Source: Gekko japonicus (lineage: Eukaryota). Taken from it: DNA of 59,297 nucleotides. The stretch is taken from assembly GCF_001447785.1 (NCBI RefSeq), contig NW_015176571.1:50204-109500 (forward strand), given 5' to 3'. The position numbers were made by a program, and so were the translations under genes. The notes under the pieces are model-generated. The model saw only the letters and a list, made by a program, of their open reading frames with translations. It searched no databases and was not told the origin of the DNA. Of the stretch, positions 1-59,297 are shown one piece after another; within the stretch, counting starts at the first letter, position 1, and the number at the start of each line of letters is the position of its first letter.

Positions 1-257
1 GACTTGCTTGTCCTCAGTGCACAGAAATTAGATCAATCTGATACCATATATATATTTTAGAAATGATTTTGAAAATATTTGAACACCTTGTCTTAAAATA
101 TTTTATTCATCATGTTAAAATAAAACGTTCCATAATCAATTTTCTTTTCTTTTTTCAATTTTTCAGAAAAAAACAAAAAGGCTTCAGGAAAAAAACGGGG
201 GGAAACCTTCCCCCCCCCCGAATTTTTCCGGTTTTTTCCCGGGCCTTCACATCTCTA

Positions 258-390
258 GGCATACCGGCCACATGACCACGGAAATGTCTTTGGACAGCGC
301 TGGCTCTTCAGCTTGGAAACGGAGATGAGCACCGCAACCCTAGAGTCGGAGTCAACTGACTTTCAAGCAAGGGAAACCTTTACCTTTACC
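258..390 (+). mobile_element. Sauria-type SINE, 3' fragment
   Basis: GGCCACATGACC...GAGATGAGCACCGC...GGGAAACCTTTACCTTTACC tail. Homologous to the copy at 6311-6661. Confidence 0.75.
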
Positions 391-439
391 AAGCCACCCT
401 GAGCCTGCCTTGGTGGGGTATACATTGGAAAAAAAAATA

Positions 440-655
440 GTGAGGATAGATTCATGGAGGACAGTCTATGAATGGCTACTAGCCATGGTGACTAAATGGA
501 AGTGTCTGTATCAAGAAGCAGTCAAGCTCTAAATACCAGGGCCAGGAGACAACATCAGGGAAAGGCCTCCTTGGCCATGCCATGTGGATTGGCCGCTTTG
601 TGCAACAGGATGCTGGACTAGATGAACCCCTGGTTTTTCAACCAATATGGGTAAT
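440..655 (+). mobile_element. CR1 LINE 3' fragment
   Basis: GATAGATTCATGGAGGACAGTCTATGAATGGCTACTAGCC... matches the CR1 tail at 32300-32540. A related - strand fragment lies at about 2580-2860. Confidence 0.65.
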
Positions 656-1404
656 CTTATCTTCACCTTCTCCTGAGAGTGAACAGAATGCCTGAGGTGC
701 ATTTTGCACATCTATGGCAGTGTCTTGGAACATATTATAGGGTTTATTTCCCTCACTTGGTAATTTTTTTGTAGGCACATCATAGTTTTTGTAACAATTA
801 ATTTGAAAAAAGGGTTGCAAATGTTTAACACTCTTTAAGGGCTGTTTTAAATAAACAAGCATGTGTCGAATACCGCTTTTTCCCTTTTCATTTTATATGA
901 TTTTTTAGTAGAAAACTAGAGAAACAGTTATCAAAACACTACTTTTTTCCCCACATTGTCTTGTTCAACCAAGCGTGGATGAAATGCCAGTCGTTGCTTA
1001 ACGCTACGGTAATTTCCTCAGCTATAGAAAATGCGGGACGCGCCACCCGCGCGCTGAAGAAGAGGGAAAGCTTCCATTACTCATCCTCATACAATCCCAC
1101 ATCGAACAAACGGCGAAGCCTCTCCGCAAGCTTGGGTTAATGTGAAGGGGGACGGGAAGGCATTAAGAAACTTCTGCGCTTGCGTAGGTAAAACCACACC
1201 GGGGGGGGGGGTTGACAGCGGCAATATACAGACAGAAGAAAGCCTTCCCGTCGATAGGGTTGCTAAGGTCCGTGCGTATTTCCCTCTGTCCATCCCACCT
1301 ATTGTGACTTCATCGCGGCCGGTGGAACACACAAACCCCGCCACATTCCCTTCCCACTCTCCTATTGTGAACGAACGGGGTCTCCTCAACCACCACCGAA
1401 GCAC

Positions 1405-1655
1405 CAAGTCTCGCGAGATGTCTCCAAGAAGGCGGTTGAGCTCAAAGCGCGCTGTTGGAGCAGGCAAGTCTCGCGAGATATCGCTGACAAGGAGTTGGAG
1501 CCAATTCTCAAGTCTCGCGAGACGCCTCCGTAAGGCGGTTGGGCTCGCGGCGTTTTTTCCGCCTCCCCCCGTCAGAAGGAGCCGCTCCCCTTTCCCCGCC
1601 TTCGTAGTTTTCTTCCCTCCACTCACACACGGGGCCGGCCACCTACACGAGCGCC
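1405..1655 (+). promoter_or_regulatory. SRSF10: SRSF10 CpG-island promoter / 5' UTR with three TCTCGCGAGA (CGCG, BANP/ZBTB33-type) elements
   Basis: CpG-rich from about 1030 to 2030. CAAGTCTCGCGAGA occurs at 1405-1418, 1465-1478 and 1509-1522, upstream of the start codon in context GCGCCATG. Confidence 0.85.
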
Positions 1656-1720
1656 ATGTCTCGCTACTTGAGGCCTCCCAATACCTCGCTGTTCGTGCGG
1701 AACGTGGCGGACGACACCAG
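1656..1720 (+). CDS. SRSF10: SRSF10 coding exon 1 (MSRYLRPPNTSLFVRNVADDT-R)
   Basis: ATG at 1656. Translation matches the SRSF10 RRM N-terminus. Donor CAG|GTGTGT at 1720/1721. 65 nt. Confidence 0.97.
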
Positions 1721-3994
1721 GTGTGTGTAAGTGAGGAGGGGGGCCGGAACGGGAGGGAAAGTGGGTGGACTGGTGGGGGGAGGGGAACGGGCTATCCCAG
1801 TGGCTTTGGCCTACATGGCGCCCGCGCAAGTGGCGATGTGGGGGTGGCGCACTCGGTCTAGGCTTTAGCGTGCTCGCCGGGCCCAGCTTCCCCAAGAACC
1901 GAATAGGCGACGTTATACGAGGCCTTCCCGCCACTTGCCCCCATTTTTCATCTCCGGGGGTGGGGGGAGAAAAGTTATAGTTCACTTCCCGCGCGATCCT
2001 CACGCATCCTTTCTCCTTTTTCAGTATTACTTCCAAGCAAACATCCACAGCTTCGCAGCTTTGATGTGTGCTTCAATTTTGTCTTTTAAACTTCGACTTT
2101 TGGCAGTGGAAAAGCTTTCAAAGATATCTGTTGAGCATCGAGATAATTAAGAGAATATGTTATGAAACTCGTTCACATTAGGAGGCCATCTTGATATCCT
2201 AAAGTGCAAAAAGGAGAGCTTAAAATATGTTTTTCTTTATTTTTTTAATTTTGTGAGATCTGGGGAACTCGAAAGTTTGCACACTGTTTATTTACCTCAT
2301 TTTAATTTTTTAGACTTTATTTATCTCATTTTATACTTTACTGGGCCCTCCAATGGAGTCCATAGGTGGCTTTCATCATTCTCTTCTCCTATTTGCCTTT
2401 ACAAAAACCCTGTTAGATAGGTTAGTCTGAGTGTGTATATGTAACTGGTCTGAGATCATGGAGCAGACTTCCATGGTAAAGTTGGGATTTTAACCTTGGT
2501 CTCCCCAAGCCCAGTCCAGCATTCCACGACACAACGATGGCTGTGTATGGTTGGGCTGTCCTAATATAGGAATAGCATGGGTTGTGTTCTTTGCTGGCTC
2601 AGACCAGTAGTTCATCTAGACCTGTTTCACTCATTGTCCAACCATTTGCTGTGGAGGGCCAGCAAATAGGGTGTAGATGCCAAGGCTTTGATAATGCCTC
2701 CAAAACACTTGGATTAGAGGCTGACTGTCTCTGGATGTGGAGGCTCCTTTTAGTAATTGTTGTTGAACATAATCTCTATGAGTTTGACTAACTCCCTTTT
2801 AAAATAACCTAGGCTAGTGGTCATCACAATGTCCCAGTGTGGTGAATTCCACAAGTTAATGTAACAGGGTAAATAGAAGCATGAATGGTACATGTGTTTA
2901 TAATAGCAAAATAAAAGAGGAGTACAGTAGCACTTCGAAGGCTTAACCAAATGTATTGCAGTGTAAGTCTCGTTGAGTCAGAGTTCACTTTATCAGACAT
3001 GTGAAGTGTCTATTAGGCCAGGTACACTTAAAAATGTAAACCAGGATCCAATCAAAATGGTAACTGATCCAATCAAAGTAGGTGAAGATCACTCCCAGTT
3101 GCTAATCTGATTTTGCTTGTCAGTGGTTGGAGGTGAGCCTTAGTCTTTAACATGCCATTGGAATTGTGTTTTAAAATTAATCCAAACATTTTGTTTAATA
3201 AAACTAGACTTGAAAAAGGCATGCTAAAAGATCACATTTGGGTTAAACCAGCAGTTAAGTATTTGCATGAAGAACAGTCTTTTTTATTTTCTATGTCCAC
3301 TGATTGATTTTGCTCCCTACCTGAGCAATTATTTTCTCCCACCCCTTTGCCTCCAGGCTTCCATTATCTCTCAATTTTGAATGTATCCCTACCAACAAAT
3401 TTTCCATTCTGTTTTTAAATATATATTACTAATGTTATTCTTTGTCTTGTCTTCACTTCCACTCTTTTCATGTCTGTTGCTTTACATTCTGTTTCCTATT
3501 TACTTCCTCTGTGTATTGTTGCAGTCTCTCTATTTTGCATGATCTCTTCTCTCAGTTCTCTCAGGGTGATAAGTTGAGAGGCTTTATAGCAGTAAACTTT
3601 TTGAAGTGGGACTCACTTCTAAACTTACTGTGCTTTTTGGCCCCCAATTGCAAAGTAAGTTCATGCCACTTCCCCCTGCCCAGTATAAAATGTGGAGGTC
3701 TCACATCAGTTAACAAGCCTATATTTTATTTTTCATGTTTGGTATGTATATTACATCATTACTGATCAGTAGGTTGTATTATGTAGCAGCTTCACACATT
3801 ATGCAGAGGTAATCACAAATGTCCATTAGTTTCTTTCTCACAGCTCATCTTATTTTCCCTTTTTCTTCCTGATCTTGCAACCTCCTTGCAAGAGAGTCAT
3901 GTCTGAGTACAAGCCCACACATTCAGAACTGCTTCTTTAAATAATTACTTGGGATCTATTAGAATAGTTCTGTTCCTCCTCCAGTCTTTTCCTT

Positions 3995-5320
3995 TTTTTT
4001 TTTTTTTTGTACAAAACTTTTATTTTTTGGATATAATATCACATTTAACATTGGCTTTCACTTATCCAATACCCATATTTCCCTTTTCCCCCTCCCTTAC
4101 TAGTGGCTTCCCGCAGTGCTCGACCCTTTTTCCCTTTAAATACTTATATTTGCTTAAACATTTTAAATTGCTTAAATGTTAAAGATAACATTTCTATCAA
4201 TATTGTTCTAAATACAATAAATTGTGTTTAACGTCCCAGTTTTCCTCTAGATAGTCTTTAAAATCTTTCCAGTCTTCAAAAAATTCTTGATCATCTTTGT
4301 TACTCAACTTTCTTGTTATTTTGTCCATTTCCACCATAAATAACACTTTTTGTATCCAGTCTGAGATCTCGGGCGTTTTCTCTTGTTTCCAGCATTGTGC
4401 ATACACCATTCTCGCCGTTGTTATCAGGTACCAGAACATAGGGTTTTTTTGTATATTTAACTCTTCCATTTTCAATCCTAGCAATAAAATCTCTGGTTCT
4501 TTTTTAAAACGACAATTAAACATTTTCTGCATTTCACAATGAATTTTTGACCAGAAATCTATCGCTTTTTNNNNNNNNNNNNNNNNNNNNNNNNNNNNNN
4601 NNNNNNNNNNNNNNNNNNNNNNNNNNNNNNNNNNNNNNNNNNNNNNNNNNNNNNNNNNNNNNNNNNNNTCCACAAATATTCCCAAGATGTCATGGTTATC
4701 TCCTTATTCATATTAAGAGCCCATTTAAGCATTTGCTCTTTAACCGTCTCATCTTCTGTATACCATTTTAACAGGATTTTATACATGTTAGAAATCATTT
4801 TTCTCCCTCTATTCTCCCACACAGATTCAATTTCATTTTTCTCTTCTCTAAAACCATACATTTTTTAATCTGCTCTAAACAGATCTCTAATCTGTAAATA
4901 GCCCAACCAGACATATTTAAATTGAATCTCATCCTGGTCTTTCATTACCCATTCTGTCCCTTCCTTTTTTATCAAGTCTCTGTATGGCAATAATTCTTCA
5001 CCTCTTTGTCTTGTATATTGTGTAATAACTTCTGGTACAATCCAAAGTGGTCTCACTTCGTGAAAAAACCTTTTATATCTCGACCATACTCCAAAGAGAG
5101 ATCTTCTTACAAAATGATGTTTAAAAAATTTGTCCATTTTGGTTTCTTCGTACCATAGGTACTCATGCCAACCAAATCTGCAATCATGTCCTTCCAAGGC
5201 TAATAGTTTTTTGTTATCCAAAGTCACCCATTGTTCTAACCACGTTAAACAAACTGCCTCATAATATAGTCGCAGATTCGGTAATTGTAGACCTCCCCTC
5301 TCTTTGGCATCACATAGTAT
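3995..5320 (-). mobile_element. 5'-truncated L1 LINE (ORF2 C-terminus, 3' UTR, polyA), antisense in SRSF10 intron 1
   Basis: ORF2 C-terminal peptides in ORFs 4197-5227. Poly-T at the left end. Direct repeat TCCTCCAGTCTTTTCCTT at 3977-3994 and 5321-5338. Confidence 0.92.
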
Positions 5321-6310
5321 TCCTCCAGTCTTTTCCTTAACTTTATTCCATCTTTAGACTAAGGTTCTCTATCAGCAGTTGTAGAAGAATCCAGATCTCT
5401 TTCCCAGTGTCCCTCCCCCTCCCGATTACTGAGAGCTATTTCCTATATTATATTTTTCTTCCCAAATATTAATTTCACTGTGTGAAAATGTTTTACTGTT
5501 TTTGAAATTCCTATGTTTGGAGACTGCCTGATTGCTGTATGCACAGTACGGAGAAACACATTAAGATGTTTTCCTCATGGGGAAAGGCTTGTGTGGTTTC
5601 CCTGTTCCTGGTAAAGTGCAGTAGCAATGGGGCTTTCCCAGCAACAACCATTTCTCTCCCCCCCCCCACCACCACTAGAGCTTTTAAATTGGCAAATTTC
5701 GTATTTTTATATCAACATATTATAATAACAATAAGCTTAACAGGTTCTGTGAAATCTTATTTCTTTAAAGTAAGTCTCTAGAGTTTTCTGTTGCAGAGAC
5801 ATGCCTTTCCCCTTATATCTCTGCAATAGAAAGGGATAGAGACTTGCTTTTTAAAAATAAAAGCTAGGAATTAATATAACCTGTTACACTTACTGCTATA
5901 ACAGTAAGACAATATGAAATTATCCTTTTAGACCATGGGGCTATATCAGGGAAAATCCCCACCCATACAGCAGCCAACCCTGGTTTTACTGCAGTCTTTC
6001 CCAAAATTTTGCAGCAAAATAGATTTGAAAAAGATGGGAGAAAAGTCAGGGAAACCCTGGAAAGTGCATGAAAGTACCATGATGCTTTGGAGAAGCAGGG
6101 GAAAAAATTCTCGGCATCATTAAACCTATAGCAGATAGCCCATGTGGAAATGGCTAAAAGGAGCAATCCTAAACTTGGAAGTAAGTCACATTCAGTGAGT
6201 TTACTCCCAGGAAAGTGTTCTTAGGGTTGCAGCCATGTATATTATGATGTGTGTTTATAGGAAATGGCAACATATGACTCATGCCTATGTGCAGAGTTTT
6301 TAAACTATGG

Positions 6311-6661
6311 ATAAAAGGTAAAGGTTCCCTTGCGCGAAAGCCAGTCGAATCCAACTCTAGGGTTGCGGTGCTCATCTCCGTTTCAAAGCCGAAGAGCCAG
6401 CGCTGTGCGAAGACGTTTCCGTGGTCATGTGGCCAGCATGACTAAACACAGAGGCGCACAGAACGCTGTTACCTTCCCACCGAAGTGGTACCTATTTATC
6501 TACTTGCAGTTTCTTGCTTTCGAACTGCTAGGTTGGCAGGAGCTGGAACTAGAGACAGGAGTTCACTCCGTCATGCGGCACTCGGGTCTTGAACTGCTGA
6601 ACTACCGACCTTCCACAGCCTGCAGTTTAGCGTCTTAACCACTTGAGCCACTGTAGCTCCA
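6311..6661 (-). mobile_element. Full-length Sauria-type SINE
   Basis: tRNA-like head GGAGCTACAGTGGCTCAAGTGGTTAAG, (ACCTTT)n tail, TSD TAAACTATGG at 6301-6310 and 6662-6671. Confidence 0.88.
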
Positions 6662-7407
6662 TAAACTATGGGTTAGGGTTGATAGTCTTTAATTAAAGGT
6701 TCATTGTTCAGATTTAATCACCTTTGTTAATGCATAATTAAGACACAAATTTGTAATCATAAAAACAGTAAACTTGAGCGCCAAACTGAGAAATAGCAGT
6801 AGTTTTCATTAAATGGCATCGCCCTAAATTTGTGGGATAGCTGTTTCATCCAGCTACTTCACATAAGTCCCTTTCTGCATTATGTTGCACTATCTACAGT
6901 TTGGTGTAATTGAGGGTGAGAACCCCCCCCCCCCAATACTCTGAGAATACATAATCACTGCTCATAAAAAACTGTTAGTTTTCCCTTATGCACCTATTTG
7001 ATTTTTTAATTAAATGAATATTTAAAGCAGCTGCCAAGTGCTTGGAGCACACACTCCTTTGAGTTGCATCTGGTTTCACTTTTTCTTATGAATCATCTTG
7101 GTAAACTACAGAAGACAATATACTCTGATATGTTGAACCTAGTGTTGAAAAGTGTTGGTCCCCAAGAAATTGTGCATATTCAGGAATTGTAACAATCCAG
7201 AGAAGCTGAACTTTTGGCTGTGTTCAGTTGCTTTGATTTGTAAGGACTGTAAAACTTGGAGGGCTAAGGGGGTAGTCTTCAGCATTGCTATATATAATGC
7301 AGTGTGTTATTTCTGTAGTGGTATTTGATTGAAATACTTTATATGTTATCTCAGTCCTTACAACAACTTGGATTATTACACCAGTATTGCAGAACAGGAG
7401 TTAGGGA

Positions 7408-7601
7408 GGGGCTGTGGCTCACTGATAGAGCATCTGCTTGGCATGCAGAAGTCCCAGGTTCAATCTCCGGCATCTCCAGTTAAAAGGATCAGGTAGGAGG
7501 TGATGTGAAAGACCTCAGCCTGAGACCCTGGAGAGCAGCTGCCAGTCTGAGTAGACAATACTGACTTTGATGGACCAAGGGTATAAGGCAGCTTCATGTG
7601 A
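7408..7601 (+). mobile_element. tRNA-derived SINE (Squam3-like)
   Basis: A-box-like TGGCTCACTGATAG, B-box-like GGTTCAATCTCC, tail ATAAGGCAGCTTCATGTG. Confidence 0.75.
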
Positions 7602-8085
7602 GTGAAGAATGCCTTGTCTAAGGCCACCTAGACAATTCTCTAGGTGAGGACGGATTTGAACGAAGGACTTCTTGGTTTACAGTGCAGTCCTAGAGAGAGT
7701 TACACCCTTTTAAATCCATGGTCTTAGAAGGGTGTAAGTTTGTTTAGGATTACATTGTTTCTTAGTTGCTATGCTATACTAGTTATCGTTTTCTTTTCTA
7801 CACCCATCTGCTTAATTATTATTAGTTCACTGGCTTGTGCCTTTTTGTAATTCTGAATTCTTGAGGGAGGATTAAGTATAGACTTGGAACCCATCTAAAA
7901 TCTGTTCATTATGAAAGAACTCCTTACTCCTGATACTAAATGCATCTTTAAGACAAACGAGTTCCACTGTCTTCAACTTCCATAAAATATGTCTGGGGGG
8001 CTTGAGCTGCTAAGAACCAGGCTTGTTATTAAATAAAATGTTAACAATATTGACTCAATATATACAACTAAACTTTTGTTTCTGA

Positions 8086-9953
<1,868 letters not shown>

Positions 9954-11501
9954 TAATTGGGGCTTGAAACTTATTACTTGGGGCTACAAGTAGGGGTGTG
10001 GTATTTACTGTAGAGCTTTGTATTTTATTTATAACCTCTGTGGTTAGCAGTGTCTAAAAACTTAGAAAAGCAGTAGGCTGAGATGTGGCTTCTGACCCCT
10101 GCACAAAGATGTCTGTAAGTCTCCCATAGTTGCTGTTCACTACGGCTTCTGGCTTGCCTGTGGATGGTTAAGTAAAATCTGCTTCCTTCGATTCTTCTTC
10201 CTGGTTCCTAAACGGTACAGAATAAACCATTTAGACTCAATTTGCATAATCCGCTGCAGAACCTTTATTGATGGGTGTGGTATATTTGAACGAAGAAAGC
10301 TCTCCATATATGGCTACCTCTGTCTAGACACAGCATGAAGACAGTAACATTTGAGTGTAATGGGAACATGTATTGTAAGTGATTTTTTTTGTCCTTTTAT
10401 TATAATCTGAGTTGCAAGTGCAAAATCAGACTCGGAAATACAAAATCAGATTAGAAGAGATTTGTGGCACACAAGTGGGAAGAGTGGACTCATGGGGGAA
10501 ATTTCATTTTCTTGCTGTATCCCCCTTCCCACTTGGTTTCCTTTTTTCTCTCCCTGGCATTCCCTATAACTTCTCCCATTTCCTTGCTGCTTTCTCTCCC
10601 ACCCAGCCACCAAGCTATGATCTGCTCCCCTGCAGGCAGCTTCTCCCCATTTCTTCTCTCCCACCTACCTGATCACCTTTTTTGGTTCAAGCTTCTCCTG
10701 TACTCCTTCTTTCCCGTCTTTCTCCTTTTTCAGTCTCCTTCCCCTTTCTCCCACTTTTTATTGACAGAAACCAAGGCTTGGAAGCCTTGGTGATATAGTT
10801 GTGATTGCTTAGCAACCCTCTAGATGGCCTCCCAAGATCTCAGTGGACATTCTTCTATTGAAGCTAGAAATGCTGTTTCTGTTATGGGGGGGTTAATCCC
10901 CTTCCCATAGCTTATTTTTTTCTCCAGGTTTGTAGAAAAATCATTTCATTGTATGGCTTTTTAAATCCACATTTTAGGTCCTCTGGTTCAGAATAATGAC
11001 AGTGTTGCAGTTGCACCAAGTTTTTAGGTGCCCAGTCACCTGAAATTTTGCAAAACAACTAAAAAATATATTAGTGTAAAATTTACCAGTTAAATATGTG
11101 ATTAATGAGATCCTTGCTACTGACTGTAGCACCATAGCTCATAACAGTCTCATCTATAGAGAACTTCAGTTGTTCACGGTCCAACAAATTGTCTGAGCTG
11201 AGTTCCAAAATAATGGTACGCAGTAAGGTGATGAAGTTGTTCTGCTTGGGGTTCTGCACCTTATTTCAGCAGATGTTTTTGTGATGGGATTATGTGTGTG
11301 GATTTTATATATGTCAACTCTACTGTCATATTTTAATTGGTTTTGTTTTCATGATAGCCATCCTTGGCTCTGAGGAGGAACTGTAGGATATAAATGTGCT
11401 AATTAAGGAACAAATTGGCTTTACAGAAGCCAGTTGAAAAATGTTGCAGTATCAAATATTAATCAGTAAACATTAAGAGAGGTGTTCAATACTTTTTGCA
11501 G

Positions 11502-11664
11502 CACCAAACCAAATGAAAGCCAAGGAAGGAAGAAATTTGTACAGCTCTTCACGTTACGATGACTATGACAGATACAGGCGTTCTAGAAGCCGCAGTTATG
11601 AAAGGAGGCGTTCAAGAAGCCGATCCTTCGACTACAACTATCGCCGATCTTATAGTCCTAGAAA
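11502..11664 (+). CDS. SRSF10: SRSF10 coding exon 4 (TPNQMKAKEGRNLYSSSRYDDYDRYRRSRSRSYERRRSRSRSFDYNYRRSYSPRN)
   Basis: Acceptor TTTTTGCAG|. Start of the RS domain. Donor AAA|GTAAGT. 163 nt. Confidence 0.97.
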
Positions 11665-11935
11665 GTAAGTGTTGTACTTGGCTTGACCTATGCTGCCGTG
11701 TAAAGGAGAAGAGAGATCATGTTGCCTGTCTGACACCTCTAAGTATCCAGTCTCGTTTGTAATTACATGCATGGAAGTTTTTTATGCCTTGCATGCATCA
11801 TCTGGCCAAACATTGTCTACAGTAGTCTGTGCCATTGAAGACAAAAAAAGTGCATCTCAAGAAACCTCTTAATAGGTGCGTGTGTAATTGTAAAAGTATA
11901 TGCCACTGTTTACTTTTTCTGATGTACCTTTTTAG

Positions 11936-11989
11936 CAGTAGACCTGCTGGAAGACGTCGCCGTAGCGGAAGTCGTTCAGATAATGATAG
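11936..11989 (+). CDS. SRSF10: SRSF10 coding exon 5 (SRPAGRRRRSGSRSDNDR)
   Basis: Acceptor CCTTTTTAG|CAGTAG, donor TAG|GTAAAG. 54 nt, frame-preserving. Confidence 0.93.
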
Positions 11990-12118
11990 GTAAAGATTCT
12001 TTTATATAACCAATTCAAAATTGGATTGGTGTGCCTAGGATAAGCCATTTTAATGTGAGATGCGCAACGCCTAGCAACTTGTCCATATTCAAATGTGTTA
12101 TCTTCCTCTTTCTGATAG

Positions 12119-12416
12119 GTTCAGACACCGTAATCGATCTTTTTCAAGGTCAAAGTCCAATTCAAGATCGCGATCTAAGTCACTACCCAAAAAAGAAATG
12201 AAGGTCAAATCACGTTCTAGGTCTGCGTCTCGTACTAAATCTAGAGGCACTTCTAAAACGGATTCTAAGACACACAATAAATCCAGCTCGAGATACGAAA
12301 AAGAAGTGAGGAAAAAAGAACCAGCTAGATCCAAATCTCAGTCAAGATCTCATTCTAGATCTAGATCAAAATCCAGATCCCGGTCATGGGCTAGTCCCAA
12401 GTCCAGTGGCCACTAA
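12119..12416 (+). CDS. SRSF10: SRSF10 last coding exon (FRHRNRSFSRSKSNSRSRSKS...RSWASPKSSGH*)
   Basis: Acceptor CTTCCTCTTTCTGATAG|. The six exons sum to 789 nt, i.e. 262 aa plus stop. Confidence 0.97.
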
Positions 12417-13730
12417 AAGTGTATCTTGTTTTTTTAGGCATGTATCACTCAACTGTGCAGGCAACTATTACAATTAAAACACGAATTGAGAATCTTATAC
12501 AAGAGTCCACTTCGTTAAATGTCATGGGCAACTACTGACGTTGTTGTGGTGTCTGTGTATATTTTTGTAATACACTTGCATTTTTATGCTTCAAATATTG
12601 ATGGTACCTTGATTACGACCATAGTTTACAGTGTTGCCCTTATAAGTTCATCCACAAAGAAAATGTTTCTTCTAACTGTTCCATGAACATAAGTTATTTA
12701 AATTGTTCAGTACTTCCTGCTGAAAAAGTGGAAAATTGGGCAGCAATAATGCAACACTGACAGCAAATATAAACTGGTCATTTCAAATTCTAGATCAAAA
12801 GTGGAGGAAGAGGGTTGGTATTCTTCATACTCACTTGTATCAAGACGGCTGGTTGCTGGAACAAATGGAAATATAGTTTTGAGGTATTGGTAGTATAACA
12901 AAGTGGTCTAAGATCAGCCATGAGAAGTTATTGTTAGGTGTCTCCTAATATTTGAACCCCTACAAGTGTATGTGTGGAGGGTGTTCCATTGAGTAATTAG
13001 GTAAATGTGCTTACACTTATGCAGTGTGGTATATCAAGTTTTAGTGAGCAGTTGCCCACAAATTGCTTAGGGCTTCTTGCTGTATAGACACAAGGTAAAC
13101 TTCTAATTAGTATGTATGGTATGTCAGAACTAAATTTTATGCCAGTGACTTCATTAGGTAGCTTGTGTCCCATCACTACCGATTTCCAACCAGGCCTCTA
13201 ATCCTAACTGGCAGCTTGCATTTATAGTTCAGAACCTCCTTTAAGCAGCAGGTTTCAGTTTGTACCCTTTGCTTTTGATTTGTTGCATTAAAACTGAAAT
13301 TGAAAAAAAATTGCCATGGCATAATCGCAAGTATTTCCTGGAGATGGCATGATGTTGTATTATGAACGTCACAAAGCTATTGAAATGTAAAAAGTCAGCT
13401 TCTGACAGCTCATGGTCCCTCTGCTTCTGTTAAGTAGGATCAATGAATGTTGGTGAAAGGCTACTTGCAAATACAGCATGGCCGTTCTGAACAAAAGCTG
13501 GCTTTTTAAAATACTGGCTGTTGGACATGTTTAAGGGTGATTCTAGAATCTTTGTATATTAGATAGTATTTCTAACTTTGGTTATTGTTGTTCATGTTCT
13601 GCTATGCAATCATTTATATCAGCATTCCTTTAATTTTGTAGACTTTTCCCTGATGTATAGTTTGAGAGAACAGTGTATTGTTAAAAACTGTAGCATTAGA
13701 GTGCAGCTCTGGTCAGAGGAAAGTTGTGGA

Positions 13731-13895
13731 AATAAACTTTGTATTTCCTTTCTTATAGAGGCTTCTTAAAAGGTATTTTTATATGTTCTTTTTAACAAAT
13801 ATTGTGTATGACTTTAAAACATCACTGTTTTGATCAAGGTGTAGACCCAGCTTATTCTCTGCTTGCTGTAAATCTAGCAAACATGCTGTAATAAA
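13731..13895 (+). terminator. SRSF10: Candidate SRSF10 polyadenylation signals
   Basis: AATAAA at 13731-13736 and 13890-13895, at the end of an AT-rich, repeat-free 3' UTR-like tract. Confidence 0.6.
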
Positions 13896-15313
13896 AAGAA
13901 ATATTGATATAGAATTATTGTAGTCTTAAACCTTTAAATTTAGCCTTATTTTGGAACATGTACAGGTTTGTGAATGGACAAAAAAAAGTAACTTATTTGC
14001 ATATCTTGAATAGTTTTCAGTTTTCATGTTTAAATTCAAGCCCTTGTATCAAACCATGTTAATCAAGGGCAGGAACAGTTGCCAGACATATTCTGCTCCC
14101 TTCTAGAAATGATATAAAGCATCTTACCAGGTCCCTATGAAACTGAATCAATGAGATAGTTCAGACTCTAGCTTGAGTGTATGGCATTGTTCATTTGTAT
14201 AGGGATTGCTTTCTTTCCTGGCTGTAATTAGAAGTGCACGTCTCCACCTCTTGGGATGACAAATGGCCTTGTACACCTATTAATTGTCTGAAGGAGCCTA
14301 GCTGAGATGGGAAGACTCCTGTTGGAGTAGGTGCACTGTGTTTGGCTATATAGCTCTGGAAGGCTAGCAAGTTATTGTATTAAGTATGGAAAGCTAAGCC
14401 ATAAATTTCAATTGGAGAAGTCAGGAGGTTCTGCAGTGGGTGTAAAATAGACTGCGTATCCCTGTTATCACAAAGTTGTACGTGTTTAGATCCTAATAAC
14501 CAAAGGGAAACATTGGTGCCTTGCAGTGTAACTTACAATAAATTATTTCGGATGCCTCCTAGTCACAACCTACCTTCAAAATGTCCTAGACCCGTGTCGA
14601 ACTAATTTGTTACAAGAGCTGAATCTGACATAAATGTCACTTTGTCGGGTCAGGTCATAGGTACTGGAGATACTTTACCACTGACAGTGACCCATGCCTT
14701 TTGCTTGCTATGCACAAGCAGTTTTGCACAGCACAGAGAGCTATAGCCTGACAATCAAGGTGCAACAACCAGAGACAGATTTCAGGAGCTGTTGATGAGC
14801 TGAAGCATGAAGGGCTGCATTCCAATGCTGCACATATAGTAGCCAAAGACAGGCAGCTGCCTAATCCTACACCTCCTTTTCTGAGTTCCAAATTCAGCAA
14901 CAGGCTTCAACCACAAGCTCCACCTTTTGCAGATTTTTATTTCCTGCCAGCTCAATGGCATTATCTAGCCACCCAAAATATTACTCCCTGTGCACCAGAG
15001 CACAGACACACACCCAGTACCTGCCTCTGCTGTGTGTAAACCTAGCGTGCTTTTCTGAATGCCTGCTTGTGTCCCTGACCCTTAACCTTACCCCACCCCA
15101 CCCCTACTTCCATTCAGACTCTAAGGCAGTCCTTGCATGCAGGGAGCCCAGCGGCTGTTTTGGCTTCACCCCTTCCCTGTGCTGCCAAGGGGAGGGATGC
15201 AGGAGAGGAGCTACACACATGCAGGTTAGGTTCCGGCTCACTCGTGCCTCCAGCCCTCAGTGTTCTGCATGCTTTGCTTCCCTTACATAAGTGCTTGGCT
15301 TTTCTCTCTTGCC

Positions 15314-18300
15314 TGTCAGGACCCACAGTCAAACAATTGAGTACAGACTTCTAGAAAGGTTATACTTTATTGCTAGTACTATGGTTGCAGGAACATATTC
15401 ACTGTTAGGAATAACTACCATCGAGAAAGCAGACATAGATATATAGGGTATTCAAATGTGCCCCACCACCACCTATGGCCAATTGGCCTGACTTCCCGCG
15501 GGCGGGAAGGAGGACCAGATCAGTTAGAGCCGAGGCTGGGAAATGAAACTAGTCACATGGTTAATTGATGGGAAGACACTACACCAGCAGGCTACAAGGT
15601 CAGTGATAACGAGAAGAGCAGAGAAAGGAATGCGGCAGCCACTGGCACACAGGTTATGAAAGCGAACCCAGGCCCATAAACAATATGGCAGCATAGCTGA
15701 CATTATGCCTGCCCAAAGAACCTCTTGGCCCGCCCAGGAGATCTCCCGGTTAGTCCAGGATACCTCCTAGTTTCCCCGGGAACTCCCCTACTCCCCCCCC
15801 CATTCACGGTGCTGGGGTCCAATCATTCCACCAAATAAAACAGTTTGCTGCATTTAACTTTAGAGTCCAGGATCTTGGAGATCTCGAAATGTTCTTCACC
15901 CTCCACCATGATAGGAGGGGGTACACGTTCCATGGGGCACCAGGAGCTTGGGCCTGGGTCCCATTTCAGGAGGCTGAAATGAAACACAGAATGGATATTG
16001 CGCATGTTAGGAAGGTCAAGATCCACGACCACTTCATCAGGTGTTTTACTTTAAACGGGCCAATGAACGTCCAACCCAGTTTGCGGCTGGGTCTCAACAC
16101 CTTAATGTTTTTTGTGGATACATACACAGAATCTCCAGGCTACAGAGCCCATCCCTCCACTCTTCTCTTGTCAGCCTGAGCCTGGTAAGCCTCTTTGGCC
16201 GCTTCCAATGTTTTACATAACAAAGTCCAAGAATTTTGAAGTTGTTGACACCACTGTGCAGCATCCCCCGGGCCCAAGGTAGCTCCCTCGAGAAAGGGCA
16301 ACGGAGGGGTGTCATAGCCATAGAGTGCTTTGAACGGGGACATTCACGTAGAGGAGTGACACATGTTATTATAGCAAAATTCAGCCAGGGGAAGCAAGTC
16401 TACCCATCCTGTTGGTAATTGGTGAAACAATGCAAATATTGTTCTAAAGTTTGATTCACCCGTTCGGTCTGTCCATCAGTTTCTGGATGATAGGCACTAC
16501 TCATGGCCCGTTCCACTCCCATGAGTTTTAACAATTCCCCAAAAAACTTGTCTGGGAGTGTGTGGAGGCGCACCACATGTTGCAAAAAGGCCTTTGCCAG
16601 GGCTTTGGCGGTGGGCAAGGACGCAAACGGGATAAAATGAGCCTGTTTAGAAACAGGTCGACCACCACCCAAATGACAGTCATGGGTTTTACTAGGGGGT
16701 AGATCCGTAATAAAATCCATAGAGATCACCTCCCATGGGTGACTCGGGGTTGGGAGAGGTTTCAGCAACCCTGGAGTTTTACCAGGGCGGGGTTTACACA
16801 TGACACAAGTTTGGCAAGACTGAACAAACGAATATAAATCCTTCCGCATGAGTGGCCACCAAAATTGTCTTTGCAAAAGGTGCCGGGATTTTATGAATGC
16901 ACAGTGGCCAGCAAGCTTAGAGCCATGAACTGCTGCAAGCACCTCCCCCCGAAATGATCTGGGCACAGTTTGGAGCCATGGTACCAACAACCATCCGCTT
17001 TTCTTTTCAACCCCCCGACATTTTCCACCTCTTTGTCGGCATCTGAAAAGGCAGAGGCAAATCTGACACTCCAGGCTACCTCGCCTGGAGGAACAGGAGG
17101 GGAGGAGCCGTGTTCGGATAATTGGTCCAGAGGGGAGAAGACCGCACGGCTGCGAGTCGTCACCACCCCTCCTAGATGTGAGGGTGTGAACATAGAGTCT
17201 AGTACCACCTCCCTTTGGCTGTCATGTTGTGGGAGGCGGGATAGTGCGTCCACCAGCGAATTCGCCGAGCCCGGGAAATGGTGCAACATGAAGTGAAACT
17301 TGAAAAAGAAGTCAGCCCACCGCAACTGTTTGGCATTCAGGTTGGGGGGGGGGGTTGAGCACTTCCAGGTTCTTATGATCTGTACAGACCTCAAACAGCA
17401 CCCGGGCCCCTTCTAACCAATGTCTCCAGGTTGAGAGCGCCAACCGGATCGCTCCCGCTTCTTTGTCCCAAACCAACCAATCGCGCTCGGTTTCGTTAAA
17501 TTTATGGGACACATACGCCAGGGGGTGTAACAACCCATCGTCCCCCTCTTGCAAGATTGCGCCCCCCCCCCAATCGTCACGTCTGAGGCATCAACTTGGA
17601 TGATGAATTTTTTATTTTCGTCTGGGTGGGCCAGCACTGGCTCTGACGTGAATAGAGCCTTCAGCCGGTCGAATGCCTCCTGGCATTCTTCCGTCCATTG
17701 AAGCTTAGCACTCGGTTTGGTCGCGTGTGGCCCTTTCCCTTTGGTTTTCAACAAGTCAGTGAGTGGTAAGCTGACCTGGGCAAAGTTGGGGGAAAAATTT
17801 CGATAGGAATTTGAGAATCTGAGGAAGGACTGGAGCTGGCAGCATGTGCAGGGGGCCTCCCACCTAAGTACATCCCGGACCTTCCGCGGGTCCATTTCCA
17901 GCCCCTTGTTGGAGATCCTATATCCCAAAAAGTCAATGACCGACTTATGAAATTTGCACTTGGAGAGTTTAGCAAAGAGTTTGTGCTTGTGCAACGTCTG
18001 GAGCACTTCCCTCACCAGTTTCACATGTGAGGGGAGGTAGGGGGAATACAGCAAGATATCATCCAAGTAAACAAGGGCCCCCTTGAATAAATGCTTGTGC
18101 AACACCTCATTAATCAAATTCATGAATACTCCCAGAGCCCCCTGGAGGCCAAATGGCATCACTCGGTAATCGAAGTGGCCAAGGGGTATATTAACGGCGG
18201 TCTTGTGCTCATCTCCCTCCCTTATGCGAACTTGGAAGTACGCATCTTGGAGATCCAATTTGGAGAAGATTTTTCCCTTAGACACCTCGGCCAAGCGGCA

Positions 18301-20230
18301 TGGGGTAGGCATTGGTAGACGAAGCAGCATTCAAGCTCCTATAGTCAGTACATAGCCTCAAAAAACCCCGCCCCCTCTTTCTTTTTCTGGAACAGCACGG
18401 GAGCTGCAAATGGTGAGGAAGCCGGCCTGATAAAACCCCGGGCCAGGTTCTTATCAATAAACTTACACAGTTCATCTTTTTCGACCAGTCCCATTGGATA
18501 AATACATCCCTTAGGAAATTTATGACCCAGCAGTAATTCGATACTACAGTCTGAATGCCTATGAGGCAGGAGCTCATCCGCTTCTTCCTCTTCAAAGACC
18601 CTGGCCAAGTCCCGGTATTCGGGGGGAATCAAAACCAACTCTTCTTGGGCCAGGCAAACACGGGGGGGTTCGGCTTCTGGCTGGGAACCCCACTGCGGGT
18701 TCCATAAATGCGACTTGCATCGTGGGGAAATTAATTGCACCTTCCCTTCGTCCCACAGAATGTAGGGATTGTGTCCATGCAGCCAGGGGCTTCCTAATAC
18801 TAGTGGGAATCTGGCTGTGGGGGTAATCATGAATGAGCGTTCTTCCTAGTGATACCCCGCCCCCAACCGCAATGGCACCGTCTCAAACTCGCAAGGTTTC
18901 TTCATCGTGGACCCATCCATTTGAGTAAAAATTAGGGGGTTGGGTAACCGCACCATCGTGGCTTCCAGCCCTGTCACCAAAGATGGATTGATGAGGTCCC
19001 TCCCACACCCCGAGTCAATGATCCCCCTTACTCTGATGTGGGTCCCCTCGGCCAGATTCATGAGAGTCACAGTCACAAAAAAGAGGGAAGGGTAGCTGCT
19101 CACCACTTTTGGCGCCTACGAGATCGGGCCCTGCTGCTCCGCGCCTCACACAGCAGCACCTGGCCTTTTCCCACCGGCTTGCGGCGTCCTCTCCGCTGGG
19201 ATTTGCGTTTTTCTCCTCAATGGCAGCTTGCGGTGCTTGCTGAAACTTTGCCTTATTAGGCCCCTTCTCCACCAAGGTGGGGCCCCGTCGCTTCCTGGCG
19301 TCCGTCCTTACTGTGGCTTTGCAATGCGGGGGGGGTGTCTTTCTCCAGTCGTAGCACTATCGAGCCTGAGGGTGTTCAGTCGACACTCCGCATCCTTGGC
19401 TTCTCGCATCCAAGCCATCAGTGTCACGGGATCCACCGTCCGGAGAACCATCTCCCAGATTTCTGGGTCCAAACCAGTGTGATACTGCTTGACCAGGGCT
19501 TCATCAGACCATCCCTGGGTTTTGGCAGCCTGCAGTCTGAACTCAATGTTGAGTACTCTGGACAGTCTTCATCCCATCGGAACGTGCGTAAGAATGCCCA
19601 GGCTTTGGCACCCACATTGCGATCCTCGAATTGTGCCCGCAAAAAATCGCCCACACCCTGCAGTTCCTGACCATCCCCGTTGTAGATGCTGACATACCAT
19701 GCCGCCGCTCCACTGCGTAACTGGGATACAACATAGTCCACCTGGCCCTCTTCGTTCAGGAACAAGTGGCCCCAGTTTGCCACGAATTTCAGAGTCCTTA
19801 CCACGAACAACGGGAGGGCTTCTGGGTCTCCATCAAAAGTCACATCCAATGGCTCCTTCAGGCAATACAGCTCCCCCCCCCCCCCCCGCACTTCCTTGCA
19901 CTGTGCACAGTGCACCCAACCAGTCACTCTATAAGTGGGCACATTTGGCAGGCTGGCCAACTAGTTTCCAAAGGCACCTTCCCTAGGCTGCCTGCAAGTG
20001 GGAAACCACATGGCTGGGCTTGGGGAGGTGGGGCCAAAGAGATTCTGCCTACTGCATATGAACAGCCAGGAGTCCAACACGCTTTGTTCAGAGGTGGAAG
20101 CACTGGTGGCGGTGCATCCCAGCCCCAAGGGGACTGGCTGCATAGAGCTTGGGGCCAAACCAACCCTCATCCTTTATGGTTGCGAACTCTGGGTTGGGCA
20201 ATCTTGGGGAAGACCCTGAGGAGGGACCAC
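15314..20230 (-). mobile_element. Decayed Ty3/Gypsy chromovirus-type LTR retrotransposon (gag-PR-RT-RH-IN-chromodomain, 3' LTR; 5' LTR not seen)
   Basis: Gag (TFDGDPEALPLFV, 19424-19960), protease IIDSG (18846-19106), RT YLDD (17413-18330), RNase H, integrase (16400-16990), chromodomain HFEISKILDSK (15823-16032). Many frameshifts and stops. LTR TGTCAG...CTGACA at 15314-15702. Right boundary approximate. Confidence 0.93.
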
Positions 20231-22693
20231 AGCAGGGGGTATAATACTATTCTGGTCCACATTCTGACTGGTTTCCCAAATGCTCATGGGCCAGATATGA
20301 GAAGCCCCAGGCCATATGTCCAAGACTACCTCCCACAACTTCCAAAAACTGCCCTGTATGGTGTGGCAAGATGTAACAGCAAGCTATTTAATCTCTGCTC
20401 TGTGTGCTGGATGAACTAATTAAGCCTGCTGTACTTCACAAAACTGGCCAGACACAGCTTAGTCCCAAGGGAACTTAATGGATGTGGATGCTGTTACTAC
20501 TGGTGACAGGGCTGTTTGAATGCTAAGAACTAGTTTTGTGGAAGTTTCTCCCAAGTTTAGCAAGCAAACTGACTTAACTGTATCTATTCTATCGGAATTA
20601 TGGCCATGGCTGACAGTTTAGCATGCACACCTAACAAGCAGTTAAAAGTAATAAAGACAAAATTATGGGGGAAAGGGTTTTTATTGAATTTTGTTTCCAA
20701 TTAAAGTAATGCAGTCAGATACAGAATTTAGAACACATTAAAATAACATTGGGCTACAGTAATTATTTAAGTACCATGGGACAATCTGGGACACAAGACA
20801 CAATACATTTTTGCACAATATCCAATTTTAATCTTATTTGGGGAAATGGTATAAGTTTTTATTGTCGCTACAAGATTTTGAATGTATTCACTGGTAGATA
20901 GCCAAGTACCTCTGGCACTATGTTCTTCAGTATGTTTTCCTTGTCCAACTTCTAACAATTATTTCTAGTATCGCAACTAGATGTTTACTATGAAAGACAT
21001 TCTGATTTTGGTAGGTATCACCAAATCCAGTGATCCATACAAAAACTGAGATTTCATTAAAAACCCAAACATTATATGTGTTGGTTGACAGCAAATTTCA
21101 GAAATAATACCAGTAGAAGACATTTTCTAAAGCTCTGATGTGAAGCAGCTCTTTGAACTGGTGGTCTTCTAATTTGCCAAAAATTTGAAGTGCCATGTAA
21201 AGATGTAGTTCCAGGCTAAATGATGTCTCTTACTCTCTAAAGCAGGAATCTCAAATAGGATTCAATGTCACAGATGGGGTAGTGGCAGGTCTACGTGTTA
21301 CATGAGAATTACATTTAGAACATCCAATATTGTAGTGATGGCTTGTATTGGCTAGTCACTTAATACATTCAAAATGATGCAACACTGGTTGCAATCCAGC
21401 AGTTGTATGCTTCAGTCCCATTGAAATCAGAGGGCTGCAGAATGCTTAACTGAAGTAGGATTGCATCCTAAGCACACTTCACTTGTCCTGTTAAATTAAC
21501 AGGAATTACTTCAAATGTTCCTAGGATCATAGCCTAAGGATGCAATACAGCTTCATTAAAATATGCTAATACAATTAATGAAAACAACTGCACACTCAGC
21601 TTTTAAGTTTGTTTCATCTTCTGACTTCAGAGCTTCTCTTTGCACCATGTTCACTTTAAATCTCAACTCAGAAAGGCAAACATGGATCACACCCTCACTG
21701 TTACTCAAGTGCAAAGGCACACACATGTGCTTTTCAGTTTTTTTAAACTTTTTTTTTTTAAAAAAAATCATGCCATGAGCTCAGCATGGTCTTTTTTACA
21801 TTCAGTTTTGTACTAAAAATACTTTTATTCTGGCAGGAAAGCCCAGCATATATTTACATATGCTACAAAGTTTTACAGTTATTTACATGGCTCTTTTTTC
21901 CATATGTAAAAGATGTTTTTATACTCGCGAACCTCAAACAAGTTCATCTCAAACTGGCCTCAACAGTTCTATTTCAGTAAGAGATACAAAAACACACAAA
22001 ATGTATTTCAAATATAGCTCAGTGAAATACACTGTGAAGGAGAACACTTTAAAGCGCTTGGCAGTCATCTGGCAATGCAAAAATGCTTTTGAGTTGGCAC
22101 ACTTATAGGCTGGTTGTGTTCCCCTAGGCTTGCACAAAAAGCTAGAGATCAAACGCAGAACCATGTTTCAGTTCTTACTAAACAAGTGCTGCACAAAATT
22201 TTGTTCCCAAATTCGTTTGGTCATAGGACTTTGCCTTCCCAAATCACCTTTTCAGATGACGGATCAGCCATATAATTGTTGAAACTGAAAAATATGTTAC
22301 TTGCTTTTTAAAAACAATTTTAGGTGATTTTTAAAAAAAATAGAGTTCTGTCAAAAAGTTACTTTTCTTCGACACCTACAATATTTGATCAAATGCAGGC
22401 AAATTATTTTTGCAATTATTTTGTAATGGAAATTTGGTCAATTTTTACTTCCCCTGAAAAGGGAATAGTGCCTAATGAGAACACGAAAGTGAGATGGTCT
22501 AAAAAAGCAAGCACTGCCTATCAGTTTTAACAGCACAGAGCCCCAGAAGAGTGACATGTTAAAGTATTCTTTACACCGCCCAGTAAAAAAATTCTCACAG
22601 TTAATTTGAATTCCTTACAATGTGCTTGGGATTGCATTTTGAAACCCCAACACTGCAGACTTTGAAACTATAAAATGTGTGATGTTTTCCACT

Positions 22694-23107
22694 TCAAGCC
22701 TGAACTTTAAGCAAGGTCTTCAACTGGAAAGTCATGATATCTTTATCAGCAGGGTTCAGTGAAACAGTGACCCAATGACTCGGTGGTTTAGGAAGATCAC
22801 TTGGGGAAGGAGGCTCACTGAATTTTGCTCCAGCATAATTTTGATTGGTTTGAGGCATGAAGAGTGCCGTGGATAAAGATGGATTCCAATTCTGGCTAGT
22901 CGGGAAATGCACTGTGGTCTTTCCTCCAGTCTGCATGGCCTGCCACGCTGCAGATGGTGGACTACATCCATGTCCCCTTTCTTTCTTGTGGATTTTCTTC
23001 ATCTGGGAATTCTGATCTTTGTTCTTTTTCCTGTTTAGCTGCTGTTGGTTCTTGTTAGCGTTTCTGGGCTGGGTAGATGGAATGTTAAACCTTTCTCCAC
23101 CCCCCAT
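22694..23107 (-). CDS. PNRC2: PNRC2, proline-rich nuclear receptor coactivator 2 (137 aa)
   Basis: MGGGERFNIP start (ATG 23107). PNRC motif YAGAKFSEPPSPSDLPKPPSHWV and C-terminal LKTLLKVQA. Exon acceptor TTCTTTTCCCCTAAATAG| with exon start at 23125. Adjacent to SRSF10 tail-to-tail as in mammals. Confidence 0.97.
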   Translation of the reverse strand: MGGGERFNIPSTQPRNANKNQQQLNRKKNKDQNSQMKKIHKKERGHGCSPPSAAWQAMQTGGKTTVHFPTSQNWNPSLSTALFMPQTNQNYAGAKFSEPPSPSDLPKPPSHWVTVSLNPADKDIMTFQLKTLLKVQA

Positions 23108-23896
23108 TTTCAACTTAAGTGTCACCTATTTAGGGGAAAAGAACAAGTGCAACTGTCAATAGAAAACAGAAGTATTTTTTGGAAGCTACAATGTACACCA
23201 CACATTTTTTTCTGCAAAAAGAATACCAAACTTTGGTATAGCTAAGGGCTGAGTTATATGTTATAAGGGTTTCCCAGACAACTTGATGTTGAAAAGCATT
23301 TTGGGAGGACGGGATCAGTGCCATGGTAAGGGAAGATCCTGATAGAAATTGTCTCCAAGTTGCTATTAACTCCAGGCAGGGAAAAATACAAATATCTCCA
23401 ACTTTAGCAAACCAATCTGGCTACCAAAGAAAACCCACCAGAACTTTGTTCCCAAATACAATGTTTTCTTGTATATACATCAGTCCACTTCTTAAATCCT
23501 AAAACATTCTGTCATTTGAAACATTTAAAACAAAACCGAAACAGATTCATAGTACAGATAGGTACACATGATTTGGCTATTAACATACTGAAAACTTAAT
23601 ATGCGATACTGAACGTTCTCGCAAGCACATTCTACAAGCAACGCCCCAACCAAATAATTTAATAGGCAGATAAAACACCTAAAAATATTGAGTTATTAAA
23701 CATAGATACTTCAACACTAGCTTAACTTTCATGGTTTCTCACAAGAATACTTTGTAAGGATATAGTACATTTTAAATGTGTGTTCCAATCCCTAACCAAG
23801 AATGCAAGAAACCATGACAAATGGTCTTAAAGGTCAGCTCTGAACTGAGATTTTAGAGCACTCTTCAGGTTGTATTATAGTTATTGTTCCCTTTAC

Positions 23897-23958
23897 CTTT
23901 CAGTTTTCTTTTCAGAGTCCACAGTCTCCACCTCCTGCCCTCTTTCTTGCTGCCAGAC
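23897..23958 (-). other. PNRC2: PNRC2 non-coding 5' UTR exon (62 nt)
   Basis: On the - strand CTATTCTTTCAG|GTCTGGCAGC...CTGAAAG|GTAAAG, with a purine-rich body. Confidence 0.75.
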
Positions 23959-24509
23959 CTGAAAGAATAGATGCTGACTCCTGTTGGACCCCTTCCTTTG
24001 CTTAGGAATGGTAGTTCTCATGGGCCGATCTGCTGTTTTCAGCCACGAAGCTGAGCCCAACATCGGATTCTCGACACACGGGCTTCAATGGTATAAGTCC
24101 CAGCTCTAAAAAGACAAAGTCTGAATAAATGCCAAATAAAATTCCTTGCCTGAAAATAACACTGGGAAAGACCACTCTGGAATTTATATAAGAAGAGCCC
24201 TCCTACTTGACCAGTCCTAGGTCCAGCCACATAGTTACCAATCAGATTCTCCTGGAAGGCCTTCAAGCATGGGAGGGAAGTCAAAACCTCAATAGGCTCT
24301 TCTGCAGGGATGTATTAGAAGGAAGGACAGGTGCCCATTGGAAATAATGGGAGACGCTTGAAGGCCCATTGGAAATAATGGGAGCAAGGAATGCCAATTG
24401 ACTGGCATGGGCTCCATTGAAATACATTAGAGTACAAGTAGATTAGAGTTGCAATAAAAATGCAGAATGGATTTTCTATTAGGGTCGCTGGGCCCAAACA
24501 CACTACTCT

Positions 24510-25892
24510 GGGACTGGGATGATGGGCCACGGAGTAGAATGACAGCCCCAAGGTGTAGCAGGAGTGTTCTGTGACTGAAATGAGAGACCATGGAGTGGAA
24601 TGACAGCCCCAGGGTGTAGCGGGAGTGTTCTGTGACTGGAATGAGAGACCACAGAGTGAAATGACAGCCCCAGGGTGTAGCAGGAGTATTCTGGGACTGG
24701 GATGAGACCACAGAGTGGAATGACAGCCCCTAGAGGTAGCAGGAGTGTTCAGGGACTGGAATGAGGGACCACAGAGTGAAATAACAGCCCCAGGGTGTAG
24801 CAGAAGTATTCAGGGACTGGAATGAGAGACCACGGAGTGGAAGGACAACCCCTGGAGGTAGCAGGAGTGTTCTGGAACTGGAATGACAGGCTCCAGAGGG
24901 TTATGATGGCCTCTGGGTGTAGCAGGAGTGTTCAACTGGAATGAGAGACCACAGCGTGGAATGACAGCCCTTAGGAGTAGCAGGAGTGTTGAGGGAATGA
25001 GAGACCACGGAGTCTAATGATAGCCTCTGGGGGTAGCAGGACTGTTCTGGAATTGTGATGAAAGACTACAGAGTGGAATGACGGCCCCAGCATTTAGCAG
25101 GAGTTTTCAGGGACTGGAATGACAGGCCTCAGAGTGGAATGACAGCCAAAGGGTGTAGCAGGAGTGTTCAGGGACTGGAATGAGAAACCACAGAGTGGAA
25201 TGACAGCCTCTGGGGGTAGCAGGAGTGTTCTAGAAATGGAATCAGAGTCCCCAGAATGGAATGACAGACCCTGGAGGTAGCAGGAGTGTTCAGGGACTGG
25301 AATGAGGGTCCACGGAGTGGAATGACAGCCTCTGGGGGTAGCAGGAGTGTTCTAGAAATGGAATCAGAGTCCCCAGAATGGAATGACAGACCCTGGAGGT
25401 AGCAGGAGTGTTCAGGGACTGGAATGAGGGTCCACGGAGTGGAATGACAGCCTCTGGGGGTAGCAGGAGTGTTCTAGAAATGGAATCAGAGTCCCCAGAA
25501 TGGAATGACAGACCCTGGAGGTAGCAGGAGTGTTCAGGGACTGGAATGAGGGTCCACGGAGTGGAATGACAGCCTCTGGGGGTAGCGTTCAACTGGAATG
25601 AGAGACCACAGCGTGGAATGACAGCCCTTAGGAGTAGCAGGAGTGTTGAGGGAATGAGAGACCACGGAGTCTAATGATAGCCTCTGGGGGTAGCAGGACT
25701 GTTCTGGAATTGTGATGAAAGACTACAGAGTGGAATGACGGCCCCAGCATTTAGCAGGAGTTTTCAGGGACTGGAATGACAGGCCTCAGAGTGGAATGAC
25801 AGCCAAAGGGTGGAGCAGGAGTGTTCAGGGACCGGGATGAGAGGCCCCAGAGTGGAATGACAGCTCCAGGGTGTTGCAGGAGTGTTCAGGGA
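24510..25892 (+). repeat. Left-arm ~61-bp tandem array
   Basis: Unit approximately GAGTGGAATGACAGCCCCAGGGTGTAGCAGGAGTGTTCTGGGACTGGAATGAGAGACCACA. Period 61 (24601 to 24662). Confidence 0.95.
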
Positions 25893-26144
25893 ATCAGGCA
25901 GAGTGTGACATGGAAAGGGAACATGGAGATAAGGAAGGCAGCACAACTGGACATTGGAACTGGTAGAAGACAAGGGCAAGATTTATAATTGACAATGGAG
26001 GAAGCTCACATCAACCTCATGAATTTGTAAGGAAACAAAAGAGCTGAGATAGAGCTGATGTGATGATAGCTACACACATTCCAGAAATATTTAAATGAAA
26101 AGTATTTCACGCTAAAGTTTGCAAATCCAGTTGCACAGAACTAC

Positions 26145-27210
26145 CTCTACCCCCAGGGTCTCTCCTTCCACTTTGGGGCCTGTCATTCCAGGCCCATAAG
26201 AGTCCTGCTACTTCTAGGGACTGTCAATCCACCTTGGAGCCTGTCATTTCATTCCCAGGATACTCCCAGGGGCTGTCATTCCACTTAGTGGTCTCCCATT
26301 CCAGTTCCAAAACACTCCTGCCATATCTAGGGGCTGTCATTCGACTCTGGGGCTTGTAATTCCGGTCCCAGAATATTCCCACTACTTGAAGGGACTATCA
26401 TTCCACTTAGTGGTCTCCCATTCCAGTTCCAGAACACTCCTAGCCCTCCCTGGGGCAGTCATTCCACTCTGGGGCCTGTCATTCTAGTCACAGAACACTG
26501 CTGCTCCCCCCCGAGGGCTGTTATTCCACTCCGTGGTCTCCCATACCATTCCGTGAACACTCCCAGGGGTTGTCATTCCATTCTGTGGTCTCACATTCCA
26601 GTTCCAGACCACTCCTACGGCATCCAGGAGCTGTCAGTCCACTCTAGGGCCTGTCATTCCAGTCCCAGAACACATCTGCTACACCCAGGGGATGTCATTC
26701 CACTCTGTGGTCTCTTATTCCAGTCACAGAACACTCCTGCTACACGCTGAGGCTGTCATTCCACACTGTGGACTCTCATTCCAGTCCGAGAACACTCCTG
26801 CTACACCCTGGGGCTGTCATTCCACTCCGTGGCCTGTCATCCCAGTTCCAGAACACTCCTGCTACACCTTGGGGCTGGCCATTCCATTCCGTGGCTTGTC
26901 ATCCCAGTCCCGGAAAACCCCTGCTCCACCCTAGGGCTCTCATTCCACTCTGTGGTCTCTCATTCCAGACCCAGAACACTCTATACCCAGGGGCTGTCAT
27001 TCCACTCCGTGGCTTGACATCCCAGTCCCAGAACACTCCTGCTACACCCTGGGGCTGTCATTCCACTCCACGGCCTGTCATCCCAGTCCCAGAACCTTCC
27101 TGCTCCACCCTGGGGCTGTCATTCCACTCCGTGGTCTCTCATTCCAGTCCCTGAACACTCCTGCTACACCCTGGGGCTGTCATTCCACTCTGGTCTCTTA
27201 TTCCATCCCC
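26145..27210 (-). repeat. Right-arm ~61-bp tandem array (reverse complement of the left arm)
   Basis: Repeats of GGGGCTGTCATTCCACTC...CCAGAACACTCCTGCTACACCC. Confidence 0.95.
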
Positions 27211-28443
27211 AGAGTAGTGTATTTGGGCCCAGAGACCCTAAAAGAAAATCCATTCCGTGTTTTTATTGCAACTCTACTTGTACTCTAATGTATTTCAATG
27301 GAGCCCATGCAAGTCAATTGGCATTCCTGGCTATTATTAGTTCCAATCGGCCTTCAAGCGTCTCCCATTATTTCCTATGGGCAATCCTGTCCTTCCTTTT
27401 AGTACATCCCTCTTCTGCATTCTCATTTTTGTCACTCGCTTGTCCCTATTGCTTTGGGTCCCTCCCCCCTTTCCCACATGTGTTTTGCTCCCTCTGGGAC
27501 TACTAGAGAGAGCAAAACACATTAAAGAGAAAGCCCTGAAACAATAGGAACACACAAGTGATGAAAATCAGAATGCGGAAGAGCCGAATGTTGATGAGTC
27601 CCAGTTACTAGCCTCTCAACATGAAGATGTGCTTTGTCCATCTTCACTTTATTAGATGCATTCAAATTTAAACAAGTTCACTGTAAATTATGATTTCTTC
27701 TCTCTTCCAGTGTGAATTTTCAATTCCAGGGCAGCAATAATGGTTTCCCAGAATCTACAGTACTTAAAGACAAAAGCTGATTGTAGCATAAGCTTCTGTC
27801 AGTTGGAACACATTACCCTCCAAAGATTAAGTATTTTGTGTATTCGTGGTTTTTTTAAAGGAAAATACCAGCACAATGGAATGATCAGTTACAGGTCTGT
27901 CCATATAAAATAGCTTGCTCAGAATACATCAAACCTTCATTGTTTGTAGTTTGCACACTTAAACATATTGCTGAAACTTCATTAAATAAAATACTTTTAA
28001 ATGAAGTCCAGCAGCCAATAAGTCCATTTTTAACATTCATATCAACTGAGTAGCCTGTTAGACTTGAACTGTTGATTCAACCACAGAAAATGCAAGTCAT
28101 TAACTCCCCAAAGACTAACAAATATTGGAAACCCTCCCAAAGTACTTCAGATACAACAAGAAAGTTCTCCCCTATTGTTTTAGGTTTCTTTTATTGAACA
28201 TAAATGTTTCTTTTAAGAGTATCAAGAGCAGGTATTACCAATACACAAGGTTCTCACTATACGTAGCATTTCATACTCATATTTGCAACACAGTACATGG
28301 CAGTATCCTACTTCCAAAAAATCAGGCCCTACCTCCAAGCACAGACAAGTCCAACCTTGTCCAGTAAGGCAAAACGTGGCCATTGATTTCAATGCAATGT
28401 GCTAGTCTGGCTCTGCATAGGATCATTCTGATTACCATAATAT

Positions 28444-28502
28444 GTCCATGGGGTTGCAAAGAGTCGGACTCGACTGTGCGACTGAACAACAACAACAACA
28501 AC
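28444..28502 (+). mobile_element. BovB/RTE-type 3' terminus
   Basis: GTCCATGGGGTTGCAAAGAGTCGGAC...GACTGAAC(AAC)n. A second, longer fragment lies at about 40130-40276. Confidence 0.7.
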
Positions 28503-29660
28503 GGTAACAAATACCACAAAGAAATTAGATCAAGATGGGTAGCTGTGTTAGTCTGTCTATAGCAGCTGAAAAGTGTAAGAGTCCAGCAGCACCTTAAAGA
28601 CTAACACATTTGTGGTAGGGTATAAGCTTTCATGAGTCTACTGCTACAAAGAAATTAGGTTATCTTCCCCATTCACAACACCTTCTGTCCTACAAGACTC
28701 ACAACACGCTCTCCCGAACATAATCAGTCCACTTCCCTGTCCCCACAAGCACAAGACAACCACCCTGAAAGTTTTGCTAACCCACAAACACACCATTTTA
28801 CACGTTTTTCACAACTCTCTGCAAAGGATGAAGTTTTGCACACACACACCAACCCGTACAGCTCTCCTTCTCACCATTTATTCCCCCACACTCACTGGGG
28901 GAAAAGCACTCCTGGGATCAAACAGGATCGCCAACTATGGCTTGTGCAATTCCTGGACAAATGGGGCAGTGGTTGGAGACGGGGCTCAACAGGGGTGTAA
29001 TGTATAGAGCCTACCCTCCAAAACTGCCATTTCCTCCAAGGGAAGGGATCTTTGTAGTGTGGAGACCAGTTGTAATTCCTGAACTCCAGGCCCCACCCGA
29101 AGGCTGGCAACCCCAATGCAGGATTCTTGAGCCAGTACTCACAACCAGATCCTCCAAGATCGTTGACACACAAAGACCTTCGCCCAGGAAGTACAAACGA
29201 AACTAATCCCTACCCCCAGAAAAATACATTCACCCTTTTCCCAATTCAAAAAAGGGTATCTCGATTAGCAAACAAGTTACACATATGTAGAAACCTTGCC
29301 CCCAATGGGGGGGAGGGGTGTCTTTCGGGCAAGCAATCTATTTTTCTGCCTTTGTTTTGTCGTCAAGGAACGCCGGAAGCCCTCCTCCTAGCACACACAA
29401 GGCTCTCTCATTCGCTTTTCTTCAACCAAATCCCTCCCCACTCCACAACCTTTTCATTCACCCAGATTTCCCTCCCCCCTCATTTATTAGTTGCTATTGA
29501 GGCCAGCCCCATTCGCGCAAGTAATAGAAACATTCCTCCTCCCTCCCCCCCCCACTCCCCCAAACTCGACTAGCCTTTTCTCACGTCTTGCACTCCCCCT
29601 CCCCATGTTGTGCGTCAATCTTGTGTACATTTACCCTGGAGAAAGCCCACAGAGCCTTAC

Positions 29661-30110
29661 AGCCACTTAAACATAACTAGCCTCTAAATGATCGGGTTTC
29701 CCCCGCAAATCCCCCCCCCATTCCTTCCTCCCGTTATCAGCAACCGCCTCAGTGCTGAGGATCCTCTCCCTCTTGCTTTTAAGAGGAAAACACATAATGG
29801 CGGCGCATTCTCCCCCCCCGTAAAACTTTCTTCCATCCCCAAAGCTCGTACAGGCGGACCCTGTGCCGTTCGCCTCCTCACACCTCAACGCGCAATCTAA
29901 ACGGCTCCGTTCGTCCTTCAACTCCCGCTTCCGCCTTCCTCGGAGACAGTGGCGTACACAAAATGGCGAACTCCTTCCCGAGCTGAAGCGCAGCAAAGGC
30001 AGAAAAATTAAACAGCCCCACCTTCGCTTGAGCAATCTGACCAATGACAGTGCGATGCATACGAAGTGTTAGCCAATAGGAACAGCGTCCGCCTGTTGCT
30101 AGGGTTGTGA
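29661..30110 (-). promoter_or_regulatory. PNRC2: PNRC2 CpG-island promoter and first exon (donor position uncertain)
   Basis: CpG-rich. YY1-type CGCCATTTTG (29959-29968). Two CCAAT boxes 32 bp apart (30041, 30073). Candidate donors TTGAG|GTGTGA (29884) and GGCT|GTAAGG (29661). Confidence 0.75.
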
Positions 30111-30380
30111 GGGAGGGCTTAGTGGGTGGAGAAAAGAAACGAGGAAAGCGGCTGTTGGTTGTTGTTTCATTTTGAATTACTCTACAGAAAGAGGGGCATG
30201 TCGGGAAAATGGGGGGGTGCTAATAGGATGAGGGAGAAACCAGTGGAATAAAGTAGGCAAAAGGGAGAGAAAAGAAATTTGGCAGACTTTTAGGCGTTTA
30301 CTACCGCTACACACACCCTTTTGGGGGGGGGGGCGGCAAATTCAAAAACTTGACCTTCTCTGAGGTCATGAAGTTGTGAG

Positions 30381-30779
30381 CATAAGAACATAGGAACACC
30401 CCTGTATAAGGAGAGCGTAAAAACATGCAAGCAGGTTCATTTAGTACAGCATGCTGTTTCACACAGTGCCCAACCATTTGCCCTGGAAGGTCAGCAAACA
30501 AGGTACAGAGACCAGGACCTCCCCTCCTGAGGTTCTTTCCTAGAGAGGTTGACTGCCTTTGGACATGGACTTTTATCACCATGCCTAGTAGCAATTGATA
30601 GGACTCTCTGTCATGAATTTGGCCAACCCCTGTTGAAGTCATCTGTGCTTCTGACCATTACTACGTCCACAGTGAATTCCACAATTTAATTGCTCCTAGA
30701 GTAATTAACTATTTCGTTTTGTCCTGAACATGTTGTCCCTCAACTTCATTGGGTACCATTGAGTTCTAGTACTTGGGGG
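30381..30779 (-). mobile_element. CR1 3' fragment, opposite orientation to the adjacent CR1
   Basis: CATAAGAACATAGG (reverse CR1 tail repeat), and ...GAATTCCACAATTTAATT... resembles the reverse of the CR1 3' region. Confidence 0.55.
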
Positions 30780-32540
30780 AAGAGAATTACAGGCCAGTCA
30801 GTCTGACGTCCGGGTAAATTGGTGGAAACCATTATTAAGGAAAGAATTAGTAGGCACATAGATGAACAAAACCTATTGAGGCAGACTCACCATGGGTTCT
30901 GTAAGGGAAGATCTTGTCTCACTAACCTGTTAGTGTTCTTTGAGGGGGTGAACAAACACATGGACAAGGGGGATCCAATAGATATTGTTTACCTTGACTT
31001 CCAGAAAGCTTTTGATAAAGTTCCTCATCAAAGGCTCCTAAGTAAGCTCAAAAATCATGGGATAAAAGGACAAGTCCTTTTATGGATCAAAAACTGGCTA
31101 ATTAATAGAAAACAGAGAGTGAGTATTAATGGGCAATTTTCTCAGTGGAGGGTGGTAAGCTGTGGGGTACCGCAGGGATCAGTACTTGGTCCACTGCTTT
31201 TTAACTTGTTCATTAATGATTTGGAGATGGGAGTAAGCAGTGAAGTGGCTAAATTTGCGGATGATACGAAGTTGTTCAGGGTGGTGAAAACCAGTGAGGA
31301 TTGTGAGGCACTCCAAAGGGATCTGTCAAGGATGGGCAAGTAAACAGTGAAGTGGCAACATGGCAAATGTGTTCAATGTGGCCAAGTGCAAGGTGATGCA
31401 AATTGGAGCCAAAAATTCTAAATATAAATACACATTGATGGGGTCTGAACTGGCAGAGATTGATCAAGAGAGCGATCTTGGAGTTGTAGTAGATAACTCA
31501 CTGAAAATGTCGAGACAGTGTGTGACTGCAATAAAGAAGGCCAATGCTATGCTGGGGATTATTAGGAAGGGTATTGAAAACAGATCAGCCAATATAATAA
31601 TGCCCCTATATAAATCAATGGTGAGACCTCATTTGGAATACTGTGTGCAGTTCTGGTCACCACACCTTAAAAAGGATATTATAGCTTTGGAAAAAGTGCA
31701 GAAAAGGGCAACTCGAATGATAAAAGGGTTGGAACACTTTCCCTATGAGGAAAGGTTAAAGCGCTTAGGGCTCTTTAGCTTGGAGAAAAGACGACTGAGG
31801 GGTGACATGATCGAGGTTTATAAGATTATGCATGGGAAAGAGCAGGTAGAGAAAGAGGTACTTTTCTCCCTTTCTCACAATACAAGAACTCGTGGGCACT
31901 CCATGAAACTGCAGAGCGGTCGGGTTAGAACGGATAAAAGGAAGTACCTGGATGGGCCTTTGGCCTGATCCAACATTGGCGTCTCTTATGTTCTTATGTT
32001 TTTATGAGTAATTACAACATGGAATTTACTGCCAGAGGATGTAGTGATGGTCACAGGCTAGGTTTGCCAGGTCTGGGTTGGAAAATACCTGGAGTCTTTG
32101 GGGGTGGAGCCAGGAGAGGGCGGGGTTTGGGGAGGGGAGGGGCCTCAGCAGTGTACAATGCCATAGAGTCCACCCTTCAAAGCAGCCATTTTCTCCAAGG
32201 GAGCTGATCTCTGTCAGCTGGAGATCAGTTGTAAAAGTGGGAGATCCCCAGGCCCCACCTGGAGGCTGGCAACCCTGTCACAGGCATAAACAGCTTTAAA
32301 AGTGGATTAGACAGATTCACAGAAGATAGGTCTATCAATGACTACTAGCCACGGTGATTAAAAGGAACCTCCACATTCAGAGGCAGTAAGGCTCTGAATC
32401 CAAGTGCCAGGAGGCAACATCAGGGGAATCCCTTGACCTATACACCCTGTTCTTGGACCTCCAGAGGAACTGGTTGGTCGCTGTGTGAGATAGGATGCTG
32501 GTCTGATCCATTAGGACTCTTTCTATGTTCGTATGTTCTT
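30780..32540 (+). mobile_element. 5'-truncated CR1 LINE (RT domain and 3' tail) with nested insertions
   Basis: NYRPVSLTS, YLDFQKAFD, GVPQGSVLGP and KFADD motifs. Frameshift near 31343. (TTCTATG)-like tails at about 31990 and 32530. Confidence 0.93.
32059..32277. mobile_element. hAT-type MITE nested in CR1
   Basis: TIRs TAGGTTTGCCAG / CTGGCAACCCTG. 8-bp TSD TCACAGGC at 32051-32058 and 32278-32285. Related copies at about 28923-29115, 33170-33378, 35156-35350 and 43100-43297. Confidence 0.9.
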
Positions 32541-32961
32541 CTGTTTGTGTGTGTAGCAATACATCAAGAAGACATATTTGCTCCTGTTGCATGGTGACTC
32601 CCTAATCTTCGGCTAGGACAATGTGGCCAATGAGCATGATGTGGCTCCAAAACTTTTTTATTTCGCATCTAGCAGCCCTGCCAAATCTAAATCAAAGTGT
32701 GGTTAACCAAAGAGAATGAGAATACCTGTACAGTCCTGTTCGAAACAGAATTAAACACTTGCAGTTAATTAGAAAAATAAAAGGTTTTCCAAGTTGTAAA
32801 AGGACCAAAAGTTCAATGCCACATATCTGTTTGGACAATTATGCTTCAGCACATGTGCTTTGTAAGTGTGAAGCCTTCACTGCTACCTGGTAACATTAAA
32901 ATACAATTATAGGTCATAGAGCACTGTCTGTAGAGTAGAGTGGCTCTCAAGGGAATGGTAG

Positions 32962-33170
32962 GGGCGGTGGAAAGTACCATCAAGTTGTAGGCCAAATTCT
33001 GGTGACCCCTCAAGGGGTTTTCAAGGCAAGAGACTCACAGAGGTTGTTTGCCCTCTCCGTATCGACCTTCACCTTCCTCAGTGGTCTCCCATCCAAGTAC
33101 TAACCAGGGCCAGCCCTACTTAGTTTCTGAGATCTGACAAGATCAGGCTAGCCAAGGCTATCTGGGTCAA
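32962..33170 (-). mobile_element. 5S rRNA-derived SINE (SINE3-like)
   Basis: Reverse strand reads GATCTCAGAAACTAAGTAGGGCTGGCCCTGGTTAGTACTTGGATGGGAGACC (5S internal control region), fused to a non-5S tail. Confidence 0.78.
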
Positions 33171-34560
33171 GTTGCCAACCTCCAGGTGGCACCTGGAGAA
33201 CTCCTGTTATTACAATTGATCTCTAGGCCACCAAGATCAGTTCCCCAAGATAAAATGGCTGCTTTGGAAAGTGAACTGTATGGCATTATACCCTGCTAAG
33301 GTCCCTTCTTTTCCCCAAACCCCCCAGCTCCATCTTCCAAATCACCAGCTATTTCCCAACCCAGAGCTGGCAATCCTAGTCAGGCGTCCCAAAGAAATAC
33401 AAGTGAGTAATAGATTGTAGGCCAAGAAAATACACTCATGTAGCTGTATTTTGGATTAATATTACCAGAATCACTATCACATTGATGTCCAATATACCTG
33501 TGGCCATCATGTCATCCACCAATGGATGTCTATGTTGAGGGAGACAGCAAGAAGCTACTTTTTATGTCCACAGCTATAAAATTTAAAATGGCTGCTTTCA
33601 GCAATAGAGGAAGTAGTCAGTAGATGGCTCAAAAAGCATGAAAAAGAACCCTTTCTGCCATGGGGCTGGCTGGCATCTTCTTTCTTGTGGCATGTGTTCA
33701 CCAGCCCACCAACCTGTCTGTAGTATGTGGCAAGGAGGGCCAGCAGCTTGTGGTGTAGCAGACACAGCTCTCATAAAAGTTGCAGAAGAATGGCCACCAT
33801 CACAGTGCATGGACAGAGCATCTCATTGTTCCTGTACCATGTTTGCATTTCTCTGTTCCCTTGCTTGTGCCTACCAGCCTATCTTCTCCGGGGGAAGAAA
33901 GGAGATCACAGTGGGCAGTTTAGTCCTGCTGAGATGGCCAACACGCAACAGCACCAACAGTTGACTCAGGTAAGAGAGCTTGCGTTCCCTCTTTATCAGT
34001 GTATGTGAGACAGAGAAGGGGGGGGGTCATAATCTGGAACTGGATCGGTTGTGTGTATATGCTTATACTGGGAGCCCACCAGTGTGAGTGTGCCTATATT
34101 TCTGGTTACTGTTTTGTGTGAATGGGGCAATGTGCAGACTTTCCACGCTGAGCATTTAAAGGAACTAGCAGACAAACTGTTATGTTATGACGCCAGATGT
34201 CGATTCGGGGGAGTCGCGGGGGATCGCCGTTCCCCGGGTGAGGTGCGGGAGGTGGGGCACACGATGAAGCTCCGCCCCCTGCTTCCGGCCACCCCACTTC
34301 CGGTCCTCATTCAGCCAGGAGGAGGCAGGAGAAGAGGGAGGGTAAGTTGCTTCCCCCCCGCCTCTCCCCACCCCTGCCTGCCTGGGGCCAGGGAGGGCCT
34401 TGGCGGGGCTTCCTCGCACTCCCTGGAGCCGCAAGGTCGGCGGTGGCGGCCGGGACCCTTGGGGGCGGGGGGCCTTCGTGGGGCTTCCTCAGACTCCCGC
34501 ACCTTTAAGACTAACAAATAGCACCTTTAAGACTAACCTTTAAGACTAAGACTAATTAGT

Positions 34561-34703
34561 GGGTGTGGCCTTATGACACACTTCCAGTGATGGCAGGGGG
34601 TGTGGCCTTATGACACACTTCCGGTGATGTCAGGGGGTGTAGCATATGCTAATGAGTTATGCTAATGAGTTCCCCTAGCTCTTTTTCTATGAAACGACCC
34701 CTG
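34561..34703. mobile_element. DNA-transposon terminal fragment with internal direct repeats
   Basis: Two copies of GGGTGTGGCCTTATGACACACTTCC and two of TATGCTAATGAG. Ends in ...GACCCCTG (hAT-like CAGGGG terminus). Confidence 0.5.
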
Positions 34704-36487
34704 TATGACGCTATAACAATATGAAAAATGCTGATTTTTTTAAAGCCTCCAGTGGCATGGGGGTAGGGGATGAATGCCAATATGGGGGACTGGGGTCAAT
34801 GTGGGAGGGACCAGGAAGACCTGAACTTTCCCATGTACATGGGTGCCACCTTGGCTTTGCTGTGATCTTTCCCAAATCATCTTAGCAACATCGCATTGCA
34901 AAGACTGCAGGAAAGATAAGGAAAATCTAGGAAGTGCACAGGAACACCATGATGGTGTCCAGGGAACAGAGGAAAACATGCTTCCCAATGGCATCTGAGC
35001 CAAGGGGAAAAAAGCATGTATGAGTGACTGAGATTCACTGGGCAGATTCAACGTCCCATTTTCCATGTAGGATTTTTCAGTCCATAGATCTCCTGTACAG
35101 TTTCACTGTCTACCCAATCACTATACCCTCAGACACTCAAACAGTTCCTGAAGGAGGGTTGCCAAATTCAGCTTGGGAAATTCCTGGAGATTTGGGAGTG
35201 GAGCCTGGAGAAGGTGAGGTTTGGGGAGAAGAGGGACCTCAGCAGAGCATAATGCCATAGAGTCCAGCCTCCAAAGCTGCCATGTTCTCCAGGGGGAATG
35301 ATTGCTGTTGTCTGGAGATCCATTGAATACCAGATCTCCAGGCCCCACCTGAAGGTTCTCATCCCTATCCCCCCCAAAAAAGCATTTACATGACATCCTG
35401 TTTCCCCCTGCTAGGTTTCCCATGTCTCTGCTCTGCAGGAAGATGGTTCCACCTTGGGAAGCTTTGCCCTACAGAAGCTAGTCAATCCTAGTAATTATTT
35501 CATCTAAGGAAGAAGGTATTAGGGATCTCTCCCATCAGGGATGGGCAACACAGGCTTCATCCAAATACAGGGACAATGTGATCTGTTTTCTGGCTTTGTG
35601 ACAGAATCTCAGCATCCATTGTTAAAAATGTAAGGTTCTAGCCCTCAAGGGTGTTAGAGATACCGATTCTTTCCATTATAGACATCTCCTACAAAAGATG
35701 CAGTAGCCCAAAAACTATCCAATTCCACAGATACTGAAGGATGAAGCAAAAAAAAAAAATAGTGGATCAGGTTTTTTTGAAGGACAGTTATTACAAACTA
35801 GGCTGACAACTTCTACCTTACCACCAGGAAATTATAGGCTGCCTTTACTTGTACTTCTGTTATTTTCTGCTGAGCACAAAGTTCCTTTCCTTTCAACAAA
35901 AAATGTGCCCCATGGTCAGTGAGAATTCCATAAACCACAATATATGCTGACAGCCAAGAAAAGTTCCTTGTCTGCTGAAAATAAATTATTATCACATGGG
36001 CTAAACTGCCAAGTAGATCCTTGATAATTCCTCGATCTTTCAAACATAGCCCTCACCACATGCACAAGTTCCTATGATTGTATTGAGCTTAACCAAAGAA
36101 CCGAGAGCAGAGAGAAAACAGTTCTTAGTGCTGTTCCACAAAAATTTGCACGAGAATTCCCGCAGTGTTTGAATGCTGTGGTTCTCAGCCTTTCACCTCA
36201 GCCTTTCATCTCAAGCATGGAGGCTTGAGAGGAGAAGGATGGAGCATAATGGCAGGGTCTCAATTAATTACTCTCAGCATCCTACAGTTAAGAATACATT
36301 TGCCCATCAATCTTGACATATTTATTTCCTTCACTGTGTTTTCCCCAGAATTAAACCCAGACAAATGGTAACTTAAGCTTGTTATTCCTGTTTTGTCCTT
36401 GAATTGGTCAAACATATTCATTATGCTGTATGCTAATTTACTGCTCACCCTCTACCTATATGTAAGGACCGGTGATTTCCATTTCAT

Positions 36488-36604
36488 TGTATCTGAAGAA
36501 GTGTGCTTGCACATGAAAGCTTATACCTTGAATAAAACTTTGTTGATCTTCAAGGTGCCACTGGCCTCAAATTTTGTTCTGCTGCTTCAGACCAACACAG
36601 CTAC
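36488..36604 (+). mobile_element. Penelope-like element terminal fragment carrying a minimal hammerhead ribozyme motif
   Basis: GTAT-CTGAAGA-A-GTGTGC-TT-GCACAT-GAAAGCTTA-TAC, followed by AATAAA and ...AAGGTGCCACTGG...AGACCAACACAGCTAC. Reverse-strand relatives at about 28537-28640 and 34495-34555. Confidence 0.7.
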
Positions 36605-37776
36605 TATAATCCAACTTTATCCAACTTCCTTGCACAATATTCCAGTGCAAGGGAAGCAGACATTACCCTTTACATGCAGAACACTCTAAATCCAACCCAC
36701 TGTCTTCTTTGAAATCAAAACTTTTAGAAAAAGGAGATACACCATGACACCTTCACTCATCTCAGCAGGGTCTTCTGCAGGTGCCAACCTGCAAATGGGG
36801 AAAATTGACTACTGCCTGTACATGCACTTTCTCCATTGTGGCCTCCACCTTACTGAATGACATGCCCTTAGAGGTCTGGAAGGCTCCACTCTAATGGCTT
36901 CAATGCTCCCAGTAAGCTGAGGAGTCTTGTGAGCAAAAATTCTACTTTGTGAGCTACTGGCTTTAAAGTTGTGAGTGAGCAATTTGGCTACTGCAATAAT
37001 TAGTTTGCTCTGGAGCCACCCTTCCTGAGCTAAGACAAAAATGTGTGAGCCGGAGGCTAAAAAACTCTGAGCTAGCTCACACTAACTCAGCTTAGAGGGA
37101 ATACTATATGGCTTTCTGCAAACTATGCAAAACTATTATTCAAGAAGACTTTTCTGCAGAGGTAAGAGTGCTATACTGTTCAAAATGGTTCTCAAAGGTA
37201 CTTGGATAAATGATGTAGGCTGTGGTCTATACTACTGTGTATAGATTACCATAAGTAGGATCGTACTATATAATTTTTGTAGCAATTAATGTGTTGTATT
37301 AATACTTATGCTGTGTTTCAGTTCTGTCTTTTAGATTTTTTAGATCGAGGTTTATAAGATTATGCATGGGACCTGGATCTATACTCTGATAGAGTATGTG
37401 GATTTGGTGCCGGTAATGTAGTCGTGTGACCTTTGAACGCAAACATTTTTCTGAGCCGAGAAATATTTCGATTCTTCCTTTGCGCCAAAATATAGATCCC
37501 ATGGAGACATTACCTCTTTTATTAGAAGATGATAGCAGACCTATCGCTCTTTTAGCTGCAAAGTTTTACCCACCTGTGGTAGATTTTTGCTGCCTTTCAA
37601 ACGGGGTCTAGCTTTTTTCTATATTTCAGTAAACGGCTTAAAACCGATAAATTAAGAAGCAGTGTGAGGTGGTAATTTTGCCCGGAGAAGGTGTTTTAGA
37701 ATCTGTACCCAGCCTCCCCCCAACAACCATTGTATTCAGGTTCCTGAATCAAAACTAGGGTGATTCTACCTGTTAC

Positions 37777-37933
37777 CTCATTGATTCTTCTTTCGAGTAT
37801 CTTCTTTGCCTCATGCAGAGGCACTGCTGAAAAAATTTACACAGCTCCATGACACAAGGGTTTATCTTAGGAGCCACAGTGGTAGCTGCAGGCAAGGTCA
37901 CAGCGGTCTCTCTCTTGGGGGCCTTCGGACATC
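37777..37933 (-). CDS. Exon of an HHLA1-like gene (GCPKAPKRETAVTLPAATTVAPKINPCVMELCKFFQQCLCMRQRRYSKEESMR); functional status unclear
   Basis: Acceptor TTGTATTTTCCCCCCCTAG|, donor GAG|GTAACA, open 157 nt (phase 1 to 2). Peptide closely resembles the HHLA1 C-terminal Cys motif as I recall it (LNPCLMELCQFFQQCLCMSQRSPRTEDMR). Confidence 0.82.
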
Positions 37934-38584
37934 CTAGGGGGGGAAAATACAATCCCAAACTAGTGTTTGGTAGCATCCACAGCAAATCCACAAGAATGAC
38001 ACACATGTAGACACACTTTATAGTTTATTTACGAAGATGGAATGTATTCCTTCATAGAGAAGAAGGCCTTTGCAGAGGTCCTTCAACACTGATAGCAGAA
38101 CAGTAGCAAAGGATTCTGGGACGTCATTCCTTCAGCCTATCGGTCTTGCTTCTATGGATAACTGTGCAGAGCTTGACTGAAAGCACTCTCTTATGAATCC
38201 CTTTGCACTGAATGATACCCGCTATAAGGTTTTTTGATGATCCTGAATTTTGTAATTTATTGGCAAGAAGACAGATCATTGTTTAGAGACAAAGAAAAGA
38301 GGTCATATTTTAAAATGCCAAGGCTGTTTTGGAAGCACCTTCACTGCATTCCTTCCACATGTGTTTCCTGTCCACCATCTAGCTCTGCGAGGGGAAAAGA
38401 AATTGGCAAGTTTCAAACATACACTGGTTATGCAAAGTGCTGATTGGCTAGCACTTATACTGTCACCAACCCAGTCCTGGAGATACTTGTACTTCAAAGC
38501 ACCACTTTTTTCATGATGAGGTGATAAATGGATAAACATATGAATTTTCATATGGCATTTTTTTTAAAGATGACTGTTGAACTA

Positions 38585-39060
38585 AAGCACTTCAAAAAGG
38601 ATGTGCACAGAATGGAGTGGGTGCAGAGGAGAGTGATGAGGATGATCGGGGGCCTGGAGACCAAGCCCTATGAGGAAAGGCTGAGGGACTTGGGAATGTT
38701 TAGTCTGGAGAAGAGGAGGTTGAGAGAAAACATAATTACTCTCTTGAAGTCTTTGAAGGGCTGTCACTTAGAGGAGGGCAGGGAGGTGTTCCAGTTGGTA
38801 GCAGAGGAGAGGACTCGCAAGAATGGGTTTCAATTAAGGGCTTCCATCTGGATCTTAGGAAACACTTTTTTACGGTAAGAGTTGTGCAAAAGTGGAGGCA
38901 ACTGCCTAAGGAGGTGATGGGCTCCCCCTCACTGGCAGTCTTCAAGCAGCGGCTGGACAAACCCTTGTCGGGGATGCTCTAGGCTGATCCTCTGCATTGT
39001 GCAGGGGGTTGGACTAGATGGTCTGTATGGCCCCTTCTAACTTTGGGATTCTATGATTCT
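38585..39060 (+). mobile_element. CR1 LINE 3' fragment
   Basis: VQRRVMRMIGGLETKPYEERLRDLGMFSLEKRRLR peptide and GATTCTATGATTCT tail. Confidence 0.88.
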
Positions 39061-39231
39061 AAATGGTGTCTGGAGGCTGAGCTAGCATTCAACTGGTGGA
39101 TATACACAGTTATTATGTTGCAGAAGAAGAGGAGGAGGAAGAGGAAAAGGAGGAGGAGGAGATTGGATTTATACCCCGCCCCTTTACTCAGAGTCTCAGA
39201 GTGGCTTACAAACTCCTTTCCCTCCCCCTCC

Positions 39232-39499
39232 AGTTTGGTGTCGTGGTTAAGTGCGCGGACTCTAATCTGGAAGAACCGGGTTTGATTCCCCACTCCTCCA
39301 CTTGCACCTGGCTGGATGACCTTGGGCAAGCTGTAGTTCTGGCACAGCTGTCCTTGAAAAGAGCAGTTTCTGTTAGAGCTCTCTCAGCCCCGCCTACCTC
39401 ACAGGGTGTCTGTTGTGGGGAGGGGAAGGGAAAGGAGTTTGTAAGCCGCTCTGAGCCTCCCTTGGGTAGTGAAGGGTGGGGTATAAATCCAATCTCTAC
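39232..39499 (+). mobile_element. tRNA-derived SINE; second copy at about 58172-58440
   Basis: TGGTGTCGTGGTTAAG A-box, GGTTTGATTCC B-box, tail GGGGTATAAATCCAATCTC. Abuts an inverted tail fragment at about 39122-39231. Confidence 0.75.
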
Positions 39500-40891
39500 N
39501 NNNNNNNNNNNNNNNNNNNNNNNNNNNNNNNNNNNNNNNNNNNNNNNNNNNNNNNNNNNNNNNNNNNNNNNNNNNNNNNNNNNNNNNNNNNNNNNNNNNN
39601 NNNNNNNNNNNNNNNNNNNNNNNNNNNNNNNNNNNNNNNNNNNNNNNNNNNNNNNNNNNNNNNNNNNNNNNNNNNNNNNNNNNNNNNNNNNNNNNNNNNN
39701 NNNNNNNNNNNNNNNNNNNNNNNNNNNNNNNNNNNNNNNNNNNNNNNNNNNNNNNNNNNNNNNNNNNNNNNNNNNNNNNNNNNNNNNNNNNNNNNNNNNN
39801 NNNNNNNNNNNNNNNNNNNNNNNNNNNNNNNNNNNNNNNNNNNNNNNNNNNNNNNNNNNNNNNNNNNNNNNNNNNNNNNNNNNNNNNNNNNNNNNNNNNN
39901 NNNNNNNNNNNNNNNNNNNNNNNNNNNNNNNNNNNNNNNNNNNNNNNNNNNNNNNNNNNNNNNNNNNNNNNNNNNNNNNNNNNNNNNNNNNNNNNNCTTG
40001 TGCTCCTTGTAGCCCAGGGCTGCTGGGAGCAGGGGGCGGAGCTTGTTGCACGTGCCCGCCCCCTGGGCTCTTTACTGCCGGAGCTCTGCTCCTGTGCGCT
40101 CCTGCAGGAAATGACCCATGACTGAAGGTAACAGAAGAAGGGGACAGGGAAGGATGAGATGGTTAGATGCAACAAACATGAAACTGAGCAAACCTCAGAG
40201 GAAGGCAGAAGACAGGAAGTCCTGGCATGATGTGGTCCATTGGGTCAGACTCGAATGTGCAACTGAACAACAACAATTGACTCACTCTGTGTAATCTGCC
40301 TTAAGTCACTGTGAGAAAAGCGGACTATAAGTAACACAAATAAATAAAATTGTGCAGATATAACCTAATCTCACTGGATCATTCTATTACTCATGGTCAC
40401 ATCTACGCGTGTGTTTGGACCTACACTCTCAAACAATGTACCCTCTAACACTTCATAGACAAAAATAGAAACTCTTGTAACATCCCATTTCTCATATGAA
40501 GGATCTTTGCCCCACTTCCAACCCCTCATCATTACACGTTGCTGTTCCACCATCTCCATGCTGTATTTATTAAATCCACAATTATTTATCTTCCACTAGT
40601 TTGAAAAGCCAGGAAGATGCCTGTTCTTTGGGATAATTTTATACTGGGGGGGAAATACTGGGGGATAAATTTATACTGGGGGCTTGGCAACAGGTTACCA
40701 CCACTTCAAAATAAATCTCAGCAGTTACACTGTGTGAAATGGTCGGCTGTCCATGGTACCTCAGAGCTCATGCACTTGCATTGATGCTTTGTGTATCCAT
40801 TCCCCACTCATACCTTGAACTTCTAGATACTCTGAGAGAAGGAGCTGTACCCTGTAAGATTCAATTCCTGTAACTCGCACTAACAACATGT

Positions 40892-40996
40892 TAAGGCCAT
40901 AATTGGGGGGGAAATAGAGACCATAATTCCCTAAAGGCCATAATTGGGGGAGACTGTAATTCCCTAAAGGCCATAATTTGGGGGGGAAATAGAGAC
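40892..40996. repeat. Short minisatellite (three copies of AAGGCCATAATTGGGGG...)
   Basis: AAGGCCATAATT(T)GGGGG recurs three times, with TAATTCCCTA linkers. Confidence 0.7.
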
Positions 40997-42315
40997 AGTG
41001 ATTTATTAGCAATAAGGACCAGAAAAACAGGAACCATCCCTGGTAAACAGAAACAGCTGGACTGTATTAGAATCAACAGTAGCTGACTTCTACGTGTGTT
41101 TTGGTAACATTCTCACGCTCAGAGCTGCAAAAGTATATAACCTCCACATTGCTCTCCCTGTTGATAGGGTGACATTACTTCTGGACCTGATGTGGGCTGT
41201 TTGAGAACGTACGTGCAACACATTTTATGAACTTTAAAAGCTTCAGACAAAACGTTGAAAATTCTTCAGCTCAGCACTGTTCAAATGATTTCTCTGCCAA
41301 AACTTTCCCCAGCTGAGTCTGGCAAGTTGCAATTTCATTAACTGAGCAAATATCTGCCAGCAGTCCTTGTTTATTATATTTTAAAAATTACAGTATACCT
41401 ACTTCTCAGCACCCACATGCTGTGAGTTCAGAGGAAGAAATAATTATAGTCCCAGGTTAAAATAGTTTTTTAAAAATTAATGACTTTATTTTTTAATTTT
41501 TTATCCGTTTTTGTTCCCATGGAAAACAATATACCACAGCAACAAAGGGTTTAAAATTCCAAAATGGGGGCAACTCCCCAAAAAAAACCCCAAGAAAAAC
41601 AAGTATGACCCAATAATTACAAATAATTTTGGTCTCAGAAATAATTATATTAATTATGCATGACCTTTCTTGAACTTGGATTCTTTTTTAACTTGTATCT
41701 TCTGGCTGGAATGATGAGGGGAGAACCTGTATCACTATGAAAAAGTGGATTCTCTGTCCCCAGGCTCCAAGTTCCATATTTAAAGTTCCCTCTTTACCAG
41801 GGAAAGTCCTGATTTTCTGGTCCCTGGTACATCACTGTTCCAGTTCTGTGACCCTTATTTTGCCTTTTGAGAATATCTTATTTAAAATGTTGTTAGTGTA
41901 AGTTGCTAGAATTGTCATGCTTTAGCTGTCTTCCCTAGACTCTCTAGAAGTTAAATCTCTGTGGGTGGGTCCTGGATGCATCTTGTTTCTAGGGCAGGCT
42001 TTTAAAGCAGGACAGGCTATTTCAGATAAAGTGAGTCCAGGAAACTGCTGGCAGAACAGGCCTGTAGCCAGAAGTTTTTTGTTGGGAGGTCAAAAAGGGG
42101 GGCAACTTAGTGCAGTGGAGCTGACAACACGGGAGGGCAGGCAGAGAGTAAGTGGGGGTGCAAGGCATGGGGTGTGTGGGGCGGAGGGTTGATGGAACCC
42201 CCAGGACTGGCTCGCCTGTGGAGGCTACGGCCCTTTTGGCCTTGATCTGACCTGACCTTGCTAAGCTGGGCTGGCTCAGGCACTTTCCCTGCCAGGAAAG
42301 GAAAGGGCAACTCAC

Positions 42316-42495
42316 CTGCTGCCTAAATGGTGCTGGGATACCCGTGTGGTGGTCAAAGGGAAGCAGAGACAAGGGGAAGGAGGGTGGGAGGGAGGGTGGT
42401 AGGCTTTCCTTCTGAGGGAAGTGTCCCGCCCCAAAGTGGCATGAAAGCGGCAGGCCTCATGAGGAGGAGGGCTGCCCTGTGCCGTGGCAGTGCGG
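42316..42495 (-). pseudogene. Candidate HHLA1-like linker exon (180 nt), with two stop codons in the phase-1 frame
   Basis: Acceptor CTCTTCTCTCTGTGCGTCTCTCACTCGGCAG|, donor CAG|GTGAGT. Phase-1 reading gives AALPRHRAALLLMRPAAFMPLWGGTLPSEGKPTTLPPTLLPLVSASL*PPHGYPSTI*AA. The phase-2 frame is open. Confidence 0.45.
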
Positions 42496-43420
42496 CTGCC
42501 GAGTGAGAGACGCACAGAGAGAAGAGCCACAGAACTGCCCCGGTCCTCTTTGAAGGGTCCTTATCCCCCAGCCCCAGCATTGGTGGCCTCTGGCTGGGCA
42601 GGAAGACCGAGTGGGCGCAGGCATTATGCACACCCACCTCACTGCCAATCCCTGCCCCACTGTAGCAGGCAGCCGGCAGCCAATCCCAGGCACCAGACAC
42701 CCCCCTTGCAAGCCTGACCACCTCCCGCCTGCCCCCTCTGATTCTTCCCCTGCACTCGCAAGGCTCCAGCTTCCTTGCTGAGAAGCCGGGGTGGGGTTGG
42801 AAACAAAAAGGCATGGCTGTTTCAGGAGGGGGCGTGGCAAATTTGGAGTCGGCGTTTCCCCTGTGGGGGGCCCATGGCTACGGGCCTGTGAAGAAAAGTG
42901 CCTTTTATTCCAGGCTAAATTTTGGAGCCAAAGGCAGCTGCCCTGGGCTCACCAGGGTTCTAACTGCTCACAGCCCTGCCCAGCAATGGAGATGGAAAGA
43001 GCAGGGAGGGCAGGCATGCATACCTACCCCCTCCGGGGCTTGGGCTTGATTGCAGCTGCCTGAGCCCTCCCCCTCCACAGGTGGCTTGAGCCTGGGGTAG
43101 CTGTGGCCCCTGCAGGGATTCTGGGTCTCCATCATGGAGATTTGCCCAGTGGACATCAGTTCCCCTGAAGAAAATGGCTGTTTTGGAGGGTGGGCTGTAT
43201 TATAGCCTCCTGGTGTTTCTCCCTTCCCCAAACCCTGCCTCCTCAGGCTGTACCCCCAAATCTCCAAGAATTTCTGAACCCAGAGTTGGCAACCCTACCC
43301 CAGAGTTAGACCATCCCTGTTTGCATGAAAGTCTTGGCCCCCACAGCTACTGTGGCTTAGTGAGGGGGGCACCTAAATGAAGCCCATAGCTAGAGGTTGG
43401 ATGAACTCCCTCCTGCTCAC

Positions 43421-43480
43421 CTGTATCTTGTTTTGTAAACCAACTTGAATCCTTATTGGAAGGAAGGCGCCACCGGCATC
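43421..43480 (-). CDS. Candidate HHLA1-like exon (60 nt)
   Basis: Acceptor CCCCACCCCTCCCTCGCCATCAG|, donor CAG|GTGAGC. Open in phase 1 (GCRWRLPSNKDSSWFTKQDT) and phase 0. Confidence 0.5.
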
Positions 43481-43789
43481 CTGATGGCGAGGGAGGGGTG
43501 GGGCAGGGGGGTTCATTGGCAGGCCAGCAGCAGCAGCAGGCTGCTCAGCCAGCGGCCCTATGTCCAGGAGAGCTGCGCCTGCTGTGGAAGGTGCAGAGAG
43601 GTGGGCACCCCCAAATTTGACCCCACTCCTGCCCAGGCATCCAGAGGAAGGGCCATGGAAGGGCTGCCTTTTCCAGCTGAGGGAGCACAGTGCAGCTGCC
43701 CCACAGACAGGCTCTTGGTTCTCTGCACCCCTCTGGCGTCTGCGCTCCAGGCAGCTGCCTAGGTTGGCCTAATGGACACACCGGCCCTG

Positions 43790-44090
43790 GGCGGATGGTT
43801 ATGTTGATAGACTTTCCATGAAGTCTGATTGACATTATATGGTCAGACTTTGCATTATAGCCCTGGACTGCTTTTTGCTACATCTCGCCTGACTATTACA
43901 GCAACTCCATTTCCTCTGTGTTTCTCATTTCCAAAATAAAACATTTTGTAATTTTCTGACTGAAAATGGCCTAATCCACTCCACTTTAGTTCACACACTC
44001 TTAAGATCACAATGTTTAAACGTTCAACTTCTCATTTTACGATTTCGAATTTACCTTGATTAATACTTTTCATGTTCCATGTTCCTACTG
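43790..44090 (-). mobile_element. RTE/BovB-like LINE endonuclease fragment
   Basis: Reverse strand translates VGTWNMKSINQGKFEIVK*EVERLNIVILRVCELKWSGLGHF...GNGVAVIV (APE domain N-terminus with a stop). Confidence 0.82.
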
Positions 44091-44639
44091 TATGTGTCAA
44101 ACAGCTTTCTGCTTTTTAGCCAATACCCCTCCCCCTAAAAAATCAGTGCCTCCAAACTGTTATCATATCTGGTGGGGAAAATTCATAGGCACCTATACCT
44201 TTTCAGATTTTTGTGCATGCCTATGAAGGGGGAGAAATGGCATAATCTCTTCCTGGAAATGGCAGCCTGAGGGTCTACAGTCTGAAAAGAAAACACATGT
44301 CCTTTGTGGAACTTAAGCTTTCAAAAGCACTAACTCAGAACACATCTACTTGTTCTGTGTAAGTCAACACATGCCTAGCAAACATCAGGAGGAACTTTTT
44401 ACCTCTGGGTCATGCAGGAAACGTGCCTGATTATTGTACCAGAGCCTGGTGACTCAAAGTTTAGACACCGCCTCAGACTAGTTTCAGGGAGGAACATGAC
44501 TAGAGGCCATCAGATGCCTATAAAACAGTGGGAGAGCAGGAAATAATTCAATGAGAAATAACTACAACAGCCCCACCATTAAGGAGGGTGAGATGGACTG
44601 CCTCAGGTGGTAGATTTCAGAGTACTATAGTGTGTATAC

Positions 44640-44889
44640 AGTGCCATCAAGTTGCAGACTTATGGCAACCCCATAGGGTTTTCAAGACAAGAGACTGACA
44701 GAGGTGGTTTGCCATTGTTTACCTCTGTCTAGAGACTCTGAGTGGCCTCCTGTCCAATTACTGACCAGGGCTGACCCTGCTTAGCTGGCGAGGTCTGATG
44801 AAGTAGGGCTAGCCTGGGCAATCCAAGGACCCTGCTTAGCTGCCGAGGTCTGATGAAGTAGGGCTAGCCTTGGCAATCCAGGTCAGGCC
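44640..44889 (-). mobile_element. 5S rRNA-derived SINE with a tandemly duplicated head segment
   Basis: Homologous to 32962-33170. 53-bp direct repeat at 44773-44825 and 44828-44880. Confidence 0.72.
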
Positions 44890-45207
44890 TCAGAGTACTA
44901 TTAGAAGGCAGCAAATTGTCAAACATTTAGTCTCTTATTGAATTTTTAAGGGGGGGAGGAATGAATTGCGTTTTCTGCCTCAGATTTCCAAAGATTTTGT
45001 GACTGTTGCTGTTCAGGTTTACGACATGGTATCGTATGTGTATTTAAATGGTTTCCATTCAGTCTTCTTCTGAAAGTCTCTGCAGAAGGTCATTCCACAA
45101 CCTCTTCAACCAACTTAAGCTGTGTTTGTACCACAGTCTGTACTTTCTGAGGAATTCCTGGTTTTGAATTTTGTTTCGTACCACCCTTTTGTGTTATCAC
45201 TGTAATG

Positions 45208-45622
45208 TGTTCACGATCAGCAGACATTTTCTTAGTTGGCGACTAAGGAGGAGCAGGGGACCTCTGAAATGGTGGCAACCATGCTGTTCCCCACAACATA
45301 TCTAGCCTTTTTAAAAAATAATGTTATGATGTTATAACATTACTGCATATGCAAAAAAAAAAGGAAATTCCATAGCTGACGAAGTACATGACGACGCATT
45401 TAGTGTGCTTCATAATTATTGAATAACATTGTTATGAATTGGTGTATCCAGTTCAACGATCACCAGCCATTTTCTTAGTTGGCGGAGCGGGGGAGCTTTG
45501 AAATGGCAATAACCATGCTCTTCCCCACAATTCAATGTTTTAAAACAATGTTATGATGTTATAATGTTACTGCACATGCTCAAAGAAAGAGGAGGTTCCA
45601 TCACTGATGAAGTACATGACGA
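45208..45622. repeat. Diverged tandem duplication of about 180 bp
   Basis: CATTTTCTTAGTTGGCG...AACCATGCT...AATGTTATGATGTTATAA...GAAGTACATGACGAC occurs at about 45208-45395 and 45451-45622. Confidence 0.75.
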
Positions 45623-46185
45623 CACGGCCACACAGCCCCTTTTCTGCCAGGCTTTTAGGTAAGGAGCCGCATTTCACAATCTATGCCCTGTGCCAATATC
45701 AATATCCAGCCTGAGATTGCCGACAGTAAAATTTATTGCTGACTGTTTTCTAGGCTGCATCCCCTAGACTTTATATATTTTACCACAGAGACTGGGGAAA
45801 ATTCCTATAACGTCATGCTCATTGGGTAAATGGGAGGCCTATAAGTAAAATAAATAAGTAATCCCTGCATTTTGTTTAAAGCCTGTCATCACATTGATGA
45901 CACCATGCACTTTTGGTAGGTTATTTGTTCTTCATTCTGTCATCAACAGATAGGCTTCAGGAGGCACTAAACTGGCTGTTGATGACAAGGTAGAAATACA
46001 TCATTCTTCTGTTTCTCATCCAAGTTGAAGAGGCTGATGTTGAGGCAGAGAAAAGACCAAAGCAGGCCCGTAGCCGGGAACTTTTAAGTCGGGGGGCATT
46101 TAAATTTCTTAGGGGGCATTGACTAATTGAATTATAGGTGATTTAATTAGAGTCAGTTAACTTACACTGAAGTTAATTAGCTTAC

Positions 46186-46203
46186 CTTTCTGCCCTTGCC
46201 AGC
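46186..46203 (-). CDS. Candidate 18-nt micro-exon of the HHLA1-like gene
   Basis: Long pyrimidine tract TCTTTCTTGCATGTCTCTCTCTCTCCCACAGCCTCCTAG|, donor AAG|GTAAGC. An alternative AG 8 nt upstream would give 26 nt. Confidence 0.4.
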
Positions 46204-46764
46204 CTAGGAGGCTGTGGGAGAGAGAGAGACATGCAAGAAAGAGGGGCACAGGAACCCCGTGTGGGATCCCGGGCACTCGGGAGCCTACCAGTAACAAGTA
46301 CTTTCCGGGGGAAATAGACTTTCTGGAGGAAACAGAGAGGTGTTGTTTTGCACCCACCATAGCTGGCCAGACAGCTGTGCAAGAATATCCGCCTCCTTCC
46401 CCACACCCACAGCCACTCGGGGGCTCTGGGACGTATGGGGAGTCATGGGGCCTAGCCTTGAGATGCCTCACTGTAGCTACAGGCCTGAACCAAAGCAATG
46501 GGGTGGGGGAGACAGTAGAGGGTGTGGATGATGGTCCAGTGGTTTTCAAACTTTCTGCTACAGGTTTCTCTAAGAAGCTGAAGGTGGCATACATGTTTCT
46601 CCCCTTCTTCCATTTTATTCTCACAACTCTGTGAAGTAGGTTAGCCAAACATCTTCTCCTGAGCATCACTGCAAAACAGGGATCTGAACCTAGGTCTCCC
46701 CAGACCTAGCCTAACCTGTTCCACACTGGTTGTCTTTAGGAAACCTTGTCTACCATTAATTCTT

Positions 46765-47208
46765 ACCTGGTGGAATGAGCTCTCGGAGGAGATCCAGGCC
46801 CTGCGGGACCTGGTGCAGTTCCACAGGGCCTGTAAGATGGAGCTCTTCCGCTAGGCTTTTGAGTAGGAGCCTCCACCACCGCACCACCATCACCGCACCA
46901 CCACCACCAATTGGAGTGGGTACCATCAGGGAGTGAGATGGCCCTGGGATGAAGAATGGATGGCAGTGCTGTCTGGAACTTACTTTGTTACTTTGTTGTT
47001 CTGGGACCATCTTTACCAGAACCCCATCTTGTTATTCAGGACTTTTGTGACACCTAAAGCACTTGCACTTTACTGTATTGTATAAATGATTGTTTTCTTC
47101 TGTTTTTAATTGTATTAATCTTGGCATACATGCCTCATCTGTTAGCTGCCCTGAGCCCGCTTTGGGGAGGGCAGGTTATAAATCCAAATAAATAAATAAA
47201 TAAATAAA
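46765..47208 (+). mobile_element. L2-type LINE 3' end
   Basis: TGGTGGAATGAGCTC...TGTAAGATGGAGCTCTTCCG (WWNEL...CKMELF-like ORF end), GCTGCCCTGAGCC...GGTTATAAAT and an (AAAT)n tail. Confidence 0.7.
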
Positions 47209-48163
47209 ACTTCTGTGGGTTGCAGTGGATTTTGTAATACACACACACACAGGAGCTTGGCCAGTCCTACTGGGTTTCACTATGGCCCCACATGAACTGA
47301 AAGGGGGCCTTTTTGTTTTGTATGTTGTCATTGTCATTAGTTCCTTCCTTTCTTTCCCCCTCTTGTTGATTACTCTTCTTTTTTACAGCATTCTACTAAT
47401 ATGCAACAGATGTGCAAATAACATTGAAAAATGTGTTAAATTTAACAGAAAACATTCAGTGTGAAAAAAGAGAAACTTGTCCCCCCCCCCAAAAAAAAGC
47501 CCGTAGAACTCTAAAGACTTGCAGGTTACTTTATCTCAACAGAAAGATTAAATTTAAATTAGGGATATTCAAATCAAACCAGAGGGCTTTTGAATTTCAG
47601 TCTCATCCCTAGCTGAAGCACAGTTTGCAAACCACTAGACCGGGCAATAATCTACCAGTATTGCTCTTTAGGAGGCGCTGTGATACTGAGTTCTCATGAC
47701 AAAACGCAGACAGGCTCAGGTTAACTCATTCCCACAATTTCTTCAACTAAATTAAAAGTGCCAGAAATAACTGGAAGTGTGATCTTCAGATGTACAAGTA
47801 AATGCCCAACGGAGAGCACCACAAGTCCTCCAGTGCAGACAGGCATATGAAATGGATCTCTGAAGTAGTCCCTAATGGGCTGCCTGCTGTCTTTTGAGAG
47901 TTACTGTAGTTTAGTGTAGTAGCAGTTGGAGTGCTAGAATAGGATCTGGGAGACATGGCTTCAAATCTACATTGTGTCATCAAGCTTGCCAGGTGACCAT
48001 GGGCCAGTAACACTCAGTTGGCCTAGACTACTTCACAGGACAAAATGAGGAAAGATATCTCTTTGAAGAGAAGGTGAGATAGAAATGTATTAGATAGCTA
48101 GATGCCCAAGGTCAGATCAATCTAAGGACTAAAACATATGCGATGAAGATCTCTTTCAGTCTG

Positions 48164-49330
48164 TGAAAGACATATTACATGCAGATGCAGGGCAATATGG
48201 GGATGGAAAAGTGGGGTTTAACTGTTCAACCCTTTGCTGGTTTTCACTAATCAGGAATGTATCTAAACCCGGCCACGTGTGAGGCGAGTTCTCCACGCGG
48301 TCATGCGAAGCCTCCGAGCTTCGCTCCAAGAGACAATGGCCCGAGCGGATCCTAGCCGCGCCAACTGGAGGGCTAGGATCCTTGTCAGGACCTATGGAAC
48401 TCTCGGCCACTGTATATAGCCTATCACCGAGTGGGGGTGTGTTCTGGGAGTGGGTTTACTGGGGATATAAGCCGGCCTGTGAGCCGGGGTTTCTTGTCTC
48501 ATTCTGAAATTACAATAAAGTATGAGAGCTGAAGTCACTTGCCAGTCTCAGTACTTTTCACTGGCGACGAAGGTGGGATCCTTCTCCTCATGAACAACGA
48601 CCACAAACAGAGCATCGCATCGCACCCCGACACTGAGAGCACCGATTCACACCCTGCTTCTCCAGTCACTGTGCCCATACCGCTCCTTGCACCGCGTTCC
48701 CGAGATGGCCGCAACACACGGTAACATCCCTGCTTTTGATGTCACCCGGCCCAAGCAATGGAAGACCTGGCTAGAGACCCTCGAGAACCATCTCACGTAC
48801 CACGATGTGACAGACGCCAACAAGAAGAAGGCCTTGCTCCTCAGTTCTTGCGGCAACGATACCTTCCAGTTGCTGATGGACTTGATAGCACCCAAGCAGA
48901 CGAAGGAGGAAACCTACAAGGTACTGGTGAAGGCGCTCACCGATCACTTGGCACCCAGACCGAGAAAATTCACTGAGCGCATGGAATTTTTTGCGCGCAT
49001 CCAGGGCCCAGACGAACCGGCCTCTGACTGCCTGGCGGGGCTTCAAAGAGCGGCCATGAGGTGTGCGTTCCCTAGCCTGGTGGACACCCTATTAAACCAG
49101 TTCCTGGTGGGCCCCTGCGAGCCCAAGCTGCGCAGGAAGCTGACCAGCCGAAACGACCTGGATCTCAACAAGGCATTAAAAGAGGCCGCCGCATATGAGA
49201 AGTCTCATCAGGGCTGCCGCGCAAAAGCAGTCCATCGCACTGACGCTAACCCCGTTTTGGACTTCTCTGATAAGGAGGAGGTATTGCAGGTCCGCCGCCC
49301 GTCTCACCAACCATCTCATCCACCCGGAGC
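48164..49330 (+). mobile_element. Truncated Mag-type Ty3/Gypsy element: 5' LTR, tRNA-Ser PBS and gag
   Basis: LTR TGAAA(48164)...TTTCA(48560) with TATATAA and AATAAA (48514). PBS TGGCGACGAAGGTGGGAT at 48562-48579. Gag from ATG 48705 (WKTWLETLE...KKKALLLSSCG...ERMEFFARIQGPDE). No pol follows. Confidence 0.85.
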
Positions 49331-49757
49331 AGCAGAAATGAAAGTCAAAATTCCAGAGTCCCCCCCCACACCCATGGTAGCTAGTATAGCCAGAGGCCTA
49401 GCTGACACTAGCAAAGCTCGTTCCCACACATACTTTCCCCCATCCGCTCCCCCCTTCCACCTCTAAACAAAAGCATCACAGAGAACAGAAATCAACATGG
49501 CAAACAAAGTACAGAGTTTGACAGATGTCCCCACACATGCAGAACATACTGCCACAGTCCTAGATATAAGTTCATCACTTCACTAAGTCTTCATGTCTCC
49601 AAGTTAGGAAATAAACTGTACACAGAGAGGCATTTGCAGAGGCAGTCTTTTTCCCCCTAGGGGTTGGCAGAGCCTGAGCATCTTTTATTTGGATTGCCAG
49701 CTGCCATGGTTAATATGTAAGCCAATGGAAATAGATTTCCAACTGATTAAATGCACA

Positions 49758-52700
49758 TTTTTTTTTAAATATATTTATTTCAGTTTTAAAATGCATTACA
49801 TCATGCATATAAATTTTGCGCATAGATATAACCATTACAGAGTTCCACAACATCTCGTTTAACTTATTACATCTTCTTAAACCATTTATAAAACTTTTCC
49901 CACCTATTAGCAAATATTGTTGTATCTTTGTATTGTAGTAATGTGGTTAACTTGTCCATTTCAATCACTTCCTGTATTTTAAAGATTAAATCTTTTTTAA
50001 ACGGTATCCCCCCTTGTTTCCAATTCTTGGCAAACAAAATACGTGCTGCAGTGACAATATATCCTAGAACATATTTTTCTTCCTTCCTATATTTTTCTGG
50101 CATTACATTTAACAGAAAAAATTCTGGTGTATATGGTATCTCAATTTTTAATATATCAGCTAACATTTTGTGTACTTTATGCCAGTATCTTTGGGACTCA
50201 GCGCACCTCCACCACATATGGTAGAAGGTGCCTACATTGTTTTTACACTTCCAACAATTTTTTGACAAAGTTGTATAGCATTTTGCTAGTTTGTCTGGTG
50301 ACCAATGCCAGCGGTGGCACATTTTAAATAGATTTTCCTTATAGGGAATAGANNNNNNNNNNNNNNNNNNNNNNNNNNNNNNNNNNNNNNNNNNNNNNNN
50401 NNNNNNNNNNNNNNNNNNNNNNNNNNNNNNNNNNNNNNNNNNNNNNNNNNNNNNNNNNNNNNNNNNNNNNNNNNNNNNNNNNNNNNNNNNNNNNNNNNNN
50501 NNNNNNNNNNNNNNNNNNNNNNNNNNNNNNNNNNNNNNNNNNNNNNNNNNNNNNNNNNNNNNNNNNNNNNNNNNNNNNNNNNNNNNNNNNNNNNNNNNNN
50601 NNNNNNNNNNNNNNNNNNNNNNNNNNNNNNNNNNNNNNNNNNNNNNNNNNNNNNNNNNNNNNNNNNNNNNNNNNNNNNNNNNNNNNNNNNNNNNNNNNNN
50701 NNNNNNNNNNNNNNNNNNNNNNNNNNNNNNNNNNNNNNNNNNNNNNNNNNNNNNNNNNNNNNNNNNNNNNNNNNNNNNNNNNNNNNNNNNNNNNNNNNNN
50801 NNNNNNNNNNNNNNNNNNNNNNNNNNNNNNNNNNNNNNNNNNNNNNNNNNNNNNNNNNNNNNNNNNNNNNNNNNNNNNNNNNNNNNNNNNNNNNNNNNNN
50901 NNNNNNNNNNNNNNNNNNNNNNNNNNNNNNNNNNNNNNNNNNNNNNNNNNNNNNNNNNNNNNNNNNNNNNNNNNNNNNNNNNNNNNNNNNNNNNNNNNNN
51001 NNNNNNNNNNNNNNNNNNNNNNNNNNNNNNNNNNNNNNNNNNNNNNNNNNNNNNNNNNNNNNNNNNNNNNNNNNNNNNNNNNNNNNNNNNNNNNNNNNNN
51101 NNNNNNNNNNNNNNNNNNNNNNNNNNNNNNNNNNNNNNNNNNNNNNNNNNNNNNNNNNNNNNNNNNNNNNNNNNNNNNNNNNNNNNNNNNNNNNNNNNNN
51201 NNNNNNNNNNNNNNNNNNNNNNNNNNNNNNNNNNNNNNNNNNNNNNNNNTGGAACACTTTGTGTTCATTCACCATTCACTATTACTTTTGCAAATTGTTC
51301 TGAATAGATCGCTCGAACCATGGTGTAAAAGGTTTCTCCACAGTCCCAACTTGCTAGTTTTTGTAGTATGAAGTTCCAATTAACTCTATCAAATGCCTTT
51401 TCGGCGTCTAAAAAGATTAGCGCCAGTTGTTTCCCAGGCTGTTGTTCGTAATATTCCAACACATTCATAATCACCCTTATATTGCTTTTCATTTGTCTTT
51501 TTGGGAGAAATCCTGCTTGGTCTTGGTGGATTATTTCTATTAATACCTTTTTCAATCTGGATGTGACTATTGCTGCGTAGATTTTATAATCGGCATTAAG
51601 TAATGAGATTGGTCTGTAGTTTTGGATTTCTTTTGCGTCAGAGTTTGGTTTATGTATTAGAGTAATCGATGCTTCCTTCCAAGATTGGGGCATTACTCCC
51701 CCTTGTATAATCTCATATATAACATCTTTAAGTGGGAGCAATAGTTGTTCTTCAAATTTATGGTATACTTCTATTGGTATACTATCAGGTCCTGGGGCTT
51801 TGTTTTTCTTCTGATTTCTAATTGCTTCAATTACTTCCGCGACTGATATTGGGCTATTTAATATTCGTTTTTGATTTTCATAAAATTTCTTGTTATGTAG
51901 TCTTTAGTTTTCTGTGGATTAAGAGGTTCTTGGTGATATAAGTTCCCATAGTATTTTTCAACTATTTCTTTGAGTTCACTATTGAGATTTTTCTCCGTTT
52001 GTTTATCATCTCTAAGTATTTTGATCAATTTTTTCACCTGTTCCTTTTTTAGTTTATATGCCAGCCATCTTGAGGGTTTGTTGGCATATTCGAAGAAATA
52101 TTGTTTTGTATATTCCAGTTTTCTGGCTATTTCCTGTGTTAAGATCAGATTTAATTTATGTTGCTGCAGATTCAGTTTGGATTTGAGATGTTCATTATAT
52201 CTGCCTTCTTTCATTTTGTCTTCTTCTTCCTTTATTGAATTTACTAATTTTGTATACTCATTTTTACGCTGTTTTTTCTCCCATGCGTCTTCAGTTATAA
52301 ATAAACCCCTCAAATAGGCTTTAAAAGTATCCCAGGTTGTTAGAATTGACGTCTCTGGTTGGATGTTATTTTCAAAAAACTCTTTAAGGTGGTTTTTAGT
52401 TTTTTCAACAAAGTTTTCTTTGTTCATTAGTCTTTTGTTCAGATGCCATCTTAATTTTTTATACGTTCCTAGTACAGACATCTTAACTGGATTATGATCT
52501 GCAAATGTAGATGGTAGTATTTCTATATCTTGTACTTCGTTGATTAAAGAAATTGATACCCAAATCATGTCGATTCTTGACCATGATTTATGTCTATTTG
52601 AAAAGAATGTAAAGTCCTTCTTATGTAGATTTTTCACTCTCCAGATATCTGCAAGGTTTTGTTCTTCAGCTAATTCTAGAAAGGACTTGGGAAGTATGTT

Positions 52701-55600
52701 ACCCCATTTTTTATTTTTCCCTGTATTTCTCCTATCTATTTTTGTTTCAAAAACTGCGTTGAAGTCTCCAACTACACAGAGTTCATCGAAAGACTGTAAT
52801 GATATTATTTCTTTTAAGGATTTGTAAAAATTTTCTTGATTCTGATTGGGTGCATATATGTTTACTATCATCATTTTCTTGTTTTTCCTAGTTATAGTTA
52901 TTGCTATTGTTCTACCGTCTGAAGATGTAAAAGCCAGTTCTGGATTACAATGTTCTTTGACGTATATGGCTACTCCTTTTTTCTTTTTCTTTTTATCTGC
53001 TGCATAAAATAGTTTCCCCAATTTTTTTGAGTTTAAGTATTTAGCATCTTCTTCTCGTATGTGTGTTTCCTGTAGACATATGATTTCAGCTTTTAATTTA
53101 TTTATTTGGTGATAAATTCGCCTCCGTTTTTGAGGGCTATTTAGGCCGTTAACATTTATTGTTAAGATATCAATCTTCTTATTTTTTTCCATAGTGGTTA
53201 CTTGTCTTGTTTAGCCTTGCTCTATATCTCGTAACCACATGTGATGGCGCAGGATAAGCTCTTCTCCGTTTGTCCTTTTTCTGAGTTTCCTTTCCTTGTT
53301 CTTCTTTGGGTTCGTTTTCATCTTCACCTGTTTCACTAGATTTTCCGCTTTCCTCCTCTCTTTCTCCTTCCCAACCAAGGTCTTCTCCATAATTTTCCAA
53401 AAAGTTTTGCACTTTAAATATGGAGTCTATTTTGAATCTTTTCCCCTTAAGTGTAAATAGTATTCCTTCAGGAAGGAGCCATCTATAGGGGATATTGTTC
53501 GTTCTTAATAAGTCCGTCAAGATATAGTATGTTTGCCTCTTCTCTCTAATTCTCCACGGTACGTCTTTCAAAATTTTTATCTCTATTTCGTTTATCTTAA
53601 TCGAATCGTTGCCTCGTATTTTTATCTCTATTTCGTTTATCTTAATTGTTGCCTCGTTAGAGGCCTTCAGGATTCTATCTCTCATGTGTCGTCTGCTAAA
53701 TTTTATTTGGACCTCTCTTGGGGTTTTATTTCTTCTTGAGAAAGCCGTATTTTTTCTATATATTGCCTCTACTTCTTTCTCTATTTCTTCATAAGTACCT
53801 ACTTTTAACTGTTGAGATATATTTTCTATGAGTTCCTCTTTTAAGTTTTTTTCTATAGTTTCAGGAACGTTCTGGCATCTAATGACTAAGGCTGCCTTGT
53901 CTAGTTCTAAATTCATCAAGGTTTCTTCTATCTTGCCTGTGGTGTGCTTTAGATCGTAGACTTCTTGATCTAACTCTTGGAGTTTGTCTTCTAGGCCTGC
54001 ATTATCTGTAACTATTTTCATAATTTCTTGCTTGTTTTCACTTATTTGCTTTTTAATTTCCTCCATATCTGATTTTATTTCTTCCCTATCTGTTTTCATT
54101 TGTTGTGAAATTTCAGAGATATTCTTTTGTATTGGTTCTAGGCCCTGTTTTATCATTTCACTCATTGTTGCTTGTAAAGGTTCAATTTCTTTTTTAAGTA
54201 GATCCGGTAATGCAGAGTCTAATATATGTTTTGTAGTTTGTTCTACTATGTCTTTGATTAGACTTTTCATTTCTTTACTTTGTGTCTGACCTGAGCTCAT
54301 TGTTCCAAACTTTAATTGGGTTTGGCCACTAGCCTGGCCAGGTGAGGTTAAAGAGCCTTTTCTAGGGCCACTGCCTCCAGTGGCCATTTAGTACTTTTTC
54401 CAAATCTTTATCTCTGGGCCCTAGAAACCTTTGTCTCTAGACCCTTGTGTTTGGTTTAACACTAGTTATATATATATATATATATTTCTCTCCCCAGAGC
54501 ACAAACACAGTTATACAGATATAACAGTTCTTTCTATTTTGTCAATATATCAAAACGTTTCTGTCTCTTAAATAGGTTGTCTCTATTTTTTTTATCTTTC
54601 AAGTCTTTAAGTCTTCTGCTAAATTCTGAGGCCTTTTCCCTTTAAGTTCAAACTTCCTCTTCTCAGTTCTCTTTCTTCGTTCTCTGCTCTACTCGCTTGA
54701 ACGGGCTAGTGTTCTGGGTCCTAGCACCGTCCGTCTGGTGTTTCCTCTGCTGCTGCGCACGCGCAGGCCTTTTACGCTGACGTCTGCTTCCCCACTCCGT
54801 CTGCCACCGTCTGGGTCGTCCCTGCTATGTCACCGGCTCCGCGCTCCGAGCTCCGCCCACTTCTCCTCTCCCGAAGCACCACCGCCACTCCACTCGGCCG
54901 CCTCTGCGATCCAAATGCCTCCCCGACTTTCCGGCAGCTCCGCAGCTCCACCGCTCCGCAGCTCCGCCCGATCGTCTCTACACCAAGGACAAAAGAGGAA
55001 AGAATCAGGGTCTAGCTAGCCGTTTTAATGGTAATAGTTATTTTAAAGCTATTAGATTGAAGCTTACTATGGTCTACTTTAAAGCAAACAAAGTTACGTC
55101 ACTCCGTTTTTTTAAACCGGTTCTTTTTAGTGTTACTTTAACCGGTGCAACTGCTGTGGCCAATTAAAGGGAACCTGTCCCTTTTCACTTTATCGGTTTG
55201 ACTTTGCGGTTTGGTAAAGTTTTATGGTTTGTAATTGCTGCCAACAATTTTTCTAAAGATATTAGGGTACTTAGCTTTGGTGGTACAGTGTTTTCTCTGT
55301 TGTTGGGTAACTCTCTTCGTTTCCCTCTGGTCGTGTCTTGAGCTCGTCGTCTAGCGTCGGGCGTTCTATTGTCTCCCGCGTTGAGGCATTTTCCCAGTTC
55401 CAAGAAAGGTTGCCTGCCTTCACTTTGGGCTGGAAATGAAGTCCCTTGCTTCTCTCTCTCCCCTCCGAGGAGAGAAAATTGGGGGAGAGTAGTAAATTCT
55501 CCTCCAGAATACAAATGCTCTTCAGGTAGCACAGATCAGTCTCTCTGGAGAAAACAGTGCACTCTGTCATTATACCCTGCTGAGGTCGCCACAGGAAACT
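49758..55600 (-). mobile_element. Near full-length L1 LINE (5' UTR, ORF1, disrupted ORF2, 3' UTR, polyA)
   Basis: ORF1 53179-54387. ORF2 from 53192 with APE motifs (NVNGLN, LQETH, GDFN, SRID, DH), RT motifs (YRPISLLNADYKI, LDAEKAFD) and C-terminal CWKC...HMWWRC. T-run at 49758-49766. 5' boundary approximate, no TSD found. Confidence 0.92.
53179..54387 (-). CDS. L1 ORF1p (402 aa, coiled coil plus RRM/CTD-like region), open
   Basis: Uninterrupted ORF. Heptad-rich N half, then NVPE and PREVQIKF motifs. Overlaps the ORF2 start by 14 nt. Confidence 0.88.
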   Translation of the reverse strand: MATGGSGPRKGSLTSPGQASGQTQLKFGTMSSGQTQSKEMKSLIKDIVEQTTKHILDSALPDLLKKEIEPLQATMSEMIKQGLEPIQKNISEISQQMKTDREEIKSDMEEIKKQISENKQEIMKIVTDNAGLEDKLQELDQEVYDLKHTTGKIEETLMNLELDKAALVIRCQNVPETIEKNLKEELIENISQQLKVGTYEEIEKEVEAIYRKNTAFSRRNKTPREVQIKFSRRHMRDRILKASNEATIKINEIEIKIRGNDSIKINEIEIKILKDVPWRIREKRQTYYILTDLLRTNNIPYRWLLPEGILFTLKGKRFKIDSIFKVQNFLENYGEDLGWEGEREEESGKSSETGEDENEPKEEQGKETQKKDKRRRAYPAPSHVVTRYRARLNKTSNHYGKK

Positions 55601-55605
55601 GACAC

Positions 55606-56665
55606 TATTTGCCCAAAGCCAGAGCACTCTCCCAGAGCCTCTTTCTAGATCCAGAGCTAATGACAGTTGAGGAAATCAGGAGTAGCCAACCGCCAGTGAG
55701 GATATGCAAAGTTGCTGGCTCAGCCTCTCTGATGGCTTCCAACACACTCCCCCCACCTCCTACACCTAGCAGGAGGTTATCTGTCAGGTGCAGCCCCACA
55801 TCCACAGTGACTTCTAATACTCCCCCCCTACACTGGACAGGCAGCTGCCTGTCAGGTGTAAGAGAGGAGGTAAGATGCTTACAGCCACTGGGGAGGTTTG
55901 CTCAGCAGGATTCCCTTAGCACTACTGCTGGCCCAGCCTCCCCGATGCCTTTAAATACCGGTGTCTGTCAGGTGTTGGAGCACGGCCAGGGTATGAATGT
56001 TTATGGGGAGATAGTAAAGGACATTTCTAGGAGCCATTTCGATGCATGCCTCCCTCATGAACCTGAAGAAATGTCCACCACATCACCACTCCCTCACACC
56101 AACTCCCCCTCACACCTCTCACCTCTTACTGCCCCCAAGAAAGCTCCTGGAAAACGTCAAGCCAGATACACCAATGCTACAAGAAGGAGGCAACTTAGGA
56201 ATGCGGCAAAGACAATTGCACATAGTACTCCTGCAGTGCACTGAGCTGCGCATGCCAAGTACCAGCAAGATCACCCTGAGGTGCTCAGAACAACACAGTC
56301 TCCATATGAGCAAAACAATCCAGGAACACAAGTAGAGAGGCCATCACTTTTGTGGAAGGTGGCAGGAGTTGACTTAACAGACGAGTGCTTCTTAAATGGG
56401 CAGTTCTATGTGGCCTGCTCCAGAGTGAGCTCATCAAGCAGCCTGGTGATCCTAGCACCTGAGGGCAGAACCACCAATGTGGTCTAGAGAGAGGTTTTTT
56501 GGTAGAGAGAGAAAAAGTACGTATGTCTCACTTCATTTCTTACACTACAATCTTCTCTGTTTAGAATTCCTACAATAAATGTCACATTTCAAATTTCACA
56601 TAATCAGCATTATAACTGGATTTATGGGACTTAAACACTGTAGCAAAGCACGGGTAGCAGGCTAG
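55606..56665 (+). mobile_element. Internally deleted Helitron remnant (5' boundary uncertain)
   Basis: KVAGVDLTDECFLNGQFYVACSRVSS...GRTTNVV matches the Helitron PIF1-like helicase C-terminus. Ends in degenerate hairpin CTGTAGCAAAGCACGG followed by CTAG|T at 56662-56666. Confidence 0.8.
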
Positions 56666-57817
56666 TCATCAATAAAATGGCCCTTAGTTAATCCCAGCTC
56701 CTATGTCCACCTCTTTATTTCAAAGGGGGGGGGAGGCAACAGCACTGCGCACTATTTGTCTCTTTCCACCTCCAATTACCAGACGAATGAGCCAAGGAAG
56801 CCACTAAAAATCTAAACAATCTTTATCTTCAGGGTCTGACCAACGGTTATGTATTTTTAACCGATAGTCTGCTAAAGCAACACATTATATCACATAATTC
56901 TTGCTTTATATATTTCCTGCTGCATCTAGTAGCTACATTATCCAGCAATGTGGGTTCTTCACTGTGCTCTGGGAAAATAATTATTGTTCAGAGGTTGAGA
57001 AAACCTGGCAAAAACAATATAGACCGGCGGAAAGAGGAAGAATTACTGGTACAAAGATGGAAAGAATACCTCCCCCTAGGAATAGGTGCTGCCGGTGAAA
57101 CACAAATGAGAGCTAGGAGGAAATTCATTAAAACTTTATAGACGGATATGTCTAGATCTGTGCTGGACCTTTATTGTCTACACTGGACTGCCAATCACAG
57201 TTACTGCATCCAGTTACTATATGCCATTCCCTAGGGGTCTGCAGCCTTCCTTTACAAAACAAAACAAAAAAGCTGTTAATAGTGTAATCCAAAGCAGACT
57301 TATACCTTTAAACTCCAATGACATATCTGTACTCTCTGCTTAGGACTGCACTATTAATCACTTGTAGTGTGCCAACCCAATGCCTCTATGTTTGCAAGAA
57401 CCCACCAGGATTAGTATACAAACTGCTGGCTCACAACCTGACCCCAATCTTGCTTCACAGGTGTACAATCTATTTACATTTTTAGTACATGCTGAATAAT
57501 AGAACATGGAACATATTCTCTGACTCAGGATAAGGATGCTCTTTCATTTTCTCTCTTTGTACTGGGCTTATACTTGTAATAAGCCTCTCACCCTCCACTG
57601 CTTGACACATGGTCAGGCAAATTATCTTCTGAAGTCGGTGGAAGTACCAAGAATTTGTTGTGTTGATAGACCCTTTCTGACTTAACCAACAGAGTAACTA
57701 AGTGGATATTACTATGGACAAGCAGTGGGGACAATGCTCCTTATTAAAGTTAGCAGGTCCTTATTCTAGGTAGCATAGTATCTATTACTACGAGGCTGTG
57801 TGGTAGAACATTGTGGG

Positions 57818-58023
57818 CAGTGTTCCCTCTAAGCTGAGTTAGTGCGAGCTAGCTCACAGTTTTTTAGCCTCCAGCTCACAGATTTTTGTCTTCACTCAGA
57901 AAGGATGGCTCCAGAGCAAACTAATTCATCCAGCAGCCAAATCGCTCGCTCACAACTTTAATGCCAGTGGCTCACCGAGTAGAAATTCTGCTCACAGGAC
58001 TCCACAGCTTAGAGGGAACATTG
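57818..58023. mobile_element. hAT-type MITE; inverted relative at about 36900-37105
   Basis: TIRs CAGTGTTCCCTCTAAGCTG / CAGCTTAGAGGGAACATTG. 8-bp TSD ATTGTGGG at 57810-57817 and 58024-58031. Confidence 0.9.
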
Positions 58024-59297
58024 ATTGTGGGTAATTTGTACTTTTATGTTTTTTACTTTGACTTTTAATTTTGTGAACTATGTGTTGCTCTCTCATGTGC
58101 CACAGATTTTGCTGTCATTACAGTGATCCCTTAATGCTGCTGTCCTTCAGGCTAAATGTCTTCCCTTTTGCTTTGGGGTAGTAATTAAGTGCACGGACTC
58201 TAGGCTGGGAGAACCGGTTTTGATTCCCCACTCCTCCACTTGCACCTGGCTGGATGACCTTGGGCAAGCCATAGTTCTGATAAGAGCTGTCCTTGAAAAA
58301 GATCAGTTTCTGCCAGAGTTCTCTCAGCCCCACCTGCTACCTCACAGGGTGTCTGTGGTGGGGAAGGGAAGGGAAAGGAGACTGTAAACTGCTCTGAGAC
58401 ACCTTTGGGTAGTGAAGGGCGGGGTATAAATCCAGTCTCTTTTTCTTCTTAATATTCATTTTTGTTGCTGGGAGGGTTGAAGCCAGTAGAGTTTGGGTTG
58501 CTGTTGTTTTGACTTGAATTGGATTGGGTAAGGTTTCCTTAGTGGTGGCATTGATTTTTTTTTTGTTTGTTTGTTTCTAAAAGGTTTCTGGGCCATTAAA
58601 TAGGACCATTAAATAGGCTGTTGTATTATTTCAGGAACTTTTTTTTTCTTTTTCTTTTAAAAAACTTTAAAATAATTTAACATAGGGCTGTAGTTGATAC
58701 CTGACTAGGCCGCAGGTAGGATACTGTTAAAAGAGGTGAGGTTTTCCTTCAAAGTAGCAGAATAAATAGGCCAGAACAGATTTGACTGAAAGAAAGCAGT
58801 GTCCTCCTGTGCATCTGACCTTCATTGACTTTCAATATCACCAATAATGACTTTATCTCCCTTCTCTTCCTGACCACTAGACTAGGTGTGACCTGCATTT
58901 ACTAACAGTGCGTCTGCCTTGGATTCTTTTTACTTTATTTTTTATACATACTTGGTAAATATAGTGATATCCTACTGAAGTGAGATCTGAAGTTGTAAAA
59001 CCTTTGGAATATTCTGAACTTGCCAAATGAATCAATGTTTATGTCAATGGCCATGCAAAACAACAACAACAACAACAACACACATAAGCAGCAGACACAT
59101 GAAAATTAAAGGAAACCTACTACAGCTGGGCCTTTAATCCCCAGCTTTTCACCCAAGTTGTTTTCATGCACACATTTGTGCAAGTTTGGGACCTTAGAAC
59201 ACCAGCATACTACTGAACTAAGATTCTGCAAAGGCAAAAAAGTCCACCAAAGAATATTCATCATCATTATCATCATTCTTTATTACGGTCATGGACC

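What the first reader, a model, noticed from the sequence alone, without database searches (positions are those of the whole stretch)
24298..27419. 3.1-kb foldback transposon with a 9-bp TSD (Mutator-like), an unusual element type for an amniote
Seen: what looks like two minisatellites is one insertion. The layout is TSD TCTTCTGCA, ~210-bp terminus starting GGGATG, ~1.4 kb of 61-bp repeats, ~250-bp spacer, ~1.05 kb of the same repeats inverted, inverted terminus ending CATCCC, identical TSD. Known: long modular TIRs with internal tandem repeats, G-starting ends and 9-bp TSDs characterise Foldback/Mutator (MULE) elements, whereas hAT gives 8 bp and Tc1 gives TA. MULEs are considered scarce in amniotes. 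Inference: a non-autonomous member of a possibly undescribed squamate family that tandem-repeat masking would hide. The perfect TSD suggests it is not very old, and an autonomous partner may exist.
Basis: partly seen in the sequence, partly recalled or inferred. Interest (0 to 1): 0.8.

Follow-up and report, generated by a model that had tools for sequence, protein, structure and literature searches.

The report
Gecko foldback transposon beside PNRC2 promoter
A 3.1-kb non-coding "foldback" jumping gene, one of several hundred copies in this gecko genome, landed about 150 bases upstream of the PNRC2 gene after this species split from two relatives. Which enzyme family moves it (Mutator-like is plausible but unproven) could not be settled.

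Summary
The element spans 24307-27410. It has ~205-nt terminal inverted domains (89-90% identical), head-to-head 61-bp arrays (23 and 18 units) and a 255-bp spacer. It is flanked by TCTTCTGCA on both sides.

It is a real transposon insertion:
- It splits the left arm of an older palindromic MITE, and removing it with one repeat copy restores that arm.
- Raw reads of the same species pile up a few hundred- to over a thousand-fold on the termini and about 80-fold on the spacer.
- Contigs of two relatives (~5-6% diverged) match the left flank and stop at or just before the predicted insertion point while running on, which suggests an empty site.

The Mutator label is not shown:
- The direct repeat is really 10 bp. 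One copy allows a 9-bp duplication (ends GGGATG, favoured) or 7 bp (ends AGGGATG).
- Merlin elements (8-9 bp, GG ends, tandem repeats) fit equally well.
- No transposase gene lies in the element or the window, and no other copy could be fetched.

New here: the insertion lies ~116 bp upstream of the TATA box of PNRC2. The left array has very recent private duplications.

First readers of this scan noted other foldback elements elsewhere in this genome, one with 61-bp arrays.

The parts
24298..24306 (.). Left copy of the target-site duplication, TCTTCTGCA. The direct repeat extends one base further, to C at 24297.
   Evidence: Read directly from the sequence.
24307..24506 (+). Left terminal domain (non-repetitive, ~200 nt), starting GGGATG. 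This is the outer part of the terminal inverted repeat (TIR).
   Evidence: Aligns to the reverse complement of 27206-27410 at 89-90% identity. Read depth is about 320 against about 0.8 in the flanks.
24333..24384 (+). Two exact direct copies of a 21-nt motif, GCCCATTGGAAATAATGGGAG, at 24333-24353 and 24364-24384. Each contains a small CCCATT/AATGGG palindrome. A degenerate third copy lies near 24411-24431. These are candidate transposase-binding sites (inferred).
   Evidence: K-mer analysis. The same positions in the right terminus carry one good copy and one decayed copy.
24507..25892 (+). Left array of 23 units of 61 bp. Each unit is built of three ~20-nt sub-repeats, two of them starting TGGAATGA.
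   Evidence: TRF period 61 and period 20. Unit table.
24930..25842 (+). Recent duplications private to this copy, inside the left array. Segment 24930-25185 is repeated at +657 (253 of 256 identical). A run of exact 122-bp periodicity covers about 394 bp from 25193.
   Evidence: Units L8-L11 = L19-L22 and L13/L14 x3 at 98-100%. Read depth falls to about 8 at 25555-25751.
25893..26147 (.). Central spacer, 255 bp, AT-rich (40% GC), with no coding capacity. It belongs to the family.
   Evidence: Depth about 63 against 0.8 in flanks. Contigs of another run span both spacer/arm borders (records 5 and 7). Only short ORFs.
26148..27205 (-). Right array of 18 units of the same 61-bp repeat, in inverted orientation.
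27206..27410 (-). Right terminal domain, ending CATCCC.
   Evidence: The bin covering it and the array edge (27131-27327) has depth about 1150.
27411..27419 (.). Right copy of the target-site duplication, TCTTCTGCA.
24295..24306 (+). First 12 nt of the host element, an older ~178-bp palindromic MITE (small non-coding transposon) that was split by the insertion.
   Evidence: Joining 24295-24306 to 27420-27585 gives a near-palindrome. Its restored left arm pairs with the right arm ending at 27585.
27420..27585 (+). Remainder of the host MITE. The MITE is itself multi-copy.
   Evidence: In one search, contigs of other copies diverge exactly before 27410 and after 27585, and there are many opposite-strand joints at 27454/27523.
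24183..24190 (-). Context: TATA box (TATATAAA on the minus strand) of the PNRC2 promoter, 116 bp from the insertion point. A CCAAT box in reverse (ATTGG) lies at 24238-24242.
   Evidence: Read from the sequence. The position fits the 5' end of the spliced contig.
23895..24146 (-). Context: non-coding first exon of PNRC2.
   Evidence: An X11 contig of depth 1124 joins 23123 to 23895. The skipped ends CT..AC correspond to GT..AG on the minus strand, and the intron has depth about 27.
22694..23123 (-). Context: coding exon of PNRC2 (143-aa ORF 22694-23125, of which 23124-23125 lie beyond the splice junction).
   Evidence: Pfam PNRC motif, E 3e-6, 27.4 bits against a cutoff of 21.

Best explanation
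The feature is one insertion of a non-autonomous, non-coding, foldback-type cut-and-paste DNA transposon. It belongs to a family with several hundred copies in this gecko genome.

Each end of the element has a ~200-nt specific terminal domain. This domain carries repeated 21-nt motifs, which are the likely transposase-binding sites. Inside each terminal domain lies an array of 61-bp repeats. The two arrays face each other across a 255-bp spacer.

A transposase encoded elsewhere cut the target with a stagger of most probably 9 nt, and repair of that stagger gave the duplication TCTTCTGCA. The target was the left arm of an older MITE, about 155 bp upstream of the PNRC2 transcription start. The event happened after this species diverged from two relatives.

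Since then the arrays have kept changing by unequal exchange or replication slippage.

The superfamily is not shown. My odds within this explanation are: Mutator sensu lato (FB/MULE/Rehavkus-like) about 0.4, Merlin about 0.2, P-like about 0.1, hAT about 0.05, and another or unknown superfamily for the rest.
For: Shown:
- The TIR of 204-206 nt at ~89-90% identity ends exactly at GGGATG/CATCCC, next to an exact 9-bp (10-bp) direct repeat.
- Removing 24307-27419 restores the arm of a palindromic MITE. This serves as an internal empty-site control.
- Raw reads of the same species at ~0.8x flank depth give ~320x and ~1150x in the bins over the left and right ends, and ~63x on the spacer.
- Contigs with head-to-head joins of the arrays occur in three species (table 5). 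Contigs of another run span the arm/spacer borders (records 5 and 7).
- A contig of relative B matches the left flank up to 24306 exactly and then runs on for 21 unlike letters. This is what a de Bruijn contig entering an uninterrupted MITE by about 31 letters would do. A contig of relative C stops at 24300 and runs on for 98 unlike letters (records 12 and 17).
- The left junction is present in an independent run of the same species (record 3).
- There is no ORF with a family match, and only short frames inside the element.
- Identical 122-bp and 657-bp-offset duplications occur in the left arm.

Inferred: the role of the 21-nt motifs, and the 9-nt stagger.
Against: - Only one copy could be read, so the exact ends and the TSD length are not fixed.
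- Neither the autonomous partner nor any transposase was found.
- The empty site in the relatives is inferred from where contig alignments stop. The joined form itself was not among the rows shown.
- The depths come from reads accepted at 85% likeness, so they give only a rough copy number.
- The two terminal domains differ by ~10%. The element is therefore not a very fresh copy of a perfectly symmetric master.
Confidence: 0.85

Rival explanations
1. The element is a Merlin-superfamily non-autonomous element. It would be moved by an IS1595-like DDE transposase, which makes 8-9-bp duplications.
For: Merlin elements have TIRs of 24-462 bp with a conserved terminal 5'-GG and 8- or 9-bp TSDs. Several families carry internal tandem repeats and imperfect TIRs (PMC8101967). 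Merlin transposases are recorded in chordates, whereas no MULE transposase has been verified in a vertebrate (PMC6446971). This element starts GG, has a 9-bp TSD and a ~205-nt terminal domain.
Against: No squamate name occurs in the supplementary files of the Merlin survey. Foldback architecture with kilobase arms is not reported as typical of Merlin. No transposase was seen.
Confidence: 0.2
2. The element is a Galileo-like foldback element of the P superfamily with a 7-bp duplication. The ends would be AGGGATG...CATCCCT and the TSD CTTCTGC.
For: The TIR can be extended by one complementary pair (A at 24306, T at 27411). That gives a perfect TIR with a 7-bp TSD and the same reconstructed target. 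Galileo has long foldback-like TIRs with repeated THAP-binding sites (PMC3688188, listed), and by my recollection of the Drosophila literature makes 7-bp duplications. An unchecked first-reader note reports a 61-bp-array foldback with a 7-bp TSD elsewhere in this genome (s1-816650).
Against: This reading needs three chance base identities to explain the 10-bp direct repeat, against two for the 9-bp reading, a likelihood ratio of about 4:1 for 9 bp (my calculation). P-type ends usually begin CA.
Confidence: 0.1
3. The element is a hAT element (8-bp TSD CTCTTCTG, left end CAGGGATG) whose right end lacks its last three bases.
For: The left junction reads CAGGGATGT. This matches the hAT terminal pattern YARNG and the first nine bases of an Anolis hAT TIR listed as CAGGSRTGT... 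(PMC3014272). hAT is the dominant DNA transposon superfamily in lizards.
Against: The right end reads CATCCCTC, not CATCCCTG. An 8-bp TSD works only with a 3-nt asymmetric end. The CA is already explained as the last two bases of the TSD, which the MITE reconstruction shows to be target sequence.
Confidence: 0.05
4. The feature is not a mobile element. It would be a local inverted duplication of a minisatellite, or an assembly artefact.
For: Inverted tandem arrays are hard to assemble. No single contig or long read spanning the whole element was shown.
Against: Against this stand the exact flanking duplication at the exact ends of the TIR, the restored MITE, and termini and spacer present at a few hundred-fold and ~80-fold depth. 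The same head-to-head arrangement also occurs in contigs of three species, and the left junction is confirmed in an independent run.
Confidence: 0.03

Closest known systems
Tetris (Drosophila virilis foldback transposon) and Drosophila FB elements
   Same: The modular TIR has the same plan: an outer specific domain, then internal tandem repeats, then a middle non-coding domain. TSDs are 8-10 bp, no ORF is present, the autonomous partner is unknown, and the arrays are prone to expansion (PMC4079207). FB4 has 9-10-bp TSDs and ~700-bp TIRs (PMC8277862).
   Different: There is no sequence relationship. The repeat unit is 61 bp, built from three ~20-nt sub-repeats, against 220 bp in Tetris. The host is an amniote. 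Even for Tetris and FB, the Mutator assignment rests on TSD length, not on a transposase.
Mutator-like elements (MULEs), including Rehavkus
   Same: Both have a 9-bp TSD, long TIRs (Rehavkus 26-400 bp) and a minisatellite next to a TIR in Rehavkus (PMC6446971). The promoter-proximal insertion fits the known preference of Mu elements for 5' ends of genes (established knowledge, not tested here).
   Different: No MURA-type DDE transposase was found. Rehavkus is known only from arthropods and annelids, and has one minisatellite before the 3' TIR, not two mirrored arrays. Verified MULE transposases are lacking in vertebrates.
Merlin superfamily
   Same: Both have a terminal GG, an 8-9-bp TSD, TIRs up to 462 bp, and internal tandem repeats in several families. 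Merlin is present in chordates (PMC8101967).
   Different: Kilobase foldback arms are not described for Merlin. No IS1595-type transposase was found, and no squamate is listed in that survey.
Galileo (P superfamily)
   Same: Both have long foldback-like TIRs with tandem repeats that hold multiple transposase-binding sites (PMC3688188).
   Different: By my recollection Galileo has a 7-bp TSD and CA-type ends. Here 9 bp and GGG ends are the more economical reading.

Membership tests
Foldback-type elements (a structural class, not a superfamily) | Long inverted arms built largely of tandem repeats, with little or no unique coding middle | tested here: met
   Arms of 1.59 and 1.26 kb hold 23 and 18 units of 61 bp around a 255-bp spacer. 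There is no ORF with a family match.
Foldback-type elements (a structural class, not a superfamily) | Mobility: flanking target duplication, multiple dispersed copies, empty sites | tested here: met
   A 9/10-bp direct repeat flanks the element. The host MITE is restored when the element is removed. Read depth is a few hundred- to over a thousand-fold, and the flank contigs of two relatives stop at or just before the insertion point.
Mutator / MULE superfamily | MURA-type DDE transposase (MULE domain) in autonomous members that share the termini | not testable with these tools
   The host genome could not be searched. There is no transposase in the element or in the 59-kb window; the ten longest ORFs tested are retroelement genes or unmatched.
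Mutator / MULE superfamily | TSD of 9-11 bp | tested here: inconclusive
   Nine bp is the most economical parse. The same junctions also allow 7 bp (ends AGGGATG), 8 bp with an asymmetric end, or 10 bp. Only one copy was available.
Mutator / MULE superfamily | Long TIRs (about 100 bp or more) | tested here: met
   A terminal domain of 204-206 nt at ~89-90% identity, plus the inverted arrays.
Merlin superfamily | Terminal 5'-GG, 8-9-bp TSD, TIR 24-462 bp (PMC8101967) | tested here: met
   The ends are GGGATG/CATCCC, the TSD is 9 bp under the favoured parse, and the terminal domain is ~205 nt. These features are shared with MULEs, so they do not discriminate.
Merlin superfamily | DDE_Tnp_IS1595 transposase in autonomous members | not testable with these tools
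   No access to the host genome, and none in the window.
P superfamily (Galileo-like) | 7-8-bp TSD and CA-starting TIRs, with a THAP-domain transposase | tested here: inconclusive
   A 7-bp parse exists, but with ends AGGGATG, not CA. The transposase is not testable.
hAT superfamily | 8-bp TSD with symmetric YARNG ends | tested here: not met
   The left end can be read CAGGG, but the right end reads GAGGG in reverse complement. No 8-bp duplication flanks symmetric ends.
Chapaev3 (the Chapaev group known in Anolis) | 3-bp TWA TSD and CAC termini (PMC3014272) | tested here: not met
   The ends are GGG/CCC and the duplication is 9-10 bp.

The most novel reading that the evidence does not exclude
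The family is mobilised by a genuine Mutator-superfamily (FB/MULE/Rehavkus-like) transposase that was active in the Gekko lineage after species divergence, and it prefers promoter-proximal targets as Mu does in plants. This would be the first verified MULE lineage in a vertebrate. It would answer the open question posed by Dupeyron et al. 2019 (PMC6446971) of whether MULEs are really absent from vertebrates.
Probability: 0.3. Interest if true: 0.75.

Novelty: new member of a known kind. Interest (0 to 1): 0.5.

Why it matters
DNA transposons that moved recently are rare in amniotes. Elements with 9-bp duplications point to superfamilies (Mutator, Merlin) that are respectively unverified and little documented there. 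A gecko family with hundreds of copies, lineage-specific insertions and clear termini gives a direct handle for finding the autonomous partner, and so for testing whether vertebrates host Mutator-type transposases.

Tandem-repeat masking hides such elements, so gecko repeat annotations probably undercount them.

This copy sits ~155 bp upstream of the start of a strongly expressed housekeeping-type gene (PNRC2). That makes it a natural case for asking whether a 3-kb hairpin-prone insertion alters promoter function or stability.

Tried and rejected
**Searches for other copies**
1. None found in the window with blastn at word size 7 or with pattern searches allowing 3 mismatches.
3. I tried to reach other copies through spurious ORFs.
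   - The 78-aa ORF of the left terminus found nothing.
   - The 128-aa ORF of the right array found one Logan protein, P0001 (38% identity, E 2e-4). It shows the same periodic peptide, so a diverged related array exists in some other run.

**Other tests that led nowhere**
4. The idea that the 61-bp unit derives from the terminal motif is rejected. The best local alignment score was 15, against 15.5 +/- 2.2 for shuffles.
5. The idea that the arms are a recent mirror duplication is rejected. Units between arms are no more alike than units within arms.
6. Chapaev, the 10-bp-TSD superfamily by my recollection, is rejected. The Anolis Chapaev3 elements have TWA TSDs and CAC ends.
7. Rfam found no family at gathering score in 24000-27800.
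8. No similarity of the 61-bp unit to other repeats of the window, such as SINEs.
9. Pfam on ten of the window's long ORFs (chosen from the 41 of 110 aa or more) found only retroelement genes and no DNA transposase.

**Limits of the evidence**
- Literature searches found no description of foldback, MULE or Merlin elements in geckos. This is not evidence of absence from Dfam or Repbase.
Full report
**1. What is there**

The region reads as one element. Its parts, from left to right:
- An exact direct repeat, TCTTCTGCA, at 24298-24306 and 27411-27419.
- A left terminal domain at 24307-24506, starting GGGATG.
- An array of 23 units of 61 bp at 24507-25892.
- A 255-bp AT-rich spacer at 25893-26147.
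- An array of 18 units of the same repeat in inverted orientation at 26148-27205.
- A right terminal domain at 27206-27410, ending CATCCC.

The two terminal domains align in inverse orientation over 204-206 nt at about 89-90% identity (alignment A1; blastn E 7e-74). The similarity stops exactly at the GGGATG ends, and the flanks beyond do not align.

Each 61-bp unit is made of three ~20-nt sub-repeats, two of which begin TGGAATGA.

The left terminal domain carries two exact direct copies of a 21-nt motif, each with a small internal palindrome, plus a degenerate third copy. The right domain has the same motifs in the same places, partly decayed.

**2. It is an insertion**

Joining 24295-24306 to 27420-27585 gives a ~178-bp near-palindrome, a small MITE. 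Its restored left arm pairs base for base with the right arm that ends at 27585. The foldback element therefore interrupts the left arm of an older MITE, and the target held the duplicated bases only once. This acts as a built-in empty-site control.

The MITE is itself a dispersed repeat. Contigs of other copies diverge from the window exactly before 27410 and after 27585 (table 7).

**3. It is a multi-copy family, and the layout is not an artefact**

Reads were laid on 22600-28500 (5,901 letters).

| Region (raw reads, same species, run X16) | Depth |
|---|---|
| Unique flanks | ~0.8 |
| Left terminal bin | ~320 |
| Right terminal bin | ~1150 |
| Arrays | 100-500 |
| Spacer | ~63 |

At 85% likeness, the termini therefore occur a few hundred to over a thousand times and the spacer about 80 times. 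These are rough figures.

- Contigs of another run of the same species span the left junction (record 3, 24079-24344) and the left arm/spacer border (record 5). A contig of a paralogous copy (87% identical) spans the spacer/right arm border (record 7).
- Contigs that join array units on opposite strands occur in all three species examined (table 5). Head-to-head arrays are thus a property of the family.
- No single record spanning the whole element was shown, so direct long-read proof for this locus is still missing.

**4. Age**

Two related species (coded B and C) differ from the window by about 4-8% in the flanks. They carry the family at very high word depth.
- A contig of B matches 23879-24306 and then runs on for 21 letters that do not match the element. 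A de Bruijn contig entering an uninterrupted multi-copy MITE by about 31 letters (12 + 21 = 33) would end just there.
- A contig of C matches 22600-24300 and runs on for 98 unlike letters (records 12 and 17).

Both results argue that the orthologous sites are empty, so the insertion post-dates the split. The joined form itself was not among the printed rows, so this is strong for B, moderate for C, and not final.

In the spacer, at least seven positions differ from what nearly all family reads show (table 3). This copy is therefore at least ~3% from its family majority.

The arrays are old and heterogeneous: mean unit identity is 72-77% within arms and 74% between arms. The left arm, however, holds two very recent private events. 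A 256-bp segment is repeated at an offset of 657 bp (253 of 256 identical), and about 394 bp show exact 122-bp periodicity. The arrays keep changing by unequal exchange or slippage.

**5. TSD length**

The direct repeat is 10 bp (C at 24297 and 27410). The TIR can be extended by one pair (A at 24306, T at 27411).

Three parses give the same reconstructed target:
- 9 bp with ends GGGATG/CATCCC.
- 7 bp with ends AGGGATG/CATCCCT.
- 10 bp with a right end one base short.

Counting the chance identities each needs, 9 bp is about four times more likely than 7 bp, but one copy cannot decide.

A hAT reading (CAGGG end, 8 bp) needs a right end lacking three bases and is unlikely. Chapaev3 as known in Anolis (TWA, CAC ends) is excluded.

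**6. Superfamily**

Nothing in the element codes for protein. Ten of the window's long ORFs were tested and gave only retroelement genes or no match.

The features that are visible are a 9-bp TSD, GG ends, long TIRs and tandem repeats. Several groups share them:
- Mutator sensu lato: FB, Tetris, and Rehavkus (9 bp, TIR 26-400 bp, minisatellite; PMC6446971).
- Merlin: 8-9 bp, terminal GG, TIR up to 462 bp, internal tandem repeats, present in chordates (PMC8101967).

Dupeyron et al. could not verify any MULE transposase in a vertebrate and list this as an open question. The Merlin survey lists no squamate.

Foldback architecture is known to arise in different superfamilies, for example Galileo in the P superfamily (discussion in PMC4079207). 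I therefore file the element as a foldback-type non-autonomous TIR transposon of unresolved superfamily. My odds are Mutator-like about 0.4, Merlin about 0.2, P-like about 0.1 and hAT about 0.05.

**7. How it most likely works**

Shown:
- The cut-and-paste style insertion with a staggered target cut.
- Family amplification.
- Array instability after insertion.

Inferred:
- A transposase encoded by an autonomous relative binds the 21-nt subterminal motifs in the ~200-nt terminal domains and cleaves at the GGG/CCC ends.
- The 61-bp arrays are passengers, or extra binding platforms, that grow by unequal exchange.
- The long imperfect inverted arms can form hairpins or cruciforms.

**8. Genomic context (new)**

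The ORF at 22694-23125 on the minus strand carries the PNRC motif.

One run (X11, type not on record) behaves like RNA. A contig of depth 1124 joins 23123 to 23895 with GT..AG ends on the minus strand, while the skipped 771 nt have depth ~27. This defines a non-coding first exon of PNRC2 at about 23895-24146.

On the minus strand, a TATA box lies at 24190-24183 and a reverse CCAAT box at 24242-24238.

The insertion point (24306/24307) is thus about 116 bp upstream of the TATA box and about 155 bp upstream of the transcript start. PNRC2 is still strongly represented in that run. Several unchecked first-reader notes on this genome also place foldback elements next to promoters. This is only a lead for a target preference.

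**9. Earlier notes of this scan**

First readers noted foldback elements on other pieces of this genome: 23 notes hold the word "foldback", though not all concern this kind of element. One describes head-to-head 61-bp arrays with a 7-bp TSD, and several describe 9-bp TSDs. None has been checked for family.

A follow-up on another long-TIR element likewise could not test its family. Follow-up notes name the genome as Gekko. I did not verify the species.

**10. Limits**

- There was no access to the host genome, Dfam or Repbase.
- Read laying and the look-up of sequencing runs allow one call each, and both were used.

Noticed in passing
window 24295-24306 + 27420-27585: An older ~178-bp palindromic MITE (arms ~71% complementary, central 18-nt hairpin at 27478-27522) hosts the foldback insertion. 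It is multi-copy in three species, with many variants joined at 27454/27523 on opposite strands. No clear TSD of its own was seen.
   Followed up: partly
window 22694-24190, minus strand: A PNRC2 gene lies here: the coding exon (143-aa ORF with a PNRC motif), a 771-nt GT-AG intron (23124-23894), a non-coding first exon (~23895-24146), and TATA and reverse CCAAT boxes just upstream. The foldback element lies ~155 bp upstream of its start.
   Followed up: partly
run X11 on window 22600-28500: A run of unrecorded type behaves like RNA-seq (spliced PNRC2 contig at depth 1124). It also holds contigs across the left junction of the element and much family sequence, so family copies may be transcribed. 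Strand and level cannot be read from contigs.
   Followed up: no
window 28313-28500: A very abundant repeat, about 7,400-fold read depth against 0.8 in the flanks, with a sharp 5' border at 28444 and an A-rich tail near 28495. This is probably a SINE.
   Followed up: no
window 16400-18830 (-), 30819-31968 (+), 50286-54387 (-): Retroelement remnants: LTR-type pol (RVT_1, RNase H, integrase zinc domain), a LINE reverse transcriptase, and a LINE with an endonuclease domain and long open frames.
   Followed up: partly
protein P0001 (Logan contig, 1132 bp, source not retrievable): A 157-aa predicted peptide is 38% identical over 99% of the array ORF and has the same periodicity. A diverged relative of the 61-bp array therefore exists in another public run of unknown organism.
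   Followed up: partly
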